The translations under genes were made by a program, and so were the position numbers. DNA of 59,341 nt, filler included, from Jimgerdemannia flammicorona (lineage: Eukaryota): NCBI GenBank assembly GCA_003990765.1. It is 3 parts of 3 records of this genome, joined end to end, with 100 filler letters (N's around TTAATTAATTAA, not from the genome) between each part and the next. Parts side by side here need not be neighbours in the genome. Positions count along the whole stretch, not along the records: positions 19,818 to 39,532 come from RBNJ01001868.1; 2 more parts are not named here. The stretch is one strand, 5' to 3'. This document shows positions 1 to 59,341 of the stretch, in pieces. The notes beneath the pieces were generated by a model, which did no database searches, had not been told where the DNA came from, and saw only the letters and a list, made by a program, of their open reading frames with translations. Numbering within the stretch: the stretch's first letter is position 1; each line of letters opens with the position of its first letter.

Positions 1-228
1 CGCTGGGGCCCCGGCTAGCCATCGAGGCCCCTGGCATCCCCAAACCATCTCCCCTCCTCCCCACCTGCTGCCAGCCAAAGGCGCCACCACCTCCCTGGCC
101 AGTACGCTCACCAGATCGATCGTTGCCTTCCATGTTGTTAGTCGCTGTACACCAAAAACGTTGTAGAAAGTGTTGTCTGAGTCTTGTGTAACCTGAATGT
201 TACCGGAGAAAGATGGACAGCCACTGGA

Positions 229-490
229 CCACTATATTGTTCTTCTTACTTTAACTTATATATTTATTTCTTCTAGATAACTAAGTTTAATACTGATTTC
301 TTGCTTGCTCCTTGTATTTGGGTATGACTAGTAGTATTCAATTTTAAATTATTTTCATATTCTATTGATAATTATTTATATCTATTCTTCTAATCTTTTT
401 CTGTTCAAAATAGATAATAATTTCATAGTAGAGCTTCTTATTTATAGTTAATTTACTAGTTAAGAGTCCTTCAGGATATCTATAAGAGAG
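229..490 (-). mobile_element. Inverted fragment of family-A gypsy pol (RNase H/integrase junction)
   Basis: Reverse complement aligns, with small deletions, to ~4831-5135 (e.g. ataaataagaagctctactat; aaagtaagaagaa-aatatagtgg). Confidence 0.75.
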
Positions 491-491
491 T

Positions 492-773
492 GATCTATAC
501 TTGTAGAAAATGACTCACAGAAAATATAATCATAACTTAGCCACCTTATAGCTAGAAAACTTGTATAAATATCCCAGTATCTAGAGTGAATAAACCTCTG
601 ATCAAAATAGTTCAAAGTAAAGAGAAAGCAAAGAAACTAATAAGCCTGTGAGAAGATATACTTTGAACTCATTCAATCCTGTATTCCAAGGACTCTGCAG
701 AGTCAAAGAAGATCAAGTTTTTAAGATACAGAAATTCAATATACTTCCAAGATTAAGTATCTGCTATAATACA
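492..773 (+). repeat. 5' LTR of family-A element (only the 3' part survives)
   Basis: Matches ~6735-7016; ends ...ctgctataataca versus ...ccgctacgttaca. Confidence 0.9.
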
Positions 774-874
774 ACTTGATACCTATTGGCTGGTGATTCA
801 ATATAAATCCCTCACTTTTAAGCTAAATAATAAACAACTACTACCACCTGAACTACTATATAAATTGAACTAAG

Positions 875-3800
875 ATATCTAGACAAGATAGATATAAGAC
901 CACCAGTATTCTATAGTTATACTTCAGATAAGTCAATCATCACCTTTATTGATGATATTGAGTAATATATTACTGTAAGAGATCTGACAGCAAGACAGCA
1001 AGTAACCCTCATGCCCTTTAGTCTCTGTGGACCAGTAAGAGCAGTATTCATAACTGTAATCTATGTAGGAAATGATAATAATACTAGGCTAGCAATATAG
1101 AAGACCTGACTCCAAGCTATATACTATATAGATAAGATCAAGTAGGTACTGAAGGATCAGCTCAACATAATATATCAAGGAATGAGTAAGGATCTAAATA
1201 CATTCTATACCAGAATTCCATATTAGATAATCCTTACAGATTATGCTACCACTATCAGAGATCAAGTAGCTGAAGTAACCTTTATGAAAGAAATCTACCC
1301 AGAGATAGCCCTGGCCATTTACTCATCACCAATAGTCCTGGATCTATTATAGAAGGTCACCTATGCTCAGTAATATTAGATAGCTAGACACCTACAACAC
1401 TATATAATGGAGAGAGTCACTGGAGTCAGAATCAAAGTATCTAAGGTAATCAGTGTGATCTCTACCATAGTTATCAATTGAAACACACCTCAACTAAGAG
1501 CTACTGAACAATAGAGAAATAGTGACCCTATGGAGGAACTCACTAAGCAGTTTGTCAAAATGACTGCCCATCTAGGAGACATGGTAAAGAAAATCAGAGG
1601 AAGAGACCACCACCCTATTCAGAAGTTTGTTACAACTTCAGACAAGAAGAGAGATGCCTACTACACTTATGGAAAAGAAGGCCACTATTCCTATGAATGT
1701 ATAAGTAAAACCAAGTACAAGGTATAGCCAAGCAATACTACTCAAAATAAAGAATAGGCTAATATCATCACCTTTGAGAATATTGGAGAATCAGATGAAG
1801 AGGAATGGGAGATCTACTCTGCACAGACTACCAAGAAGGTTGTCTACAAAGAACCCTACAAGAAACCACCAGGGAGATCCAAGAAGAATTCTGTAAAAAA
1901 GCAGATAGAGACTGCTATAGAAAGTCAAGGTAAAGAAATAGATCAAGATATGGAACTATGTAAAACAGGCTGTTCAAGATATTATCTGAGAAACCACTCT
2001 AGCCAGTGAAGGAGAAAAGAAGAAGAAGCTTTACAAAACCAAGACCTTCAAATATAATATCTTCAAGGACTTCAGTCAATGAAAAGTCAATGCAACCTTC
2101 AGTCCAGCTGGCAGAATTTAGACAGAAAGTGAGATATGGACTTACTGAAACAATCAAGAAGCAAAGATTGAAGATAATGGAGGCCAATAATGTTCAAAAG
2201 GACTCAGGAGAAGAAAGCAAAGATAACCATAAGACCTCTGCCTATACAACTTGTCAAATTGAGAATAGAGTCTTTGAGGCTATCATTAATATAAGAGCAG
2301 GAGGATACCTCCTCAGTAAGAAAGCAGCAGACTACCTAGGTTGGAAAGTTGAAGAAGTAATCAAATTGGTATTTATTATAGCAGATGGTATAAGAGCCAT
2401 ACTTCTGAGAAAGATCTGAGATATTCCCATCAAGTTTAGAGGAGCAATTATTCCAGTAAATGTAATCATGACCAATGCAACCAACTATGACATTCTCATC
2501 AGCAATCAGTGGCTTCATAAAGCTAAGGCAATAATTGATCTAAATGCTTAGAAGATGTAGATTATCTACTATAGACAGAAGATGCAAATTTCTATCAATA
2601 TCAATAAAGGAGTCCTATCTGAGATAAAGAAAGAAGACAATGAACAAGAAGAAGTCTACATAGTGACAACTCAGAAAAAGAAGAAGAAAATCAAATGGAT
2701 GAGCAAAGAAGACTGATACAAGATTATAGAAGGATACATATGCACTATAAGGAGTCTGCCCCCATTGAATCCAAATATACTATATAGAGTATGTCAATGA
2801 TTATTACCAGTATACTGACAAAATCAAGAAGATTTATTACTAAAGAAGAGAAAAGGCCCTTGAGAAACAGATAAGAGAAGAAAAGAGAATGAAGAAAGAA
2901 GAGGATGACAAACCACCAGCTCTCCTTGAAGACAGTAATGATGAAGAGAAAATCAAGATCAAGATTCAGAAGATTTATCCTGATACAGTCTTCAGAATAT
3001 AAGTCAGAAAATATAGCTGGAATGGATATTTCCACAGTATAGGAAACTGTACTCAAATCTCAGACAACCACCCTACTGGCAACTGAACTGGAGATGACCA
3101 TTCCAAAGGACTATATTAGAATTCTCAAGACAAGAAGCAGCTTAGCTAGGAGTGAAATCACAATTGAAGGAAGAGTCATCAATTTAGATTATATAGGAGA
3201 AATACTACTTATTGTGAGGAACCACAATTCTACAATTCTATTTCCAATTAAAAAGAAGGACTAACTAGCACAGATGTTGATATTTCCAATTCTTCAGCCA
3301 AGGATCATGGAAGTCAAGAAGTTGGAGGAAACAAAAAGAGATAGGAAAGGATTCAGATCTACAGGAAGAGGAGTATTCACCAGTATCAAGATCACTGAGC
3401 TGGAGCACAAGAAGGAGGAAACTAGAAATAAGTATAGCTATACTATTGAAAATAAATTCCTACTCAAAATGGAGCTCAAGAAAATACTCTTCAAATTTGA
3501 GGATATCCTTACTATAGACTTCAAAGATATCAAAGAAAAAATTCCACATTACTATCATGATGTAGATACTGGAGATATCAAACCAATTTATTTACTAGAA
3601 GATAAGACCTGTTCTGCCAGTCTACTGAGAATGGCTCAGAGAAGAAATCAAGCAGATGGAAGAAGCTGGTATCATTAAGAAAGCCAGTAGCTTCTGGTCT
3701 TCACCAGTTGTACTAGCTCCAAAGAAAGGAAGCAAGTCTGGAGAATTTACCCCAAGACTCTATATTGATTATAGAAAGCTCAATATAGTCATCAAGAAGG

Positions 3801-6099
3801 ATCACCAACTACTGCCCCTCATCAGTAACATTCTTATAACTCTGAGAGACAAAGTATAGTACTATAGTACCTTGGATCTATACTCAGGATTCCACCAAAT
3901 TGGACTCACAGAAATAGTAAGCAAGAAATCAGCCTTCATTACTCTAGATGGAACCTATGTATGTTTACCTACAAATGCTATTTGGAATATACAATGTACC
4001 AGTATGTTTCTAGCAAATAATGAACAAAATCTTCCAATTTGATATGGGAAGATAGATGATGATTTATGTGAATGATATGATTATTTACAGCCAGATACTA
4101 GAGGAATATCTGCAGCACATCTAGTAGATAATAGAAAAGCTGAGAAAGTATAGTCTGTACATTAAGCCCAAGAAATACAAATTTGTAGAAATTGAGATCT
4201 CCTATCTTGGCCACATAATTGACCAATATGGAACATATACTGACCCTCTCAAGATATAAGTAGTAGTAGCATACCCAAGGCTTACTACTGTTACTAAAAT
4301 CCAATCCTTCATAGGACTTGTCTTATACTACTGTCAATTTATCAGAAGATTCTCTAATATCACAGGTCTAATCTATGAACTCAATAAGAAGAATACAAAG
4401 TTCTAATAGACTGGCAGACAACAAAAGTATTTGATAAGCTTAAGGTCAGATTGACCCAGGTACCCATCCTCAGAAGACCTGATTGGACTTAAGAATTCAT
4501 CTTGCAGACAGATACAAGCACCCAAAGACTAGGAGCAGTTCTAGCTCAAAAGAAAGATAAAGTGGAGTATGTTATTGCATATCTAAGCCAAGGAACCTGA
4601 GGAGCCTAAAAAGAATATGAATCCTACAAATTGGAATGTCTTGCAGTTATCTGGGCTATAGAGAAGTTCCACTACTATCTTACCAGAAGATACTTCATTA
4701 TTTAGACAGACTACTCAGCCCTTACTTAACTCCTGACCATAGGACAACCCAAAGGAATCTATGCCAAATAGATCATGAAGTTACAAGCATATGATATAAC
4801 TATTATACACTGTCCAGTTAATACAGATACTCTCTCATAGATACTCTGAAGGACCTCCAACCAGTAAATCAATCATAAATAAGAAGCTCTACTATAGAAT
4901 CATTACTTATCTGGAACAGCAAAAGATGCCCCAACATCTGAAAGAATGGATACAAACAATTATCAACAAAATATGGAAACATTTCGAAACCAATGGAGAA
5001 ATATTTAAGAAAGGAAAGCTACTAGTTATACAAGAATATAAGAAAGAGCAAGCAATGAAATCAGTACACAAATTTAGCCATCTAGGAGGAATAAGTATAT
5101 ATGATAAAGTAAGAAGAATAATATAGTGGCCAGGAATGGAGAAAGATATTAGATGATTTGTTAAGACCTGTGACAAATGTCAGAAATAGAAATAAGATCA
5201 ATAAAATTAAGCCTCAGAATCAGCACACATAGAATCAGTACTATTTGCCCACATTGTAATAAATGTAATTGGTCCTCTACCCTTGACTTTAACTGAGAAC
5301 TAATATATCATTGTCATTATAGATCTTTTCATGAAATAGATAGAGACCAGATCTCTTAAGAAAGCTAATGTATAGTTAATTACTAATTTCTTTTATAAAG
5401 AAATTATCTGCTGGTTCAAGATCCCAATACAAGTAATCACAGACAGAGGAATAGAATTTGTAAATCAGTTCTTTGAGGTTCTCTATAAGAAGTATAAGAT
5501 CCAGCATATTCAGACCACAGCATCCATCCTTAAGGAAATGGACAAGCAGAAAGAACCAATAAGACTCTTAAGAATGTTATCACCAAGATCTGCAATAACT
5601 ACAAAACCTGAAATCACTATCTGCCAATAGTATTATCTGCTCTCTAGGATATTTGATCATAAAGTACCCATTTCACCTTTTAGAAAATACTATTTGGAGA
5701 AGAAAGTTCTCAAGAAACTCTATTATCTAATGAGAATACTGTATGAAAATATGTGGATAGAGAAATATGGAGACTATATCAAATCAGGAAGAAGGCGAGG
5801 ATTATATAACCAAGGTGCAAGCACTATAGTAGAATAATGTGAAAAAGGTTTATAAGTTCCTAGAGATTATTAAGATAGAAGACAAGGTCCTGGTATATTG
5901 GAATATAGTAGAAGCTTCATGGTCACAAAAACTGGAGCCTAAGTGGAAAGGATCTTACCTTGTGCAAGATATAAAAGGAACCACCTTTTGGCTATGAAAA
6001 CTCTCAGACACAATCATCCCTACTACTATTCACTAAAATCAACTCAAGAAGTATCATGACCAGTCAACAAAGTATAGCCACAGCTCTCAAGATCACTAG
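875..6099 (+). pseudogene. gag-pol polyprotein pseudogene of family-A element (start approximate)
   Basis: Domain motifs recognisable through many in-frame stops and a few frameshifts; ORF-track pieces 1530, 2006, 3274, 3656 and 4926 are fragments of it. Confidence 0.9.
2976..3366 (+). pseudogene. dUTPase domain inside family-A pol (between protease and RT)
   Basis: All five trimeric dUTPase motifs readable in decayed form: AGMDI, RSSLA, GRVINLDYIGEI, LAQMLI, KRDRKGFRSTG. Confidence 0.88.
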
Positions 6100-6580
6100 T
6101 GCTATACAATGAGTCATAGAAAGACAATGGTATACTATTGAGCTGCCTATGATAGAGGAATCCTTTGACAGTATCCAAAGCATAGTATAGACACATCTGT
6201 TATGAATTTCACACTTTAAGACCAACCAGAATTGAACAGAGCTTCAAGAATACTTCAAGTTAGAATAGTTACTAAACTTGCAGTCAGAGATAACAAAAGA
6301 AGATTGGATCAGAGAGTACTAGCTCTCCCACATTCAGATTACTATTACTAAATAAGTGTATAAGTTATTTAACAAGGATGAACCAGCCTTAGCTCACCTT
6401 TGGGAAGTGGTTCCAGGAGACTTCACATAAGTCAGAAGGCATCATTGGGAGATTGTGATAATACAGATTGCATAGTACAAAGAGATACAGATTATAGAGG
6501 CTTGGGAGTTTGAGTGAATAGGGTATTTCAGAGATGAATCACCTATTCAGGAGGAAGTTGTGATGGTTGATCTGAATTAG
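6056..6580 (+). pseudogene. Extra ORF3 after pol in family A, running into the 3' LTR; homologous to the LTR-encoded ORF of families B/C
   Basis: ATG overlaps the pol end; ~175 codons in one frame with scattered stops; contains ELQEYFKLE*LL and TK*VYKLFNKDEPALAHLWEVVPGDF, which aligns ungapped with the LTR-B ORF. Confidence 0.7.
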
Positions 6581-7016
6581 CAACATGAATCAGGGGAATA
6601 GACATTTGATCATGGTACCTGAATCTGATTCCCAAATATAGTATAGCCTTACAAATAGCAGCCATATTTTCACAAATGTAAAAATTCTACAGATGTAGAA
6701 TCTTCATAATTATAGAGATTTCACAGATGTAGAGGATCTATACTTGTTGAAAATGACTCACAGGAAACATAGTCATAACTTAGCCACCTTATAGCTAGCA
6801 AACTTTTATAAATATCCCAGTATCTAGAGTGAATAAACCTCAGATCAAAATAGTTCAAAGCAAAGAGAAAGCAAAGGAACTAGTAAGCCTGTGGGCAGAT
6901 ACACTTCAAACTCACCCACCCCTGCATTCTGAGGACTCGGCAGAGACAAAGAAGATCAAGTTTTCAAGATACAGAAATCTGACATACTTCCAAGGTTAAG
7001 TGTCCGCTACGTTACA
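6559..7016 (+). repeat. 3' LTR of family-A element (458 bp, TG...CA)
   Basis: Starts tgtgatgg after the PPT and ends gttaca; same boundaries as the solo copy at 30182-30644; contains TATAAATA and AATAAA. Confidence 0.92.
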
Positions 7017-10000
7017 ATGTATAACGTTGTAACGGAACCTGTTAAGCGTGAAAAATGACCCTGCAACGATATTCACCATAATTCCCATGAATCCGCTCGA
7101 TCCTCTAGAGACCCCTTTTAAGAGTCTGATAAAGGCGTTTTCTCAAGGAGCCTTTGGGAAAAATCAGGCGTAAATGTCGCGACTACCGAAAAAACGTCCG
7201 TTCAGGTCGGCCACGGAAGCTTCAGTATAAGAACATGACAGAAATGCATATGGATTCGAAGTCGGGGAGATTTCCATTGGAGACCTGGAGGTATTGCGCA
7301 GGTAGATGAGATTAAAATCGCTAAATATGATCAAGGATTGGACGGAATGCAAAGTAGGAAAATCGTGGATTGAATCGAATGCCAAATGGGAAAATCATGA
7401 ATTGAGTGATCCAAAATAGAAAAGCCAGTAAGGAATGCTACGGACCGAAAAATCAACCTTGGCGTACACTTTCCCAATAAAAGGACTTTCGTATTAACTT
7501 TTCCGTGACAACCAGGTTCAAAGGCGCCCGGCTTGGTGACGAAGAGGTCACAAAAGATGGCGATGCTGTTGGATTAACAATGACACTCCGTCTAATAAAC
7601 CTGGAGCGCTTCCCTAATCATGTAAAGCGGAATGTGAGCAACTCTTAAATCTTTCCAAAAAAGTAACTGCCGCCACCGTCTTCACTTGTCAACAAAACAA
7701 ACCTCCCGGATTCTAGCACCACGGGTTTCCCTCTCATCCTCGCCCTCGGCATCCTCGTCCACGGATTCCGCAAGGTTGATCACCTGAGCCGTGCTTGCTG
7801 GCGAGGCGGATGGTAGGACCTATGGCGGTGGAGGCGGTGCCGCGGATATCTTCTACGTATGAGAATAAATGCTCAGTTCATATAAGGCCAGCAGCGGAAA
7901 TTGACCATAATAACTGCACAGGGTGTACAGGCGCGAGAAATACAGAGTGGACGTGGAGAGATTAAAGCGGGAACAAACCCGATGCCAGGCGGTCGCAGTG
8001 TGAGCGTGAGAAGAGATCATGTGTGAATGGCGGACCAGACATTAAGGGGCCTTAGCATGAAAGTGGTGGACAAGAACATTACCCCTCATTGACAGCAAAG
8101 GACGGAAAGTTGAGGTTCCGGACAGAGACAAATAATCCCTACTATAGTTGTGACCTCGTGAGGTTAGTTGCGTAGTAGCGTATCGCTCTGAAAGTCCATC
8201 ACAAACAAGTGTCTTCGTCACTGTCGTCTTCGTCGTAGTCGCGTCTTCGTCGTCGCTCTTTGGTGAGGTATTAATTTCGGTGATGACGTCCTGCGCGTGG
8301 CACCACTCTGAAATTATCTGGTTATAAATGTTTGGGAGTCATACCAAAACAAGAAAATATCTCTAGTGGTCTAGTGGAAAAACAGTTCCCTGTGAGCTTA
8401 ATATGCCGGGCCTCGAGCTCGCTTTGTGGTCGCTTTACAGTTCTGAGTCTCCAGCAGAAGCTAGCGCCGAGACTTTTGCCATGCATATATTTGTAAGATA
8501 AACTGACAGCCGAACATAAAAGACCCTTATTTAGTGCTTTAAAGGGTATATTTGATTTATGAATTGGGGATAAGATATTTCTTTTAAAAAAAAATAAAAA
8601 AATAAAAAATTATATACTCCATGTCCCCATGACTCAGTGTCAATAGTCACCAATCACTTCTTTGCTTGTGCCTTGCCATAGGGTTGATGGTAGATGGAGG
8701 AAGATACTTCATACCACTTTACAGTACATCAGAAGACAGAACAAAAATTTATTTGTAATGTGCAAATTAAACTTAAAAGTTCAGGGTTTGGATTCACTCA
8801 ATCTCAACTGCCTTCCGGGATGGGCTTCATAAGAAAATACCAGTGTGGGCACAAAAGCCACACTGGTGCATCTACATGTCGGGCAAAGGTGGGCAATCAT
8901 GGCACTATTGTTCTTGATCACAACAGGTTTTGTAAACAAATGATTTCTCGAGAAAGTGACACATAATTAATTGGCACAGTAGTTGGACTTCAAGTTGGTT
9001 TGCATAGTTGCGCATGCATTCTAGATGGATCTCAATCTCGATTACCTCCCACAGTTGGCTTTTTCACATCTGGAGCATGGCTATTTAAATAATTTCGTCT
9101 CATTTAACCGTTCCTGTTATTATCGGACAATTTTAATTTCCGCAATTGTTCTGTTTGCATATGATGCATCGGAAGATCCTCTTGGCTAAAGTGTGCGTGT
9201 TTTCTTTAGGGTTGTGGGGAATCGCGGTATGCATCTATTCTATGCCACAGAGTTGCTACACATGGTAGAAATTTAGGCGGCTGGGATCGGTTTTTTCAGT
9301 TCGCTAAAAGTGCTTTTAAATATTCGCGCTCCCGCGATTTCCCAACAAACACAACAGATACTTCTTTCCGTCATGATGAGGCCTTGGTCATGGTATCTTT
9401 TGTGGCCAATATATCCATTAATTTATTGCCACAATATGAAACTCGCATACTATCTCTTATATCTTTTTATGATTTTTATACACAAGTTACTTATAAAATT
9501 AAATTTTTTGTTTTTTGTTTTTTGGAAAAAGTAATATTTCCAGATTTTCTTTTATTAATTCAAAGTTTTTATAATTAAAAAAATTTTTTGTGCAAATTTT
9601 AATATTAAACAAACCAATTGATATCTCAACACATTTGTCAAAAAATGGTTAACACTCATGTAGCAAGTTAGTTACATTGAAAGGCCCCATTCCTCTGTAA
9701 TTTCGGCTCTGCATTTGCTTCCTATTTTGGATGAGCCACGAAGTCAAGACTGACCATGAATGCGCATCCTTTATGTCGATGCTAAAATTTGAGATATCCT
9801 GAAGGAGAATTACAAAACTTTGGAACCGAAGTCGGCATCCTTTTATTGCATCACAGCGGCGGAGGTACCTTTGGATTTAAAAATCAAACTGCCAAATGTC
9901 TCAAAGGTCGGGCATATGTGCACATTGCTAAATTTGGGGGTGAAACAGGATACAAAACATAGAACGAGGAGCAAGTGTTTTCGTATAATATTGTTATATG

Positions 10001-13000
10001 AATTTCGTGATTAGTCAAGTTATATTAAAATGTGAGAACATTCATGACATCTAGACATGGACTGCATATTGCCGTTGCACGTGTTTAGTGTAAAAGGCGA
10101 TAAAGAAAAATTTCTCTCTGAATCAGATTATGCTCTCTGGACCATGATGAAACTATACCAGACTATGTCCGAAGAGATAGTGAGGTTCCTGAAAGCGACT
10201 CGATTAACGTTTTTTCAGATGAAATCTCTTCCATCTGGCACACCATTATAACATTTAAACAGATCATGCACAGTAGGCAAGGTGTTTGCGGGGTTTGTAT
10301 ACTGGATTATTCAGGGTTGAAGTTTTTGGGCCAATTCCTGTATTTGTATTATTACCATGGCGCAACAGTCCTTACATAGTGTTTACAACATGAGACTTGT
10401 CCTGTTCAAACACGGCAACATGAGCAGTTATATGAATGCATACTAGCGAATGGGTGGTCAGTGGTGTACTCATAGTTAAGGTGTTTACACCACTTCATGT
10501 CCATTGGTTATGTTTGAATGCGTCTAGCGAATATGCTAGCGAATTCCTATTCACGTTTGTGCCATCATGCAGTGTGCTATGCGTGTTAGAAAATGTATGT
10601 ATTAATTATTAGGGTATTTACACCAATTTATACGCTGCTATCTAAACAAGATAAACAAGACAACACATCAGAATGCTTCAGTTGTTCATAACACCATGTC
10701 CGTATCCGTGGAGCTTTTACAAACCTTTTTAGAAACTATGCAACAGATTTACCAATCAGCCAAATAGGGCTGTCAGCTCGGAAGCCGCGCTGGCGCGTGT
10801 GACCCATATTAGTCGTTATGTCGGGAAAAATAATATTCGTGTGACTACAACGATGGGACAAACCGACGGCTTGGCTCTGAAATTATAGTTTGCATCCAAA
10901 GTTCGCAATTTAATTTCCGCAAACAAACCTTAAAGCAACCAAATAGAGAACAAGAAGTAAATAACGACCAGATCGCCTGTTCTGGAATTCTGCCAGTAGC
11001 AATAGGCTCGTCGACGACGGGTATTCAGTCCGGAGGCTGCAGGTATGGAGGCGGTGGGATCCAGGGCAGCAGGTGTATCGACTCGTCTGCGTCGCCCACA
11101 AAACGTGTGTTACAGCCCCTGACTTCAACACCGTTACACTTCTGCTTCCACGTTACACTGTAGCCACGTTTCACTGCCGCAGCCACATTTGTGATACCTG
11201 ATATTTTTGCACCGCCCAAATGGCTGGAAATGGCTGGGAGGCTCTTCACAACTAGCAACTATGGATGCTGGAGAATGAGATGGCAATGTTGAAAGAAATG
11301 CAGAGCCACCTGAACTCTGCGAATGCTCAGACTTCCATGATCGATGCATTCCTACCTCTCTGGCTACAATTCATTAATGCCCTCGATATCTATACAGGAA
11401 AGTTAACGTTCGAAGAATCCCAAATTGAGTACCCGATAAATAGGATAGTAGACCTACCCCATTTCAGAACACGGCACCAAGCGTGTGACGTACTCCTATT
11501 TTTTTTGTTTCGCACGTACACGCACACACACTCGCACATTCATACACTATGTCCAACATGAAGCGCAACCCCTCAAAAGCACCAGGAGGATCCGCGCCTC
11601 CCTACCTCATCCCCGGTAATGGTTCGGTGGCGCTAAGTCATTACAGCGTCAATGACAGCCCAGTCACGTATTGTTTCACCCACCAACTTTCCTGTTATTG
11701 GCTCACCCAGTTGCGGAATGCACAATGTCGGTTGATGTCGGAACGATTTGAAACTAGGGGAGAACACGTATTTGTAAACATAGTAGCCGGAGTTTGTGGA
11801 TTAATTACATTCAACCCGTCTTCACCCTCATTTATTATTATTATTATTTAAACCCCCTCCCCATCCCGAAGTGCATACCACGAGGACTAATGCGCAACAG
11901 ACGAGGAATATGCCTATATTTATGCATCCTGACATTGTTATTTTCGCACTACCCTCGACTTGACCAACAAACTTACACGAGTTTTATTCCGCTGAGGTTC
12001 CGGTCCGCACATCATTATATATGTCTACTCTACTTTCAGCACTTTAGAAGATGTATGATGATACGAGGATGCGTTCGAGCATATATTATTTGGTCTGTCT
12101 CCTTCTGTACCTTTAACAGAGAAATCAAGTGGATGAGAATAGTCCGAATAACTTATATCGGGATACATATAAATAATGAGCAATCGGCAGGGCATTTTTG
12201 TGCGCTATTGGGAAAAATAAAATGCCATAAAAAACTGCTATTCCACCTTGTTTCCTCATTGTTAACGGCATCAGAGGAACACCTAAAATGTATACACATA
12301 ATTTTTGGTTATAAACTTAAAAAAAAAAGCCCAAATATCATGTGTCCCATTTCTACATTTTTCTTAGATCAGGATTTTAGGCTTTTTGTCACGTTTCAGT
12401 ATACTCCCTATTAGTCGCTAGTTGCTCAACTGTGATCCTCTTATCTTAGGAATGGATGAGATTCGGAGCAGCCTGCCGGATATTCCATATGTAATTGTGA
12501 CCTGCTAACTGGAGCAATGGCATGAGAAAAAAAATATTGTGTCATGTCAAATGTTTTTATATCACTAATCTGGACATTCAGATAGGAGATGGCACATATT
12601 TTAGAATGGATTGTAAATGGATAATAATTACCTATGTTAAAATAGCATGAGTGAGCTACATCTAGTACGGTTGAGTGAGCAAATGAGAGTTACCTTACTG
12701 AAGTCCCATTTTGGGACGATCACCGCTCAATTATTTCGGAGCGGGCGGACCGATTGCCTGTTGTTACAAAGCACCCACTATCAATGAACAATGCTGCCAG
12801 GCCTTACACTTGCCATTGGTGACACCTTGATCGAGAATGGAAGAGATAACCGAGGATGAAATGGCGGAAGAGGCACAGTCCTGGACGCATTACGGCATTG
12901 CCGTCCTGCTGTGTGATTCAGGGAGGCTCTCGGTGATCGGTCTAGTCCCAAAGTGGCAGTGATGGTGGTTGCGCAGCAGACCGTGTAACCTCGATGAGAG

Positions 13001-13450
13001 ATACAGTCTCCCGATACAATGGCGCAGCTAAAGTCGAGCGCGTCAGAGAAATAACTGAATACCGAAGTCGTCGAAAAACCTATCGAGATGGGAGTAGTTC
13101 CGGAAGAATTTTCATTCGGGAGGATGAGCTGAAAGCCAGTGGCGAAGGTTTCTTTGTGTGAGGCCAAAAATATGTGTGGATGAACATAAGGCATTCCATA
13201 GTAAGTCTAATTCCAGAATAGGCGACCCGGTCGTCAATTATTTTTTTGGACAAACGTTATACAAAGTTAATTGTATTGCCCGGTGCCACAAGAGGTTGTA
13301 GCCGGCGATTTCATTTGCCGAAATTATATCAACAATTTTAGGCATGACAGTGTGGCAACCTGTCGGCAGAACTGTATGGCGCGTACCATAAAAGACCCAA
13401 CCCCATTAGGCTTGATGCCATCCTTTGTCTAAGAAACCACACCTTCCATC

Positions 13451-14269
13451 ATGGCCGACACCTTGATTATTGGGCTCCGTGTGTGCGCCGTTTTGAACTT
13501 CATCGCCCTCACATTTTTCCTCATTCGCACAGTCCGCCTGGGCCGCTTTGGCTTGCTCTCTGGCATCCTCGTTGCCCAATCTGTTTGCTGGGGTGCATAC
13601 GAAATACTTTACTTGGTCGCCTTCGCTTCGCAATACTATTCTCCGGAGATTATGAATGTATACGAGGCAGAAGTTGTTTCGGAGTCCTTCGCCTTAAGCC
13701 TACTCTGTGTCGCCATCTACGAGGCGTTCCGCGGTTGGGTTGTCAAAGTCGCCGGCAAGGCAACCACCGGCGCGTGGGTGATTATCACGGTCATTTTGGA
13801 GGGTTTCGCCGTCTGCCTAGCTGTGGTCCGGCTTTCTTTGCTGGTATATTTCTATCATATCAGCAATATCATATCGGACATTTATACATTCGTTCGGCGA
13901 TTCCAGTTGTACGGGAGTCTTGCCCTCGTTCCCCTGGCCTTGGTTATGGTTCTTTTATTCATCCGTTATACCGATTCTCCGCGCCGGTATGCCGGTGTTT
14001 TGTTGGTCTACGGCGCCCTTATTCTCGTACCATACATTTACTTAGCCGCCTACGTCAATAGTAATTGGGATCCGCTCAAATTCCTCTTCCTATTCCATCT
14101 GCCGCCCATTCTAGCCCTCACGTGGATGGGTATAAACGCACGGACCGTGGTTGCATTCATGGGTGGCGTCAATCCTTCCGCATCGACTTCCGAAGACCAA
14201 GAGGCCAATCCGGGTATGACGGGATACAGATTAACAGCCACACTGGATGAATTAACAGCCAGAACCTAG
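13451..14269 (+). CDS. Intronless 272-aa seven-transmembrane protein (GPCR-like/RTA1-like topology, family unassigned)
   Basis: Uninterrupted ORF, good ATG context (ccatcATGG), about seven hydrophobic ~20-aa segments and a polar C-terminal tail. Confidence 0.85.
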   Translation: MADTLIIGLRVCAVLNFIALTFFLIRTVRLGRFGLLSGILVAQSVCWGAYEILYLVAFASQYYSPEIMNVYEAEVVSESFALSLLCVAIYEAFRGWVVKVAGKATTGAWVIITVILEGFAVCLAVVRLSLLVYFYHISNIISDIYTFVRRFQLYGSLALVPLALVMVLLFIRYTDSPRRYAGVLLVYGALILVPYIYLAAYVNSNWDPLKFLFLFHLPPILALTWMGINARTVVAFMGGVNPSASTSEDQEANPGMTGYRLTATLDELTART

Positions 14270-14318
14270 AACAATGGCTCGTTATCTGGATTACAGTGAG
14301 ATACTGGGTACTGTGGCC

Positions 14319-14380
14319 TGGAACAGCTCTGGCGTATATATAGAACAGCTCTTGTGTATATCTAGAATAGCTACGGTGTA
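14319..14380 (+). repeat. Short ~22-bp tandem repeat (x3) downstream of the 7-TM gene
   Basis: tggaacagctctggcgtatata / tagaacagctcttgtgtatatc / tagaatagctacggtgta. Confidence 0.6.
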
Positions 14381-17300
14381 GTACCGCTCTTATTTGAATA
14401 ATTTGGAGTTGTATTGATAATTATTAAATTACTAGAGAAAAGTAATGAAGAACAATTAAAGCTAATTTACAAAGTCCAGAATGTTGACTAAGTACAGGCT
14501 GGTGATGAACGACTAAGCCCAGAAAAATGCTGGATGATGACGAGCGACGGCGACGACTAAGCGCAGAACGATGACGACGGCTAAGTGAACGCAGACGACT
14601 AAACAACGGCCTCTTCAATTGCCCTTAAAATGGGAACGTCATGCGACTCACATGTTTAGTTCCGTCTTTAAGGGCTACCATAAACGTTTAAACTAATTGA
14701 ACTGCCGTCTCTTCACTGCGTCGTATTTATGACTGTTGGAATATCTTAGTTATAGCAACTCGATATGTGGTGGCGCAGCCTGACTACGTCATCCTGTAAA
14801 CGTCATCAATGCGTAAGCTATCAATAAACAATCGCTGCTTCTTCTCCACTCTTTCCCCAAGTATTCTACAACAATGACCATATCAGGTTTCCTTTCACTA
14901 ACCCTTTTTTTTTTTTTTTCCTTTTCCTTTTCGCCAATTAAAATGTACTTCACGATCACAATGAAAAATATATATATTGTGGACTCGTAATTAAAATTGG
15001 ACCTAATACTCCAAATTCACCTCTTAATCGCCTCGACTTCATATAGACGCGCTTTAATGCTTGTTCTCAGGGAGGACAGGGCGAGCTTCGAAAGTGTTTT
15101 TTTTTTTATTTTTTATTTTTTATTTTTTATTTTTGAATGAGAAACTCTGCCAAAAGACACGGCAGCGCCCTTATTTTATACAACCGCCCATGCTCAATTG
15201 CGTTCAAGGGCATATATGCATTGGCTGCACGGATTGCTTTGAACGCCAACAACGTGTTTCAAAAGTGTATAATGCCCATGTTTTATCTCAATGGACGGAA
15301 ATCCATCTTACAAACACGGCGCCCATTCATCAAGGCACTCTGCTTTGGTAACCTTCTACACGGAATCTGAGACACTTCGATCCTAAATTCTATTTACTGA
15401 TACAAATTCTATTGTAGTTGTAGCGTTCTTCTCCATAAAATGCGAATTTGTAGCATTTAATATTCAATATTTATTTAAGCAGTATTCGGGACTAATAACG
15501 AATTAGTGATGAAATCTTTCCGATTTTTTGTCTGCGGTGTTTCTTCATTGTCCCCGTCCCGAGATCTTGTTGCTCACACCTGTGTTCGTTTTCACTTTGA
15601 CCCTACTGTAAAAATTGGCCCACCTGTTTTCATCTTCCGCTAGATTTCTGTTTCGGCGTACGTGTTTCAGCGTACGTCATTAGAAATTCAGTGAGTGGTG
15701 CAACTCCTGACGTTACGACGGTGGGCGCAAGAATGCATTTGAAGCGCAGCGACTTCAGAAACGCAATGATGGAATCCGTTATTGAGTCACGGGATTATTG
15801 GGAATGTTGAGTGGATAAACCAAACACACGCCTCCAGCCGTCGCTGGCTCTACCCTTTTCATTTCCATTACGTTATGCTTTCTGTTCTTGCTTTTTGTCG
15901 TACGTTGACAGCCCGCCACATTTGATCGGAGAGCAGTTCTTTCCTTTCTATTATTTCACAAGCCCCGGTCGTAACGGCGTAGCGGCATAGCAGCGTAGTG
16001 GTGAGTATTATTAACTTACTAAAGTTTCTCTTCCGTTTCGTTTTCTACAGGACCTTCCGCCTCTTAATTGGTTTAGTGTGGTGTTGCCATCCCACGGACC
16101 GGTTCAGCGAAGAGCTCCTTGGCGTGCATCTGCTCCTGTTTGTGCTTATCAAAGGGAATGGCCGCTTCTAACTGAACCACCGAATCAAGGATGAGGCACT
16201 ATTGCCCCATACGGGCGAGTCGCGGCGCTCCTCCAGCTCTGTCGGGTGAATCAAAGGCAGCCCTGGAGCCAGAAGAGACAGCGTCACCCCTGTCTCTGAC
16301 GACGCCTCTGACCACGCACAAAGGCTGAAGAAGCCAAGAGGACGAGCGACGAATGCTGCGGCGCACCCTCCTGGGTAAGTGGAGCCGTCCCTGTCTCCCG
16401 CCTGTATTTGGTTGGCAAGGAGGAGAGGCAGCAAGACCTCGGGGCCGGCGTAGGGGGGTGATCTGGATTAATGATAGATTTTTAAGGGCTCTCTAAGATC
16501 ATGTTGGCTCTTGGGTAACGCTAAGAGGACTGCACGCAAATAAATGTTCTATGCTACGTATCGTTGAATAAAATCGCATATAAACACAGAGCATAATAAA
16601 ATCGTCCGCCTTTACGTCGCTTTCCAAAAAATACCTGGTCCCAACTGAAGAAAAGACTTTCAGTTTAACGACCCTCAAACTCAATCTCACGTAGTCCTTG
16701 GCGCCCTCGCTGCGTGTGTCATGCTCAGCTAGTCTTGCTATCCGTTTTAGGAACCAACAAGCCGGCCTACATCTCCTACCTCCCCATCTTCCGACCACCG
16801 CCACATCATCTATCCACTCGAACCCTTTCTTCGGCTTATCCCTCTCCGTCATCTACTTCCGCCACAAATTCACCAACAAGGCAATGTTGGTCGGTTATCA
16901 GAGCATGTGGTTTCAAGTCCTAGGACGATCGATGTGTCTCCGTCAAAAGGTTATGACCGGCGTCGAGAGTTGCGACAATCGCTATATTAGAACATAACCG
17001 GCAAGTACTCCGTTGTGACTAGGTAACACCCATGCCAAGACCATATACAGTGCACGTCTGCTTGAGATTGTTGTTGCCGCATTTATTGCGCTCTCATACA
17101 ACAGCAAAAGAATTTACGAAAGGCAAGGGAGAGCTACGTTCCGAGGGAACAAAGGCGCCAATTACAATGCGTAGGGGCACTTATATTTATTTAAAATTTT
17201 CGAGTGCACGAGATTCGCCCTCCCTTACCAACCGGTTTCGCATATATTGCGGGGCAGGAATGAGGTTTATCAATAAACGTGCATTATACACAGGAATAAT

Positions 17301-19717
17301 GCCCCAATTCCACCCTAGCCACATTTCAGAATTTAAATTTAGATAACAGCCCACGTCGCGGATTGTACAATATTGTAGCCTATTAAAATAAGCAGAGTGC
17401 TGCTCACATTCGGCCGCAACCGGAACCAAGACACTAATACGTTGTCCACAGATTTTCCACTTTCAACGATTAGTAATCTAAAAATTCTGTTTCGGAACTT
17501 TTACAACTAAATGCTGAACGATGGATGGCAACAAATATTAGAGTGGAAAATACGCGATATTGAGTAACAATTAAAACTGGGCTGAATTCGTGGAAATCTG
17601 AAACCAACATAAAGAGTTCAATAGTACCAAGTGTACTAGTCACGCCGCAATTCTTATTGTGATTGTTTCGATTACTGGACCCCAGCGACAGGTATAGCGT
17701 TCGTAGTTCTTGGCACGTCCAAGTCACTTGAGGAGCATGGCACTGATTTTTTTTTTTCTTTTATTTTATTTTATTTTATTTTTGTTGATATTCAAGGCTT
17801 CGAAATCACAAAACGTTGGAAAATACTTTGTTAACGTTCGTGTTTGCGAAACGCTTCCATGCATCCAAGCGCCGCGGTTTTCCGGAGACAATCGTACCGC
17901 AGTTTGGAGTGCAAAAATGAGCGATGCCTATTGATGTTGTTCCCACAGAAACATAACCCTACGTCGAATCTCTTTCCCTGTCAGGTTAGCTTACGACAAA
18001 ATTATCAATTACCACGTGTCAGTAATATAAGATATTTCCCAATAAACCATTATCAAACATTTACATACATATGTTGGGATTGTGGATGTCCGACAGCAAA
18101 ATCCAAAAGGAAGTCGGATACGAACTAGATTAGGGTCGTGTGCCCATATCAAGGGCACGTATTCAGAGATTAGAGCCTCGGAGTCACACGAGTCGAACCC
18201 GTAAATTTGTATAAAAAGCTCAAAGACAAATTTTCACCAACCAACACAACGCGAACATTGATTCTCCCATCGCCATGGCCAATTGTCAATTCTTCAATGC
18301 AGTGCCACAAAATCAGCCAAACAGCAACTGTGACAAGAGCAGGGGAACAATTGTTTGTATATCCGCTCCGCCATCTTGACAAAATTGCAACCCCAACATT
18401 TCCGTGAGTTTCATGAGAGCTTGTTGATGATGTTCACTGTATGTAGTGACTAGCGCCTATTGGGAAACATTTCCTACCGGCTGCTTCGAGGGGTGTGTTT
18501 GTGCCAATGAAGAACTCAATGGATATATAGAAAACAGCGTGAATAAAATAATGGTTGTGACGAGGGTGAGCGGACGGAAGAAAGATAGATTCAAAGAGGT
18601 CTACTTGGACGATAAGAGCGAGACAAGGAAGGAAAATGAAGCTTAAATAAGAAGGTTTAAAAAGAACAGTGTATAAAAGGCAAAAAAATAAAATAAAATC
18701 AAATAAATAAAAAAACTAAAAATAAAAAAAAAGGCAATTGTCAGCTAGAATACTACGGACTTCAAATTCTAATGCCTCGCGACTCCTTCAAAGCCCAGAA
18801 CGTAACACACTTTCTGTTGCTGGCAACTGCAATTCGGATGAAGTCATAATATGTAAGTCGCGTATTTACTGAGTGGCGTAGTAATTGATGACATAGGCAA
18901 AATGACGTACCATATGTCACGTGCTTACATGTCGAACACTTTCCGTTTCGGCACAGGCGTAGATGCGTTTTATAACAAAGTCGATCAATACGTAGCGGTG
19001 TAATTAAAACGAGTAGCACGCCCCTATGTTCGGAGACTACCTCCAAAAAAAAATAAAATAAAATAAAATAATCGAACACATTGACTCGCCTTCAGAAGGA
19101 TTCCGCATAATATGAATATATTGATTATTGCTTGCTTTAATGCGGACAAATATATAATCTACAGGTCTGCGCACCCAAACCGAGAGTTGTCGAGACGATT
19201 TAATGCTTTATAGATTTCCGGTGATCGAATATGGTTATCTGGTAAAGCGTGAGCCTGTGTTGTAATACTGGTCGGTCCGGGCAAACGGTGACGTTGAACC
19301 AACCAGCGGCCTTGAAAATCGAGGATTCTGTGGAGATGTGAGGGAAATTTAGAGAGACGTCTCCCCAAAATGCAAATATTGCATCTCTTTGTCTTTGTCC
19401 TATTCGCAAACTCGCTTCCGCCGAAACGTAACTCCCTTCGCAAACACAAAAATATTCTCCTCTGGCTTGAGCCTTTAAAATTTTCTTGGCTCGCCGTCTG
19501 AAATCCCAAAGTGAGTGGAGGTCCGTAATCTGGTTACACGAGAATGCATCGTTTGAAGTCCGTCGAAATCTACGCATTCATCACATTTCACTCCCGCCCT
19601 CTCCCTTAAAAAAATGTCGTTTTCACTACCTCTGCATCTCCGCCCCTTGACGCGAGTCATGGCTCGCGCGAGTCGAATCGGTTGGATCGTCGTGCCCGGT
19701 CATTATGTGAAAAAAAA

Positions 19718-19817
19718 NNNNNNNNNNNNNNNNNNNNNNNNNNNNNNNNNNNNNNNNNNNNTTAATTAATTAANNNNNNNNNNNNNNNNNNNNNNNNNNN
19801 NNNNNNNNNNNNNNNNN
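19718..19817. other. Artificial contig linker N44-TTAATTAATTAA-N44
   Basis: Exactly 100 bp, stops in all six frames, identical to 39533-39632. Confidence 0.97.
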
Positions 19818-19958
19818 TTGAAATCAATAAGCGTAGAGGACGTACTCCATACGAAATTGATCTTGACCATAAGAAAACGGTCTTCCAGAGTATCCAGAAT
19901 ATCCAGAAAACCCTTCCAGAACTACGTAACGGTTACCCTAAAAAGCAACCCTCTTACA
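19818..19958 (-). mobile_element. 5' end of a younger LTR-like insertion (TGTAAGAGGG...) that interrupts LTR-B copy 1
   Basis: Similarity to LTR-B copy 2 stops abruptly at gaggactata|tgtaagaggg on the minus strand; the inserted sequence keeps its CpGs and has ttctggata repeats; cut by the contig end. Confidence 0.55.
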
Positions 19959-21430
19959 TATAGTCCTCAAACTTCTTATCTTTAAACTGTCTTGTTATCT
20001 CTTTAGATTGCTTATAAGAAATTGTATGTAAGTGAATCAGAACTGACTTTATTTCAAAGGAAATAAGAAGAGTATTTATACAAAATATAATTCAATGGTT
20101 GCTAAGATATAAGACTAAATATAAATTCCAATAATTAAATAAAAATACTGATATATAGTTCCAGTGTTGGTACAGATAGTTGTACAGATTCAGGATACTG
20201 GTATAATTTCGATAATACAGGAAAATAGTACTGGAATAATTCTGAGTCACACAAGATCAGAATGCTAGTAGAGGAACAGCTATTACACAAGAAAAGGATG
20301 CTGGCATAATTCAGTATAACTTAGAGCAGAAAGTTCAGAACCATGGGGGCTTCATCTTCATCAGAGGTCAAGATGTCTTTGAAGGAAATGAGATCAGTTT
20401 TATTCATCTCATCATTATATAGATCACTCATTTTGCATATATTGCATATTTTACATATGTCACATATTTCACATATGTCAGGCAGGATGATGTCATTGCC
20501 AATGACATCATCATATTTGATAGCAGCAGGAACAAGGAGATCTGGGGCTCTCTCATCTATGAGGTTTTCTTCCACAAAATAGAGAACAAATGTGGGGTCT
20601 TGGAGAGGTGTTGTTCTGGATACTGGGGCCTTGGAATGCAGAGATCAATCCTTGCAGAAATTGATCTGGGTTGTTCTGGAGGATGGAATATCAGAAGTCT
20701 TCTACTTCATCACTATTGAGGGTGATAGTAGACTGGGCTTCTGTAGCCACCCTGGCTTCTAGTACATTGATACAGTGGGCTGACAGATCTCTAAAGTCTG
20801 AGACTCTAACATATTCTAAATTGGGGATTGATTATGGTGCATGCTCGAAGATCTGATAAATCTTCTTAGCTATTCTTACTTCATATATATCCATAGGAGT
20901 GGCATCTTGTAACTCTTGTGGGCTGGCCTGTGGGAACTCCCAGCAGAGGAGGTTTCCTATTTCATACTCCTGCCATATTTGGAGGCATTCAGTAACAATA
21001 GTGATCCTTGTTTCCATTTCATGGTAGTAGAGAATAAAATAATAAGAATACCCAGTACCTAGGTTGAGGCTAGGAGTCCTTCTGTGTGGGTCCTCATGGC
21101 TCTTCTGATATCTTGGAACATCCTTTCTTCAACTGAGATACCTTGGTAGTTCCTTGACCTTGAGGTTTGGCGAGTAGCAGGCATTTCATTTGTAGTAAGT
21201 CTTTGAGCTATTTTGGGATTGATGGGTCTTATTGAGTTGCTGCTACTGTGGTTCCTTGATTCTTCTTTTATATTTCTCAAGATATCTGTTTTGTGATCAC
21301 AATGACTCACATTACTCATCTCATAGCCTGGGTGAGTCATGCTATATAATCTTCTTATGCTCTGATCTAGTGACTTATAAGGAAAGACTGTCTTCTGTGC
21401 TGATGTCATTATTCTGAGGTCACCATTACA
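19959..21430 (-). repeat. Family-B long LTR, copy 1 (3' end interrupted)
   Basis: Reverse complement starts tgtaatggtgacctcagaataatgacatcagcac and aligns to 24875-26258. Confidence 0.9.
20321..21184 (-). pseudogene. LTR-encoded ORF in LTR-B copy 1 (frameshift and stops)
   Basis: MPATRQTSRSRNYQGISVEERMFQDIRRAMRTH ... METRITIVTECLQIWQEYEIGNLL ... EAPMVLNFLL; 1-bp deletion near 21085 relative to copy 2. Confidence 0.85.
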
Positions 21431-22260
21431 ATACTTAAAAGATCCTTGAACATTTCAATATGAGTAAATACAAACCCATTGGCACTCCTATAGTTACTTC
21501 TATAAAGTTATAAAAGCCAAATACTATACTTAAGAGTAATGACAATATACTCACCAAAAACATTCTCTATTAATAAGCAGTTAGTGTTCTTATATATTTC
21601 AAGTTAGGAATAATGTCTAATATATTATATACTATTAATAAGGTGGTGCAGTATTCCTCTTACTATGATAATTTATATTAGAGGACTATTAAGAGAATTT
21701 TCAGATACTTAAAGAGATTAGTATACTATATACTTATATTAGATAGTAGTGATATTAGATTAAGTAGGAGCAATAGTGAGAGAAATGAGATCTGACTATT
21801 TAGTATATGTGATACTGATGGGATAAAAGACCTTGACAACTACTAATCTATACTGAATATCTCTTTTATATTAATAGAAGTAATAATAAAGGAGTCATTT
21901 CATAGCAAACATATAAGTAATTATCTACAATATAGGTAGAGTACTAAGTATTGTCAAGTATAATAAAGAAAACTATATATATAGCTTTATAAGCTATTAA
22001 AAAAACTCAAATTTACTCAAAAATGGAGTACTATACTATATCAGAATAATCAGTCTATAATTGTACTCACTAAAAATTTAGTATATTATAATAAAATAAA
22101 ACATATTAATATATAGTATCATTTCATAGAAATATATAGAAAACAGTACTATATGCCTGATATATTCTCATAAAGTATATGATTGTCAATTCACTTATAA
22201 AAGCCCTTCTAAAGTTAAAGTTTGAGTAATGCATTAAAGAAATGGATCTTATAAGCTATA
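21431..22260 (+). mobile_element. Hypermutated Ty1/copia RT C-terminus and RNase H remnant
   Basis: Decayed copia motifs: KILEHFNMSKYKPIGTP; IKRIFRYLK; CDTDGIKDLDN (YCDADWAGDLD); LSTI*VEY; NNQSIIVLTKNLVYYNKIKHINI*YHFI (DNQSAIAL.KNPV.H.RTKHIDIRYHFI); MIVNSLIKAL. Confidence 0.85.
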
Positions 22261-22649
22261 TACTAGTATTCTATTAGTCATAGGATACTTTTTAGACTAT
22301 AAAAATCTCTCTTACTATATTATATTATATATATATATTTATATATATATAGATATTCCCAATCTATAAGAGGATTCTGTAGATTATATATATTACATTT
22401 TGTGGATATTTTGGATATTTTGGATATTTTGGATATTTTGGAATATATTTTGACCTATGAAAATTTCTTAGATATAGGATTTTATTTTTAATTTTTTGGG
22501 TTATATATAGTTCTAGTTTTTATATCTATTGTATTACTTTTTACTCTAGTTGTATTCTTTTTTTTTTGAGTTATATATCTTATTAAACAGAAGTATTGAA
22601 ATAATAACTTAATATATAAATATGTGATTAAACTATTTTATTAGTTTTA

Positions 22650-23400
22650 TATCATTCATTGGTAATATATGAAATTTATGACCTATACAAATACAATAGT
22701 TAATGAGACTTATTATTATATAGATATAGTCTGTAAGTTTCTCACTCTTATATATAACTACTACTATGATATTATATGCTCTCATATAAGGGTCAGAATC
22801 TTGTCTTTATTACTGATATACTCTATTGATATACTTAGAGAATTTATTTAATTTACTAGATCATTGATATAATTAGTATATTTATAGATACTCTCCTTAG
22901 ATTTTATTTATAGTTAAAATAGCTGAGATTTTAGATAGAATCTATTTAATGAGAATGCTTATACATAATGATTGTGTAGAGTCTTTTATATATTATAGAC
23001 TGTTATAGTATATATTATAAGCTTTATTTGCTGGTTTCATAATATAAAAGTAATCTCTTATAATACTTGATAATTATTTAGAGTATTGTAATCTTGAATC
23101 TACATATATCTGTAGTTTTATATATTCTGTCAAGCTGTACTTCTCTAGAAGATTACTCATATAGAATACTCAAATAGTATAATTATTACCATTAAAGATA
23201 GAAATTTAACCTCTTGACTGGATTATATTTGCTATAAAAACTATGACTATTATATCTGTTCCAGAAATACCTATGTCTACTGTATTCAGTATATTCATAC
23301 TAATTCCCTAGTTTATCTATACTAATATCTTGACATAGGGTCTTAGAGAGGTATTTCTTATTAGCTACTAAGCAGAGCTTATAACCTTTATTATAACTTA
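22650..23400 (-). mobile_element. Hypermutated Ty1/copia leader and gag remnant (boundaries approximate)
   Basis: Minus strand has aggttataagctc (decayed fungal copia GGTTATGAGCCC leader) followed by ISIFNGNNYTI*VFYMSNLLEK, resembling the copia gag N-terminal FNGxNYxxW motif. Confidence 0.55.
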
Positions 23401-23560
23401 GTTAAGTGAAGACTAAAGAAAGAGAGAGTAAAGCGGGGTATTGTTTATTATTTCAGATAGTACATATTTATATATTGAGTAATATAACTTAAAGATAATA
23501 TAGTTATATATATAAGTTATATATATAAGTTATCAAGATAATAGAAATTTCAAAAAATAT

Positions 23561-23760
23561 CACTCCTAGATCTGATTATCATCAACTAAAACTAGAATAT
23601 AAAGTTTAATCAAAAGAACTACCAATTTGGATGAGCTGCCAGGCACACCTATTACTATTTTATAAAATAGAAAGGATATTCTGAGTATGATACCACCTGG
23701 GAAAAAGAAGATAATCTTTTGCCAAATATAGAAGAAGTAGTAATCTGATATAGATATCTA
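23561..23760 (+). mobile_element. Chromodomain remnant, probably from a chromoviral gypsy integrase
   Basis: YYFIK*KGYSEYDTTWEKEDNL matches the chromodomain YLVKWKGY....TWE.E.NL motif, preceded by PDLII..LEYKV. Confidence 0.7.
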
Positions 23761-25116
23761 GTATAATGGAAATTCTATCAGAATTTCTGAAAGATAGCCA
23801 TGCTCTTGAATATTTCTAACAAAGAGAAGTATAAATAATCTAAATAATTCTATACTAATAATCCACTACAATATAAGTATTCAGCAAAGACATTGAGAAT
23901 AAACTAAGAATAAGATTATTACTACTGTTCTTATAACTATTGAATATTAATAGAATTCTACTAAACTATTCTCTGTCAATATATAAATCTCTAGAGACCC
24001 AGACCCAAATAAAGCTCAATAATGTCTTAGAAGAATCCAATATTTCCAGACCTTCCACTACTAATAAGAATTAAAGAAGTACTATAAGATCAGATATCTC
24101 ATCTATCAATAAGCTACTCTTAGTAGTACTAAGTAATAAGTCTGTCTTTTTATTAATAATTATATCTATATTATTGCAAAAGCTTTACATTTATTTCTAT
24201 ACCCAAGTCTAAGTCCTTGACTATCTCTATGAAGAATTTCCTGAGAACATCATTAATTTGAGTAATAAATAATAGAGTAATGTTTTTTTTAAATAGTTCA
24301 GTATATCTCTCTTCAGTTTGATAAGTGTTTAGAGTTTAGTATTAAATCTAATGAGTAGGTTCAGATAAAGAAAAAAAGGATATAATAAATTATTATATAC
24401 CTACAAGTTACTATAATATCTTATAGAAATTTTAATAGAAATTTTAATGGAAATTTCTATAAAATTTTTAACTAGCAGTTATAGATACTGAATATAGTAT
24501 AACTATATAGATATATCTAGTATACTATATTTAGTTATAGCTTTAAATTTATATAAATATCCTCTACACTGAGTATATTATAATCTCAGCTCTACTTTTT
24601 CTAAATATAAGAATAAAACAGTATTCATATTATAAAACTCTCAGATTTGACTTGTTAATAATTCTAAGTCTAATCAACTTGAGATATATGTATGGTCCTT
24701 TCATTAGTATAAGAACTCAAAAGCAATACTTAGACTATATCACTATAATAGATAATTGAAACTTAGTGCTTCCTCACAAGTACTTAGAACTTAGAGCTGA
24801 TAATTATCTTAATTATCTATAATATATTAATTCTATTAGAATATAGTTTTATTACAATATATATATATATATATTGTAACGGTGACTCCAGAATGATGAC
24901 ATCAGCACAAGAGACAGCCTTTTCTTGCAAGCCACCAGATCGAAGCACAAGAAGATCATACAGCATATGAGATGAGCAATGATGACCAACTGTGAGTCAT
25001 TGTGACCACAGCACAAGCATCCTGAAGATTATAAAAGAAGGATCAAGGAACCGCAGTAGCAGCAACCAACAAGAACCACTAATCCCAAAATAGCTCAAAG
25101 ACTTACCACAAACGAA

Positions 25117-25932
25117 ATGCCTGCTGCCCACCAAACCTCAAGGTCAAGGAACCACCAAGGTATCTCAGTTGAGGAAAGGATGTTCCAAGACATCAGAAGA
25201 GCCATGAGGACCCACTCAAGAAGGACTCCTAGTGTCTACCTGAGTACTGCAGACCCTTATCACTTTATTCTCTACCACCGTGAAATGGAAACAAGGATCA
25301 CCATCACCACTGAATGCCTCCAAATATAGCAGGAGTACGAAATAGGAAACCTCCTCTGCCGGGAGTTCCCACAGGCCAGCACCCAAGAGCTACAAGATGC
25401 CACTCCCATGGATATATGTGAAACAAGGACAGCTAAGAAGATCCATCAGATCTTCAGGTATGCACCATGGTTGATCCCCAACCTGGAGTATGTTAGAGTC
25501 TCAGACTTCAGAGACCTGTCATCCCGCCGCATCAATGCACTAGAAGCCAGGGTGGCTACAGAAGCCCAGTCCACTATCACCCTCAACAGCGAAGAAGTAG
25601 AAGACTTCTGGCACCCCATCCTTCAGGACAACCCAGACCAGTTCCTGCAAGGGTTGATCTCAGTATTCCAAGGCCCAAGCATCCGGGTTACATCCCCCCA
25701 AGACCCCACATTTGTCCCCTATTTTGTGGAAGAGAACCTCATAGACTGGAGAGCTCCAGATCTTGTTCCCGATTTTCCTGCCACTGCCGAACATGATGAC
25801 GTCATCGGCGATGACGTCATCATCGACATATGCGAAGCATACAAAAACGATGAATTCGCAGATCTCATCTCCTTCAGTGATGATGATGATGATGATGATG
25901 AAGCCCCCATGGTCCTGAACTTCCTGCTCTAA
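25117..25932 (+). pseudogene. 271-codon LTR-encoded ORF of unknown function with one in-frame TAG (ancestral TGG)
   Basis: ORF-track pieces 25117 and 25408 are in the same frame; the TAG at 25327-25329 is TGG (Trp) in copy 1 and in the family-C 5' LTR; acidic C-terminus. Confidence 0.88.
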
Positions 25933-25939
25933 GTTCTTT

Positions 25940-26066
25940 GTTACACTGGATAATGCCAGCACCTGTATTCTCATGTAACACCAGATAATGCCAGCACTGG
26001 TATTCTGAGGTGACGCGAAATTGTTCCAGCACCAGCATTTTGATGTGACACTAAATAATGCCAGCC
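25940..26066 (+). repeat. ~35-bp tandem repeats (x3-4) in LTR-B U3, enhancer-like position
   Basis: Recurrent (g/a)taacac..gataatgccagcac..gtattct units between the ORF stop and the TATA box. Confidence 0.6.
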
Positions 26067-26830
26067 TTGGAACTTAGTAGTTTTAGTTATTGAAATTTAT
26101 ATTTAGCTTTATATCTTAGCAACCATTGAATTATATTTTGTATAAATACCCCTCTTATTTCCTCTGAAATAAAGTCAGTCAAGTTCACCTACACACACTT
26201 CCTTGCAAGCAATCTAAGAGATAACAAGACAGTTAAAGATAAGAAGTTTGAGGACTATAAGACCTTGGGAAGGCACTCCAATAAGAACTTGCTTATAACA
26301 AACTTGAGTTAGTCTAAGAGATACACCTTAAAGAGAATCTGGCGTATTTGAAGAACTCAGCGACCACTACGTGACAATATATATAATAAGTCTACTATAC
26401 TCACTTCTAATTTATAACTATAAGTAACTGATTATTATATATCTATTAACTTATAATCTTACTTAATATTACTTATTAATTCTTGATTTAATGATAACAT
26501 ATTATATATATTATAATAATACTATTATAATAGAGTTCATTATTATTCTGAAATCTATTAGAGTAATATATATAAAAATTTCAAAATAAGCTTTCAGAGA
26601 GTACAACTATTATTTTAATTCTTTTTATAACTGACAAAACTTATATCAATATTATGAAATAAAAAAAGAACTTACTCTATATATTTTATAATTAGAAATA
26701 TTTATAAAGTTCAATAACAAATCTATTTTATAGATATATATATAGTTGTTGGCTATCTTCTTATTCTTACAGATAATGCTTTAGAGTAGAAAAATTGAAA
26801 TTTAAAGAAGATATTTGTATATCTGTCATA

Positions 26831-28350
26831 TAAGTAAGAGACAAAAATGAGTCAATATTATATAATTTTTACTTTATAAATTTATTATAATTTAAATATA
26901 AATATTATTAAATTGATACTTTAACCAATCATAAAGTAATCATTTATCTTTTAGAAAATATATAATTTATCTATATTTGGTTAATTAATTATATAGTTAT
27001 ATATTACTATTTAAAGTTAAATTAATCATTGGTCTATTTCATCTCTCACTATTTATTAAATCAATTTGTTAATATTATTTAATATTTTATATAAACACCT
27101 TTTACCTTATAGATAGCTACAACTCTCCTTAGTATATTATCTATTAAATCAATACAAACATCTTCTGAAATCTCATTCCATACTTTTTCTACTCTCTTCC
27201 AAAGTTCTTCAATTTCTTTGGGTAGTTCTTTATAAGAATTCAGCTTTCTCTTTAGATACTACTAAAGATATTCAATGGGGTTAAGATCTGGTGATTGTGT
27301 AGACCACTGTAACAAATGAATTTTGCAGTTAGAAAATCACTTCTTCACTATCTTAAATGTATGCTTAGAATTACTATCTTACTGAAATATTAATTTTTTT
27401 TTATTTATACCATAATCCTTGATGATTTCTTACAATTCATCATCAAGAATACTGATATAAAGCTCCACATTCATTCAATTGATAATTTGGCATATATATC
27501 TAATGCTATGGTATATTATATATATCTAAACTATCACTAAACTGCCTTCAAATTTGATAGTACCACTTATATGATATGGCTTGAGTATTTTTTCCAGCTT
27601 TTTCCAGGCTCAAGAATGTCTGTCCAACTCCAAATAGTTGATCTTTATCTCATCTGAGTAGATAACTCATTTTCAGTCATCAACTATCTAATCCTTATGT
27701 TGAATGGCAAATTCATACTATACTTTAATATAGTATAAAAGCAAATGTAGCTTCTTCTTTACTATTGTATAAAGGCTCACTTTTTGTAGTGTTTAGCATA
27801 TATATTATCTTTGGGCTAATATCAATGCCTATTTTGCCATCTTTATTATCTTTATATTCTTGAAGTACTTTTGTAACTTGGGTAGTATTGTCTATCTTAC
27901 TTATTATTATTTGATATACAATCCATATCTCATCTTGAGCAGAAAGCTTATGTGGATAGCCTCATTTCATAAGCTTAATATTGTTGTCATCTATATACTT
28001 CTTTTAAAAATATTTTACAGTTCTTAGACCAATCTTTATTTGTTGAGCAATGTTTTGAGTATTTTTGCTAGACTTTAATTCTCTGACAATATGATTGTAG
28101 ATATTAATAGAGAGTTTTTTCATTTTTGAAAAAAATGGTGCAAACTGTGAGAGAATATCCAAATAAATATATGGAAAAAGTTTTATTTATTTAGCATTAT
28201 TATTAAATAAATTATGGTATAAAAATATTAAGACAATAGTGAGGAACAAAAATGGGCCAATGATTAATTTAACTTTAAATTTAATAATATTTATATTTAA
28301 ATTATAATAAATTTATAAAGTAAAAATTAGTCATTTTTATCTCTCACTTA
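26831..28350 (-). mobile_element. Tc1-family DNA transposon (DD34E), hypermutated, with ~115-bp TIRs and TA duplication
   Basis: Termini taagt(a/g)agaga(c/t)aaaaatga inverted at 26831 and 28350 with TA on both sides; left TIR carries an ~95-bp insertion. Confidence 0.9.
27079..28123 (-). pseudogene. Tc1 transposase pseudogene
   Basis: KD*IVDD*K*VIYSDEIKIN; FQ*DSNSKH, then 34 residues from that D to the E of SPDLNPIE; C-terminal KGVYIKY*. Confidence 0.92.
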
Positions 28351-29101
28351 TACTTGAGTATCTGAAATAATCAGAACCTAAGAAAGAGATAATATAAGAA
28401 TCTAATAAAAGAGTATAACAGTGTTTTCTAATTATTTAATTCTTCTAAATAAATTATTTTAAGATATATTAGATCTATTTTATTAAACAAAGAACTAACT
28501 GTTCAATCTATACTATAAAGTATAACAAATTTACTGATATTACTAAGATATATCTACTATATAATATTCATTTAATATATCAAATTATAGAGAAGACTGA
28601 AACCTCAAAATATAGAGATATATATTATTTAAAGCAAATGAACTTTATAAAATGCATAATTCTTTCTGAAATTTATCTTGTATAAATTATATAATAGTTA
28701 TTAGAAGTATTATACTTCTTGAGATATTCTTCTTAGTATTATACTATATATAGTTTATATATCTAAAGCTTGCTTAGAGATATCTTTAAAAAGATCTCTT
28801 TTATCTTATTAAATTCTTTCAGAGATTAATTTTGTGATAATATCTTCAAAATCAGTGATATTAATTTTAGAAGACTGCTCAGACTTTGTAAGCTATTAGT
28901 TGTAAATTATAATCCAACTATGACTCATCTTGATTATAAGATGATCTACATCTAAACTCATAATGACTCATAATGACTCTAGTGATATACTATTCCAAAT
29001 TAGGTAACTCTACTCTCTGAACTAAAGAAGAAGACCCTCAAGATATAAAAGAAGCAATAAGAAAAAAAGAGCAAGATATCAAATAAGAGACTTATTATAA
29101 A

Positions 29102-30001
29102 ATGCCTACTATCTACCAAACAGTAAGATCAAGAAGCCATCCAGGCCCATCAGTTCAAGGATAAATATTCACCAATATCAAGAGAGTCATAAGGTTATAT
29201 AGAAAAAGAACTTTAAGCCTGAACCTCTATACAAGAGATCTCTACCACTATACCCTCAACTACTATGAAATGAAGATAAAAATTACCACCACTACTGAGT
29301 ATCTTTAGATGTGGCAAGAATATAAAAAGAGACATTACCTCTGTTAAGACTTCTCATAAGTCAGCTCTTAAAAAATTATAGATACTACTTGTATAGATAG
29401 ATATGAACAGAAATTAACCAAAAGAGTTCATCAGATCTTTAGGTATATATTCTGATCCATTCCTAATCAAAGTTTCTGATATTCAAGAACTAATAAGCTG
29501 TCATATAGACTACTTTGAAGAAATGGTTGCAGAAGAAGCCCAATCCTATCATCACATTTAAGAGTGATGAAATTCAAGACCTTTGGAACTCTATTTTAGA
29601 GAACAATCCAGACCAATTCATCTATAGTTAATTGTACTATTTTAAGACTCTCTCTTGAAAGTCTACTTCTCTCAGAATTCTACAGATATTTTTTACTTTA
29701 TGAATGACAATACTATTGACTAGAGACCTTAAGAGTAGAATGACTATATGCTCTTTGATAATATCATCAACAATAATATCACTCTATAAAACAACTTAGA
29801 GAATAGTGGCAACCTACTTATTTTACTAGAAGATGATATCAACAGCTTCTTTTCCTCACCCCCAGAGCCCCTCACTGACTTCAGCACAATTGTAGAGGAT
29901 GTAGAAAATGATTTAGTCAGACCCCCAGAAGAGAAGAAGAATGAGGATAATATAATCTCAGTTATATTAAATGAGGATGACTCTATTAGCCAAATTAATT
30001 A
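29102..30001 (+). pseudogene. LTR-encoded ORF homolog in the family-C 5' LTR (end approximate)
   Basis: MPTIYQTVRSRSHPGPSVQG*IFTNIKRVIR...YEMKIKITTTTEYL*MWQEYK...ILENNPDQFI...FMNDNTID*R, colinear with the LTR-B ORF; repeated from ATG 39270 in the 3' LTR. Confidence 0.8.
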
Positions 30002-30181
30002 AGTTAGTTAGTTAGACAAATAATAACTGTGAATTAACTAGCCCAATTTATCATAAATATAAAATTAGTCTTATTAGTTAATTAGTTATCTGAATTTCAA
30101 AACAATATTAATTAGTATCTTCTAGTAATTATAGGTTATAATAAATTACCTAGTATTATATATAGTTTGAAAACTATATAA

Positions 30182-30644
30182 TGTAATGTAGTGGATACTT
30201 AACTGTAGTCAGATTTCTGTATCTTGAAAACATAATCTTCTTTGACTCTGTAGAGTTCTTAGGATACAGGGGTGGGTAAGTTCAAAATGTATCTGTCTGC
30301 AGGCTTACTAGTTTTTTTGCTTTCTCTTTACTTTGAACTATTTTGATCTGAGGTTTATTCACTCTAGATACTGGAGATATTTATATAAGTTTGCTAGCTA
30401 TAAGGTGGTTAAATTATGACTATGTTATGAGTCACTTTTTATAAATATTAATCCTTGATATCTATTAAATATTGATGATTATCAAGACTTTAACATTTGT
30501 AAATTCTTGATATTTGTGAAGAGTTTAATGTTGTGAAATAACTGCTATTTATATGGCTATACTATATCAGGAATTGAGTTCAGATACTGTGATCAAATAT
30601 CTAATTTCTCTGATTCTTATTCCTAATTCAGATCAACTGTCACA
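30182..30644 (-). mobile_element. Family-A solo LTR inserted into the family-C 5' LTR, TSD ATAA
   Basis: Reverse complement of 6559-7016 end to end; ATAA at 30178-30181 and 30645-30648. Confidence 0.92.
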
Positions 30645-33600
30645 ATAAATACTCCCTCTGATCTATAGTAAATAAACCTCAATCAATTGGTTTTACCAAC
30701 TTAAGTTCTAAAAGACAAGAAAGTTGAGTGTAAGAACTTTGGAAAAAGTCTCCAAGAGCTGAAGAATTTACTCTTATTGCTACTAAGAAACTTGAGATAT
30801 AAGTCAGTCAGATTAAGATCACTATAGAAAATTAGATATAAGATCCAAAAAACTCAAGATATAAGTTAGCCAGATAAAACTACTATAGAAATCAGATATA
30901 AGACCCAGGAAATCTACCAGGAAACTCAAGAACAATATGTGATATAAGTGATTACTTCTTTTGATATATAATTCAAATGATTATCATATGATCAACAACT
31001 TGAGATATGTGAACTTCAACTTGATATAAATAAATCAAATAGCAGTTAAAACAAATATTGAGCCAGAATATTATTTGATAAGAAGATAAATAGTATATAG
31101 ATATCTAGTAACATATTGAGCTATATATCTTTTTAGCAAAATAAGATATATAAATCAGATACTATATTTTGAGGACTCAACTGGAAAAGGTTTCTAAAAA
31201 CTTAACTATTTGGCTTAAGAAGCCAGTAGCTATCTATAGTGAAGAATTCAGAAGAAACTAGCCAACAGTAAGACTAGGGCCAATAACTATCTACTTTAGA
31301 AAGAAAAGCTCACACCATTGCCAAGATAGTCCAGAAAACTGAATCAGAAAAAAGAAGTGATACAAATTATGGTTTGACCTTAAAGAAAAGAAAATAACTT
31401 AGAGGACAACTTGAGTCTTCTAGATCTAAAGCCCAGAACAAGGAGAATATTTTTCTGGAGAATATCAGACTCTAATCTACAGAAGAGATTTAGACAGAAG
31501 TGACTACATTACTACTATCATCACTCAAGCTACTCTATTAGATTAAGCATATTTTGTAATATTAGAAGGAGAAGAAGACTACTATCCTTACCTTTTAGAA
31601 TAAGAGAAAGATAATAATTAAAGAAGTCAACCAGATTACTCAAGAGACAAATTCAATCTTTATTACTACTTAGATAGTAATATAGACCCTTGGCAAGATG
31701 AACAGAACTCTGCTGCTTCATAATAGCAAGGGGCAGATAAACTGAACATTAGTTACATCATTTCAATTCCAATTACCAGAATCTCAATACTCTGGTCCTT
31801 TATACTCCAATACTATCTACAAGAGACAAGAAGCTCTAGCCCTCTCAGTACCTCAGTATTTAGTGACCACTATCACTCAATTAGAGAACCACTACCATAA
31901 GAACATCTATCTCAGCTTTAATTAGAAGGGCCAGACTCTCTATACTCTCACTAAGACATCACTTTTTGCCAGTACTACCAGTTCATTAAGTATCTCTACC
32001 TTCTCCATCTTTATAAGAATTATTAAGAAACTCAACCTCAGAACCAAACTCAGACATTGAAGATAAATCAGATATAAGCTATCTTCAGAAATTCTATAGT
32101 ACAGATAGTGAAGATATTAAGAAATTCTTTGAAGAATTTGAAGTATAAGTAGCAGTAAAGCAGTAAAATATCTAAAAAAATCTCAGAATTGTAGAATCAC
32201 TTCTGAGAGGTCTTGTTCTACAGAAGTATAATCAAGTAAAGCAAATTGAAGGAGATATCTATGGAGCAGAACAAGCCAATAACTTTTGAGTAAATAGAGA
32301 CCATGTGAATAGATATAATATCTATAAAACCTGGCTCTACATATAGTTTAATGGTCTTGAGCACTAATAGGAAGTATAAGAAGCTTTAATCTACATGAGC
32401 CAAGCCATCAATTAAACTCCAAAGACTTCTACTATTAGATTCAAGCTCAAATAATTAAGGCAAACTTGCAATCTATAGTCTAACTAGCCCTGGTCTCAAC
32501 TATCTTCCTCAATGGAATATTTTCAGAGCTCTAAAGATAAGTCATTAGAATAGGCTATTGAAGTATTAAGCAGTAAGTTGCTGAAGTATATAGATGCTAG
32601 AAAGTAGACTATAGTCTATTCCAGCAAGTATAAGAATATTAAGAATCAGCTCAAGCTGAAACCTTAAGGACTTATAGAACAACTATATAAAAAGAGAATA
32701 TCTACTTGAGAGCCCTATTGGCCAGCTGTGAGACCAGACTCCCACCCCCAATTCCAACTCAATACAGGTAACAACAGCAGCCTCTACTAAGAATTCAAGA
32801 AGATTTCATAATAATACTCACTAAACAAATAAAAGGTCTGACCATTGTGATTGCCCAGTTAAAGAATCAAGGGAGAAGATAACAAGATTATTATTAAGAT
32901 AATAGACCAGACTATCAGTAGTAAGATAACTGGATTTCTACTTAGACCCCACTAGTTATAACCATAGATTTATCAGCAATAGGTTCTTATACTCTAACTT
33001 ACTTTAACTGTAGAAACCAAGGTTACATTCAGAGGTTTTGTCCAAAGAAACAAACTTCATCTAATTATAGAAATATCAACCTCATTTAAGTAGATGAAGA
33101 GACTTAAGAAATAGAAGTAAAAGCTATCTGACTTTATGGCCAAAAGGATACCTATCTATACCATGAAGTCTTTCTCTCTAAGATAACTTAGGATATAGTA
33201 TCTATACAGACTAGAGAATGAGGAAGACCTCTAAGGACCCTGCTTCTACTATCATTGCTAGTAACCATATCTACCAACAAACATCTAAGATATGGTCATT
33301 TCTTCTTAGATACTCTTTAGGAGAAAGATAAGAGAGTCAGAAGAGATACCCCTGAACCAGAAGCTGGCTCATCAAGAGTATTGAGAAGTACCTCTCTGCC
33401 TGACCTTGAAGAAAAAGAGCATATAAGTATAGAGTCTTTAGCTGATAAAATACCTAATAAAAATGAGAGGATCTACTATAAGAGACCTAGATATTGAAGG
33501 AGTAGTAAGCTCTATGAAGCAGCATCACTTTGAGAATATCACTGTACTCAGAATATAGATCTTACAGTTGAACAAGTCCTTAAGAATATACTAGAAGTTA

Positions 33601-35179
33601 GATAAAAATTCCTGAAAAAAGCCAAAGATGATACTAAGAGAATCTTTGTCCAAGAACTATATATACTGAAGCCTAGTACTATCTATATAGTTTATGAATA
33701 TTAGCACTAAGAACATCAATCCATAAGACTAGTTAATAGAAAAGTATATGGTAAAAATGTCAGAATCCTTGTTGATACTGGAGTAGCTATTTACATCATC
33801 ACCCAGTGAATATTAGAAATAATTGAGTAGAGAATTAATAAAGGAACCAAAGCAAGTGTTATCAGGGCAGATGGATCAGTATCCACCTCTCTTGGATTAG
33901 TTAGAGAAATATCTATACAAGTTGGAAAGATCTGCCTCAACATATCTTAAGCTATCATAACTCCAGAAACCTCCTATGATCTGATTTTGGAAACTGACTA
34001 GTTGCATCAAGTTGGAGCCAATATAGATATATATTAAGAAACAACTCCTGGTCTTTACCTTCTATAAACAAATGTACAAGATACCAATTGAGTCAAAAAG
34101 ATCAAGAAGAGCAAGTCAGACCTCTAAGATAGAATAATAAGGACATAGAGATATATTTACTACTACAGAAGATAAAAGTGAAGCAAACTTCCTGTAAGAA
34201 TTCAGAAGTGATTTTGGTATCCCTAGAGACTCTGGAAGTAGTTAAGATCTTTTTGTTGAAGTTATTAATACTGAAAGCCTAGAAGTAAGTACTGATTTGG
34301 CTATTAGCAAAAAAGTAGTACTTGAATTTACAGAACTATCTATATACAATTACCCCCTCCTCTGAATTATATGAGCTATCTGCCTAGGTATGTGTGAACC
34401 CTACAATCATTTCTACTTACTAAGAGATGATTATAGCAACTGCCAAATCCTTGATCTCAAAAAGATTTCAATACTAGTAATCAAAAACAAGGATGAGTTA
34501 AAATGAGCCCCAGTCCACAGATAAATACAACTACCTACTCTAAAGGTTTTCAAGAAGACCTACAAGAAAGAACAAAAGATTCTCTCTCACCAATCTTTAG
34601 AGATCCTCACAATTAAAGACAATAACAATAGTATCTATACTATTATCTGAGCCCTCCTACCTATCTATGATAAATATCAAAAGAGATACCCAACAAGTAA
34701 GAAAATCAAATAGCAGAATGAGAAATTCATCAAAAAAGAATACTGTGATTGTGAAAAGACCTTTATTTATTACTGGTATGAAAATCAAAGTGTCTATCTC
34801 AGTGAAGATACCTACAAGAGCCAAGTTAAGAGAAAGGATTCCACCTTATAAGAATCTTGAATTTGCTGGGTCTATTGGAAATATAAAGAGATCAACTATG
34901 AAGGAGACTATAAAGTCAAGAACAAGATCTCCATCTGGGACCTATCATTAAAAGTTCTTGCCATCATTAATTGGTATTGCTGGCTACACCATGACAGACA
35001 AGGAGTCAACCTTGTCTTTACTTTCATAAAAGCCTCAGATCTACTTAGAAAAAACTGAATTTACCTATACAAGAAACCCAAAGACTAGAGTATATTGGTC
35101 ATTCTTTAAGTCTGAATGTATAGAGTTCTCACCTATAGTAGCAACTACTGAAGTGATATTTCTCAAGACCCAGCCAATC

Positions 35180-35584
35180 ATTTAAGTTAAACCACTATCA
35201 TCTTAGGTACAACCTCCTCTTATGCAAATAGAAGAATTAATAGAATATGACCTCTGACTTCTCTATCAGGCGATACTCTATCCTAGGACAACTTGGACCT
35301 TTGACCATTAAATTACACTTACTATACCATTTAGACATTATAGATAACTAGTATTAAGATCATCTCTAGCAGTCAAAGAAATTACAGTAAAAGGAGGAAA
35401 TATTGATCAGGATTATTGAGGTCATCTGAAGGTCATTATTTACAATAATAATAGAAATCACTAAGTCTTCAACCCCTTGGAGGCCATCTGTCAAATTCTA
35501 TTTATTAAGATATTGCAACCTATTATTCAAGAGGTAAATCAACTAGACAGTACTAAGAGAGAATAAGGAGGTTTTGAAAGTACC
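35180..35584 (+). pseudogene. dUTPase domain inside family-C pol
   Basis: IEYDL (AGYDL), RSSLAVK, GGNIDQDY*G, AICQIL, KRE*GGFEST (RG.GGFGST). Confidence 0.88.
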
Positions 35585-38500
35585 AATAGAACTTCTCAAC
35601 TACCACCCATTAAAGTCTACTTAGCAACAGTAGCTCAGTTTCAATAAATGAAACCATATATCTATCTGAGCAAGAGAAGATATCTTCCTTCAACTATATC
35701 AAATAAAGAAGCCTTGATATATCTACCTGAGGATACCAATAACTGGATATTCGAGCCATCAATAAAACTCCAAGAAAAGTATCACCTCCTTCTGGCTGAA
35801 GAATGAATCCAAGATCAGATATCACCAATTTACATTCCTATCCAAAACCTAGACTTTGAAGTAGTAACAATTCTCAGAAAAATAATATTAGGATATTTTG
35901 AACCACTGATAAATACCTATGAGAAAGAGGTCTTTAAATTTTTAGAAAACAGCAAGCTCTCTCAAGTGAGACTGACAGTATCAGAGAGGAAGACTCAGCA
36001 ATCAAAACTATCAATATCAAGACAACTCTGATCAAGGATCAGTAATAATAGATTCAGAAGTTGATAGAAGAATATAAAGATATATTTACCACCATATATA
36101 ATAACTTTCCACTATATAAATTTAGAGAATATGCAATATATAAAAAGATGTCAAACCAATCCAATAATATTCCTGCTGAATACCATACTACTTGATTGAG
36201 TTTGAATAATAATATATAGATGAAATGCTATGAAACAGAGTTATCAGACCCTCATCAAGCCCCTAGGCTTTACCAGCAATTATAGTATCAAAGAAAGGAG
36301 AATGAAGACTAGTTGTAGACTTTAGAAAACTTAACAAAGTTACTATAGAAGATATCTACTCACTGCTAAGAATTGATGACCTCCTCAATGTTTTTGACAA
36401 AGCCAAGTACATAACTACTACTGATCAGTTTTAAGGATTTCAAGTGATACCTATTGCCAAGAATGATATCTGCAAGATAGTCTTCATCACTAGATGAGAA
36501 CAGTATAAATACCTCTAAATGTTATTTAGACTCTACAATGTACCAGCCTCATTCTAGTAAATAATGAACTATATCTACTAAGACCTTATTAAAAGAAATA
36601 TACTAGTATATATAGATAATATAATTATCCACTTTGAGACATTTGAATAATATCTATAAAGTATTTGATACTATCCAAAATTCAGGACTCAGACTTAATG
36701 CCAAGAAATACTTCTTTGGAAAACACTAAATCAAATATCTGGGATATGTAATTTCAGCCCAAGGAACTCATACTGACCTGTATAAGGTGGAGAAAGTTAA
36801 GAATTATTCAACTTCTATCTATACAACAGAAGTTCTATTTTTTCTTATATTAGTATCTTATTACTGGTGATTTATCCTAAGATTTTCAGACAAGACAGCT
36901 CCACTATATGATATCTCTAAGAAAGAACAACTATTCTACTAGAGAGAAGAATAGCAGAAGTCATTTGACCTACTCAAGAAGGCCCTCACTGAAGCTCCTA
37001 TTTTAGTATAATTAGACTTTAATAAACTATTCATCTTGGCAACTGATGTCTCTACCCTTAGACTTAGATCAATTCTATCTCAACAAGATAACTAGAAGAA
37101 GAAATATATTATTGAGTATTCTAGTAAGACTACTAATAAGATATAAGCAAACTATGAAGCCACTAAGCTGAAATACCTTATAATAGTATGAGCTATAGAT
37201 CACTTCAGACACTATCTCTTAGGAAAGAGATTTGTCCTTATCACTGACTACTAAGCTCTATAATAGTTGTTCAACAAACCAGAGTCCTCAGGAATCTTTG
37301 CCAGATGGATCATGTCTCTATAAGAATACCAGTTCACTATTATCTATAAGAAAGGTGTTAAGAATTCCAATATTGATATCTTGTCAAGGATCCTATGAAC
37401 TCAATAAGAAGAGAAGAAGTCACCTTGAGAGAAGGCTGCTTCCCACTTACTCAAATGAACCAAGAACTACACCTTGCCCTCACCTGGAGTATGTATTATA
37501 GAAATTTCAAAAAAGGAATTTAGCTGGCTCATAAGCTGTTTATTCAAAGAAATTTCAAAAAATTTCAAGAAGGTGATGACAAACTTTAGAGAGTAGAAGA
37601 AGATCGATATCTGAGTTCTATAAGAAGATGAAATACTGAAGATACTTATAACTAATTATGATCAGAATATATACTGAGGAATTGGAGTCACTATTGCAAG
37701 AATTAAGAAAAGATACTGATAGTCAAAAATGAGGAAATAAATTTTGACACATATTTAACAATATGATATCTGTCAAAGATACCAATAGAAGCCAACTGAT
37801 AAAGTACTACTAATGCCAATTCCAGTATCAGCTGGAGCCTTTTAAAGACTAGAAATAGGCATCATTGGTATCTTACTAATAACTAGTTAAGGAAGATGCT
37901 ATATTCTCACCATTGAAGATCATCTGACAAAATGATCTGAAGCCTTTATTATTAAGACTACTGATGCTCAAACAATTATTGAGATTCTATATAATAAAAT
38001 TTTTAGCCACTATAGTATTCTCAAAGAAATCATCATAGACCAAGACTGAGAATTTATCAATAAAGCCATGAAGATCTTTGCAGATAACTTTAAGATCAAA
38101 CTGCAACTAATAATAGCTTATTATTTATAAGCAAATAGACTTACTAAATGAATGAACTAGACCATCAAGCAAGGTCCCAGCAAAACTAGAGATTAATTAA
38201 ACTGAGATATTTATCTTTCAGCAATCTTATTCAGTATCTACACTTCAAAGATGACTGCTACCCAACAGACCTCTTTCTATTTAATATATAGCTAAGAAGT
38301 ATATATAAGATTCCACTAAACCAATCCAGCTGGATTTGGCAAAACAAGTTACTGAAGAGATCATCTGGTTATATAAAGTATGCCAACAAGTATGAAAATT
38401 TATTATTAAGACATAAGAACAATAAAAGAAGTACTATGACTACAAGGCTGATCTTGAATCTCTGCTTATTAGATAATAAGTCTTAGTATACTATACTATT

Positions 38501-39011
38501 ATAGAAGAAAACTAGAAAAAAAAAAAAAATAGAAGGAAACTAGAGTGTCAAACTCAATCTGAAATGGGAAGAACCCTATCTTATATATTAGGGATTCACA
38601 AATCACACCTACTAACTCAAGATCCTAGATGAAGTTATACTCAAGACCAAGATACACTGTAACTATATAAGATCTTACTACTTAGTAGAAGTAAACCACA
38701 TTTGAACAACTTCTTTTACTCAATCTATATCATCTTTATTGAAGAATGATGGATGCTTCTTTTAGAACTCAAGAAGCTGACAATACTGGAACTATTCTCA
38801 AGCCTACTATATAATAGATATTACTACTAGAAAATGCCTCAGATTATAGAAAAATCCATTTCTGAGAGATTCAAACCCCCAGCTGTAACAATGAGAGCCC
38901 TCACCCTAGAATAGTCAATCCTCACAAATATACTAATAGTTTATTCAATAAAGGAATCAAGACCTATTATTCTTATATAATTATCACTGCTTTAATTTTG
39001 TAAGAAGCAGA

Positions 39012-39532
39012 TGTGATGATATCTTTAAAACCAGTAACATTAGAATTCAAAAAACTATCTAGACTTTGCAAGCTATTAGTTGCAAATTATAACTCAACTA
39101 TAACTCATCTTGATTATAAGATAATCTGCATCCAAACTCATAATGACTTATGATATACTACTTCAAATTAGGTAACCCTACTCTCTAAACCAAAAAAAAA
39201 GACTCTCAAGATATAAAAGAAGTAATAAGAAGAAAAGTGCAAGGTATTAAATAAGAGACTTACTACAAAATGTCTGCCATCTATCAAATAGCAAGGTTAA
39301 GGAGCTATTTATGCCCATCAGTTTAAGAACAAATACTCACTGATATTAAGTAGGCCATGAGATTATATATAAGAAGGACTTTAAACCTAAACCTCTATAT
39401 AAGGGATCCCTATCACTATACTCTCAACTACTATGAAATAGAGATAAGAATCACTACTGCTACTGAGTGCCTTTGAATATAGCAAGAATATAAAAAGAGA
39501 TATTACCTCTATTAAGAATTCTCTTTTTTTTT
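39012..39532 (+). repeat. 3' LTR of family-C element, truncated
   Basis: Aligns to 28833-~29355. Confidence 0.9.
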
Positions 39533-39632
39533 NNNNNNNNNNNNNNNNNNNNNNNNNNNNNNNNNNNNNNNNNNNNTTAATTAATTAANNNNNNNNNNNN
39601 NNNNNNNNNNNNNNNNNNNNNNNNNNNNNNNN
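39533..39632. other. Artificial contig linker N44-TTAATTAATTAA-N44
   Basis: Identical 100-bp linker. Confidence 0.97.
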
Positions 39633-42166
39633 AAAAAAGAGTCCGTGTCAAGGTTTCCGCCGCCAATAATTATCTGGCTAAGCTCGTTGAAAGCAGACTT
39701 TATAATAATAAAAGCTATATAAATATATTATTTATAGATTTTATATTATGATTACTTCTAAATCTATTTTACAGAGTGTATAATTATATTATAAATATAA
39801 AATATCATTAATATTATATATTATATTTTATATACATAATAATATTATTATTATAATTTTATATTTTAATTTTTTATTTATATATTTCAATAATGTTAAT
39901 TTATATTACTTATATATTAATTTAGATTATAGTATTGAAATCTACTTAAATCCTATCAGATATTAAATATATATTATTATGATCTTAGCTCTGAGTCTAT
40001 CACTATTAGTTTTTATTATTTTAATCTAACATCTGATCTCATCCTTTTTAAAATATTTTATTATACTGATTATCTTATAATTTGCATCTGAAGCTCAGAT
40101 AGCTATCATGTAAATAGAGCCTTTAAGAACTAGATATAACTATTCTTCAATAATGCTATTTTTCGATAATAAAGATGTAAATACTGTATTTGGAACAATA
40201 TTGGAGTAAACATTTGTCTTTATTTTGAGGGGTTTCTTTAGTGTAACAACTCTCATATTTTCATTTGAAATAAGGATGCATTAATGTATGCAACATCAAT
40301 CTACAAAAATGCTCTTTTTGGTCTCTTGGACCCTTCAGACTTACATCAATCGCAAAAGTTCGCAGTCGGCTTCCACACATACAGTTCCCATCGCACTTCT
40401 CTTCGATGTTTGTGTCATACGACCTGTTATTTGTGCGACTCATACAGGGGTGTCGAACCGTGTCTCGCGTTTGACACGGTCCATTTAATACGTGGCGACG
40501 GGTTGATTGGCTGGAAATTCATCAAATCCGTGGGGACGTTGGATCACGAATACAATGTGGACTATGGTATTAGTAATATACGTACGCTTCCCTTTTGGCC
40601 CTAGTTCACATAAATGAATTTTTGTTATAAAATACAATCAATGTTCGCTCTCTGCCAGCTCCTGCATCTGTCACCAAATATCGATGAGGGGTTTTGTTTA
40701 TGGCGGCATTCTGACTATACAATGAATCTTTTGCAACCATGGATCTTCAAATGGTAACATTCGAAAGCATTCCATGCGTGTCTACGTTTATGTGACACAA
40801 CGTCTTGGGCACGGTGGGCGCGCCGTGCGCCTAACCTAAACATTACGTACAATGTATGTCTTTGTTGACTACTTATTTGTATTCTGTAGTCGCTCTTTGT
40901 GTAATCACGTGATGTGAATTTTTTGGTGTTGGCCGCACAATATGGTTAATCATTTTTCATCGTCGTATTGCAGCTCATTATAGTCATTCCGCAGATAATC
41001 TTCAGTCCTCCTCTTTCTCCATATTTTTACATGGGATGGAGATGCCTCTATCAGCACGGGAGCGAGACCGGGATAGACAAGTCCTGTCCCATTTGGAGTA
41101 CTGAATGCGACATCTGCAGCATCGCAGTGCAACATATATCACAGGAAGTAGGGCTAGCCTGACAGTTATTGCGAAGACAATAGGCATGGCCTTAAAAAAA
41201 ATTACTCTATCTGCGTATTGGCTCCAGTCGACTACCTGACATAGTCACAGGCCCCTACTAATGCTTTGAGCAGCTGTTACCGAGTTAATGGCCACACAAT
41301 TATGCACCGACGATGCTTTGGTGACACCAACATATGTATGCACACTGACCCTGTGAAGAAATACAATGCTGACAACTCTTTCTAATTAGGCGGCGCCAAG
41401 CTCCAACCACCGACATAATTCCAAACTGCTGCAGGGCTAAGACTGGTCATTGGGCACATTTGTTGTTTGTGAGTCATTCTCAGATGCCTTCAGAGCGACC
41501 GATTTGATTGTCTTGGCGCAGTAGGCCCTATTTTTTGTATATATAATTTCATGGCATGTCACTTGATTCCGTGAAAACCTGTTATGGAACCGGTTTTGTA
41601 CACGAAAAAAAATTGGCGTAAGCTATGTCTAAGTCGCGACAATGCATCCGGTGCCGGTTTGGTAACAATCAATCCGAAAAACCGGACGGGAAGCGTCCCG
41701 TCTGTAAATCAGGTTACATAGGAATGTAAATAATCAAGGGCAAGGGGAAGTGCTCCCGCAAGAACCCGACCCAATCTGACCGCCTTTCCATCGTTCCTGT
41801 CAGAATTTAATAATTTTTTGATGCTAGAAAGGTGTACCAGCAGTGGTTCTAATATCCTTTTTTTAATTTTTATTTTCAAATTCGGATGTCGCGTCGAGAA
41901 ACCGGTAAACGTTCAATTTTTCTAGTCATGACCATCATGGCTTGTAACTCATCCGAATTTGTATTAGGAATGGAGGCAACATTCGTGAGAAATGATCCGA
42001 AACCCAACGCGACCATGCAATCACCCCCAGATGAACGTAAATAATGTCATTATGACGACTTTTCTCGATCCTCCCAGGCTTTTAAAAGGGCCGCGCTTGC
42101 TGCCGTATTACTGAACCATATCTCCAAAATCACAAAACAACTCCTGCAACTACAAAAATCTTAGCA

Positions 42167-42604
42167 ATGACAGTTGAAAAGAGCCTCCTCGTCGTAGATA
42201 CCCGCGTCAAGTTCAAGCCCACTGGCGGTAAACCCGAGACTACCGGAACGATTAAAAGGATCAACCCTGTAAGCATAACCTAATGTTTGATGGACGTAAA
42301 CAAGACTTTTCGTTTCTTCATACCCAAATATCTGCGAGCTTAACCTCGAATGTATTTATTGATAACATATCTCAATTCATTATAATTTCCTCTAGGACGG
42401 CAGATACATCATCACGGACGACAGTGGTACAGATCATGGCAAGTGTTGGCTAGGCTGTTCGGTTTATTCACGTGTTGAGATGTGTGCGCTTTTTAATAAA
42501 AGCTGCATCCACCCACCTTAAATTGACCTCTCTAATTCGATCTAACAACTTGATTTCCCATCTAATTAGGGGTCGAGTGGGAGAACATTATCGCGAGGTT
42601 GTGA
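42167..42604 (+). CDS. 59-aa three-exon Tudor/SH3-fold-like protein, paralog 1 (exons 42167-42268, 42396-42438, 42570-42604); resembles Hva1_TUDOR/DUF2945 fungal proteins
   Basis: Spliced: MTVEKSLLVVDTRVKFKPTGGKPETTGTIKRINPDGRYIITDDSGTDHGVEWENIIARL. Exon sizes 102/43/35 and phases are identical to paralog 2; TATA-like tttaaaag upstream; intron 2 has a GC donor. The family assignment is from recalled motif resemblance. Confidence 0.82.
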
Positions 42605-43368
42605 AATGATCTGTTGGAGCATACGGCAGTTGACGTTGCGAGAACACACTTTATGTTTACTTAGCGTAAATTTTTATGTGAACTAGTGGTCGGGATTAAA
42701 ATCGCTGTTAGTTGCGAATGGGTTTATTGGGATCATTCAATAAAATGAATTGATGCTAGGCATTACGCGAAATTTGCCCTGTGGTGCACTATTTTTTCCA
42801 GTAAGCGGAGAACCTGATATGGTGGTTGCTGGAAATTGACCTAATCCAGTGGAGAATTTTAACTTCTTTAATGTTTTGCAATGACAATATAGTAATAGCA
42901 ACCTTGCAAACACTCGAAGACCCCTAGGAGGGTAGCTTCTAATAGTCGTCAATGATAATTGTTGTTGCTGTTGCCTTTGCAGTATTTTATAATTATATAT
43001 TATGGATGTCTTTTAGCACATTGATTCAGATTGTGGTGTTGGAATCCCGCCTAACGAGAAGTTCAACATGACCTTGGTTCTAAAATATTTACCTTTATTT
43101 TGAGAATTTCCTTTAGTGTAACAACTCTCATATTTTCATTTTAAATAAGGGTACATTAATGTATGCGACATGAACCTACAACAGTGCTCTTTTGTATCTC
43201 TTGGGCCCTACAGACTTGCATCAATCGCGAAAGTTCTCAGCCGGCTTTCAAACATATAGTTTCCATCTCGCTTCTCTGGACGTTTGGATGCATATCCGCA
43301 TCGAAGTTTGCGTCATACAAGCTGGTTGTTGCGCATGTTACTTTAACGACCACGATCAATGTTCACCC

Positions 43369-43806
43369 AGGCGCGCCGCGCGGTCTTGGGCGCTCGGCAC
43401 GGTGGACGCTTGGGCGTGGAAAAATATCCTGTCTTAGGCGCGCCGTGGTCCTATCTTAGGCGCGCCGTGGTCCGCCGTGGTCCTGTCTTAGGCGCGCCGC
43501 GCGGTCTTGGGCGTTCGGCACGGTGGACGCTTGGGCGTGGAAAAAGTATCCTGTCTTAGGCGCGCCGTGGTCTTGGGCGCTCGGCACGGTGGACGCTTGG
43601 GCGTGGAAAAGGTATCCTGTCTTAGGCGCGCCGCGCGGTCTTGGGCGCTCGGAAAAAGTATCCTGTCTTAGGGGCGCCGCGGTCTTGGGCGCTCGGAAAA
43701 AGTATCCTGTCTTAGGCGCGCCGCGCGGTCTTCGGCACTCGGCACAGTGGACGCTTGGGCGTGGAAAAATATCCTGTCTTAGGCGCGCCGCGCGGTCTTG
43801 GGCGCC
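43369..43806 (+). repeat. GC-rich modular minisatellite (9 copies of an aggcgcgccg core, units ~20-68 bp)
   Basis: Modules aggcgcgccg(cg)cggtcttgggcgctcgg / cacggtggacgcttgggcgtgg / aaaaa(g)tatcctgtctt recombined in variable order. Confidence 0.93.
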
Positions 43807-44357
43807 TGACCTTAACAATACGTGCAATCCGCAGGTTTGACTCTTTGACTTATGTGTATGCTGTAGTTCTATTTTGTGTAACCACGTGATGTGATTTTTG
43901 GTTGGCCGCACAATGTCGTTAATCACCGTTCTGAGATTAATCAGTGGTTAGTTGTCATTCTTTGGTTCATTTTTTTATCGTCGTTTTTCAGCTCGTCATA
44001 ATAATTCTGCAGATAATCTTTATCCGCCTCTTTTCCCATATTTTACATGGGATCGAGATGTTTCGATCACCATGGGAACGAGACCGGGATAGATCGAAAC
44101 AGGACACGAAAAAAAAATGGCGTAAGCTATGTCAATCGCGACAATGCTTTTTTTTTCAAATTCGGATGTCGCGTCGAACCGGAAACCTCCGAACCCCAAC
44201 GCGGTCACGCAATCGCCCCCAAATAAACGCAAATAATGTCATTATGACGAGTAGTTACAATCCTCCCAGTCTTTTAAAAGGGCCGCGCTTGCTGCCGTAT
44301 TACTCAAGTATATCTCAAAAATCACAAACAACACCTGTAACCACAAACCCTTCAACA

Positions 44358-44766
44358 ATGACAGTTGACAGAAAATTACTCGTAGAAGGCGCTTCCGTCC
44401 GGTACCAACCCCCCGAGAACAAGCCTGTTTCTACCGGCAAGATTACGCAGGTCTTCTCTGTAAGCATAACCCTCATGTTCGCAGGACGTAGACAAGAATT
44501 TCCGTTTCCTTATTCGTTGATGACATCTCAATTCATTTTAATTTTCTTTAGGACGGGAGATACCTCGTCAAGGACGACAAGGTTGGAGAGTATGGTAATT
44601 GTTGGCTAGGCTTTTTTTTTTTTTTTTTTTTTTTTTTTTCTTTTCCTCCGATGTGTGCGCTTTTTATTCAAAGCAATACAAACTAACCTTAAATTGACCT
44701 CTCCAACAAACCGAACTTTATTCCCGTCTAGGTGTCCCGTGGGAGAGCATTCTCGCGAAGCTCTGA
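44358..44766 (+). CDS. 59-aa three-exon Tudor/SH3-fold-like protein, paralog 2 (exons 44358-44459, 44552-44594, 44732-44766)
   Basis: Spliced: MTVDRKLLVEGASVRYQPPENKPVSTGKITQVFSDGRYLVKDDKVGEYGVPWESILAKL. Canonical GT-AG introns; same structure as paralog 1. Confidence 0.85.
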
Positions 44767-45459
44767 AATGTTCTGTTGGGAAAGTCCACGACAGTTAACA
44801 AAACTTGAAGTTATGAGAACACACTATACGTTTAATCTAGCGTGAATTTCGAAAGTGGTTTCATAATTAAATGTGAACTTCGGTGGTGGGAATTGAAATC
44901 AGTTGCAAACGGGTTTATAGGGATCATTCAATAAACTGAATTGATATGCCGGTATTACACGAAATTCGTTCTGCGTTCAGTTGCAACCTGATTGTGTGAG
45001 TTGATATTTCCGGATGGCATTCTAATTTGTTTCCAGTAAGCGAGAACCTGATTGAGGGTTTTAACTTTTAAAATATTTTGCGACGACAATATAGTAATTG
45101 TAGCTTGGAAAAGCCTTGTTGTTGCTTCACAGTATCTTGTGAGTTGGTCTCAAATGTGAATGGCATGACAGGGGTCGCCAATGTGCGGTTTAGCTATTAC
45201 AATAGATGATCAATTTCCTTGAAGGGGAGAAGTGCGCCATAGCAATTGTAATCATATATTACATTTTACAAAAATTATAATATGAAGATCCCCTGACAAC
45301 TTATTCGTCGATGCTCAATGCAATACGCCCACATTCTTGAATATATATATTTCAGATATTTATACGCCGACAGAGTCGAGTCTTTTCTTAATTCCTAGCT
45401 AACGTCGATGTATACTTTGTCAGAGCTTGTGAACTACCTTCATTTAGTTGTATTGGAGA

Positions 45460-46411
45460 ATTCATTCCTGATTGCATAGTTTTGTTCCTGGAGTCGAGGC
45501 ATCGCATGGTGTACAGAGCGAGTAATTCGAACGTGCGAGTGGCGACGGATAATGTCGAGGATGACTGTGGCGAAGGCGAATTCGACAATCCAAACCATGG
45601 CCGTTTAGAAGGCTACGACAGGAAGTTGGGCAATGTGTGCTATACATATGTTCAACAGCAAATTAAGACTTTATTACCGAGATAACTCCTGTACTGTTTC
45701 TTCACGCTATACAATTCATGACCAATATTGTACCGTTCCCATGCCGCAATATGATTTCGCATTCTACCAACACCCCTATCACTAACACACATTTGCACGG
45801 GTCTATATCTTTCACATCCCAATGTATTGACATACGCAGCGCATTGATCTCGACTCGTGAAAGAAACAACACTCGTTTACCTGTTGCCTTAACGCTCATG
45901 TTTGACGGAGTTGTAGCGGACAAAATGACGCGACCTATACTGACGCACGCCAAATGTACAGTTAGCAGACATTTGTTAGATGGTAGATGGGAAAAATTAT
46001 GTAATGCCGCTTGAAACATAGTTGATGGCGAAGGTGTTCATTTGTCAGAGGAAACCAATGATTGGCGTAAGGACGAACGGGTAGACAGCTTAACCGCAGG
46101 TCGTTCGACAATAATGTAAAGATGCTGTCGAGGAGGATATTAGGATAGCAATCTTGAATTCCGCCTAATGTCGACAGCTGGCCTTGTGGGGTTGATTCGA
46201 TGTTGACATCGGTGTCGGTAGTGAGGGTAGCTAGTTTGTCATTCGGAATATCAACCTTCTGAGATCCTGTAAGACGTGAGGCATTTCTTGATAAATTTGT
46301 TAAGCTTGCCAACTGCGTCAGGCTTGGCAACTTCATGAAATGTGTTGAGGGAAGACTCGGTGGATTGAGCGAAAGGATGTTTTGACACAAACTCCTGAGA
46401 TGTGACGTCAT
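45460..46411 (-). pseudogene. Possible F-box-like gene remnant
   Basis: YPNILLDSIFTLLSNDLRLSCLPV..W loosely resembles an F-box motif; the downstream frame is broken by a shift and stops. Confidence 0.3.
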
Positions 46412-48515
46412 TTTCTATCTTTGGACTCGTGAAACGTCAAGTGACCATGGGAACCAGTCCATTTCTTCAAAAAATGATACGAACCCCAAAATTCATATAT
46501 TACTAGAGCTGTACTATGCTATTTCAATTGTGTTGCATAGTATATAATTCATGAAAACATTGTCAAAGATTTCAGAGAAGTTGCGGTTTGTTTGGAAAGG
46601 GTAGGCATCCATCGGAACAAGTTTGGGCCATCGGACTCTTCCAACAGGGGATGTTTTGAGTCAAAGGTCTTGTCACCCTTGTCGCTTCGGATCATTGCGC
46701 CACAGACGTGGTTTATGTTGCACCTACGCAAAATGGCCGTGGCCACCTACGTTACCTAAACTGGTCGTCTTCCTCACCAGAAATACAAAACGAAGATAGA
46801 CTCAGATGAAAGATCACCCACAACAAATAGACTATTCGTATTCTTTCTCGATGTGTGAATATGAAAAGGTTGTGGGTAACGTTCGTGGAACGCAGTTTAT
46901 AGGCCAAGTTAACCGGGACCCGCGGTTTCCGAATTAATTATTCAGCAGATTTCAACCAATCTAGCGGCAAACCGCGTGCCTAATATGACTATATGACACA
47001 TTCCAAAAATTGATTGCCGAAACTTCTTGTCCTATTTTTCGCTGCGTTGTCAAGTACTCTGAAACAGTGATCATTTCCCCATACCTGTCATGATTCATTT
47101 TCATCGCCATTCCCTTTAAGTGATGGAGGAAAAGAAATAAACGATTGTGATTCTCATTCATATTAATATCTCGAAACTGTAGCTCACAAAGTTAGCCTGC
47201 CAATGTCGAGGATCCAAACTGAAGAATCACCTGATGGCTGCAATACTAAAACCTTTGTGGGTGATCTTCGTTGTTCTATTTGTCTCGTTTGAGGTACACA
47301 AAACAAATCGATAATTGTCACCGAATTTTCAATCGATCTTGGATCATGCTATGTTAGCACATTAATACCGAATCGTCCCAATATAAAACGGGCTGAGCTT
47401 TATAATTTAGCACAGCCACCTTTACAATCGTGTCTGCTATGAGAGGTCGTGACTAGCTGGTTAATAAACCCGTTCACCATCTTCCTGTCCGAAAGTTATG
47501 GTTACGAAATACGGACGCAAATAAGGCTGTGACGCAAACAGGAAACACAAGTGTTCCGGATCAATGCTAAGAATGGGAAATACACCCGGAAGATAATAAG
47601 TCCAAGGAGGCTCCACCCATCTCCATTGGCGTAAGATACTATTGAGCGTTGTGGCGACGCTGCAAAATTCATGTAGAAACTCCCTCAACTGGAATTGCTT
47701 TTAGTTCACGCCATATAATATTGAGCCTCGATGTATGTTCAGCTTAGCGATGCCGTGGATTTTTATCGAAAGAACGGAACGGCGGTACCCCCTTACCTTG
47801 ATAATCGCAATCAGTATGTTCTGATCTTTCAAAACCGTTTTGTTCGTACGTCCAAGAGAACGCACACCTCAGATCTTACAGGGGCCAACTCCTCTTGTTA
47901 GAGAGAAATTCTGTCTTGACGGTACCCGCTGCCTGACAACAGACTTGATGCCATCACGCTACGCCCATTACCTGGGAGTAATGTGAACCTGGAGCTCCTC
48001 TGTCGAACGTTGCATAAGAATTGGGGCCTTTGCGAAAAAATGTACCACTGAACAAATCTTCTCTTCCATATATATAGGGTGGATTATAAGGAAGGGAGGG
48101 ACCAGAACAAATGTCGAGGAAGCACCGGAAAAGGCGCGAAGCGTAGCTCATGTATAAATTATAGTGCAAGACACTTAATAAGTGAATGATTAGGGTCAAG
48201 GCCGAGAGAATTCAGAAGAGGATGGATAGTACAGGCATGTAGCTACGATTTTGATGTCTACAACACTTTATTTGGAAACCATCACGATTGCCCTTATCCC
48301 TGTCGCCCTTGACTGTTTTCGCGCCCTTAAATCTTGGCTTTTAGCTTGCATTCGCTCAGATCTTGATTGACTGCCTATAAGATAATGTTCTTGACAACTG
48401 AGCAAACAAAAGCCTCCGAAGAAACATTCTCCCCTCTCTTTCTACTTCGCTATCCAAGTCTCCGGTTACGCGAAAACATCCACTCTATCACTCTACATTT
48501 GTCGCTCTTTACATC

Positions 48516-49352
48516 ATGGCTCACGCCAGTTCCTCCCCTCTACAAATCCTCCAGATCTCGCACATGCCTGCCATGTTACTTACGCCCGAAGCCCCCCCGA
48601 AGCCCGAACAGTCTCAAGATCTTCAAAAGCCGCTAACCGGCGCCGTCTCCCAACTTCAAATAACAAAATCTTTTCTTCTGTGCGCACCGTGGACGCCTCC
48701 GGAGCGCCCGGAAGGCAACCGGGGCCCTTCGGGATGCGCTGGACTCCCTGTCTACACTGTCTATGCACGCACCGTTACTGCTGGATGTCCTATACGTTAC
48801 ATAGTCCCCGGGCGTCTTCCATTCCTATTTCGTCCAGCCGCATGCCCTCCGCTTCGTGCGGGTCTCGCTTTCCCATTTGCTTACGAAATCCGCGCGCCGC
48901 CGTTCGGACCAATACGTCCTGTTGCCCTAATCGACATGGCTAGACCGGATGGTTGCGCTCGTTACATTACTCCCGTGGGTCCAAGCGGGCCAGCTAATTA
49001 TACGAGTTACGCCAGTGATCTGGCATCGAGTCCCACAGACGAAGTTCCCCCCCCAAGCGTCCTGAACCCCTATCCAGGATGTACTCTCGGAAATGCTGCA
49101 GGCTGTCAAGTACCGGCCCCTTTCTATGAGTTCTACCCCGCTTCAACCAACTTTGGGATCACGTTGGTTACTCCAGTGATGCGCATTCAATGGGTCGCCC
49201 TCCTAGCGTGCCACCTACTCCCCTTCCCAGCCATGTCCGTGAAATTGATAGCCCCGGTTATCCGAGGACAATGCGTTGTCGGCATTCGAACACGTAAGCC
49301 CATGACCGGTGAAAGTGAATGTAGCACGTCGATGAAAAAAATTACGGGTTAG
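48516..49352 (+). CDS. Hypothetical proline-rich protein, 278 aa
   Basis: Long open frame, catcATGG context, pyrimidine-rich leader and tataa at ~48376; no recognisable domain. Confidence 0.45.
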   Translation: MAHASSSPLQILQISHMPAMLLTPEAPPKPEQSQDLQKPLTGAVSQLQITKSFLLCAPWTPPERPEGNRGPSGCAGLPVYTVYARTVTAGCPIRYIVPGRLPFLFRPAACPPLRAGLAFPFAYEIRAPPFGPIRPVALIDMARPDGCARYITPVGPSGPANYTSYASDLASSPTDEVPPPSVLNPYPGCTLGNAAGCQVPAPFYEFYPASTNFGITLVTPVMRIQWVALLACHLLPFPAMSVKLIAPVIRGQCVVGIRTRKPMTGESECSTSMKKITG

Positions 49353-51922
49353 TGTCCCGAATCGAAGTGACGAGAGTGCACTTGAACGTTGCGTGCTGGA
49401 ATATGGTTCGGGGGGTTTTTTTTTTTTTTTTTTTTCCTTCTCGATTTGGCGCAACGAAATCATTGTGGATTCGTTTCTCATTTGACAGCCAATCGCCGAT
49501 TTTACAAGATGAGGTTCGTAGCGACCAGTTGATCAATACATATGAGTTATTCATCATATGACATTTCTTGCTTTCAATTTCAAAAATCACAGCTACCATA
49601 TCCAAATATTTGCTTCATCCTGGATATTGTTTCTCCATTCGTTGGTTGAAGTATTTCGCGTACGACTTGTATATTCATTGCTTTGAATCTCGAGAAAAAT
49701 ACAGGTATATTGACGCGGATTTGTATATGAACAGCCAGACAGTAAGGAAGGATTCAATTTCAAATCCATTTATGTCCCTTTCACGTGAGGTCGTTGCGGA
49801 TACGTCGGCGTACAGAATTTACGGGATAGAGACACCACGCGACAACGTTTGGTATTTGGGTAGGGTTATTGGTGGGAGCATCGCATTTTTGATATAGGAA
49901 TCGAGGAACGTAGTTTAACACAACTTGACCATTTCCGGCGGATATGTGGGCAAAACGACAAGGTTTTTTAGTGAATACATTCAGAGGCTTTCCCGACGTA
50001 CATATGCACAAGCACAAAAACGCCAAGCGGAACTAACTCACATAATGAACTTAGGGTAGTTAATGAAACAATCGCGCAGTTGGTTGATCGTCTCATCAAT
50101 CGACCAGTGGTGCGAGATCGTATACATGAATGGAAAGAAGCCTTCAATCGAGGACATGATTATAAGACAGCCAAGATTCATGTGAGCAAAAAAATATATG
50201 TGGATTTCGCCAAACCATCGCTGCCGCTATTTTAATAATCAAAAGCTATATCGCCTGCACAACCACATAGTTGAACCAGAGAGCGGAACTAATTGATGGG
50301 TTTCGACGGGTGATGGCATGCGTAATCACGCTTCTCAAATTCGACGTTGATGAGAATGAAAATATAACGCTGACAAGATAGCTGCTTAAAAATTCGGGAG
50401 TTATTTGGGCCATAACTTTGTGTTCGTATTGTAAAAACCTGAATAAATAACCGCATGAGGCAAAGTCGCGATAAAACGTCTTCGTAGCGGCAGAGCGGTT
50501 AAATCTAATTTTTTTTTTATTCATATAGCATGGGTCATCTACCCATATCGTTGCGTTGCGCGACATTTGGCAGTCCGACGTTATACTTCTATGGGTTTGG
50601 TAGCGGGTATATACAATTTAGAAAGTAGAAATAGACTCTCACAATGAAGCAGGGGAACGTTAAATACTTGAAGGGACCATAAATTCATTGACGACCGAAT
50701 ACTTACCTTAACTGCATGAATCAGCCTATCATCTAAGCGGCATTGCATGAATTTACTGGGCTACTCGAAGAGTTTTCCACGGCTCTTCAAGAGGCGGAAC
50801 GGGCCGGTACAGGGAGTTGCTCCTGTACGTAATACCAGCTTGTGTGGGGGAACGGAAGTCGGAATTGAACTTGCTTCTGCTCCGAGGTCTCGGGGTGTCG
50901 GAAAATATTTTTGATGCGTTTCACGGTCTCGCTGGATGATCGGTCGAGGACAAGCTCCTTGAGAAAAGGTTCTCGAATACTGGCATTCCTCAAGCCAAAA
51001 AAGAATGACTTTCAAACATTCCACTGCATCTGGTTGGTCGCTTGGATTGACCCGCTGAAGATTTTTTTTTTTTTTTTTTTTTTTTTAGGGTTCTCACGTA
51101 ATCCGTCTGGTCGGGGTGGAATGTGTGGCCACAGAACTGTTCCGAGGTACTCCGCAATTATTAGCACAAATGGATATACATGCTGATCTGACGAACAGGT
51201 TGCTAACATTCCGCACAGGCTAGCTGTCAAATAACTAAATAGCATCAGTTGTGTAAGGCGGTATCACCTTTCGGTGACATTTTCGAGCGGATGTGGTCCT
51301 CGTTCTTTGGGCATTAGCTCCTAGCCGGACCCTCTTCCCTGCAAATACCACTTAATGCAAGTCACATATTTAGTTTGCTTTGTTCATGTAAAGGTGGTAA
51401 AGGGGTCACGCGAAACTCATGCTAAGGGTCACATGCTAGTCGTTTATCGTGGTAAACCCTAACATCGCGAGCCCACAAATCCAATCATACTCGGCATCCA
51501 CACTGCCGATCGGCCACCTCAATACGCGCAGAACGGAATAAACCCGAAAGCTGGGAAGTGCCGTAGCGTAATGCCCGTCCCGTTGAATCAAAGGACGAAA
51601 TGCCAGCAGACGTGTACGATTCGTTTACCCTCATGATTTGGTCTAGACCAAAAATGAATAACTCTATTATGATAGTATATAAATTGACCATTTGTCTTTG
51701 GCTTTGACTACACTAAGAAGCTTTAAGTTTGCCGTGCACTGCGCTTGGACTATAAAAACGCAATCGACTTGGAGCGAATTTATTAGTGTCGTCGCATTTA
51801 CCTACATCCTCATTATTCTCCACTACCTGCGGCAGTTTGTTTCCTTCCTTTAACTGAATTCATCAGAAAATTCACCAGGCAAACTTCCCTCAACTTCGAT
51901 CCCAACCAATCTGGTCGTCGTC

Positions 51923-52079
51923 TTGCGCAAACTTACCGAATACAGTGACCGCCAGAAGGCCGCCCTTGCAGATTTGCGGGCGCAATTTAGCCTCTCGCAG
52001 GAGACCCAAGAGAGTTTGGTGCTGTCGTTCGTGCACGAGTCTGGCCAGGCCATGCGCGTGATTCCAACATATGTCATAG
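51923..52079 (+). pseudogene. Isolated hexokinase-like N-terminal exon fragment
   Basis: LRAQFSLSQETQESLVLSFVHE..GQAMRVIPTYVIG resembles the hexokinase N-terminus (F.L....L..I...F..E...M.MIPTYV.G) and ends at donor gtatgt; no downstream hexokinase exons seen. Confidence 0.4.
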
Positions 52080-52773
52080 GTATGTGTTCTTTGAACTTGC
52101 GTTAATGTTTGCGTGCTTGAGTAGTTTACCTTGACGCTCGTCCATTATGTCGCAGTTATGATGCAAGTGCTAATATTCCATGGCGTGGGGTGGAATTGAA
52201 AGCGCACACAGCCTTCATTCCGCTTGCATTTCTTGTGATCAGGAATTCTCACTGGCGATAAACGGGGTACATGCCTTGCGCTCTCCGTCCACGAGGTCAA
52301 AGGACCGATATAATTCATTTGATCACATGATTGCGAAGAAAAGGGGGGTATGCTGTGCAGTCTTTAAAACACCAGGCTTCATTGTGCATGTCGTTTTTTT
52401 TTTTCTAATGCAACAAAATATCCCAGCCTTTGCGACCAGGAACGGATTCAAAATTTTCACACTGCATTGCGAATTAGTTGTGTGGGAACTCCAGAGTAGT
52501 GCCTTAAGCACTTAGTTCGATTGACGGTATGAACTACTGACCCCTTGTTTAATCATGCCAAGGCATCGCCTGACAAATTCCCAAATGACACCACTAATTC
52601 AATGAGGGTATCACACATTTTCAAGTGAAAGGAAGCTAATCGCTTTGTCGAGCTGCACAACGGATCACGCCTTTGATGGCTTGCCAGGTATATACGTGAA
52701 AAAGTATAAAAGGGTAACCCACTGCTCATCCAATCGCTGCCGCCAAACCCTCCCTTTCCCAACCATACAAATC

Positions 52774-53849
52774 ATGGCCCAATTCAAAACAGTCCTCGTC
52801 GCAGGCGGCTTCGGCAGACTTGGTAAGTTTATTATCGACGAGTTCGTCGCCAATGGTACTTACAATGTGAAGATCCTCTCCCGCCCCTCCTCCCTCACCG
52901 TAAGTACCAATTTGATGGTGTTATTTCCCGCGCTCTTCAACCCCCGCATTGCTGTGTGGACTTTCCATTCGTTCAGTTAGCTGACTGAAACATGTTTCCA
53001 ACTCCTATTATAGGAACGCATCTCCGTTATTGAGAAATACAAGGCAGTTGGCGTCGAGGTTGTCGCCGTTGAGTACACAGATCATGCGGGACTCGTGAAG
53101 ATTCTCAAAGGCGTCGATGTCGTTGTCAGCACAGTCTCCATAGAAGCCGTTTATGATGAGCAAATCGTGCTGATTAAGGCGTCCGTGGAAGCTGGGGTCA
53201 AGAGGTTCATTCCCTCCGATTTTGGATCCGATCACGAAAGGTGATTCTCTTAAACCATTCGCGCCGTCTATCAATTACCGACCAACGAAATCTTATTCAG
53301 TCACCCACCCACAGGGTCAAGCATCCCTTCATCGTCCCAAAGGTTCGAATTGCGGAACACCTCCGTGCCCATAAGACGCTGGAGCACACAATCTTTTACA
53401 CCAACTATTGGACTGACACAACGCTCCAATTTGCCGGATGGGACCTCGACGCCCACAAGGCCATTGTCATTGGCGATGGCAACGACAAGTTCACCCTCAC
53501 CCACCGCCGTGACATAGCAAAGTTCGTCGTTGCCAGCCTCAAGAACCCAAAAGCCCGTAACGCCGTCCATGGCACCGCATCGGAGGTCGTCACGTGGAAC
53601 GAGATTATCAGATCGGCGGAGAAGCATTCGGGGCATAAGTTCGAGGTCACTTACAGGAGCCTCAGTGAGGTAGAGGAACAACTTAAGATTACCAAAGAGT
53701 CGGCGTTCGAGACTGCCAGAGATGAGTTGTTTAGCCTGCCACCGCGGGGTCAAGGGGTTATTGTCGAGAATGTGAAGGAAGAATATCCCGAGATCAAGAC
53801 CATCACAATTGATGAGTACTTGCGCGAGTATTACGCCAACAAGCCATAA
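52774..53849 (+). CDS. NmrA-like / isoflavone-reductase-like NAD(P)-binding protein (exons 52774-52899, 53014-53240, 53315-53849)
   Basis: VLVAGGFGRLG Rossmann motif, GVDVVVS, AGVKRFIPSDFG, GDGNDKFTLTHRRDIAKFV; GT-AG introns keep the frame; TATAAAA at ~52706. Confidence 0.93.
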
Positions 53850-54749
53850 ATCGGTTTGAATATTGCAAGCTCGTTGCTTTGAGGTACTTCGCCTGAAAAA
53901 ATATTGCTTTTCATAATAATAACAAAAGCGCTTGTGATATCATTAAGAGATATAATTTAATAAAGCAAATCATTTTTAATGACGCTCGGTTTGTGCGCTG
54001 AGCATGTTCAACTAAAATTTCAGAAGAAAAACACTTGATTTTCTCGCCGTTAAATCTCGGAGTAATATATTCTCATTGACATCCTTTAATCAGGATCATT
54101 TGTAAACGGAGAATATGAGCGCCGTTTGCACGGTATCGAATCTTCGGAAATATTCCATAATCTACGATCACCTTCGGAACCATATCAAAACAATTCACAC
54201 GAGAGTCAAGCAGAAATAGTTTGACGCCGACCCCTATTCCAGGTAAGTATATATCTCGCTACCGCTCCTGACACCTACAAATCGGTTATAAAATCTGGCA
54301 ACATGAAGCCTCATACATCCACACACACACACACAAAAGGGTTTTGTTAATGGAAACTAATTTTTGAGCTCGCAAAGGCCAAAGTGAGATTTGATTCATT
54401 CTGTGCTTAATTTTTCTTTGACGGAATGAATACACACAATCTTGACATTCTCAATCGTAAACTGGGTTCCACGTATTGTATGTATATGCTGGGCTAGAGC
54501 AATATTTCGTGTGACTTCCGTCGTTGCAGAAATAAGGCCAGATAGGCTTATTCTCAAAGGAAAGGTCAAACTGGAATTGTGGAATTCGGTTAAGTGTTTT
54601 TATTATTGAAGACTTACTTTGATGGAAAGCACAAAGACAAAAAATGATGAATTTCAAATTCCCACTTTACCTAAACGTTCTTCTGGATAAATCTCTAGTA
54701 TATCTCCTGCATGGACTATCTCGTATTGGCATGAAGTCGCATTACGTTA

Positions 54750-55663
54750 CTTATGGAATTTTAGGGATTTCAATGTAAAATTTATACTCCTTTTGACAAA
54801 CTGTAATTGAAGCATCAGACATTCCAAGAACCTCCTTCACATGTTGGTACATGCGACGGAACAACCATCATCACAAACGCAACGACAACACAAAAAGGGA
54901 GTAAAATCCCCGGACGTTGACAGGCTGAACCAGCTGGACATGCGTTTTAATTTGTTTTCCAATTGCTGGAAACCGCAATCGCATTCTGGATTCTGAATGC
55001 ACTCGAATCCAGTCCAGGATTAATACTGCGAGAGCTCGTTAACTCCGTCGATGAACCGCAGCCGTGCCGCCTGTATCTCGACCCTTGTCTCAAGGCTCAG
55101 CCGCTTATACCCTTGCCGACGGCCCAGTTTTGCGTAGTCTTCAATTACCAGCGCAGATGAGTCTCTATACGCTCTCGGCAGCAGATATTTGTCTGCTAGC
55201 AGTAACACCTCCAACGGCCTTTCTTTGAGATCCCTTGCGAGCAGAAAGTCGCACATACGCAAGATCCGTGGGAAGTGGTATCGGTTCGCCAGCTTCAGGA
55301 TTGTCTCCACGTTCTTCAATCTCTGTTGTGCAGGTATAATGTCGAGAGGAGCAACTCCACGTCGCGTGGGTTGGCCTCGTCTACTCGGACACAGGCGATA
55401 ATACCAGAGTTAGCACCAGTCGCTGTGTAGTCTTGGTGTGGGCAGGCGTTGTTGTTGTTCTGGGGGTCTGTCTCGCTCAAGAATTCGGGCAAGAGGTTTT
55501 CGAAGTAGGAGGACGAAAGGCGGAGGATGCTGGCATGGACACGAAAATGGGCGTTATCCACGCAGAGGATCACGTTGCCATCGTCGTAATAGTGGTTGGC
55601 CCTAATTTCGGGCTTGACGTGTGAGGAAGTTGATAGGGCAGTGGTTTTCATAATGTAACTCAT
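54750..55663 (-). pseudogene. BTB/POZ-domain gene, frameshifted (end approximate)
   Basis: YYDDGNVILCVDNAHFRVHASILRLSSSYFENL BTB start; frameshift at ~55318 with no GT-AG intron, then KNVETILKLANRYHF..LLLADKYLL; in-frame stop at 55020-55022 with coding-like sequence beyond. Confidence 0.75.
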
Positions 55664-56362
55664 GGTGGAATGGCTTTCCGAAGGATTTTTTTTTTTTTTT
55701 TTTGGAGAGTTATTTGGGTAGTTCGTCAGAGCAGACCGGGAGGGGGGGTTATAGTAGTTGTGCACGTCATCACCAGACGCTTCAGATATTCTTGGATCCG
55801 GGCGCTATCACACCTACAACTTATCAGGTATATTGGTGACGAAAAATAAATATATCAGTTTGAAACTCAACATCTGGTATGCGAGATCAAATACTAGAGA
55901 TATACTCTTGGACACTCTGGCGAACCTTTAAATGGGATCTCCGCTCATCCAGCGGGATGCTGTGATCAACGCCTACGTAAAGAGTATGATTGGCGTTGTT
56001 CTAAGTAGTTAACATCGCAGATGGATGAAACGGGAAAACCCATCTTCGAACAAGCAGATTGGAATCGGTGGAAGTAACAAAGCAAATAAAGGCAAAACCC
56101 TGTGTAAAATGTACAACGTTTGGTGACAAAAACTAGAAAAGAAATATATTTTCCAGATAAAAAACTCCCGATCAGACGACATATTTGTTCTACCCAACCT
56201 CTCGCTGCACTCTCACCTAATACAGGCTCCATCAAAGGATCCCAATTTGACATGTGATTTGGTGGATTTCCCCGAACTCAAATTTTGCACTTTGCACTTT
56301 GCACTGTGAGGCTTCTGTAAATAGGCAGCTTGTGTCCGACGGTCGGTCACAATTGCTCAAAA

Positions 56363-56990
56363 GTGGGATAGACGCCATTGCGCGCGGCCGCAGAGAGCGG
56401 GAACGCTGAGGTTGCGAGGTTGCTCGTAGTTGAGTTAGGGACAGACACCAACGTTAGGGACAAATGGGGATGGGCGACTGTGGGCCCGCGACGAGCGGGT
56501 ACGCCGAGATTGCGAGGTTATTCCGAAGTGATACCAACGCCAAGGGCGACTATAAATTGACTCTGCCGAGGATAAGCACGCTGAGAATACGAGATTGCTC
56601 GTGGCTGAGTTCGGAGCGGGTGACATTTCCTACTGGGACAACCCTTCACGTGTGTACACAGACCATCATGCCCTCAAGTACATCCACACCCAGACCGTAC
56701 TGACCCACAGACAAGCACGATGGATGTAGAAAATCGCAGCTTTCGACATGGAAAGCAAGTATATACATCTCAGGCAAAACCAATAAGGTGGCAGATGGAC
56801 TATCAAGGTATATACATGGATGATAAACTGACGCCAACGCCAAGAATAAACACCGATGGACGTCGTTGTATGGGACCACTAAGAACGGGCATGCCCAGAA
56901 TAAATTGGAGTGGTCGCCGCTGCACGGGACGACGGAGAACGGAAACGCTGAGGTTGTAAGGTTGCTCGTGTCCGAGTTAGGGGGAATACC
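56363..56990 (+). pseudogene. Ankyrin-repeat gene remnant
   Basis: TPLRAAAESGNAEVARLLVVELGTDTNVRDKWG and WSPLHGTTENGNAEVVRLLVSELG, in different frames with broken repeats between. Confidence 0.8.
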
Positions 56991-57962
56991 AAGGACCTAT
57001 GGGAACAGATGCCCCGGAACTGAACGGGTACTACGTTCTCTACCAACAAACCACATGCGCAGAGTGAACCGAGGGGCAATGGGTGGTTCTTTCCCACTTG
57101 GAAGTGGTGAATAATGGACCTCAATCAGGAAATGCGAGTGAAATATACCAACCGCACCCACTGGAGGCGACGTCATGGACTTTCACTTCCCTAAATTCGC
57201 GTTTGTCATATACTACGCAATATATTGACGCTCGGGAAATACAATGGCAGAAGCAATGAAGAATTTCTTGCCCAATGCAAATGAATCTGACGTTCCAATG
57301 TTTGTTTGGGTTGTAATGCCAAGAGGAATATGGTTCTTCAGACAGTGCGTCAGATAAATGCGACCTTGCTCGATGTCTCACTCGCGCTATCGTTCGCTCA
57401 CTCCACAAACCTCTCGGAGCGTCTTGCTGCTTTGGTAAAAATGCAATTGGAACCTTCCGATCTGAAATACGACTACCCAACGTATATACATTATATATCT
57501 GGTTGTAATGTAGAGGTATAAAATTGTGGGGTTTGTTACTCTCGATCATCCGTGCGGCCGTGCGAATTATCCGGGTGGAATTGGAGATTACATCAACATG
57601 CACGTTTCGTGAACAAGTCCTACCTCCAGGAGGATAAGAATTGTAATGTTTCGGGTGTGATGAAAAATAAATAAATAAATAAATAACCGCTTTCCGTTCG
57701 GCTGGCGATTTTGCCAAAGAATAAGGCAATATCAAGCCTAAATTCCTTCCGATGACATCGTTTTGTACCAGCAAACCGATAATGATCGAAATAAATCAAA
57801 TGGACCATGCGCCGTCCGAAGTCTTTGGGGATTCATAATTATCTACGCATTACGGAGTTTATATTTTTGGCTTTGGCTAGAACGACATACGTCAATAATT
57901 TTTGCATAAAAGAGTATCAAAGATCATTTACAAATATTCGAGGATCATAAACATCTCGAAAT

Positions 57963-58343
57963 TTATGTAGGCATGGTGGTTTCGAGTTCGGGAATATAGG
58001 GGTGTTTGGACGCGACATGCCTCTGCAAGATCTCCGGAGACTTGAAAGAGTCGAAACAAGTTAAGCAGGGTAAGTCGTCCGGCAACGGCGCCGGGCAAGT
58101 CATTGTGTGCCAAGGCCACACAATCTCGGGCACAAGAATACCGCAGCGCTTGCAAGGCGATGGGTGTGAAGGACAGATCTGCAGATGCCCCTCCACTTCT
58201 GCTCGGAGTATTCGATGGCGGCAAAGCCTGCACACAGGATTTCTCTTGGGGCAGTGAAAGCGCGTATGGGTGTTGAGGCTGGGTTTCAGGGTGAAGGAAG
58301 CTGAGCAATCAGGGCAGCGGAAAAGAGCTGTATCCGTGGACAT
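57963..58343 (-). CDS. 126-aa multi-zinc-finger protein (C2H2 plus TRAF-like C2HC fingers)
   Basis: CPDC..HTRFHC, CRLC..HLQIC, CKRC..HTMTC, CLTC..HVASKH; ATG 58343 just downstream of tatat. Confidence 0.75.
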   Translation of the reverse strand: MSTDTALFRCPDCSASFTLKPSLNTHTRFHCPKRNPVCRLCRHRILRAEVEGHLQICPSHPSPCKRCGILVPEIVWPWHTMTCPAPLPDDLPCLTCFDSFKSPEILQRHVASKHPYIPELETTMPT

Positions 58344-58878
58344 GACTGGGGGAACTTGGAAAGATATAGAGAGGGTTGGCTGAAAATTCTCTTGGATAAA
58401 TAGGCTTCCATGATTTATGCTTGCGAACACCACACATTATGACAAAGCTTTGAGTCCTTTACTCTTGGGAACTGTATGTTTGATGCAAGGCGTCTGTTGG
58501 TCGTTTCAGGGGGAAGAAAAGGATGACAATCACATGCTCAGCGACACATGCCAACTGATTCTACAACACCACATTCATACAGTATTAAGGACTTGATCCG
58601 GTGGAGTGCGCATGAAACGTGCAGCTTTTTTCCGAGAGGCGCACCAAAGTTAGGAGGAGCAATCTTCAGGCAAAACCAATTTTATTTATTTATAGTCTTT
58701 TGGAGACAGCAATAGTCTCTCCATAAATTTGACAGGCGGAACAGGAGTCGAATATAACCTTACATGACCAAAATAAAATCTTCCTGCGTGCATAATTCAT
58801 CATGTAATTGAGTAAAGTGACGATTGTATGTTCAGGAACGATCGCATTATAAAGGTACAGAGCAAATAGGATACATAA

Positions 58879-58879
<1 letters not shown>

Positions 58880-58950
<71 letters not shown>
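58880..58950 (+). repeat. Poly(A) tract, 71 nt
   Basis: Direct read. Confidence 0.95.
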
Positions 58951-58954
<4 letters not shown>

Positions 58955-59305
58955 ACTGACACATGAAAAGAAACAATGAGGAATACGTCTCCTGTAGATA
59001 ATTTTTACCATCACTGTAGCCAATAGAAATTTTTGAGCAACATTCAGATGTGAATATGAGTCATTACCTTCGGATTTTTAGAATCCTAATAATTGTCATA
59101 ATTTTCAAAAATTACAGGCAGACCAAATAACAACCCGTCATTATTTTTCAAATTACACTTGGGAAAATGCCTTACGAACCTCGTTCTTCTTTAGGGGATC
59201 CCATCCATTTCTTTATGTCGAAGAGTTGAAATCAGATTTTCCAACGTTATCGAAGCATTGATTACTCCTGAAGCACGTCACCAATGATAGATATCACATA
59301 ATAGG

Positions 59306-59341
<36 letters not shown>

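Follow-up and report, generated by a model that had tools for sequence, protein, structure and literature searches.

Does a long terminal repeat (LTR) of a fungal retrotransposon carry a gene of its own? Fungal LTR retrotransposons are usually described as gag and pol lying between noncoding LTRs, and genes that encode proteins within the LTR itself characterize a small number of complex vertebrate retroviruses. This question is raised by a solo LTR of Jimgerdemannia flammicorona, which contains an open reading frame (ORF) of 271 codons that recurs in other LTRs. The window analyzed here, that is, the whole stretch of 59,341 nucleotides, is made of three joined contigs, and copies of the element families B, C, and A were read within it (Table 1).

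Table 1. Coordinates, strand, and basis of the features discussed in the text; positions count along the whole window.
Feature	Position	Strand	Basis
Family-A gypsy comparison element, without TATA1 or ORF, with TATA2-AATAAA module	487..7017	+	alignment
Second family-B LTR, 3' end cut off, decayed ORF (ATG 21184, stop 20321)	19959..21433	-	alignment, tblastn
Left target site duplication (TSD) copy, ATAT	24871..24874	.	identical to 26377-26380; TA microsatellite
Family-B solo LTR, 1502 bp, TGTAAC...GTGACA	24875..26376	+	TG..CA termini read directly
TATA1 (TATAAAAG), putative LTR-gene promoter, 87 nt upstream of ATG	25030..25037	+	sequence
LTR-borne ORF, 271 codons plus stop, one in-frame TAG (25327-25329)	25117..25932	+	frame, homologs, dN/dS, shuffles
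TATA2 (TATAAATA), putative core promoter of genomic RNA near U3/R border	26141..26148	+	sequence
AATAAA, putative polyadenylation signal, 19 nt after TATA2	26168..26173	+	sequence
Right TSD copy, ATAT	26377..26380	.	identical to 24871-24874
Family-C 5' LTR, decayed ORF (29102-30004), interrupted at TATA2 by nested fragment	28833..30944	+	
Nested inverted family-A-like fragment (3' LTR plus ~197 nt of internal sequence)	30175..30645	-	alignment
Family-C Ty3/gypsy internal region: gag (zinc-knuckle remnant), PR, dUTPase, RT, RNase H, INT	30945..39015	+	
Family-C 3' LTR, start only, ORF start 39270	39016..39532	+	82% identity to 5' LTR

The solo LTR and its reading frame

The initial annotation had described a complete solo LTR of 1502 bp with TG..CA ends and a 4-bp TSD, and this description holds: the TG...CA termini and the short TSD are those of a Ty3/gypsy (Metaviridae) LTR, with the caveat that the ATAT duplication is weak evidence on its own because the site sits in a TA microsatellite. 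The GC content is 44.8% in the solo LTR versus 22% to 23% in its flanks. Gypsy gag/pol sequences were looked for on either side and are absent, the flanks containing only Tc1/mariner-like and copia remnants, and no full family-B element was found within the window. An NmrA-like host gene is also present in the window, and an Rfam search of the window gave no match. This gene, the RIP-like C>T/G>A decay described below, and the dUTPase of the gypsy elements, a feature known from fungal elements (PMC2864245), are suggestive of a fungal host.

Translation of the solo LTR confirmed the frame, which starts at the ATG at 25117, ends at the stop at 25930-25932, and is broken by a single TAG. This stop had been attributed to a TGG>TAG change. 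Consistent with this, the matching codon reads TGG in the second family-B copy, and related contigs from three public runs have G at the second position of the TAG codon, 25328 (depth of G 835/835 in X1, 71.6/71.6 in X3, and 7.73/32.4 in X2). These runs are Logan contigs marked "RNA?" or "?" and were used for base differences only. Several of the nonsynonymous variants in the related contigs, namely Y41N, S43G, I70M, stop71W, Y115H, and L119S, shift the solo copy toward the residues of its close relatives. Among the 40 variants listed out of 220, those within the ORF are synonymous at 15 of 31 sites (48%), with an expectation of 21% over all single changes and of 33% over transitions. We also compared the length of the frame with that obtained in dinucleotide shuffles. 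When one stop is allowed the frame reaches 290 codons, and none of 1,000 shuffles was as long (maximum 234); similarly, the intact stop-to-stop frame of 343 codons in L001, an independent metagenome contig, was reached in 0 of 1,000 shuffles (maximum 213).

Related copies and the architecture of the LTR

The same protein had been reported in another LTR of family B and in the two LTRs of a family-C element. Indeed, a tblastn search of the protein against the window placed copies there, at 21184-20324 (minus strand), 29102-29996, and 39270-39521. The solo LTR, with its one stop, is the best of the four copies in the window; the three others are badly decayed, with several stops and frameshifts. 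The second family-B LTR is 76.6% identical to the solo LTR over 1499 nt, and its ORF has two frameshifts plus 2 stops in the matched frames. Its 221 differences include 83 C>T and 47 G>A changes, a RIP-like decay. This copy is truncated at 19959, close to a contig join.

In family C, both LTRs carry the ORF as described, but neither is whole: the 5' LTR is interrupted between 30175 and 30645, and the 3' LTR is cut at 39532 by the contig-join linker N-TTAATTAATTAA-N. The 5' LTR starts with TGTGAT and ends with ..TGTGATA at 30944, the last two bases being TA in place of CA, a change of the RIP type. More specifically, the interruption is an inverted family-A-like fragment, since 6558-7023 aligns with 30645-30175 at 78.7% identity over 483 nt. 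We had considered that the family-C "LTR" could be a composite ending in a family-A-type LTR; this candidate was rejected by a RIP-tolerant alignment, which showed the fragment nested at TATA2 and the true LTR, with its TATA2-AATAAA module, continuing from 30645.

The family-C repeats starting at 28833 and 39016 are direct repeats that flank gag and pol in the order PR-RT-RNaseH-INT. The PR, dUTPase, RNase H, and INT domains are Pfam matches on stop-masked frames, and the RT motif (in frame 1) and the zinc-knuckle remnant were identified by eye. A purine-rich tract, GTAAGAAGCAGA, stands immediately before the 3' LTR at 39016. In the heavily mutated stretch past 30944, following the 5' LTR, no recognizable tRNA-complementary PBS was found. 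Bracketing of gag-PR-dUTPase-RT-RNaseH-INT by the two copies, with the purine-rich tract before the 3' copy, supports the earlier view that the repeated unit is a true LTR.

We inspected five LTR contexts, four in the window plus L001, and in every copy the signals follow the same order: TATA1, 58 to 87 nt, the ATG and the ORF, about 210 to 240 nt, TATA2, and AATAAA. The first signal, (A/T)TATAAAAG, was found 58 to 87 nt upstream of the ATG in 5/5 copies read (the solo LTR, the second family-B LTR, both family-C LTRs, and L001), and in L001 the same order surrounds an intact ORF of 323 codons. In the solo LTR, the end of the ORF is separated by 208 nt from TATA2 and by 235 nt from AATAAA. The sequence GTATAAATAC/T-CCC is kept in the two family-B LTRs, in L001, and in both ORF-less LTRs of family A; the family-C module begins at ATAAATAC, the point at which the nested fragment interrupts it. 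The following (T)GAA(T)AAA(C)CTCAG is kept in 6/6 aligned LTRs, again including the two ORF-less family-A LTRs. These are 288 bp long (487-774 and 6731-7017) and belong to an element with a complete PR-dUTPase-RT-RNaseH-INT body.

Because the TATA2-AATAAA module is common to the ORF-less family-A LTRs, the gene has the appearance of a distinct cassette within U3. With the U3/R border inferred from these ORF-less LTRs, the ORF would be contained entirely in U3 and precede both the core promoter and R. TATA1, the ORF, and the TATA2-AATAAA module are all found within 24875-26376; the whole cassette is retained by the solo LTR, which therefore carries the gene, as the initial annotation had proposed.

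Conservation and features of the encoded protein

The family is very small and narrow. Six relatives were retained from 290 candidates, and a profile search returned 5 clusters at E<=0.001 among 1.84 billion representatives. L001 was the sole related locus among the metagenome contigs searched, and none was found in viral contigs or in prokaryote genome contigs. Public assemblies contain intact members of 271, 323, and 342 aa, frames of 271 to 342 codons being kept open at 41% to 77% amino acid identity to P0003. The relatives are annotated only as "hypothetical protein" and come solely from short contigs of JGI/ENA assemblies. The relatives found did not exceed 475 aa, and no fused form was detected among 918 longer candidates, the latter being weak evidence.

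Purifying selection on the protein had been suggested. Between the family-B protein and that of L001, a comparison of families B and C, dN/dS was 0.23 by NG86, 0.26 by ML, 0.34 by LWL85, and 0.36 by YN00; these ratios are imprecise because dS (0.9 to 1.4) is near saturation, and for codons 70-140, NG86 gave no dS estimate. Identity at the three codon positions in the same pair was 65/78/54%. The ratios are not near 1 and, together with the intact relatives of 271, 323, and 342 aa, they argue for purifying selection as suggested. Judged from these comparisons, the ORF evidently represents a real gene family, conserved, protein-coding, and under purifying selection, although purifying selection on a transposon gene says nothing of its function.

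We then characterized the protein itself. Its net charge ranges among members from +1 to +8 in the N-terminal 40 residues and from -14 to -25 in the tail. The hydrophobic motifs F-x-x-L, DLIxF, and P-x-V/T-L-N-F are conserved in the tail; F-x-x-L occurs in an acidic context in 6 of the 10 members checked, and the C-terminal P-x-V/T-L-N-F is retained even in members at 41% to 48% identity. With the query protein, Pfam gave no family at E<=1. Across 17 members, matches to ATG5_HBR (3 members, best E 0.028), NpmA (1 member), and GAE_BBS1 (1 member) were at chance level (E>=0.026) and were discarded. A PDB sequence-profile search gave 0 matches at E<=10, and the best ESM Atlas result, an unnamed cluster at 0.91, was uninformative, its recognition being below the tool's own threshold. 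AlphaFold2 models built from 7 and from 17 sequences had mean pLDDT values of 38.7 and 48.5, respectively, and because of this poor prediction, no fold supports any particular function. No homology to Sag or to a known retroviral accessory protein was detected by Pfam (query plus 17 members) or by the PDB profile. Likewise, there was no gag match in Pfam, and in tblastn the protein resembled no part of the internal region of either family A or family C. The ORF had no Pfam or PDB-sequence match and none to the gag/pol of the elements in the window. These results define a new protein family without a known fold.

Candidate explanations and known systems

Considering the position of the frame and its conservation, we favor, with a probability of about 60%, the explanation that one dUTPase-bearing Ty3/gypsy lineage carries the ORF as a true accessory gene, probably placed wholly inside U3. 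TATA2 would drive the genomic RNA of the element, which, starting at or just past AATAAA, would escape that signal in the 5' LTR. TATA1 would drive a separate mRNA of ~1.1 kb ending at the AATAAA of the same LTR. With these two transcripts, every LTR, whether 5', 3', or solo, would be a self-contained gene cassette. The protein combines a basic N-terminus with a predicted helical core and a strongly acidic tail in which hydrophobic motifs are conserved, a composition that may suit a regulator or adaptor in the nucleus, such as a factor that trans-activates its own LTR; this suggestion is speculative. It is possible, but doubtful, that each LTR, solo LTRs included, is an autonomous gene for a nuclear factor acting in trans on the LTR promoters of the family or against host silencing. 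If true, hundreds of "dead" solo LTRs would keep feeding the activity of a few full-length elements, and a regulatory gene of the retroviral type, comparable to Tas/Tax, would have arisen independently in a fungal retrotransposon.

The conserved TATA1 can also be read otherwise, as the start of the genomic RNA, with the ORF as the first frame in a very long R (or R-U5). TATA1 is indeed upstream of everything else in the LTR and kept in all five copies; however, the LTRs of family A have the TATA2 module alone and yet serve a complete body, and therefore, TATA2 looks like the promoter common to the group. Moreover, a transcript from TATA1 would meet AATAAA ~1.1 kb downstream, still within the 5' LTR, where most such transcripts should terminate, as expected from retroviral poly(A) control in general, and we consider this leader arrangement improbable. 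Capture into U3 of a host gene with its own promoter, having no role in the life cycle of the element, would account for the appearance of the cassette, which, having a TATA box and a 5' UTR of its own, resembles an intronless gene in an LTR that is otherwise as short as in family A. LTR elements that have taken up additional ORFs are described from bdelloid rotifers (PMC5408684). Against such a passenger stand its same location in two LTR families ~34% apart at the nucleotide level, the dN/dS of 0.23 to 0.36, the size limit of the relatives, and their occurrence only as hypothetical proteins on short contigs; a useless 0.8 kb should also be lost or decay. We regard this capture as unlikely, if somewhat less so than the leader arrangement.

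That the open frame arose by chance, or as a side effect of selection acting on the DNA itself, such as on enhancer elements, would agree with the low-confidence structure models and with the lack of Pfam, PDB, or fold matches. It is hard to reconcile with the codon-position pattern of identity, with frames that no shuffle reached, and with the maintenance of 271 to 342 open codons in proteins as divergent as those described above, and it is very improbable. An origin from gag or env, as a fragment that was displaced or has diverged, is what we hold to be least probable, and we found no supporting evidence for it: the gag with its zinc-knuckle remnant is a separate entity in the internal region, tblastn of five members against the whole window returned only the four LTR copies at E<0.01, and none of the 17 members matched a gag or env family of Pfam.

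An accessory gene borne by U3 is of a kind known in retroviruses. The sag gene of mouse mammary tumor virus (MMTV), which encodes a superantigen, lies inside the U3 of the LTR, and its product is a membrane glycoprotein. Both sag and the LTR ORF are complete coding frames inside U3, with the polyadenylation signal near the core promoter and downstream of the ORF; being wholly in U3, such a frame is therefore present in both proviral LTRs and in solo LTRs. The two systems differ in that MMTV is a vertebrate betaretrovirus and the LTR ORF belongs to a gypsy-type retrotransposon, in that Sag has no sequence relation by Pfam to a protein with a basic N-terminus and an acidic tail, and in the dedicated TATA box directly upstream of the frame, which we propose for the LTR ORF, unlike sag. 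The tas/bet genes of foamy viruses, which have an internal promoter, and nef of HIV/SIV, which overlaps the 3' U3, are accessory genes near the 3' end that extend into U3, as the LTR ORF does; they begin in the internal region and only overlap U3, whereas the LTR ORF is entirely within the LTR, and no homology to its protein was found. Foamy viruses express a trans-activator, which has an acidic activation domain, from a second promoter distinct from the core promoter of the LTR, and this arrangement serves as our working model for the predicted function of the LTR ORF.

Should the accessory-gene explanation be correct, a "complex" genome organization would have arisen in retrotransposons too. 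Solo LTRs are commonly regarded as inert scars or, at most, as promoters; they could instead encode proteins at loci that annotation masks, and the protein would be a testable candidate for a transposon-encoded regulator or counter-defense factor in an organism with RIP-like repeat mutation.

For fungal gypsy elements, no such gene was found described. A search of the openly readable literature (texts without figures or supplements) returned no paper on an LTR-borne ORF in a fungal gypsy element, in line with the initial annotation, which knew of none characterized. A comparable case is brtn, an additional antisense gene that Boty-like gypsy elements carry in Botrytis cinerea (Zhao et al. 2011, as cited in PMC8365987). 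Compared by description only, brtn and the LTR ORF are both extra genes of undescribed function beyond gag and pol in fungal Ty3/gypsy elements, but brtn is antisense, and the LTR ORF is in sense orientation and inside the LTR. Fungal chromoviruses bearing a dUTPase include PosPlaTy3-5 of Postia placenta and Tmt1 of Tuber (PMC2864245, consulted in part); the portion of that text we consulted makes no mention of an ORF inside an LTR, and the legend of its Figure 3 lists an "add. ORF" of unknown function. In families A and C, the dUTPase lies between PR and RT, the same position as that given for PosPlaTy3-5 in the part of this source consulted (PMC2864245).

Identity and condition of the ORF-bearing repeats

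The unit that carries the ORF is a true LTR, as shown by the family-C repeats, which surround the gag/pol domains of a decayed Ty3/gypsy element. The two family-C LTRs begin with TGTGAT at 28833 and 39016 and share 82% identity, and between them stop-masked translations matched Pfam models of an aspartic protease, dUTPase, RNase H, integrase zinc-binding domain and integrase core, while an RT motif and a C-x2-C...C zinc-knuckle remnant were recognized by eye. GTAAGAAGCAGA abuts the 3' LTR on its upstream side, and this LTR is cut at 39532 by an artificial linker. The linkers show that the window consists of three artificially joined contigs, and order and distance across them have no meaning; the break of B2, the second family-B LTR, lies 141 nt from the nearer linker.

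The idea that the family-C 5' LTR ends in a different short LTR was rejected by self-BLAST, since 30175-30645 is a nested, inverted 3' end resembling family A, the comparison gypsy element. This fragment comprises a family-A-like LTR and ~197 nt of 3' internal end, and it is sited exactly at TATA2, the box by AATAAA. With C>T and G>A changes allowed for in the alignment, the family-C LTR picks up again at 30645 and ends with ..TGTGATA at 30944, downstream of which no PBS was recognizable.

The initial annotation had described 24875-26376 as a solo LTR with a 271-codon frame broken by one TAG, and its ends, frame, counterpart codon and flanks bear this out. Direct reading gave TGTAACGG at its 5' end and CGTGACA at its 3' end. 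The frame runs from the ATG at 25117 to the stop at 25930-25932 (271 codons), with a single internal TAG at 25327-25329, and the matching codon of B2 (19959-21433, minus strand, 76.6% identity over 1499 nt) is TGG. Neither flank contains gypsy gag/pol, and the unit is therefore a solo LTR; other traces in the flanks are listed in the table. The TA/AT index of the LTR is low (0.69). ATAT is found on both sides (24871-24874 and 26377-26380), a duplication that taken alone proves little because the insertion site is a (TA)n run. With a GC content of 44.8% versus 22-23% in the flanks, the LTR looks like a young insertion in previously degraded DNA.

At 25328, where the solo LTR has the central A of its TAG, contigs from three public runs carry G, in 835/835 (X1), 71.6/71.6 (X3) and 7.73/32.4 (X2) depth units. 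Among the 40 variants listed of 220, 31 sites fall inside the family-B ORF and 15 of these are synonymous (expected share 21%, or 33% for transitions only). Several non-synonymous variants shift the family-B copy toward residues of its close relatives, so some of the damage is private to the solo copy. C>T and G>A together make up 130 of the 221 differences between the two family-B LTRs and 187 of the 343 between the metagenome contig L001 and the family-C 5' LTR, and the commonest mutation context in decayed copies is CpA, as in RIP-like mutation.

Coordinates of linkers, flanking traces, promoter elements and host-like frames
Feature	Position	Strand	Details
Linkers, 100 nt	19718-19817 and 39533-39632		each 44 N + TTAATTAATTAA + 44 N
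Decayed copia-type gag trace, left flank of solo LTR	within 21434-24874	minus	Retrotran_gag_2, E 1.6e-4
Weak chromodomain trace, left flank of solo LTR	within 21434-24874	plus	E 0.003
TATA2, family-B LTR	26141-26148		
AATAAA, family-B LTR	26168-26173		
Inverted repeats, 70 nt, around DDE_3 trace	26863-26932 and 28260-28329		91% complementary
Decayed Tc1/mariner-like transposase trace, right flank of solo LTR	~27200-27430	minus	Pfam DDE_3, E 2.8e-5
Host-like frame	53178-53846	plus	weak NmrA-like match
Host-like frame	55319-55804	minus	weak BTB match
Host-like frame	57966-58436	minus	weak C2H2 zinc-finger match

Conservation and selection of the LTR-borne protein

With one stop allowed, the family-B frame spans 290 codons, a length reached in none of 1000 dinucleotide shuffles (maximum 234); the 343-codon stop-to-stop frame of L001 was likewise reached in 0/1000 (maximum 213). 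Of 290 candidates from a word-indexed search of 5.8 billion proteins, 6 were matches, at 58-85% BLASTP identity, and a profile search among 1.84 billion representatives gave 5 clusters at E<=0.001 (best E 1.7e-13), with intact proteins of 271 aa (P0003), 323 aa (P0013 and P0015) and 342 aa (P0010). All relatives lie on contigs 540-4848 nt long in JGI or ENA assemblies, and where named they are annotated only as 'hypothetical protein'.

L001 (1345 nt) carries an intact 323-codon ORF of family-C type and served as the one DNA locus for comparison with the family-B ORF. Across 269 aligned codons the two share 56% amino-acid and 66% nucleotide identity (65/78/54% at codon positions 1/2/3). The dN/dS between families B and C was 0.23 (NG86), 0.26 (ML), 0.34 (LWL85) and 0.36 (YN00), with dS at 0.9-1.4, near saturation, in agreement with the purifying selection initially proposed; by region, it was 0.19 in the conserved core (codons 1-215) and 0.47 in the tail, one sub-window being without an estimate.

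Genes borne in or overlapping U3 are known from vertebrate retroviruses, namely MMTV sag, HIV/SIV nef and the foamy-virus bel genes with their internal promoter. The protein and its family members matched no Pfam family, the protein had no PDB sequence match and no informative neighbour in the ESM Atlas, and no LTR-borne ORF was found for any fungal gypsy element in the running text of freely accessible papers, so that the earlier view of the protein as undescribed stands. The core of the interpretation, a conserved, selected and previously undescribed LTR-borne protein, holds. As for described elements, passages on Boty-like elements report an additional antisense gene, brtn (PMC8365987), and those on crapaud report that it varies chiefly in its U3, which is shorter than 200 bp, and, where ORFs or coding are discussed, gag and pol only (PMC10787394). 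The Figure 3 legend of PMC2864245 includes an 'add. ORF', and its text places dUTPase between PR and RT in fungal gypsy elements (some chromoviruses). The family-A and family-C elements resemble these, with dUTPase between protease and RT at ~2990-3370 (Pfam E 7e-20) and ~35240-35590 (3e-19), respectively.

LTR anatomy and putative promoters

By direct reading, every ORF-bearing copy has a box, TATA1, (A/T)TATAAAAG, upstream of the ATG, the distance being 87 nt (family B), 58 nt (family-C 5' LTR) or 64 nt (L001), and position -3 of the ATG is A. TATA2 follows the stop by 210-240 nt in a downstream module, GTATAAATAC-CCC...(T)GAA(T)AAA(C)CTCAG, from which ~200 nt lead to the CA end. Family A (487-7017, plus strand; PR, dUTPase, RT, RNase H, INT) has LTRs of merely 288 bp that share the TATA2-AATAAA module, ~75 nt from their own 5' end, and end alike (CGCTACGTTACA, and CCACTACGTGACA in family B). 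As these LTRs possess the module and lack both TATA1 and the ORF, the latter two form a discrete ~1.2 kb U3 block, which would thus sit inside U3, upstream of a core promoter common to the group.

TATA2 lies 19 nt upstream of AATAAA. A transcript starting ~25-40 nt past TATA2 would begin at or after AATAAA and read into gag-pol, and AATAAA would be transcribed and used at the 3' LTR; retroviruses with a short R handle the two-LTR poly(A) problem by the same arrangement. A TATA1 transcript would span the ORF and reach AATAAA ~1.1 kb on, giving a short mRNA from any LTR. If genomic RNA instead began at TATA1, the ORF would be a leader cistron, a reading weakened by the ORF-less LTRs of family A. 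Two promoters, TATA2 for gag-pol RNA and TATA1 for a short ORF mRNA, are likely but unproven.

Protein features and other features of the window

Structure models of the protein were poor (mean pLDDT 38.7 and 48.5). Its N-terminus is basic (MPA..QT.RSR...RRAMR; charge +1 to +8 in the first 40 residues), and its conserved core is predicted to be helix-rich, with W(Q/H)EYEI, HQ(I/V)F(R)HAPW, WNP(I/L)LQDNPDQ(F/W)L, FQGPP and PYF..E..I.WR. The acidic tail (56-117 residues, net charge -14 to -25) has F-x-x-L in acidic context in 6 of 10 members checked, and even members with 41-48% identity retain its DLIxF and its terminal P-x-V/T-L-N-F. Acidic activation domains have bulky hydrophobic residues within an acidic region, and the tail resembles them in this respect, a likeness of composition alone that serves as a lead. 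With low confidence, the protein may be a nuclear regulator or adaptor.

Just upstream of the family-A 5' LTR, 224-499 repeats the family-A integrase region 4822-5133 in inverted orientation (314 nt, 72% identity), which points to further nesting or rearrangement. The third contig is gene-rich, and its NmrA-like, BTB and C2H2 zinc-finger frames fit a fungal genome, which is not proof. It also carries a GC-rich 77-nt unit (AGGCGCGCC...) four times at 43369-43805 and segmental duplications of 68-84% identity (40208-40412/43083-43286 and 41996-42774/44188-44966).

Follow-up and report, generated by a model that had tools for sequence, protein, structure and literature searches.

Two very small genes of Jimgerdemannia flammicorona, A and B, differ more in an exon than in the non-coding DNA around them, which raises the question of whether their proteins have been driven apart by selection or released from it. 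They lie on the third contig (39633-59341) of the window, the whole stretch of 59,341 nucleotides analyzed here, which consists of three contigs joined by N runs and comes from a genome of 231 Mb in total. Both genes are real, are under-annotated, and represent a derived variant of a known family. As originally predicted, A (42167-42604) and B (44358-44766) are three-exon genes of equal length and identical intron phases (0 and 1), each encoding 59 amino acids, and a recount reproduced the reported identities of 26/59 residues between the proteins and 60/102 nucleotides between the first exons; exons 2 and 3 share 32/43 and 27/35 nucleotides, respectively. The parts of the two genes are as follows.

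42167..42268, plus strand: gene A exon 1 (34 codons), from the model and an RNA joint (42268-42396) in 4/4 runs
42269..42395, plus strand: gene A intron 1, 127 nt, GT-AG, phase 0, from the model and the RNA joint
42396..42438, plus strand: gene A exon 2, from the model and RNA
42439..42569, plus strand: gene A intron 2, 131 nt, GC-AG, phase 1, from a 131-nt skip in RNA in 4/4 runs
42570..42604, plus strand: gene A exon 3 up to the stop codon, from the model and RNA
44358..44459, plus strand: gene B exon 1, the site of the divergence peak versus A and C, from the model and an RNA joint (44459-44552) in run X1
44460..44551, plus strand: gene B intron 1, 92 nt, GT-AG, from the model and the RNA joint in run X1
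44552..44594, plus strand: gene B exon 2, its end placed by homology with A and C
44595..44731, plus strand: gene B intron 2, 137 nt, donor GTAATT, with a 33-nt T run, from the homology model
44732..44766, plus strand: gene B exon 3 up to the stop codon, placed by homology

Splicing was checked in RNA contigs from four of the five listed runs. Both introns of A are joined in all four, two of which are soil metatranscriptomes recorded as RNA, and the joint at intron 2, whose position is free by 2 nt, fits GC-AG. For B, the predicted splicing was recovered at intron 1 in one of the four runs (X1) and at intron 2 in none; these data are contigs and the T run is skipped there, so the absence of this joint from the four runs proves nothing. 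The database model of B (P0003) ends exon 2 a few bases earlier and has a frameshifted tail of 68 aa. Because intron 2 has no joint and P0003 uses another donor with a shifted frame, the last exon of B was placed by homology. One X1 contig on the 5' end of B (window 44328-44434) has 10 differing letters in 107, and the six listed differences of the B-like contig amount to V3I, A12T, S13P, and one silent change; another B-like contig of this run has an in-frame one-codon insertion in exon 2 (44572). In run X1, no differences appear in the listed contigs of A or in the block upstream of B. A second B-like locus was not found in the genome assembly, and the X1 transcript may represent a second allele or an unassembled paralog.

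A and B are paralogous, but the proposed two-gene duplication is too narrow, as the two belong to a larger family with at least 10 loci, comprising a canonical gene, F, its frameshifted copy, G, and eight derived copies. Searches of the genome itself yielded the eight loci beyond A and B (C, D, E, F, G, H, I, and J), and the counts are lower bounds (PF11160 candidates, n=5; L011-L013, with E > 1, left out). All 10 loci have the same three-exon plan and phases. Eight are intact and two are broken, G by a frameshift (103-nt exon 1) and H by the loss of its start. GC-AG boundaries at intron 2 occur in A (42439) and J (L037), which are not sisters in the trees, and GT is used in the other eight loci; D and I stand head to head on one contig (L034, G000:C15541), with about 1.4 kb between their promoter motifs. 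F has 68% identity to an Endogone protein and 31 to 43% identity to its own paralogs, and in each of A, B, C, D, I, and J, the flanks and intron cores match those of F better than 300/300 shuffles. The B protein is 32 to 34% identical to D, E, I, and J and 43 to 44% identical to A and C. As was predicted for A and B, no signal peptide is evident: in a crude check, which is not a dedicated predictor, the longest hydrophobic run is 3 to 4 residues in A and B and 2 to 5 residues across all eight intact copies, none of which has a cysteine.

Database proteins identical to C, D, and E, plus the variant model of B, are labeled Jimgerdemannia flammicorona, and among the 79 matches of a word-limited protein search, derived-type proteins carry no label but that of this species. 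A word-based protein search with A exon 1 and six upstream codons gave no candidate, which at its low sensitivity is not evidence of absence, and the equally insensitive search with full-length C returned C itself only. The database model of F (P0020; L009/L017, G000:C5861) has 99 aa, with 21 extra residues from intron 1; the splice model of F has 78 aa, equal to the length of the Endogone homolog. The family is under-annotated: a protein search whose query included the first exon of A did not return this gene, and for both B and F the database has a model at odds with the splice model.

The predicted kinship with Hva1_TUDOR (PF11160, formerly DUF2945; the renaming is given in PMC6324024) is supported by profile hidden Markov model (HMM) scores and by the evidence of descent from F. 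Exon 2 of F alone scores 27.7 bits against the PF11160 cut-off of 24.1, and full-length F passes at Pfam, where full-length C, D, and E and the database model of B have no PF11160 match; exon 1 of A and of B, as partial queries, each matched 0 families, and UniRef names C as an Hva1 TUDOR protein. An HMM was built from 66 PF11160 proteins not labeled Jimgerdemannia, with the query members and 8 matches that lacked the Pfam label or came from this species left out. It gave 16.0 bits for A, 12.7 for B, 23.5 for C, 25.5 for I, 22.8 for J, 8.5 for D, 9.1 for E, and 119 for F, compared with shuffle maxima of 7.8 for A and 4.5 for B (4.5 to 7.8 for A to E), and the match lies mainly in the N-terminal half. 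Likeness to Hva1_TUDOR (Tudor clan CL0049) and to Hva1 of Cryptococcus neoformans (4P5N) consists of descent from a canonical gene in the same genome, an N-terminal G/D-x-V-x-Y/F plus TG-x-I pattern, a five-stranded barrel in the model of C, and the lack of a signal peptide. HVA1 is also described as having three exons (PMC5008624), a likeness in exon count only and not in intron positions.

Unlike the family, whose members have about 75 to 80 aa, the derived copies have 54 to 61 aa with near-neutral charge, and they are multi-copy and fast where F is slow. Of the 27 positions conserved in at least 70% of the 66 homologs (median of members, 25; minimum, 14), F has 24, and the derived copies retain 9 to 11 (10 each in A and B), mostly core residues, so that 16 to 18 are lost. 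The TG and R motifs are 12 to 16 residues apart in the derived copies versus 28 to 32 in 63/65 homologs, the remaining 2/65 being short as well, and the loop that the derived proteins have lost spans 13 to 18 residues. A and B did not pass the conserved-position test that includes this loop and the C-terminal N-x-x-T-x-K-E-T-A-Y-K motif, and they are therefore classed as a derived variant rather than as canonical Hva1_TUDOR members. Short-loop Hva1-like proteins were also observed in Sphaerobolus and Pisolithus (P0091, P0082, and P0083), so the loop has probably been lost more than once. For D and E, an MS_channel_2nd identity (Pfam, 19.9 and 22.1 bits; cut-off, 20.2) was read as a likeness of small beta-barrels and was rejected, as D and E lack a membrane segment and are descendants of F. 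A degenerate exon-2 pattern matched five loci in metagenome contigs, at least three of them labeled gut metagenome, which were taken as chance, and two one-mismatch matches to the start motif lie in unrelated DNA.

The Tudor/SH3 fold proposed for A and B is supported on a predicted model of paralog C, which is 67% identical to A and 43% identical to B, and not on A or B themselves. The AlphaFold model of C, made from a six-row alignment, has five strands and a pLDDT of 89. Tudor barrels were its best Foldseek matches (TM about 0.7; best E, 1.9e-3, with none at E <=0.001), and 4P5N ranked 48 (TM 0.62); VIA gave tied Z scores of 8.1 to 8.4, with rmsd values of 1.6 to 2.3 over 52 to 59 residues. 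ESM Atlas searches gave SH3/Tudor-like leads only (0.79 to 0.82 for A exon 1; 0.90 to 0.91, with TM 0.7 to 0.8, for C), and neither of two PDB sequence searches, one with F exon 2 and one with a canonical homolog, had Hva1 among its matches. As predicted on C, the derived copies keep the Tudor/SH3 barrel, and by analogy with this model exon 1 of A would form strands 1 and 2. The fold of the model resembles the Tudor/SH3-like barrels of PHF1/PHF19, TDRD3, PSHCP, and PWWP, but the match is generic, with tied scores, and methyl-lysine or nucleic-acid binding is unsupported. A binding role is most likely, judging from the modeled fold.

The non-coding block described as about 85% identical between the two tandem units (40218-40400 versus 43093-43275) is indeed so (156/183). 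The non-coding features of the units are as follows, with strand given where one applies.

40208..40402, no strand: A-unit copy of the duplicated upstream block (the 85% block), from sequence comparison
43083..43277, no strand: B-unit copy of this block, marking where the second tandem unit starts, from sequence comparison
42081..42099, plus strand: putative TATA-like core promoter motif of A, from a pattern match
44273..44291, plus strand: putative TATA-like core promoter motif of B, from a pattern match
43369..43807, no strand: GC-rich tandem array with 66-, 44-, and 22-nt periods upstream of B, from sequence analysis

The 85% block has three copies, which share no long ORF, and is among the best-matching pieces of the units; only 1356/2875 bases of the A unit align to the B unit. 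Proximal non-coding DNA of A and B is 83% identical in aligned columns (441/534), which corresponds in simulation to about 0.2 substitutions per site, so gap-alignment bias is not the cause of the high flank identity. CpG context was also considered as the full cause of the gap between exon and flank and explains only part of it, the non-CpG difference being 0.36 in exon 1 versus 0.15 in non-coding DNA. The promoter pattern was found before A, B, C, D, H, and I (6 matches; reversed control, 2). The GC-rich array contains many GGCGCGCC sites; elsewhere only one unit occurs, upstream of C, and a dispersed element was rejected, the array being local only. RNA-contig cover is low from about 43098 to 43818 in runs X1 and X2, a region in which X2 has a 233-nt skip that may reflect a copy-number difference. 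Elsewhere in the window, 21001-40000 is AT-rich (GC of 0.21 to 0.34 in most bins) with few long ORFs and probably consists of decayed repeats, and ORFs downstream on the contig of A and B (55316-55663 and 57963-58343, minus strand) gave a BTB/POZ match (26.6 bits, over the cut-off) and C2H2 zinc-finger matches (under the cut-off).

The claim that exons diverge faster than flanks holds for exon 1 and not for exons 2 and 3, whose identities (74% and 77%) are near the non-coding level. The excess in exon 1 separates B from A and C, and the first exons of A and C are 81% identical, as are their flanks. B differs from both A and C at 29/99 sites of exon 1 versus 42/495 sites of proximal non-coding DNA (p 1.5e-7), and a window scan found 21 B-unique sites within 60 sites, a number reached by 0/5000 permutations (p 0.09 for A and 0.64 for C in the same scan). 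The exon-1 peak is more than chance. Polarization with D, F, I, and J placed 13/25 B-unique exon-1 sites on the stem of A and C (13 versus 12) and 8/34 non-coding sites on the same stem (8 versus 26; p 0.03 versus exon 1), an excess that fits a burst after duplication or a conversion of flanks.

A sharp peak of this kind is what episodic positive selection would leave if exon 1 were a specificity surface driven apart between B and the ancestor of A and C, with conversion possibly homogenizing promoter and introns and with an intracellular antagonist or a host protein as a possible partner. A local divergence peak amid gene conversion is described as a signature of neofunctionalization (PMC2588116), and the core promoters of A and B, 91% identical to each other versus 81% to C, point the same way, as does the B-like variant in X1 with its three replacements and one-codon insertion. 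However, approximately unbiased (AU) tests rejected no topology at 0.05 for exon 1, for exons 2 and 3, or for non-coding DNA, and gene conversion is not demonstrated, because the B-C flanks are as close as the A-B flanks. No antagonist or partner was identified, and the proposed molecular conflict is unproven.

Between A and B, dN is 0.43 and dS is 0.58 (pN/pS, 0.80; 95% bootstrap, 0.51 to 1.31); the non-coding distances are 0.17 to 0.29. The codon site models find no class of sites above 1. By codon likelihood on A, B, and C, dN/dS is 0.59 overall, 0.36 in exon 1 (below 1, p 0.008), and 1.49 in exons 2 and 3 (p 0.49), with branch values of 0.24 for A, 0.99 for B, and 0.58 for C, and M2a is no better than M1a (p 0.62). 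Across seven derived copies and 53 columns, with the gapped loop columns dropped, the alignment there being uncertain, dN/dS is 0.47 under M0 (below 1, p 2e-4); M1a fits, with 44% of sites at 0.18 and 56% at 1, and M2a (p about 1) adds no class above 1. Simulated site tests detected 14/14 sets with 15% of sites at 5 and 8/14 sets with 25% at 3, so the power is full for strong selection and partial for moderate selection, which leaves room for an episode.

In a joint model of coding and non-coding DNA, synonymous sites evolve 2.35 times as fast as non-coding DNA (p 0.003), and dN/dS is 1.33 for B (not above 1, p 0.44), 0.30 for A, and 0.38 for C. When the ratio of synonymous to non-coding rates is fixed at 1, that is, if the flanks were neutral, dN/dS for B rises to 3.1 (p 4e-5), but the data reject the neutrality of the non-coding DNA. 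Because synonymous sites run about 2.4 times faster than flanks, a result for this family, the flanks are not a neutral yardstick. The pair F and G leans the same way (synonymous, 0.168; non-coding, 0.098; p 0.16), and UTRs and introns are reported to vary less than synonymous sites in fission yeast and a Colletotrichum species (PMC4128662 and PMC4202328). Clean four-fold sites among A, B, and C (5/13, 5/19, and 3/13) do not differ from intron cores (21 to 24%), and second codon positions exceed intron cores in B-C (23/58, p 0.02; A-B, 21/59, p 0.12), so codons with multiple hits account for part of the high synonymous rate. Diversifying selection, which had been concluded from exons outrunning flanks, is accordingly not supported: dN/dS is 0.47 with no class above 1, the B branch stands at 1.0 to 1.3, and synonymous sites outrun the flanks.

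These values bear on episodic selection from both sides. Its case is strengthened by the inequality of branches in the joint model (p 0.001) and by the intact frame and length of B after about 0.36 non-synonymous changes per site, and it is weakened by a B dN/dS that does not exceed 1 and by the exon-1 value of 0.52 on the B branch, beside the low overall value of this exon; we regard it as a rather unlikely explanation. Venom and venom-related multigene families offer a parallel, in that tandem paralogs differ more in coding regions than in introns, and they are reported to show dN/dS above 1 in pairs or domains (1.74 and 1.54; PMC6609765) or in a mature domain, with a synonymous rate equal to that of introns (PMC2651877). 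Unlike those families, the genes here have dN/dS at or below about 1, synonymous sites that outrun introns, and no leader peptide or cysteines. Judged by what marks diversifying toxin, effector, and immunity families, neither a dN/dS significantly above 1 (for the gene, a site class, or a branch) nor a secretion signal or cysteine scaffold was found.

The exon-1 branch of B is long in both synonymous (0.80) and non-synonymous (0.42) distance, as would be expected of a neutral mosaic in which exon 1 of B, or of the ancestor of A and C, came by copying from an older paralog that has since been lost or is missing from the assembly, and so has a deeper genealogy than the flanks. A faster coding rate in B with a single dN/dS fits about equally well (AIC of 3308.4 versus 3307.7), and B-like sequence is present in RNA and absent from the assembly. 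However, none of the 10 loci is a donor, B being closer to A and C than to D, E, I, or J, and the topology tests again reject nothing, which makes this origin distinctly unlikely.

The B-branch value of 0.99 could also mean that B is a decaying copy on which selection has ended and which is not yet broken. The intron-2 donor of B is off the family pattern and is accompanied by the long T run, the database model uses another donor with a shifted frame, and two other members of the family are already broken. This reading is nevertheless very improbable: the 59 codons contain neither a stop nor a frameshift even though the branch of B is the longest, B keeps its core residues and as many conserved positions as A, a B-like transcript is spliced at intron 1 in X1, and neutrality cannot place an exon three times further from its paralogs than introns are.

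Overall, the tests point mainly to loosened constraint and not to a proven arms race. The explanation that we favor, with confidence about evenly balanced, is a birth-and-death subfamily descended from F, with its fold kept, its surface released, and its flanks constrained. The lineage-specific expansion started from F, an ordinary Hva1_TUDOR gene that remains conserved; following duplication, the derived copies lost the long loop that lies between strands 2 and 3, together with the conserved surface motifs, and retained the residues that would hold the five-stranded barrel. Selection would maintain the fold at the constrained sites and leave the others to drift at close to neutral speed, most rapidly along the branch that separates B from A and C. 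Synonymous sites outpace the promoter, short introns, and UTRs, which are presumably constrained, so that fast proteins look faster still beside their flanks. The products would be small binding modules of the cytosol, without enzymatic activity, that have probably lost the canonical Hva1 partner. The concentration of divergence in one exon is not predicted even by relaxation and counts against this explanation, as do the four-fold and second-position counts, the excess of changes on the stem of A and C, and the B-like variant in X1.

A further reading, which we consider unlikely, is that the derived copies are diversifying intracellular binders built on a stripped-down Hva1 barrel, with exon 1 as a specificity face kept distinct, and polymorphic at B, by selection from a partner such as endobacteria or viruses. 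Endobacteria occur in Endogonales. Jimgerdemannia is described as hypogeous, with fruiting bodies packed with zygospores, and as a putative ectomycorrhizal partner of Pinaceae (PMC5729711). If selection on exon 1 is real, it would suggest a conflict inside the cells of an early-diverging mycorrhizal fungus, and if the proteins are diversifying binders, they would form a cytosolic family of micro-protein recognition molecules not described in the literature found. Among the literature matches listed for PF11160 or Jimgerdemannia, none describes this expansion.

Among the matches listed, the experimental literature on Hva1_TUDOR consists of one study, in which deletion of Hva1 is reported to cause hypervirulence in mice and a TCA block, with a suggested link to NADP (PMC5008624); the NADPH/TCA link is described there as indirect, coming from metabolomics and structural likeness. 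In other reports, PF11160 is one of the domains enriched in the sexual development of Podospora, and it is down-regulated in soil fungi of drylands. The family of A and B provides a clear case in which proximal non-coding DNA is a poor neutral yardstick. Hva1_TUDOR is widespread, and this genome offers a natural series from canonical F through the intermediates I and J to the stripped A, B, and C, in which residues that hold the fold can be told apart from the conserved surface, so that the binding function of Hva1_TUDOR becomes testable.
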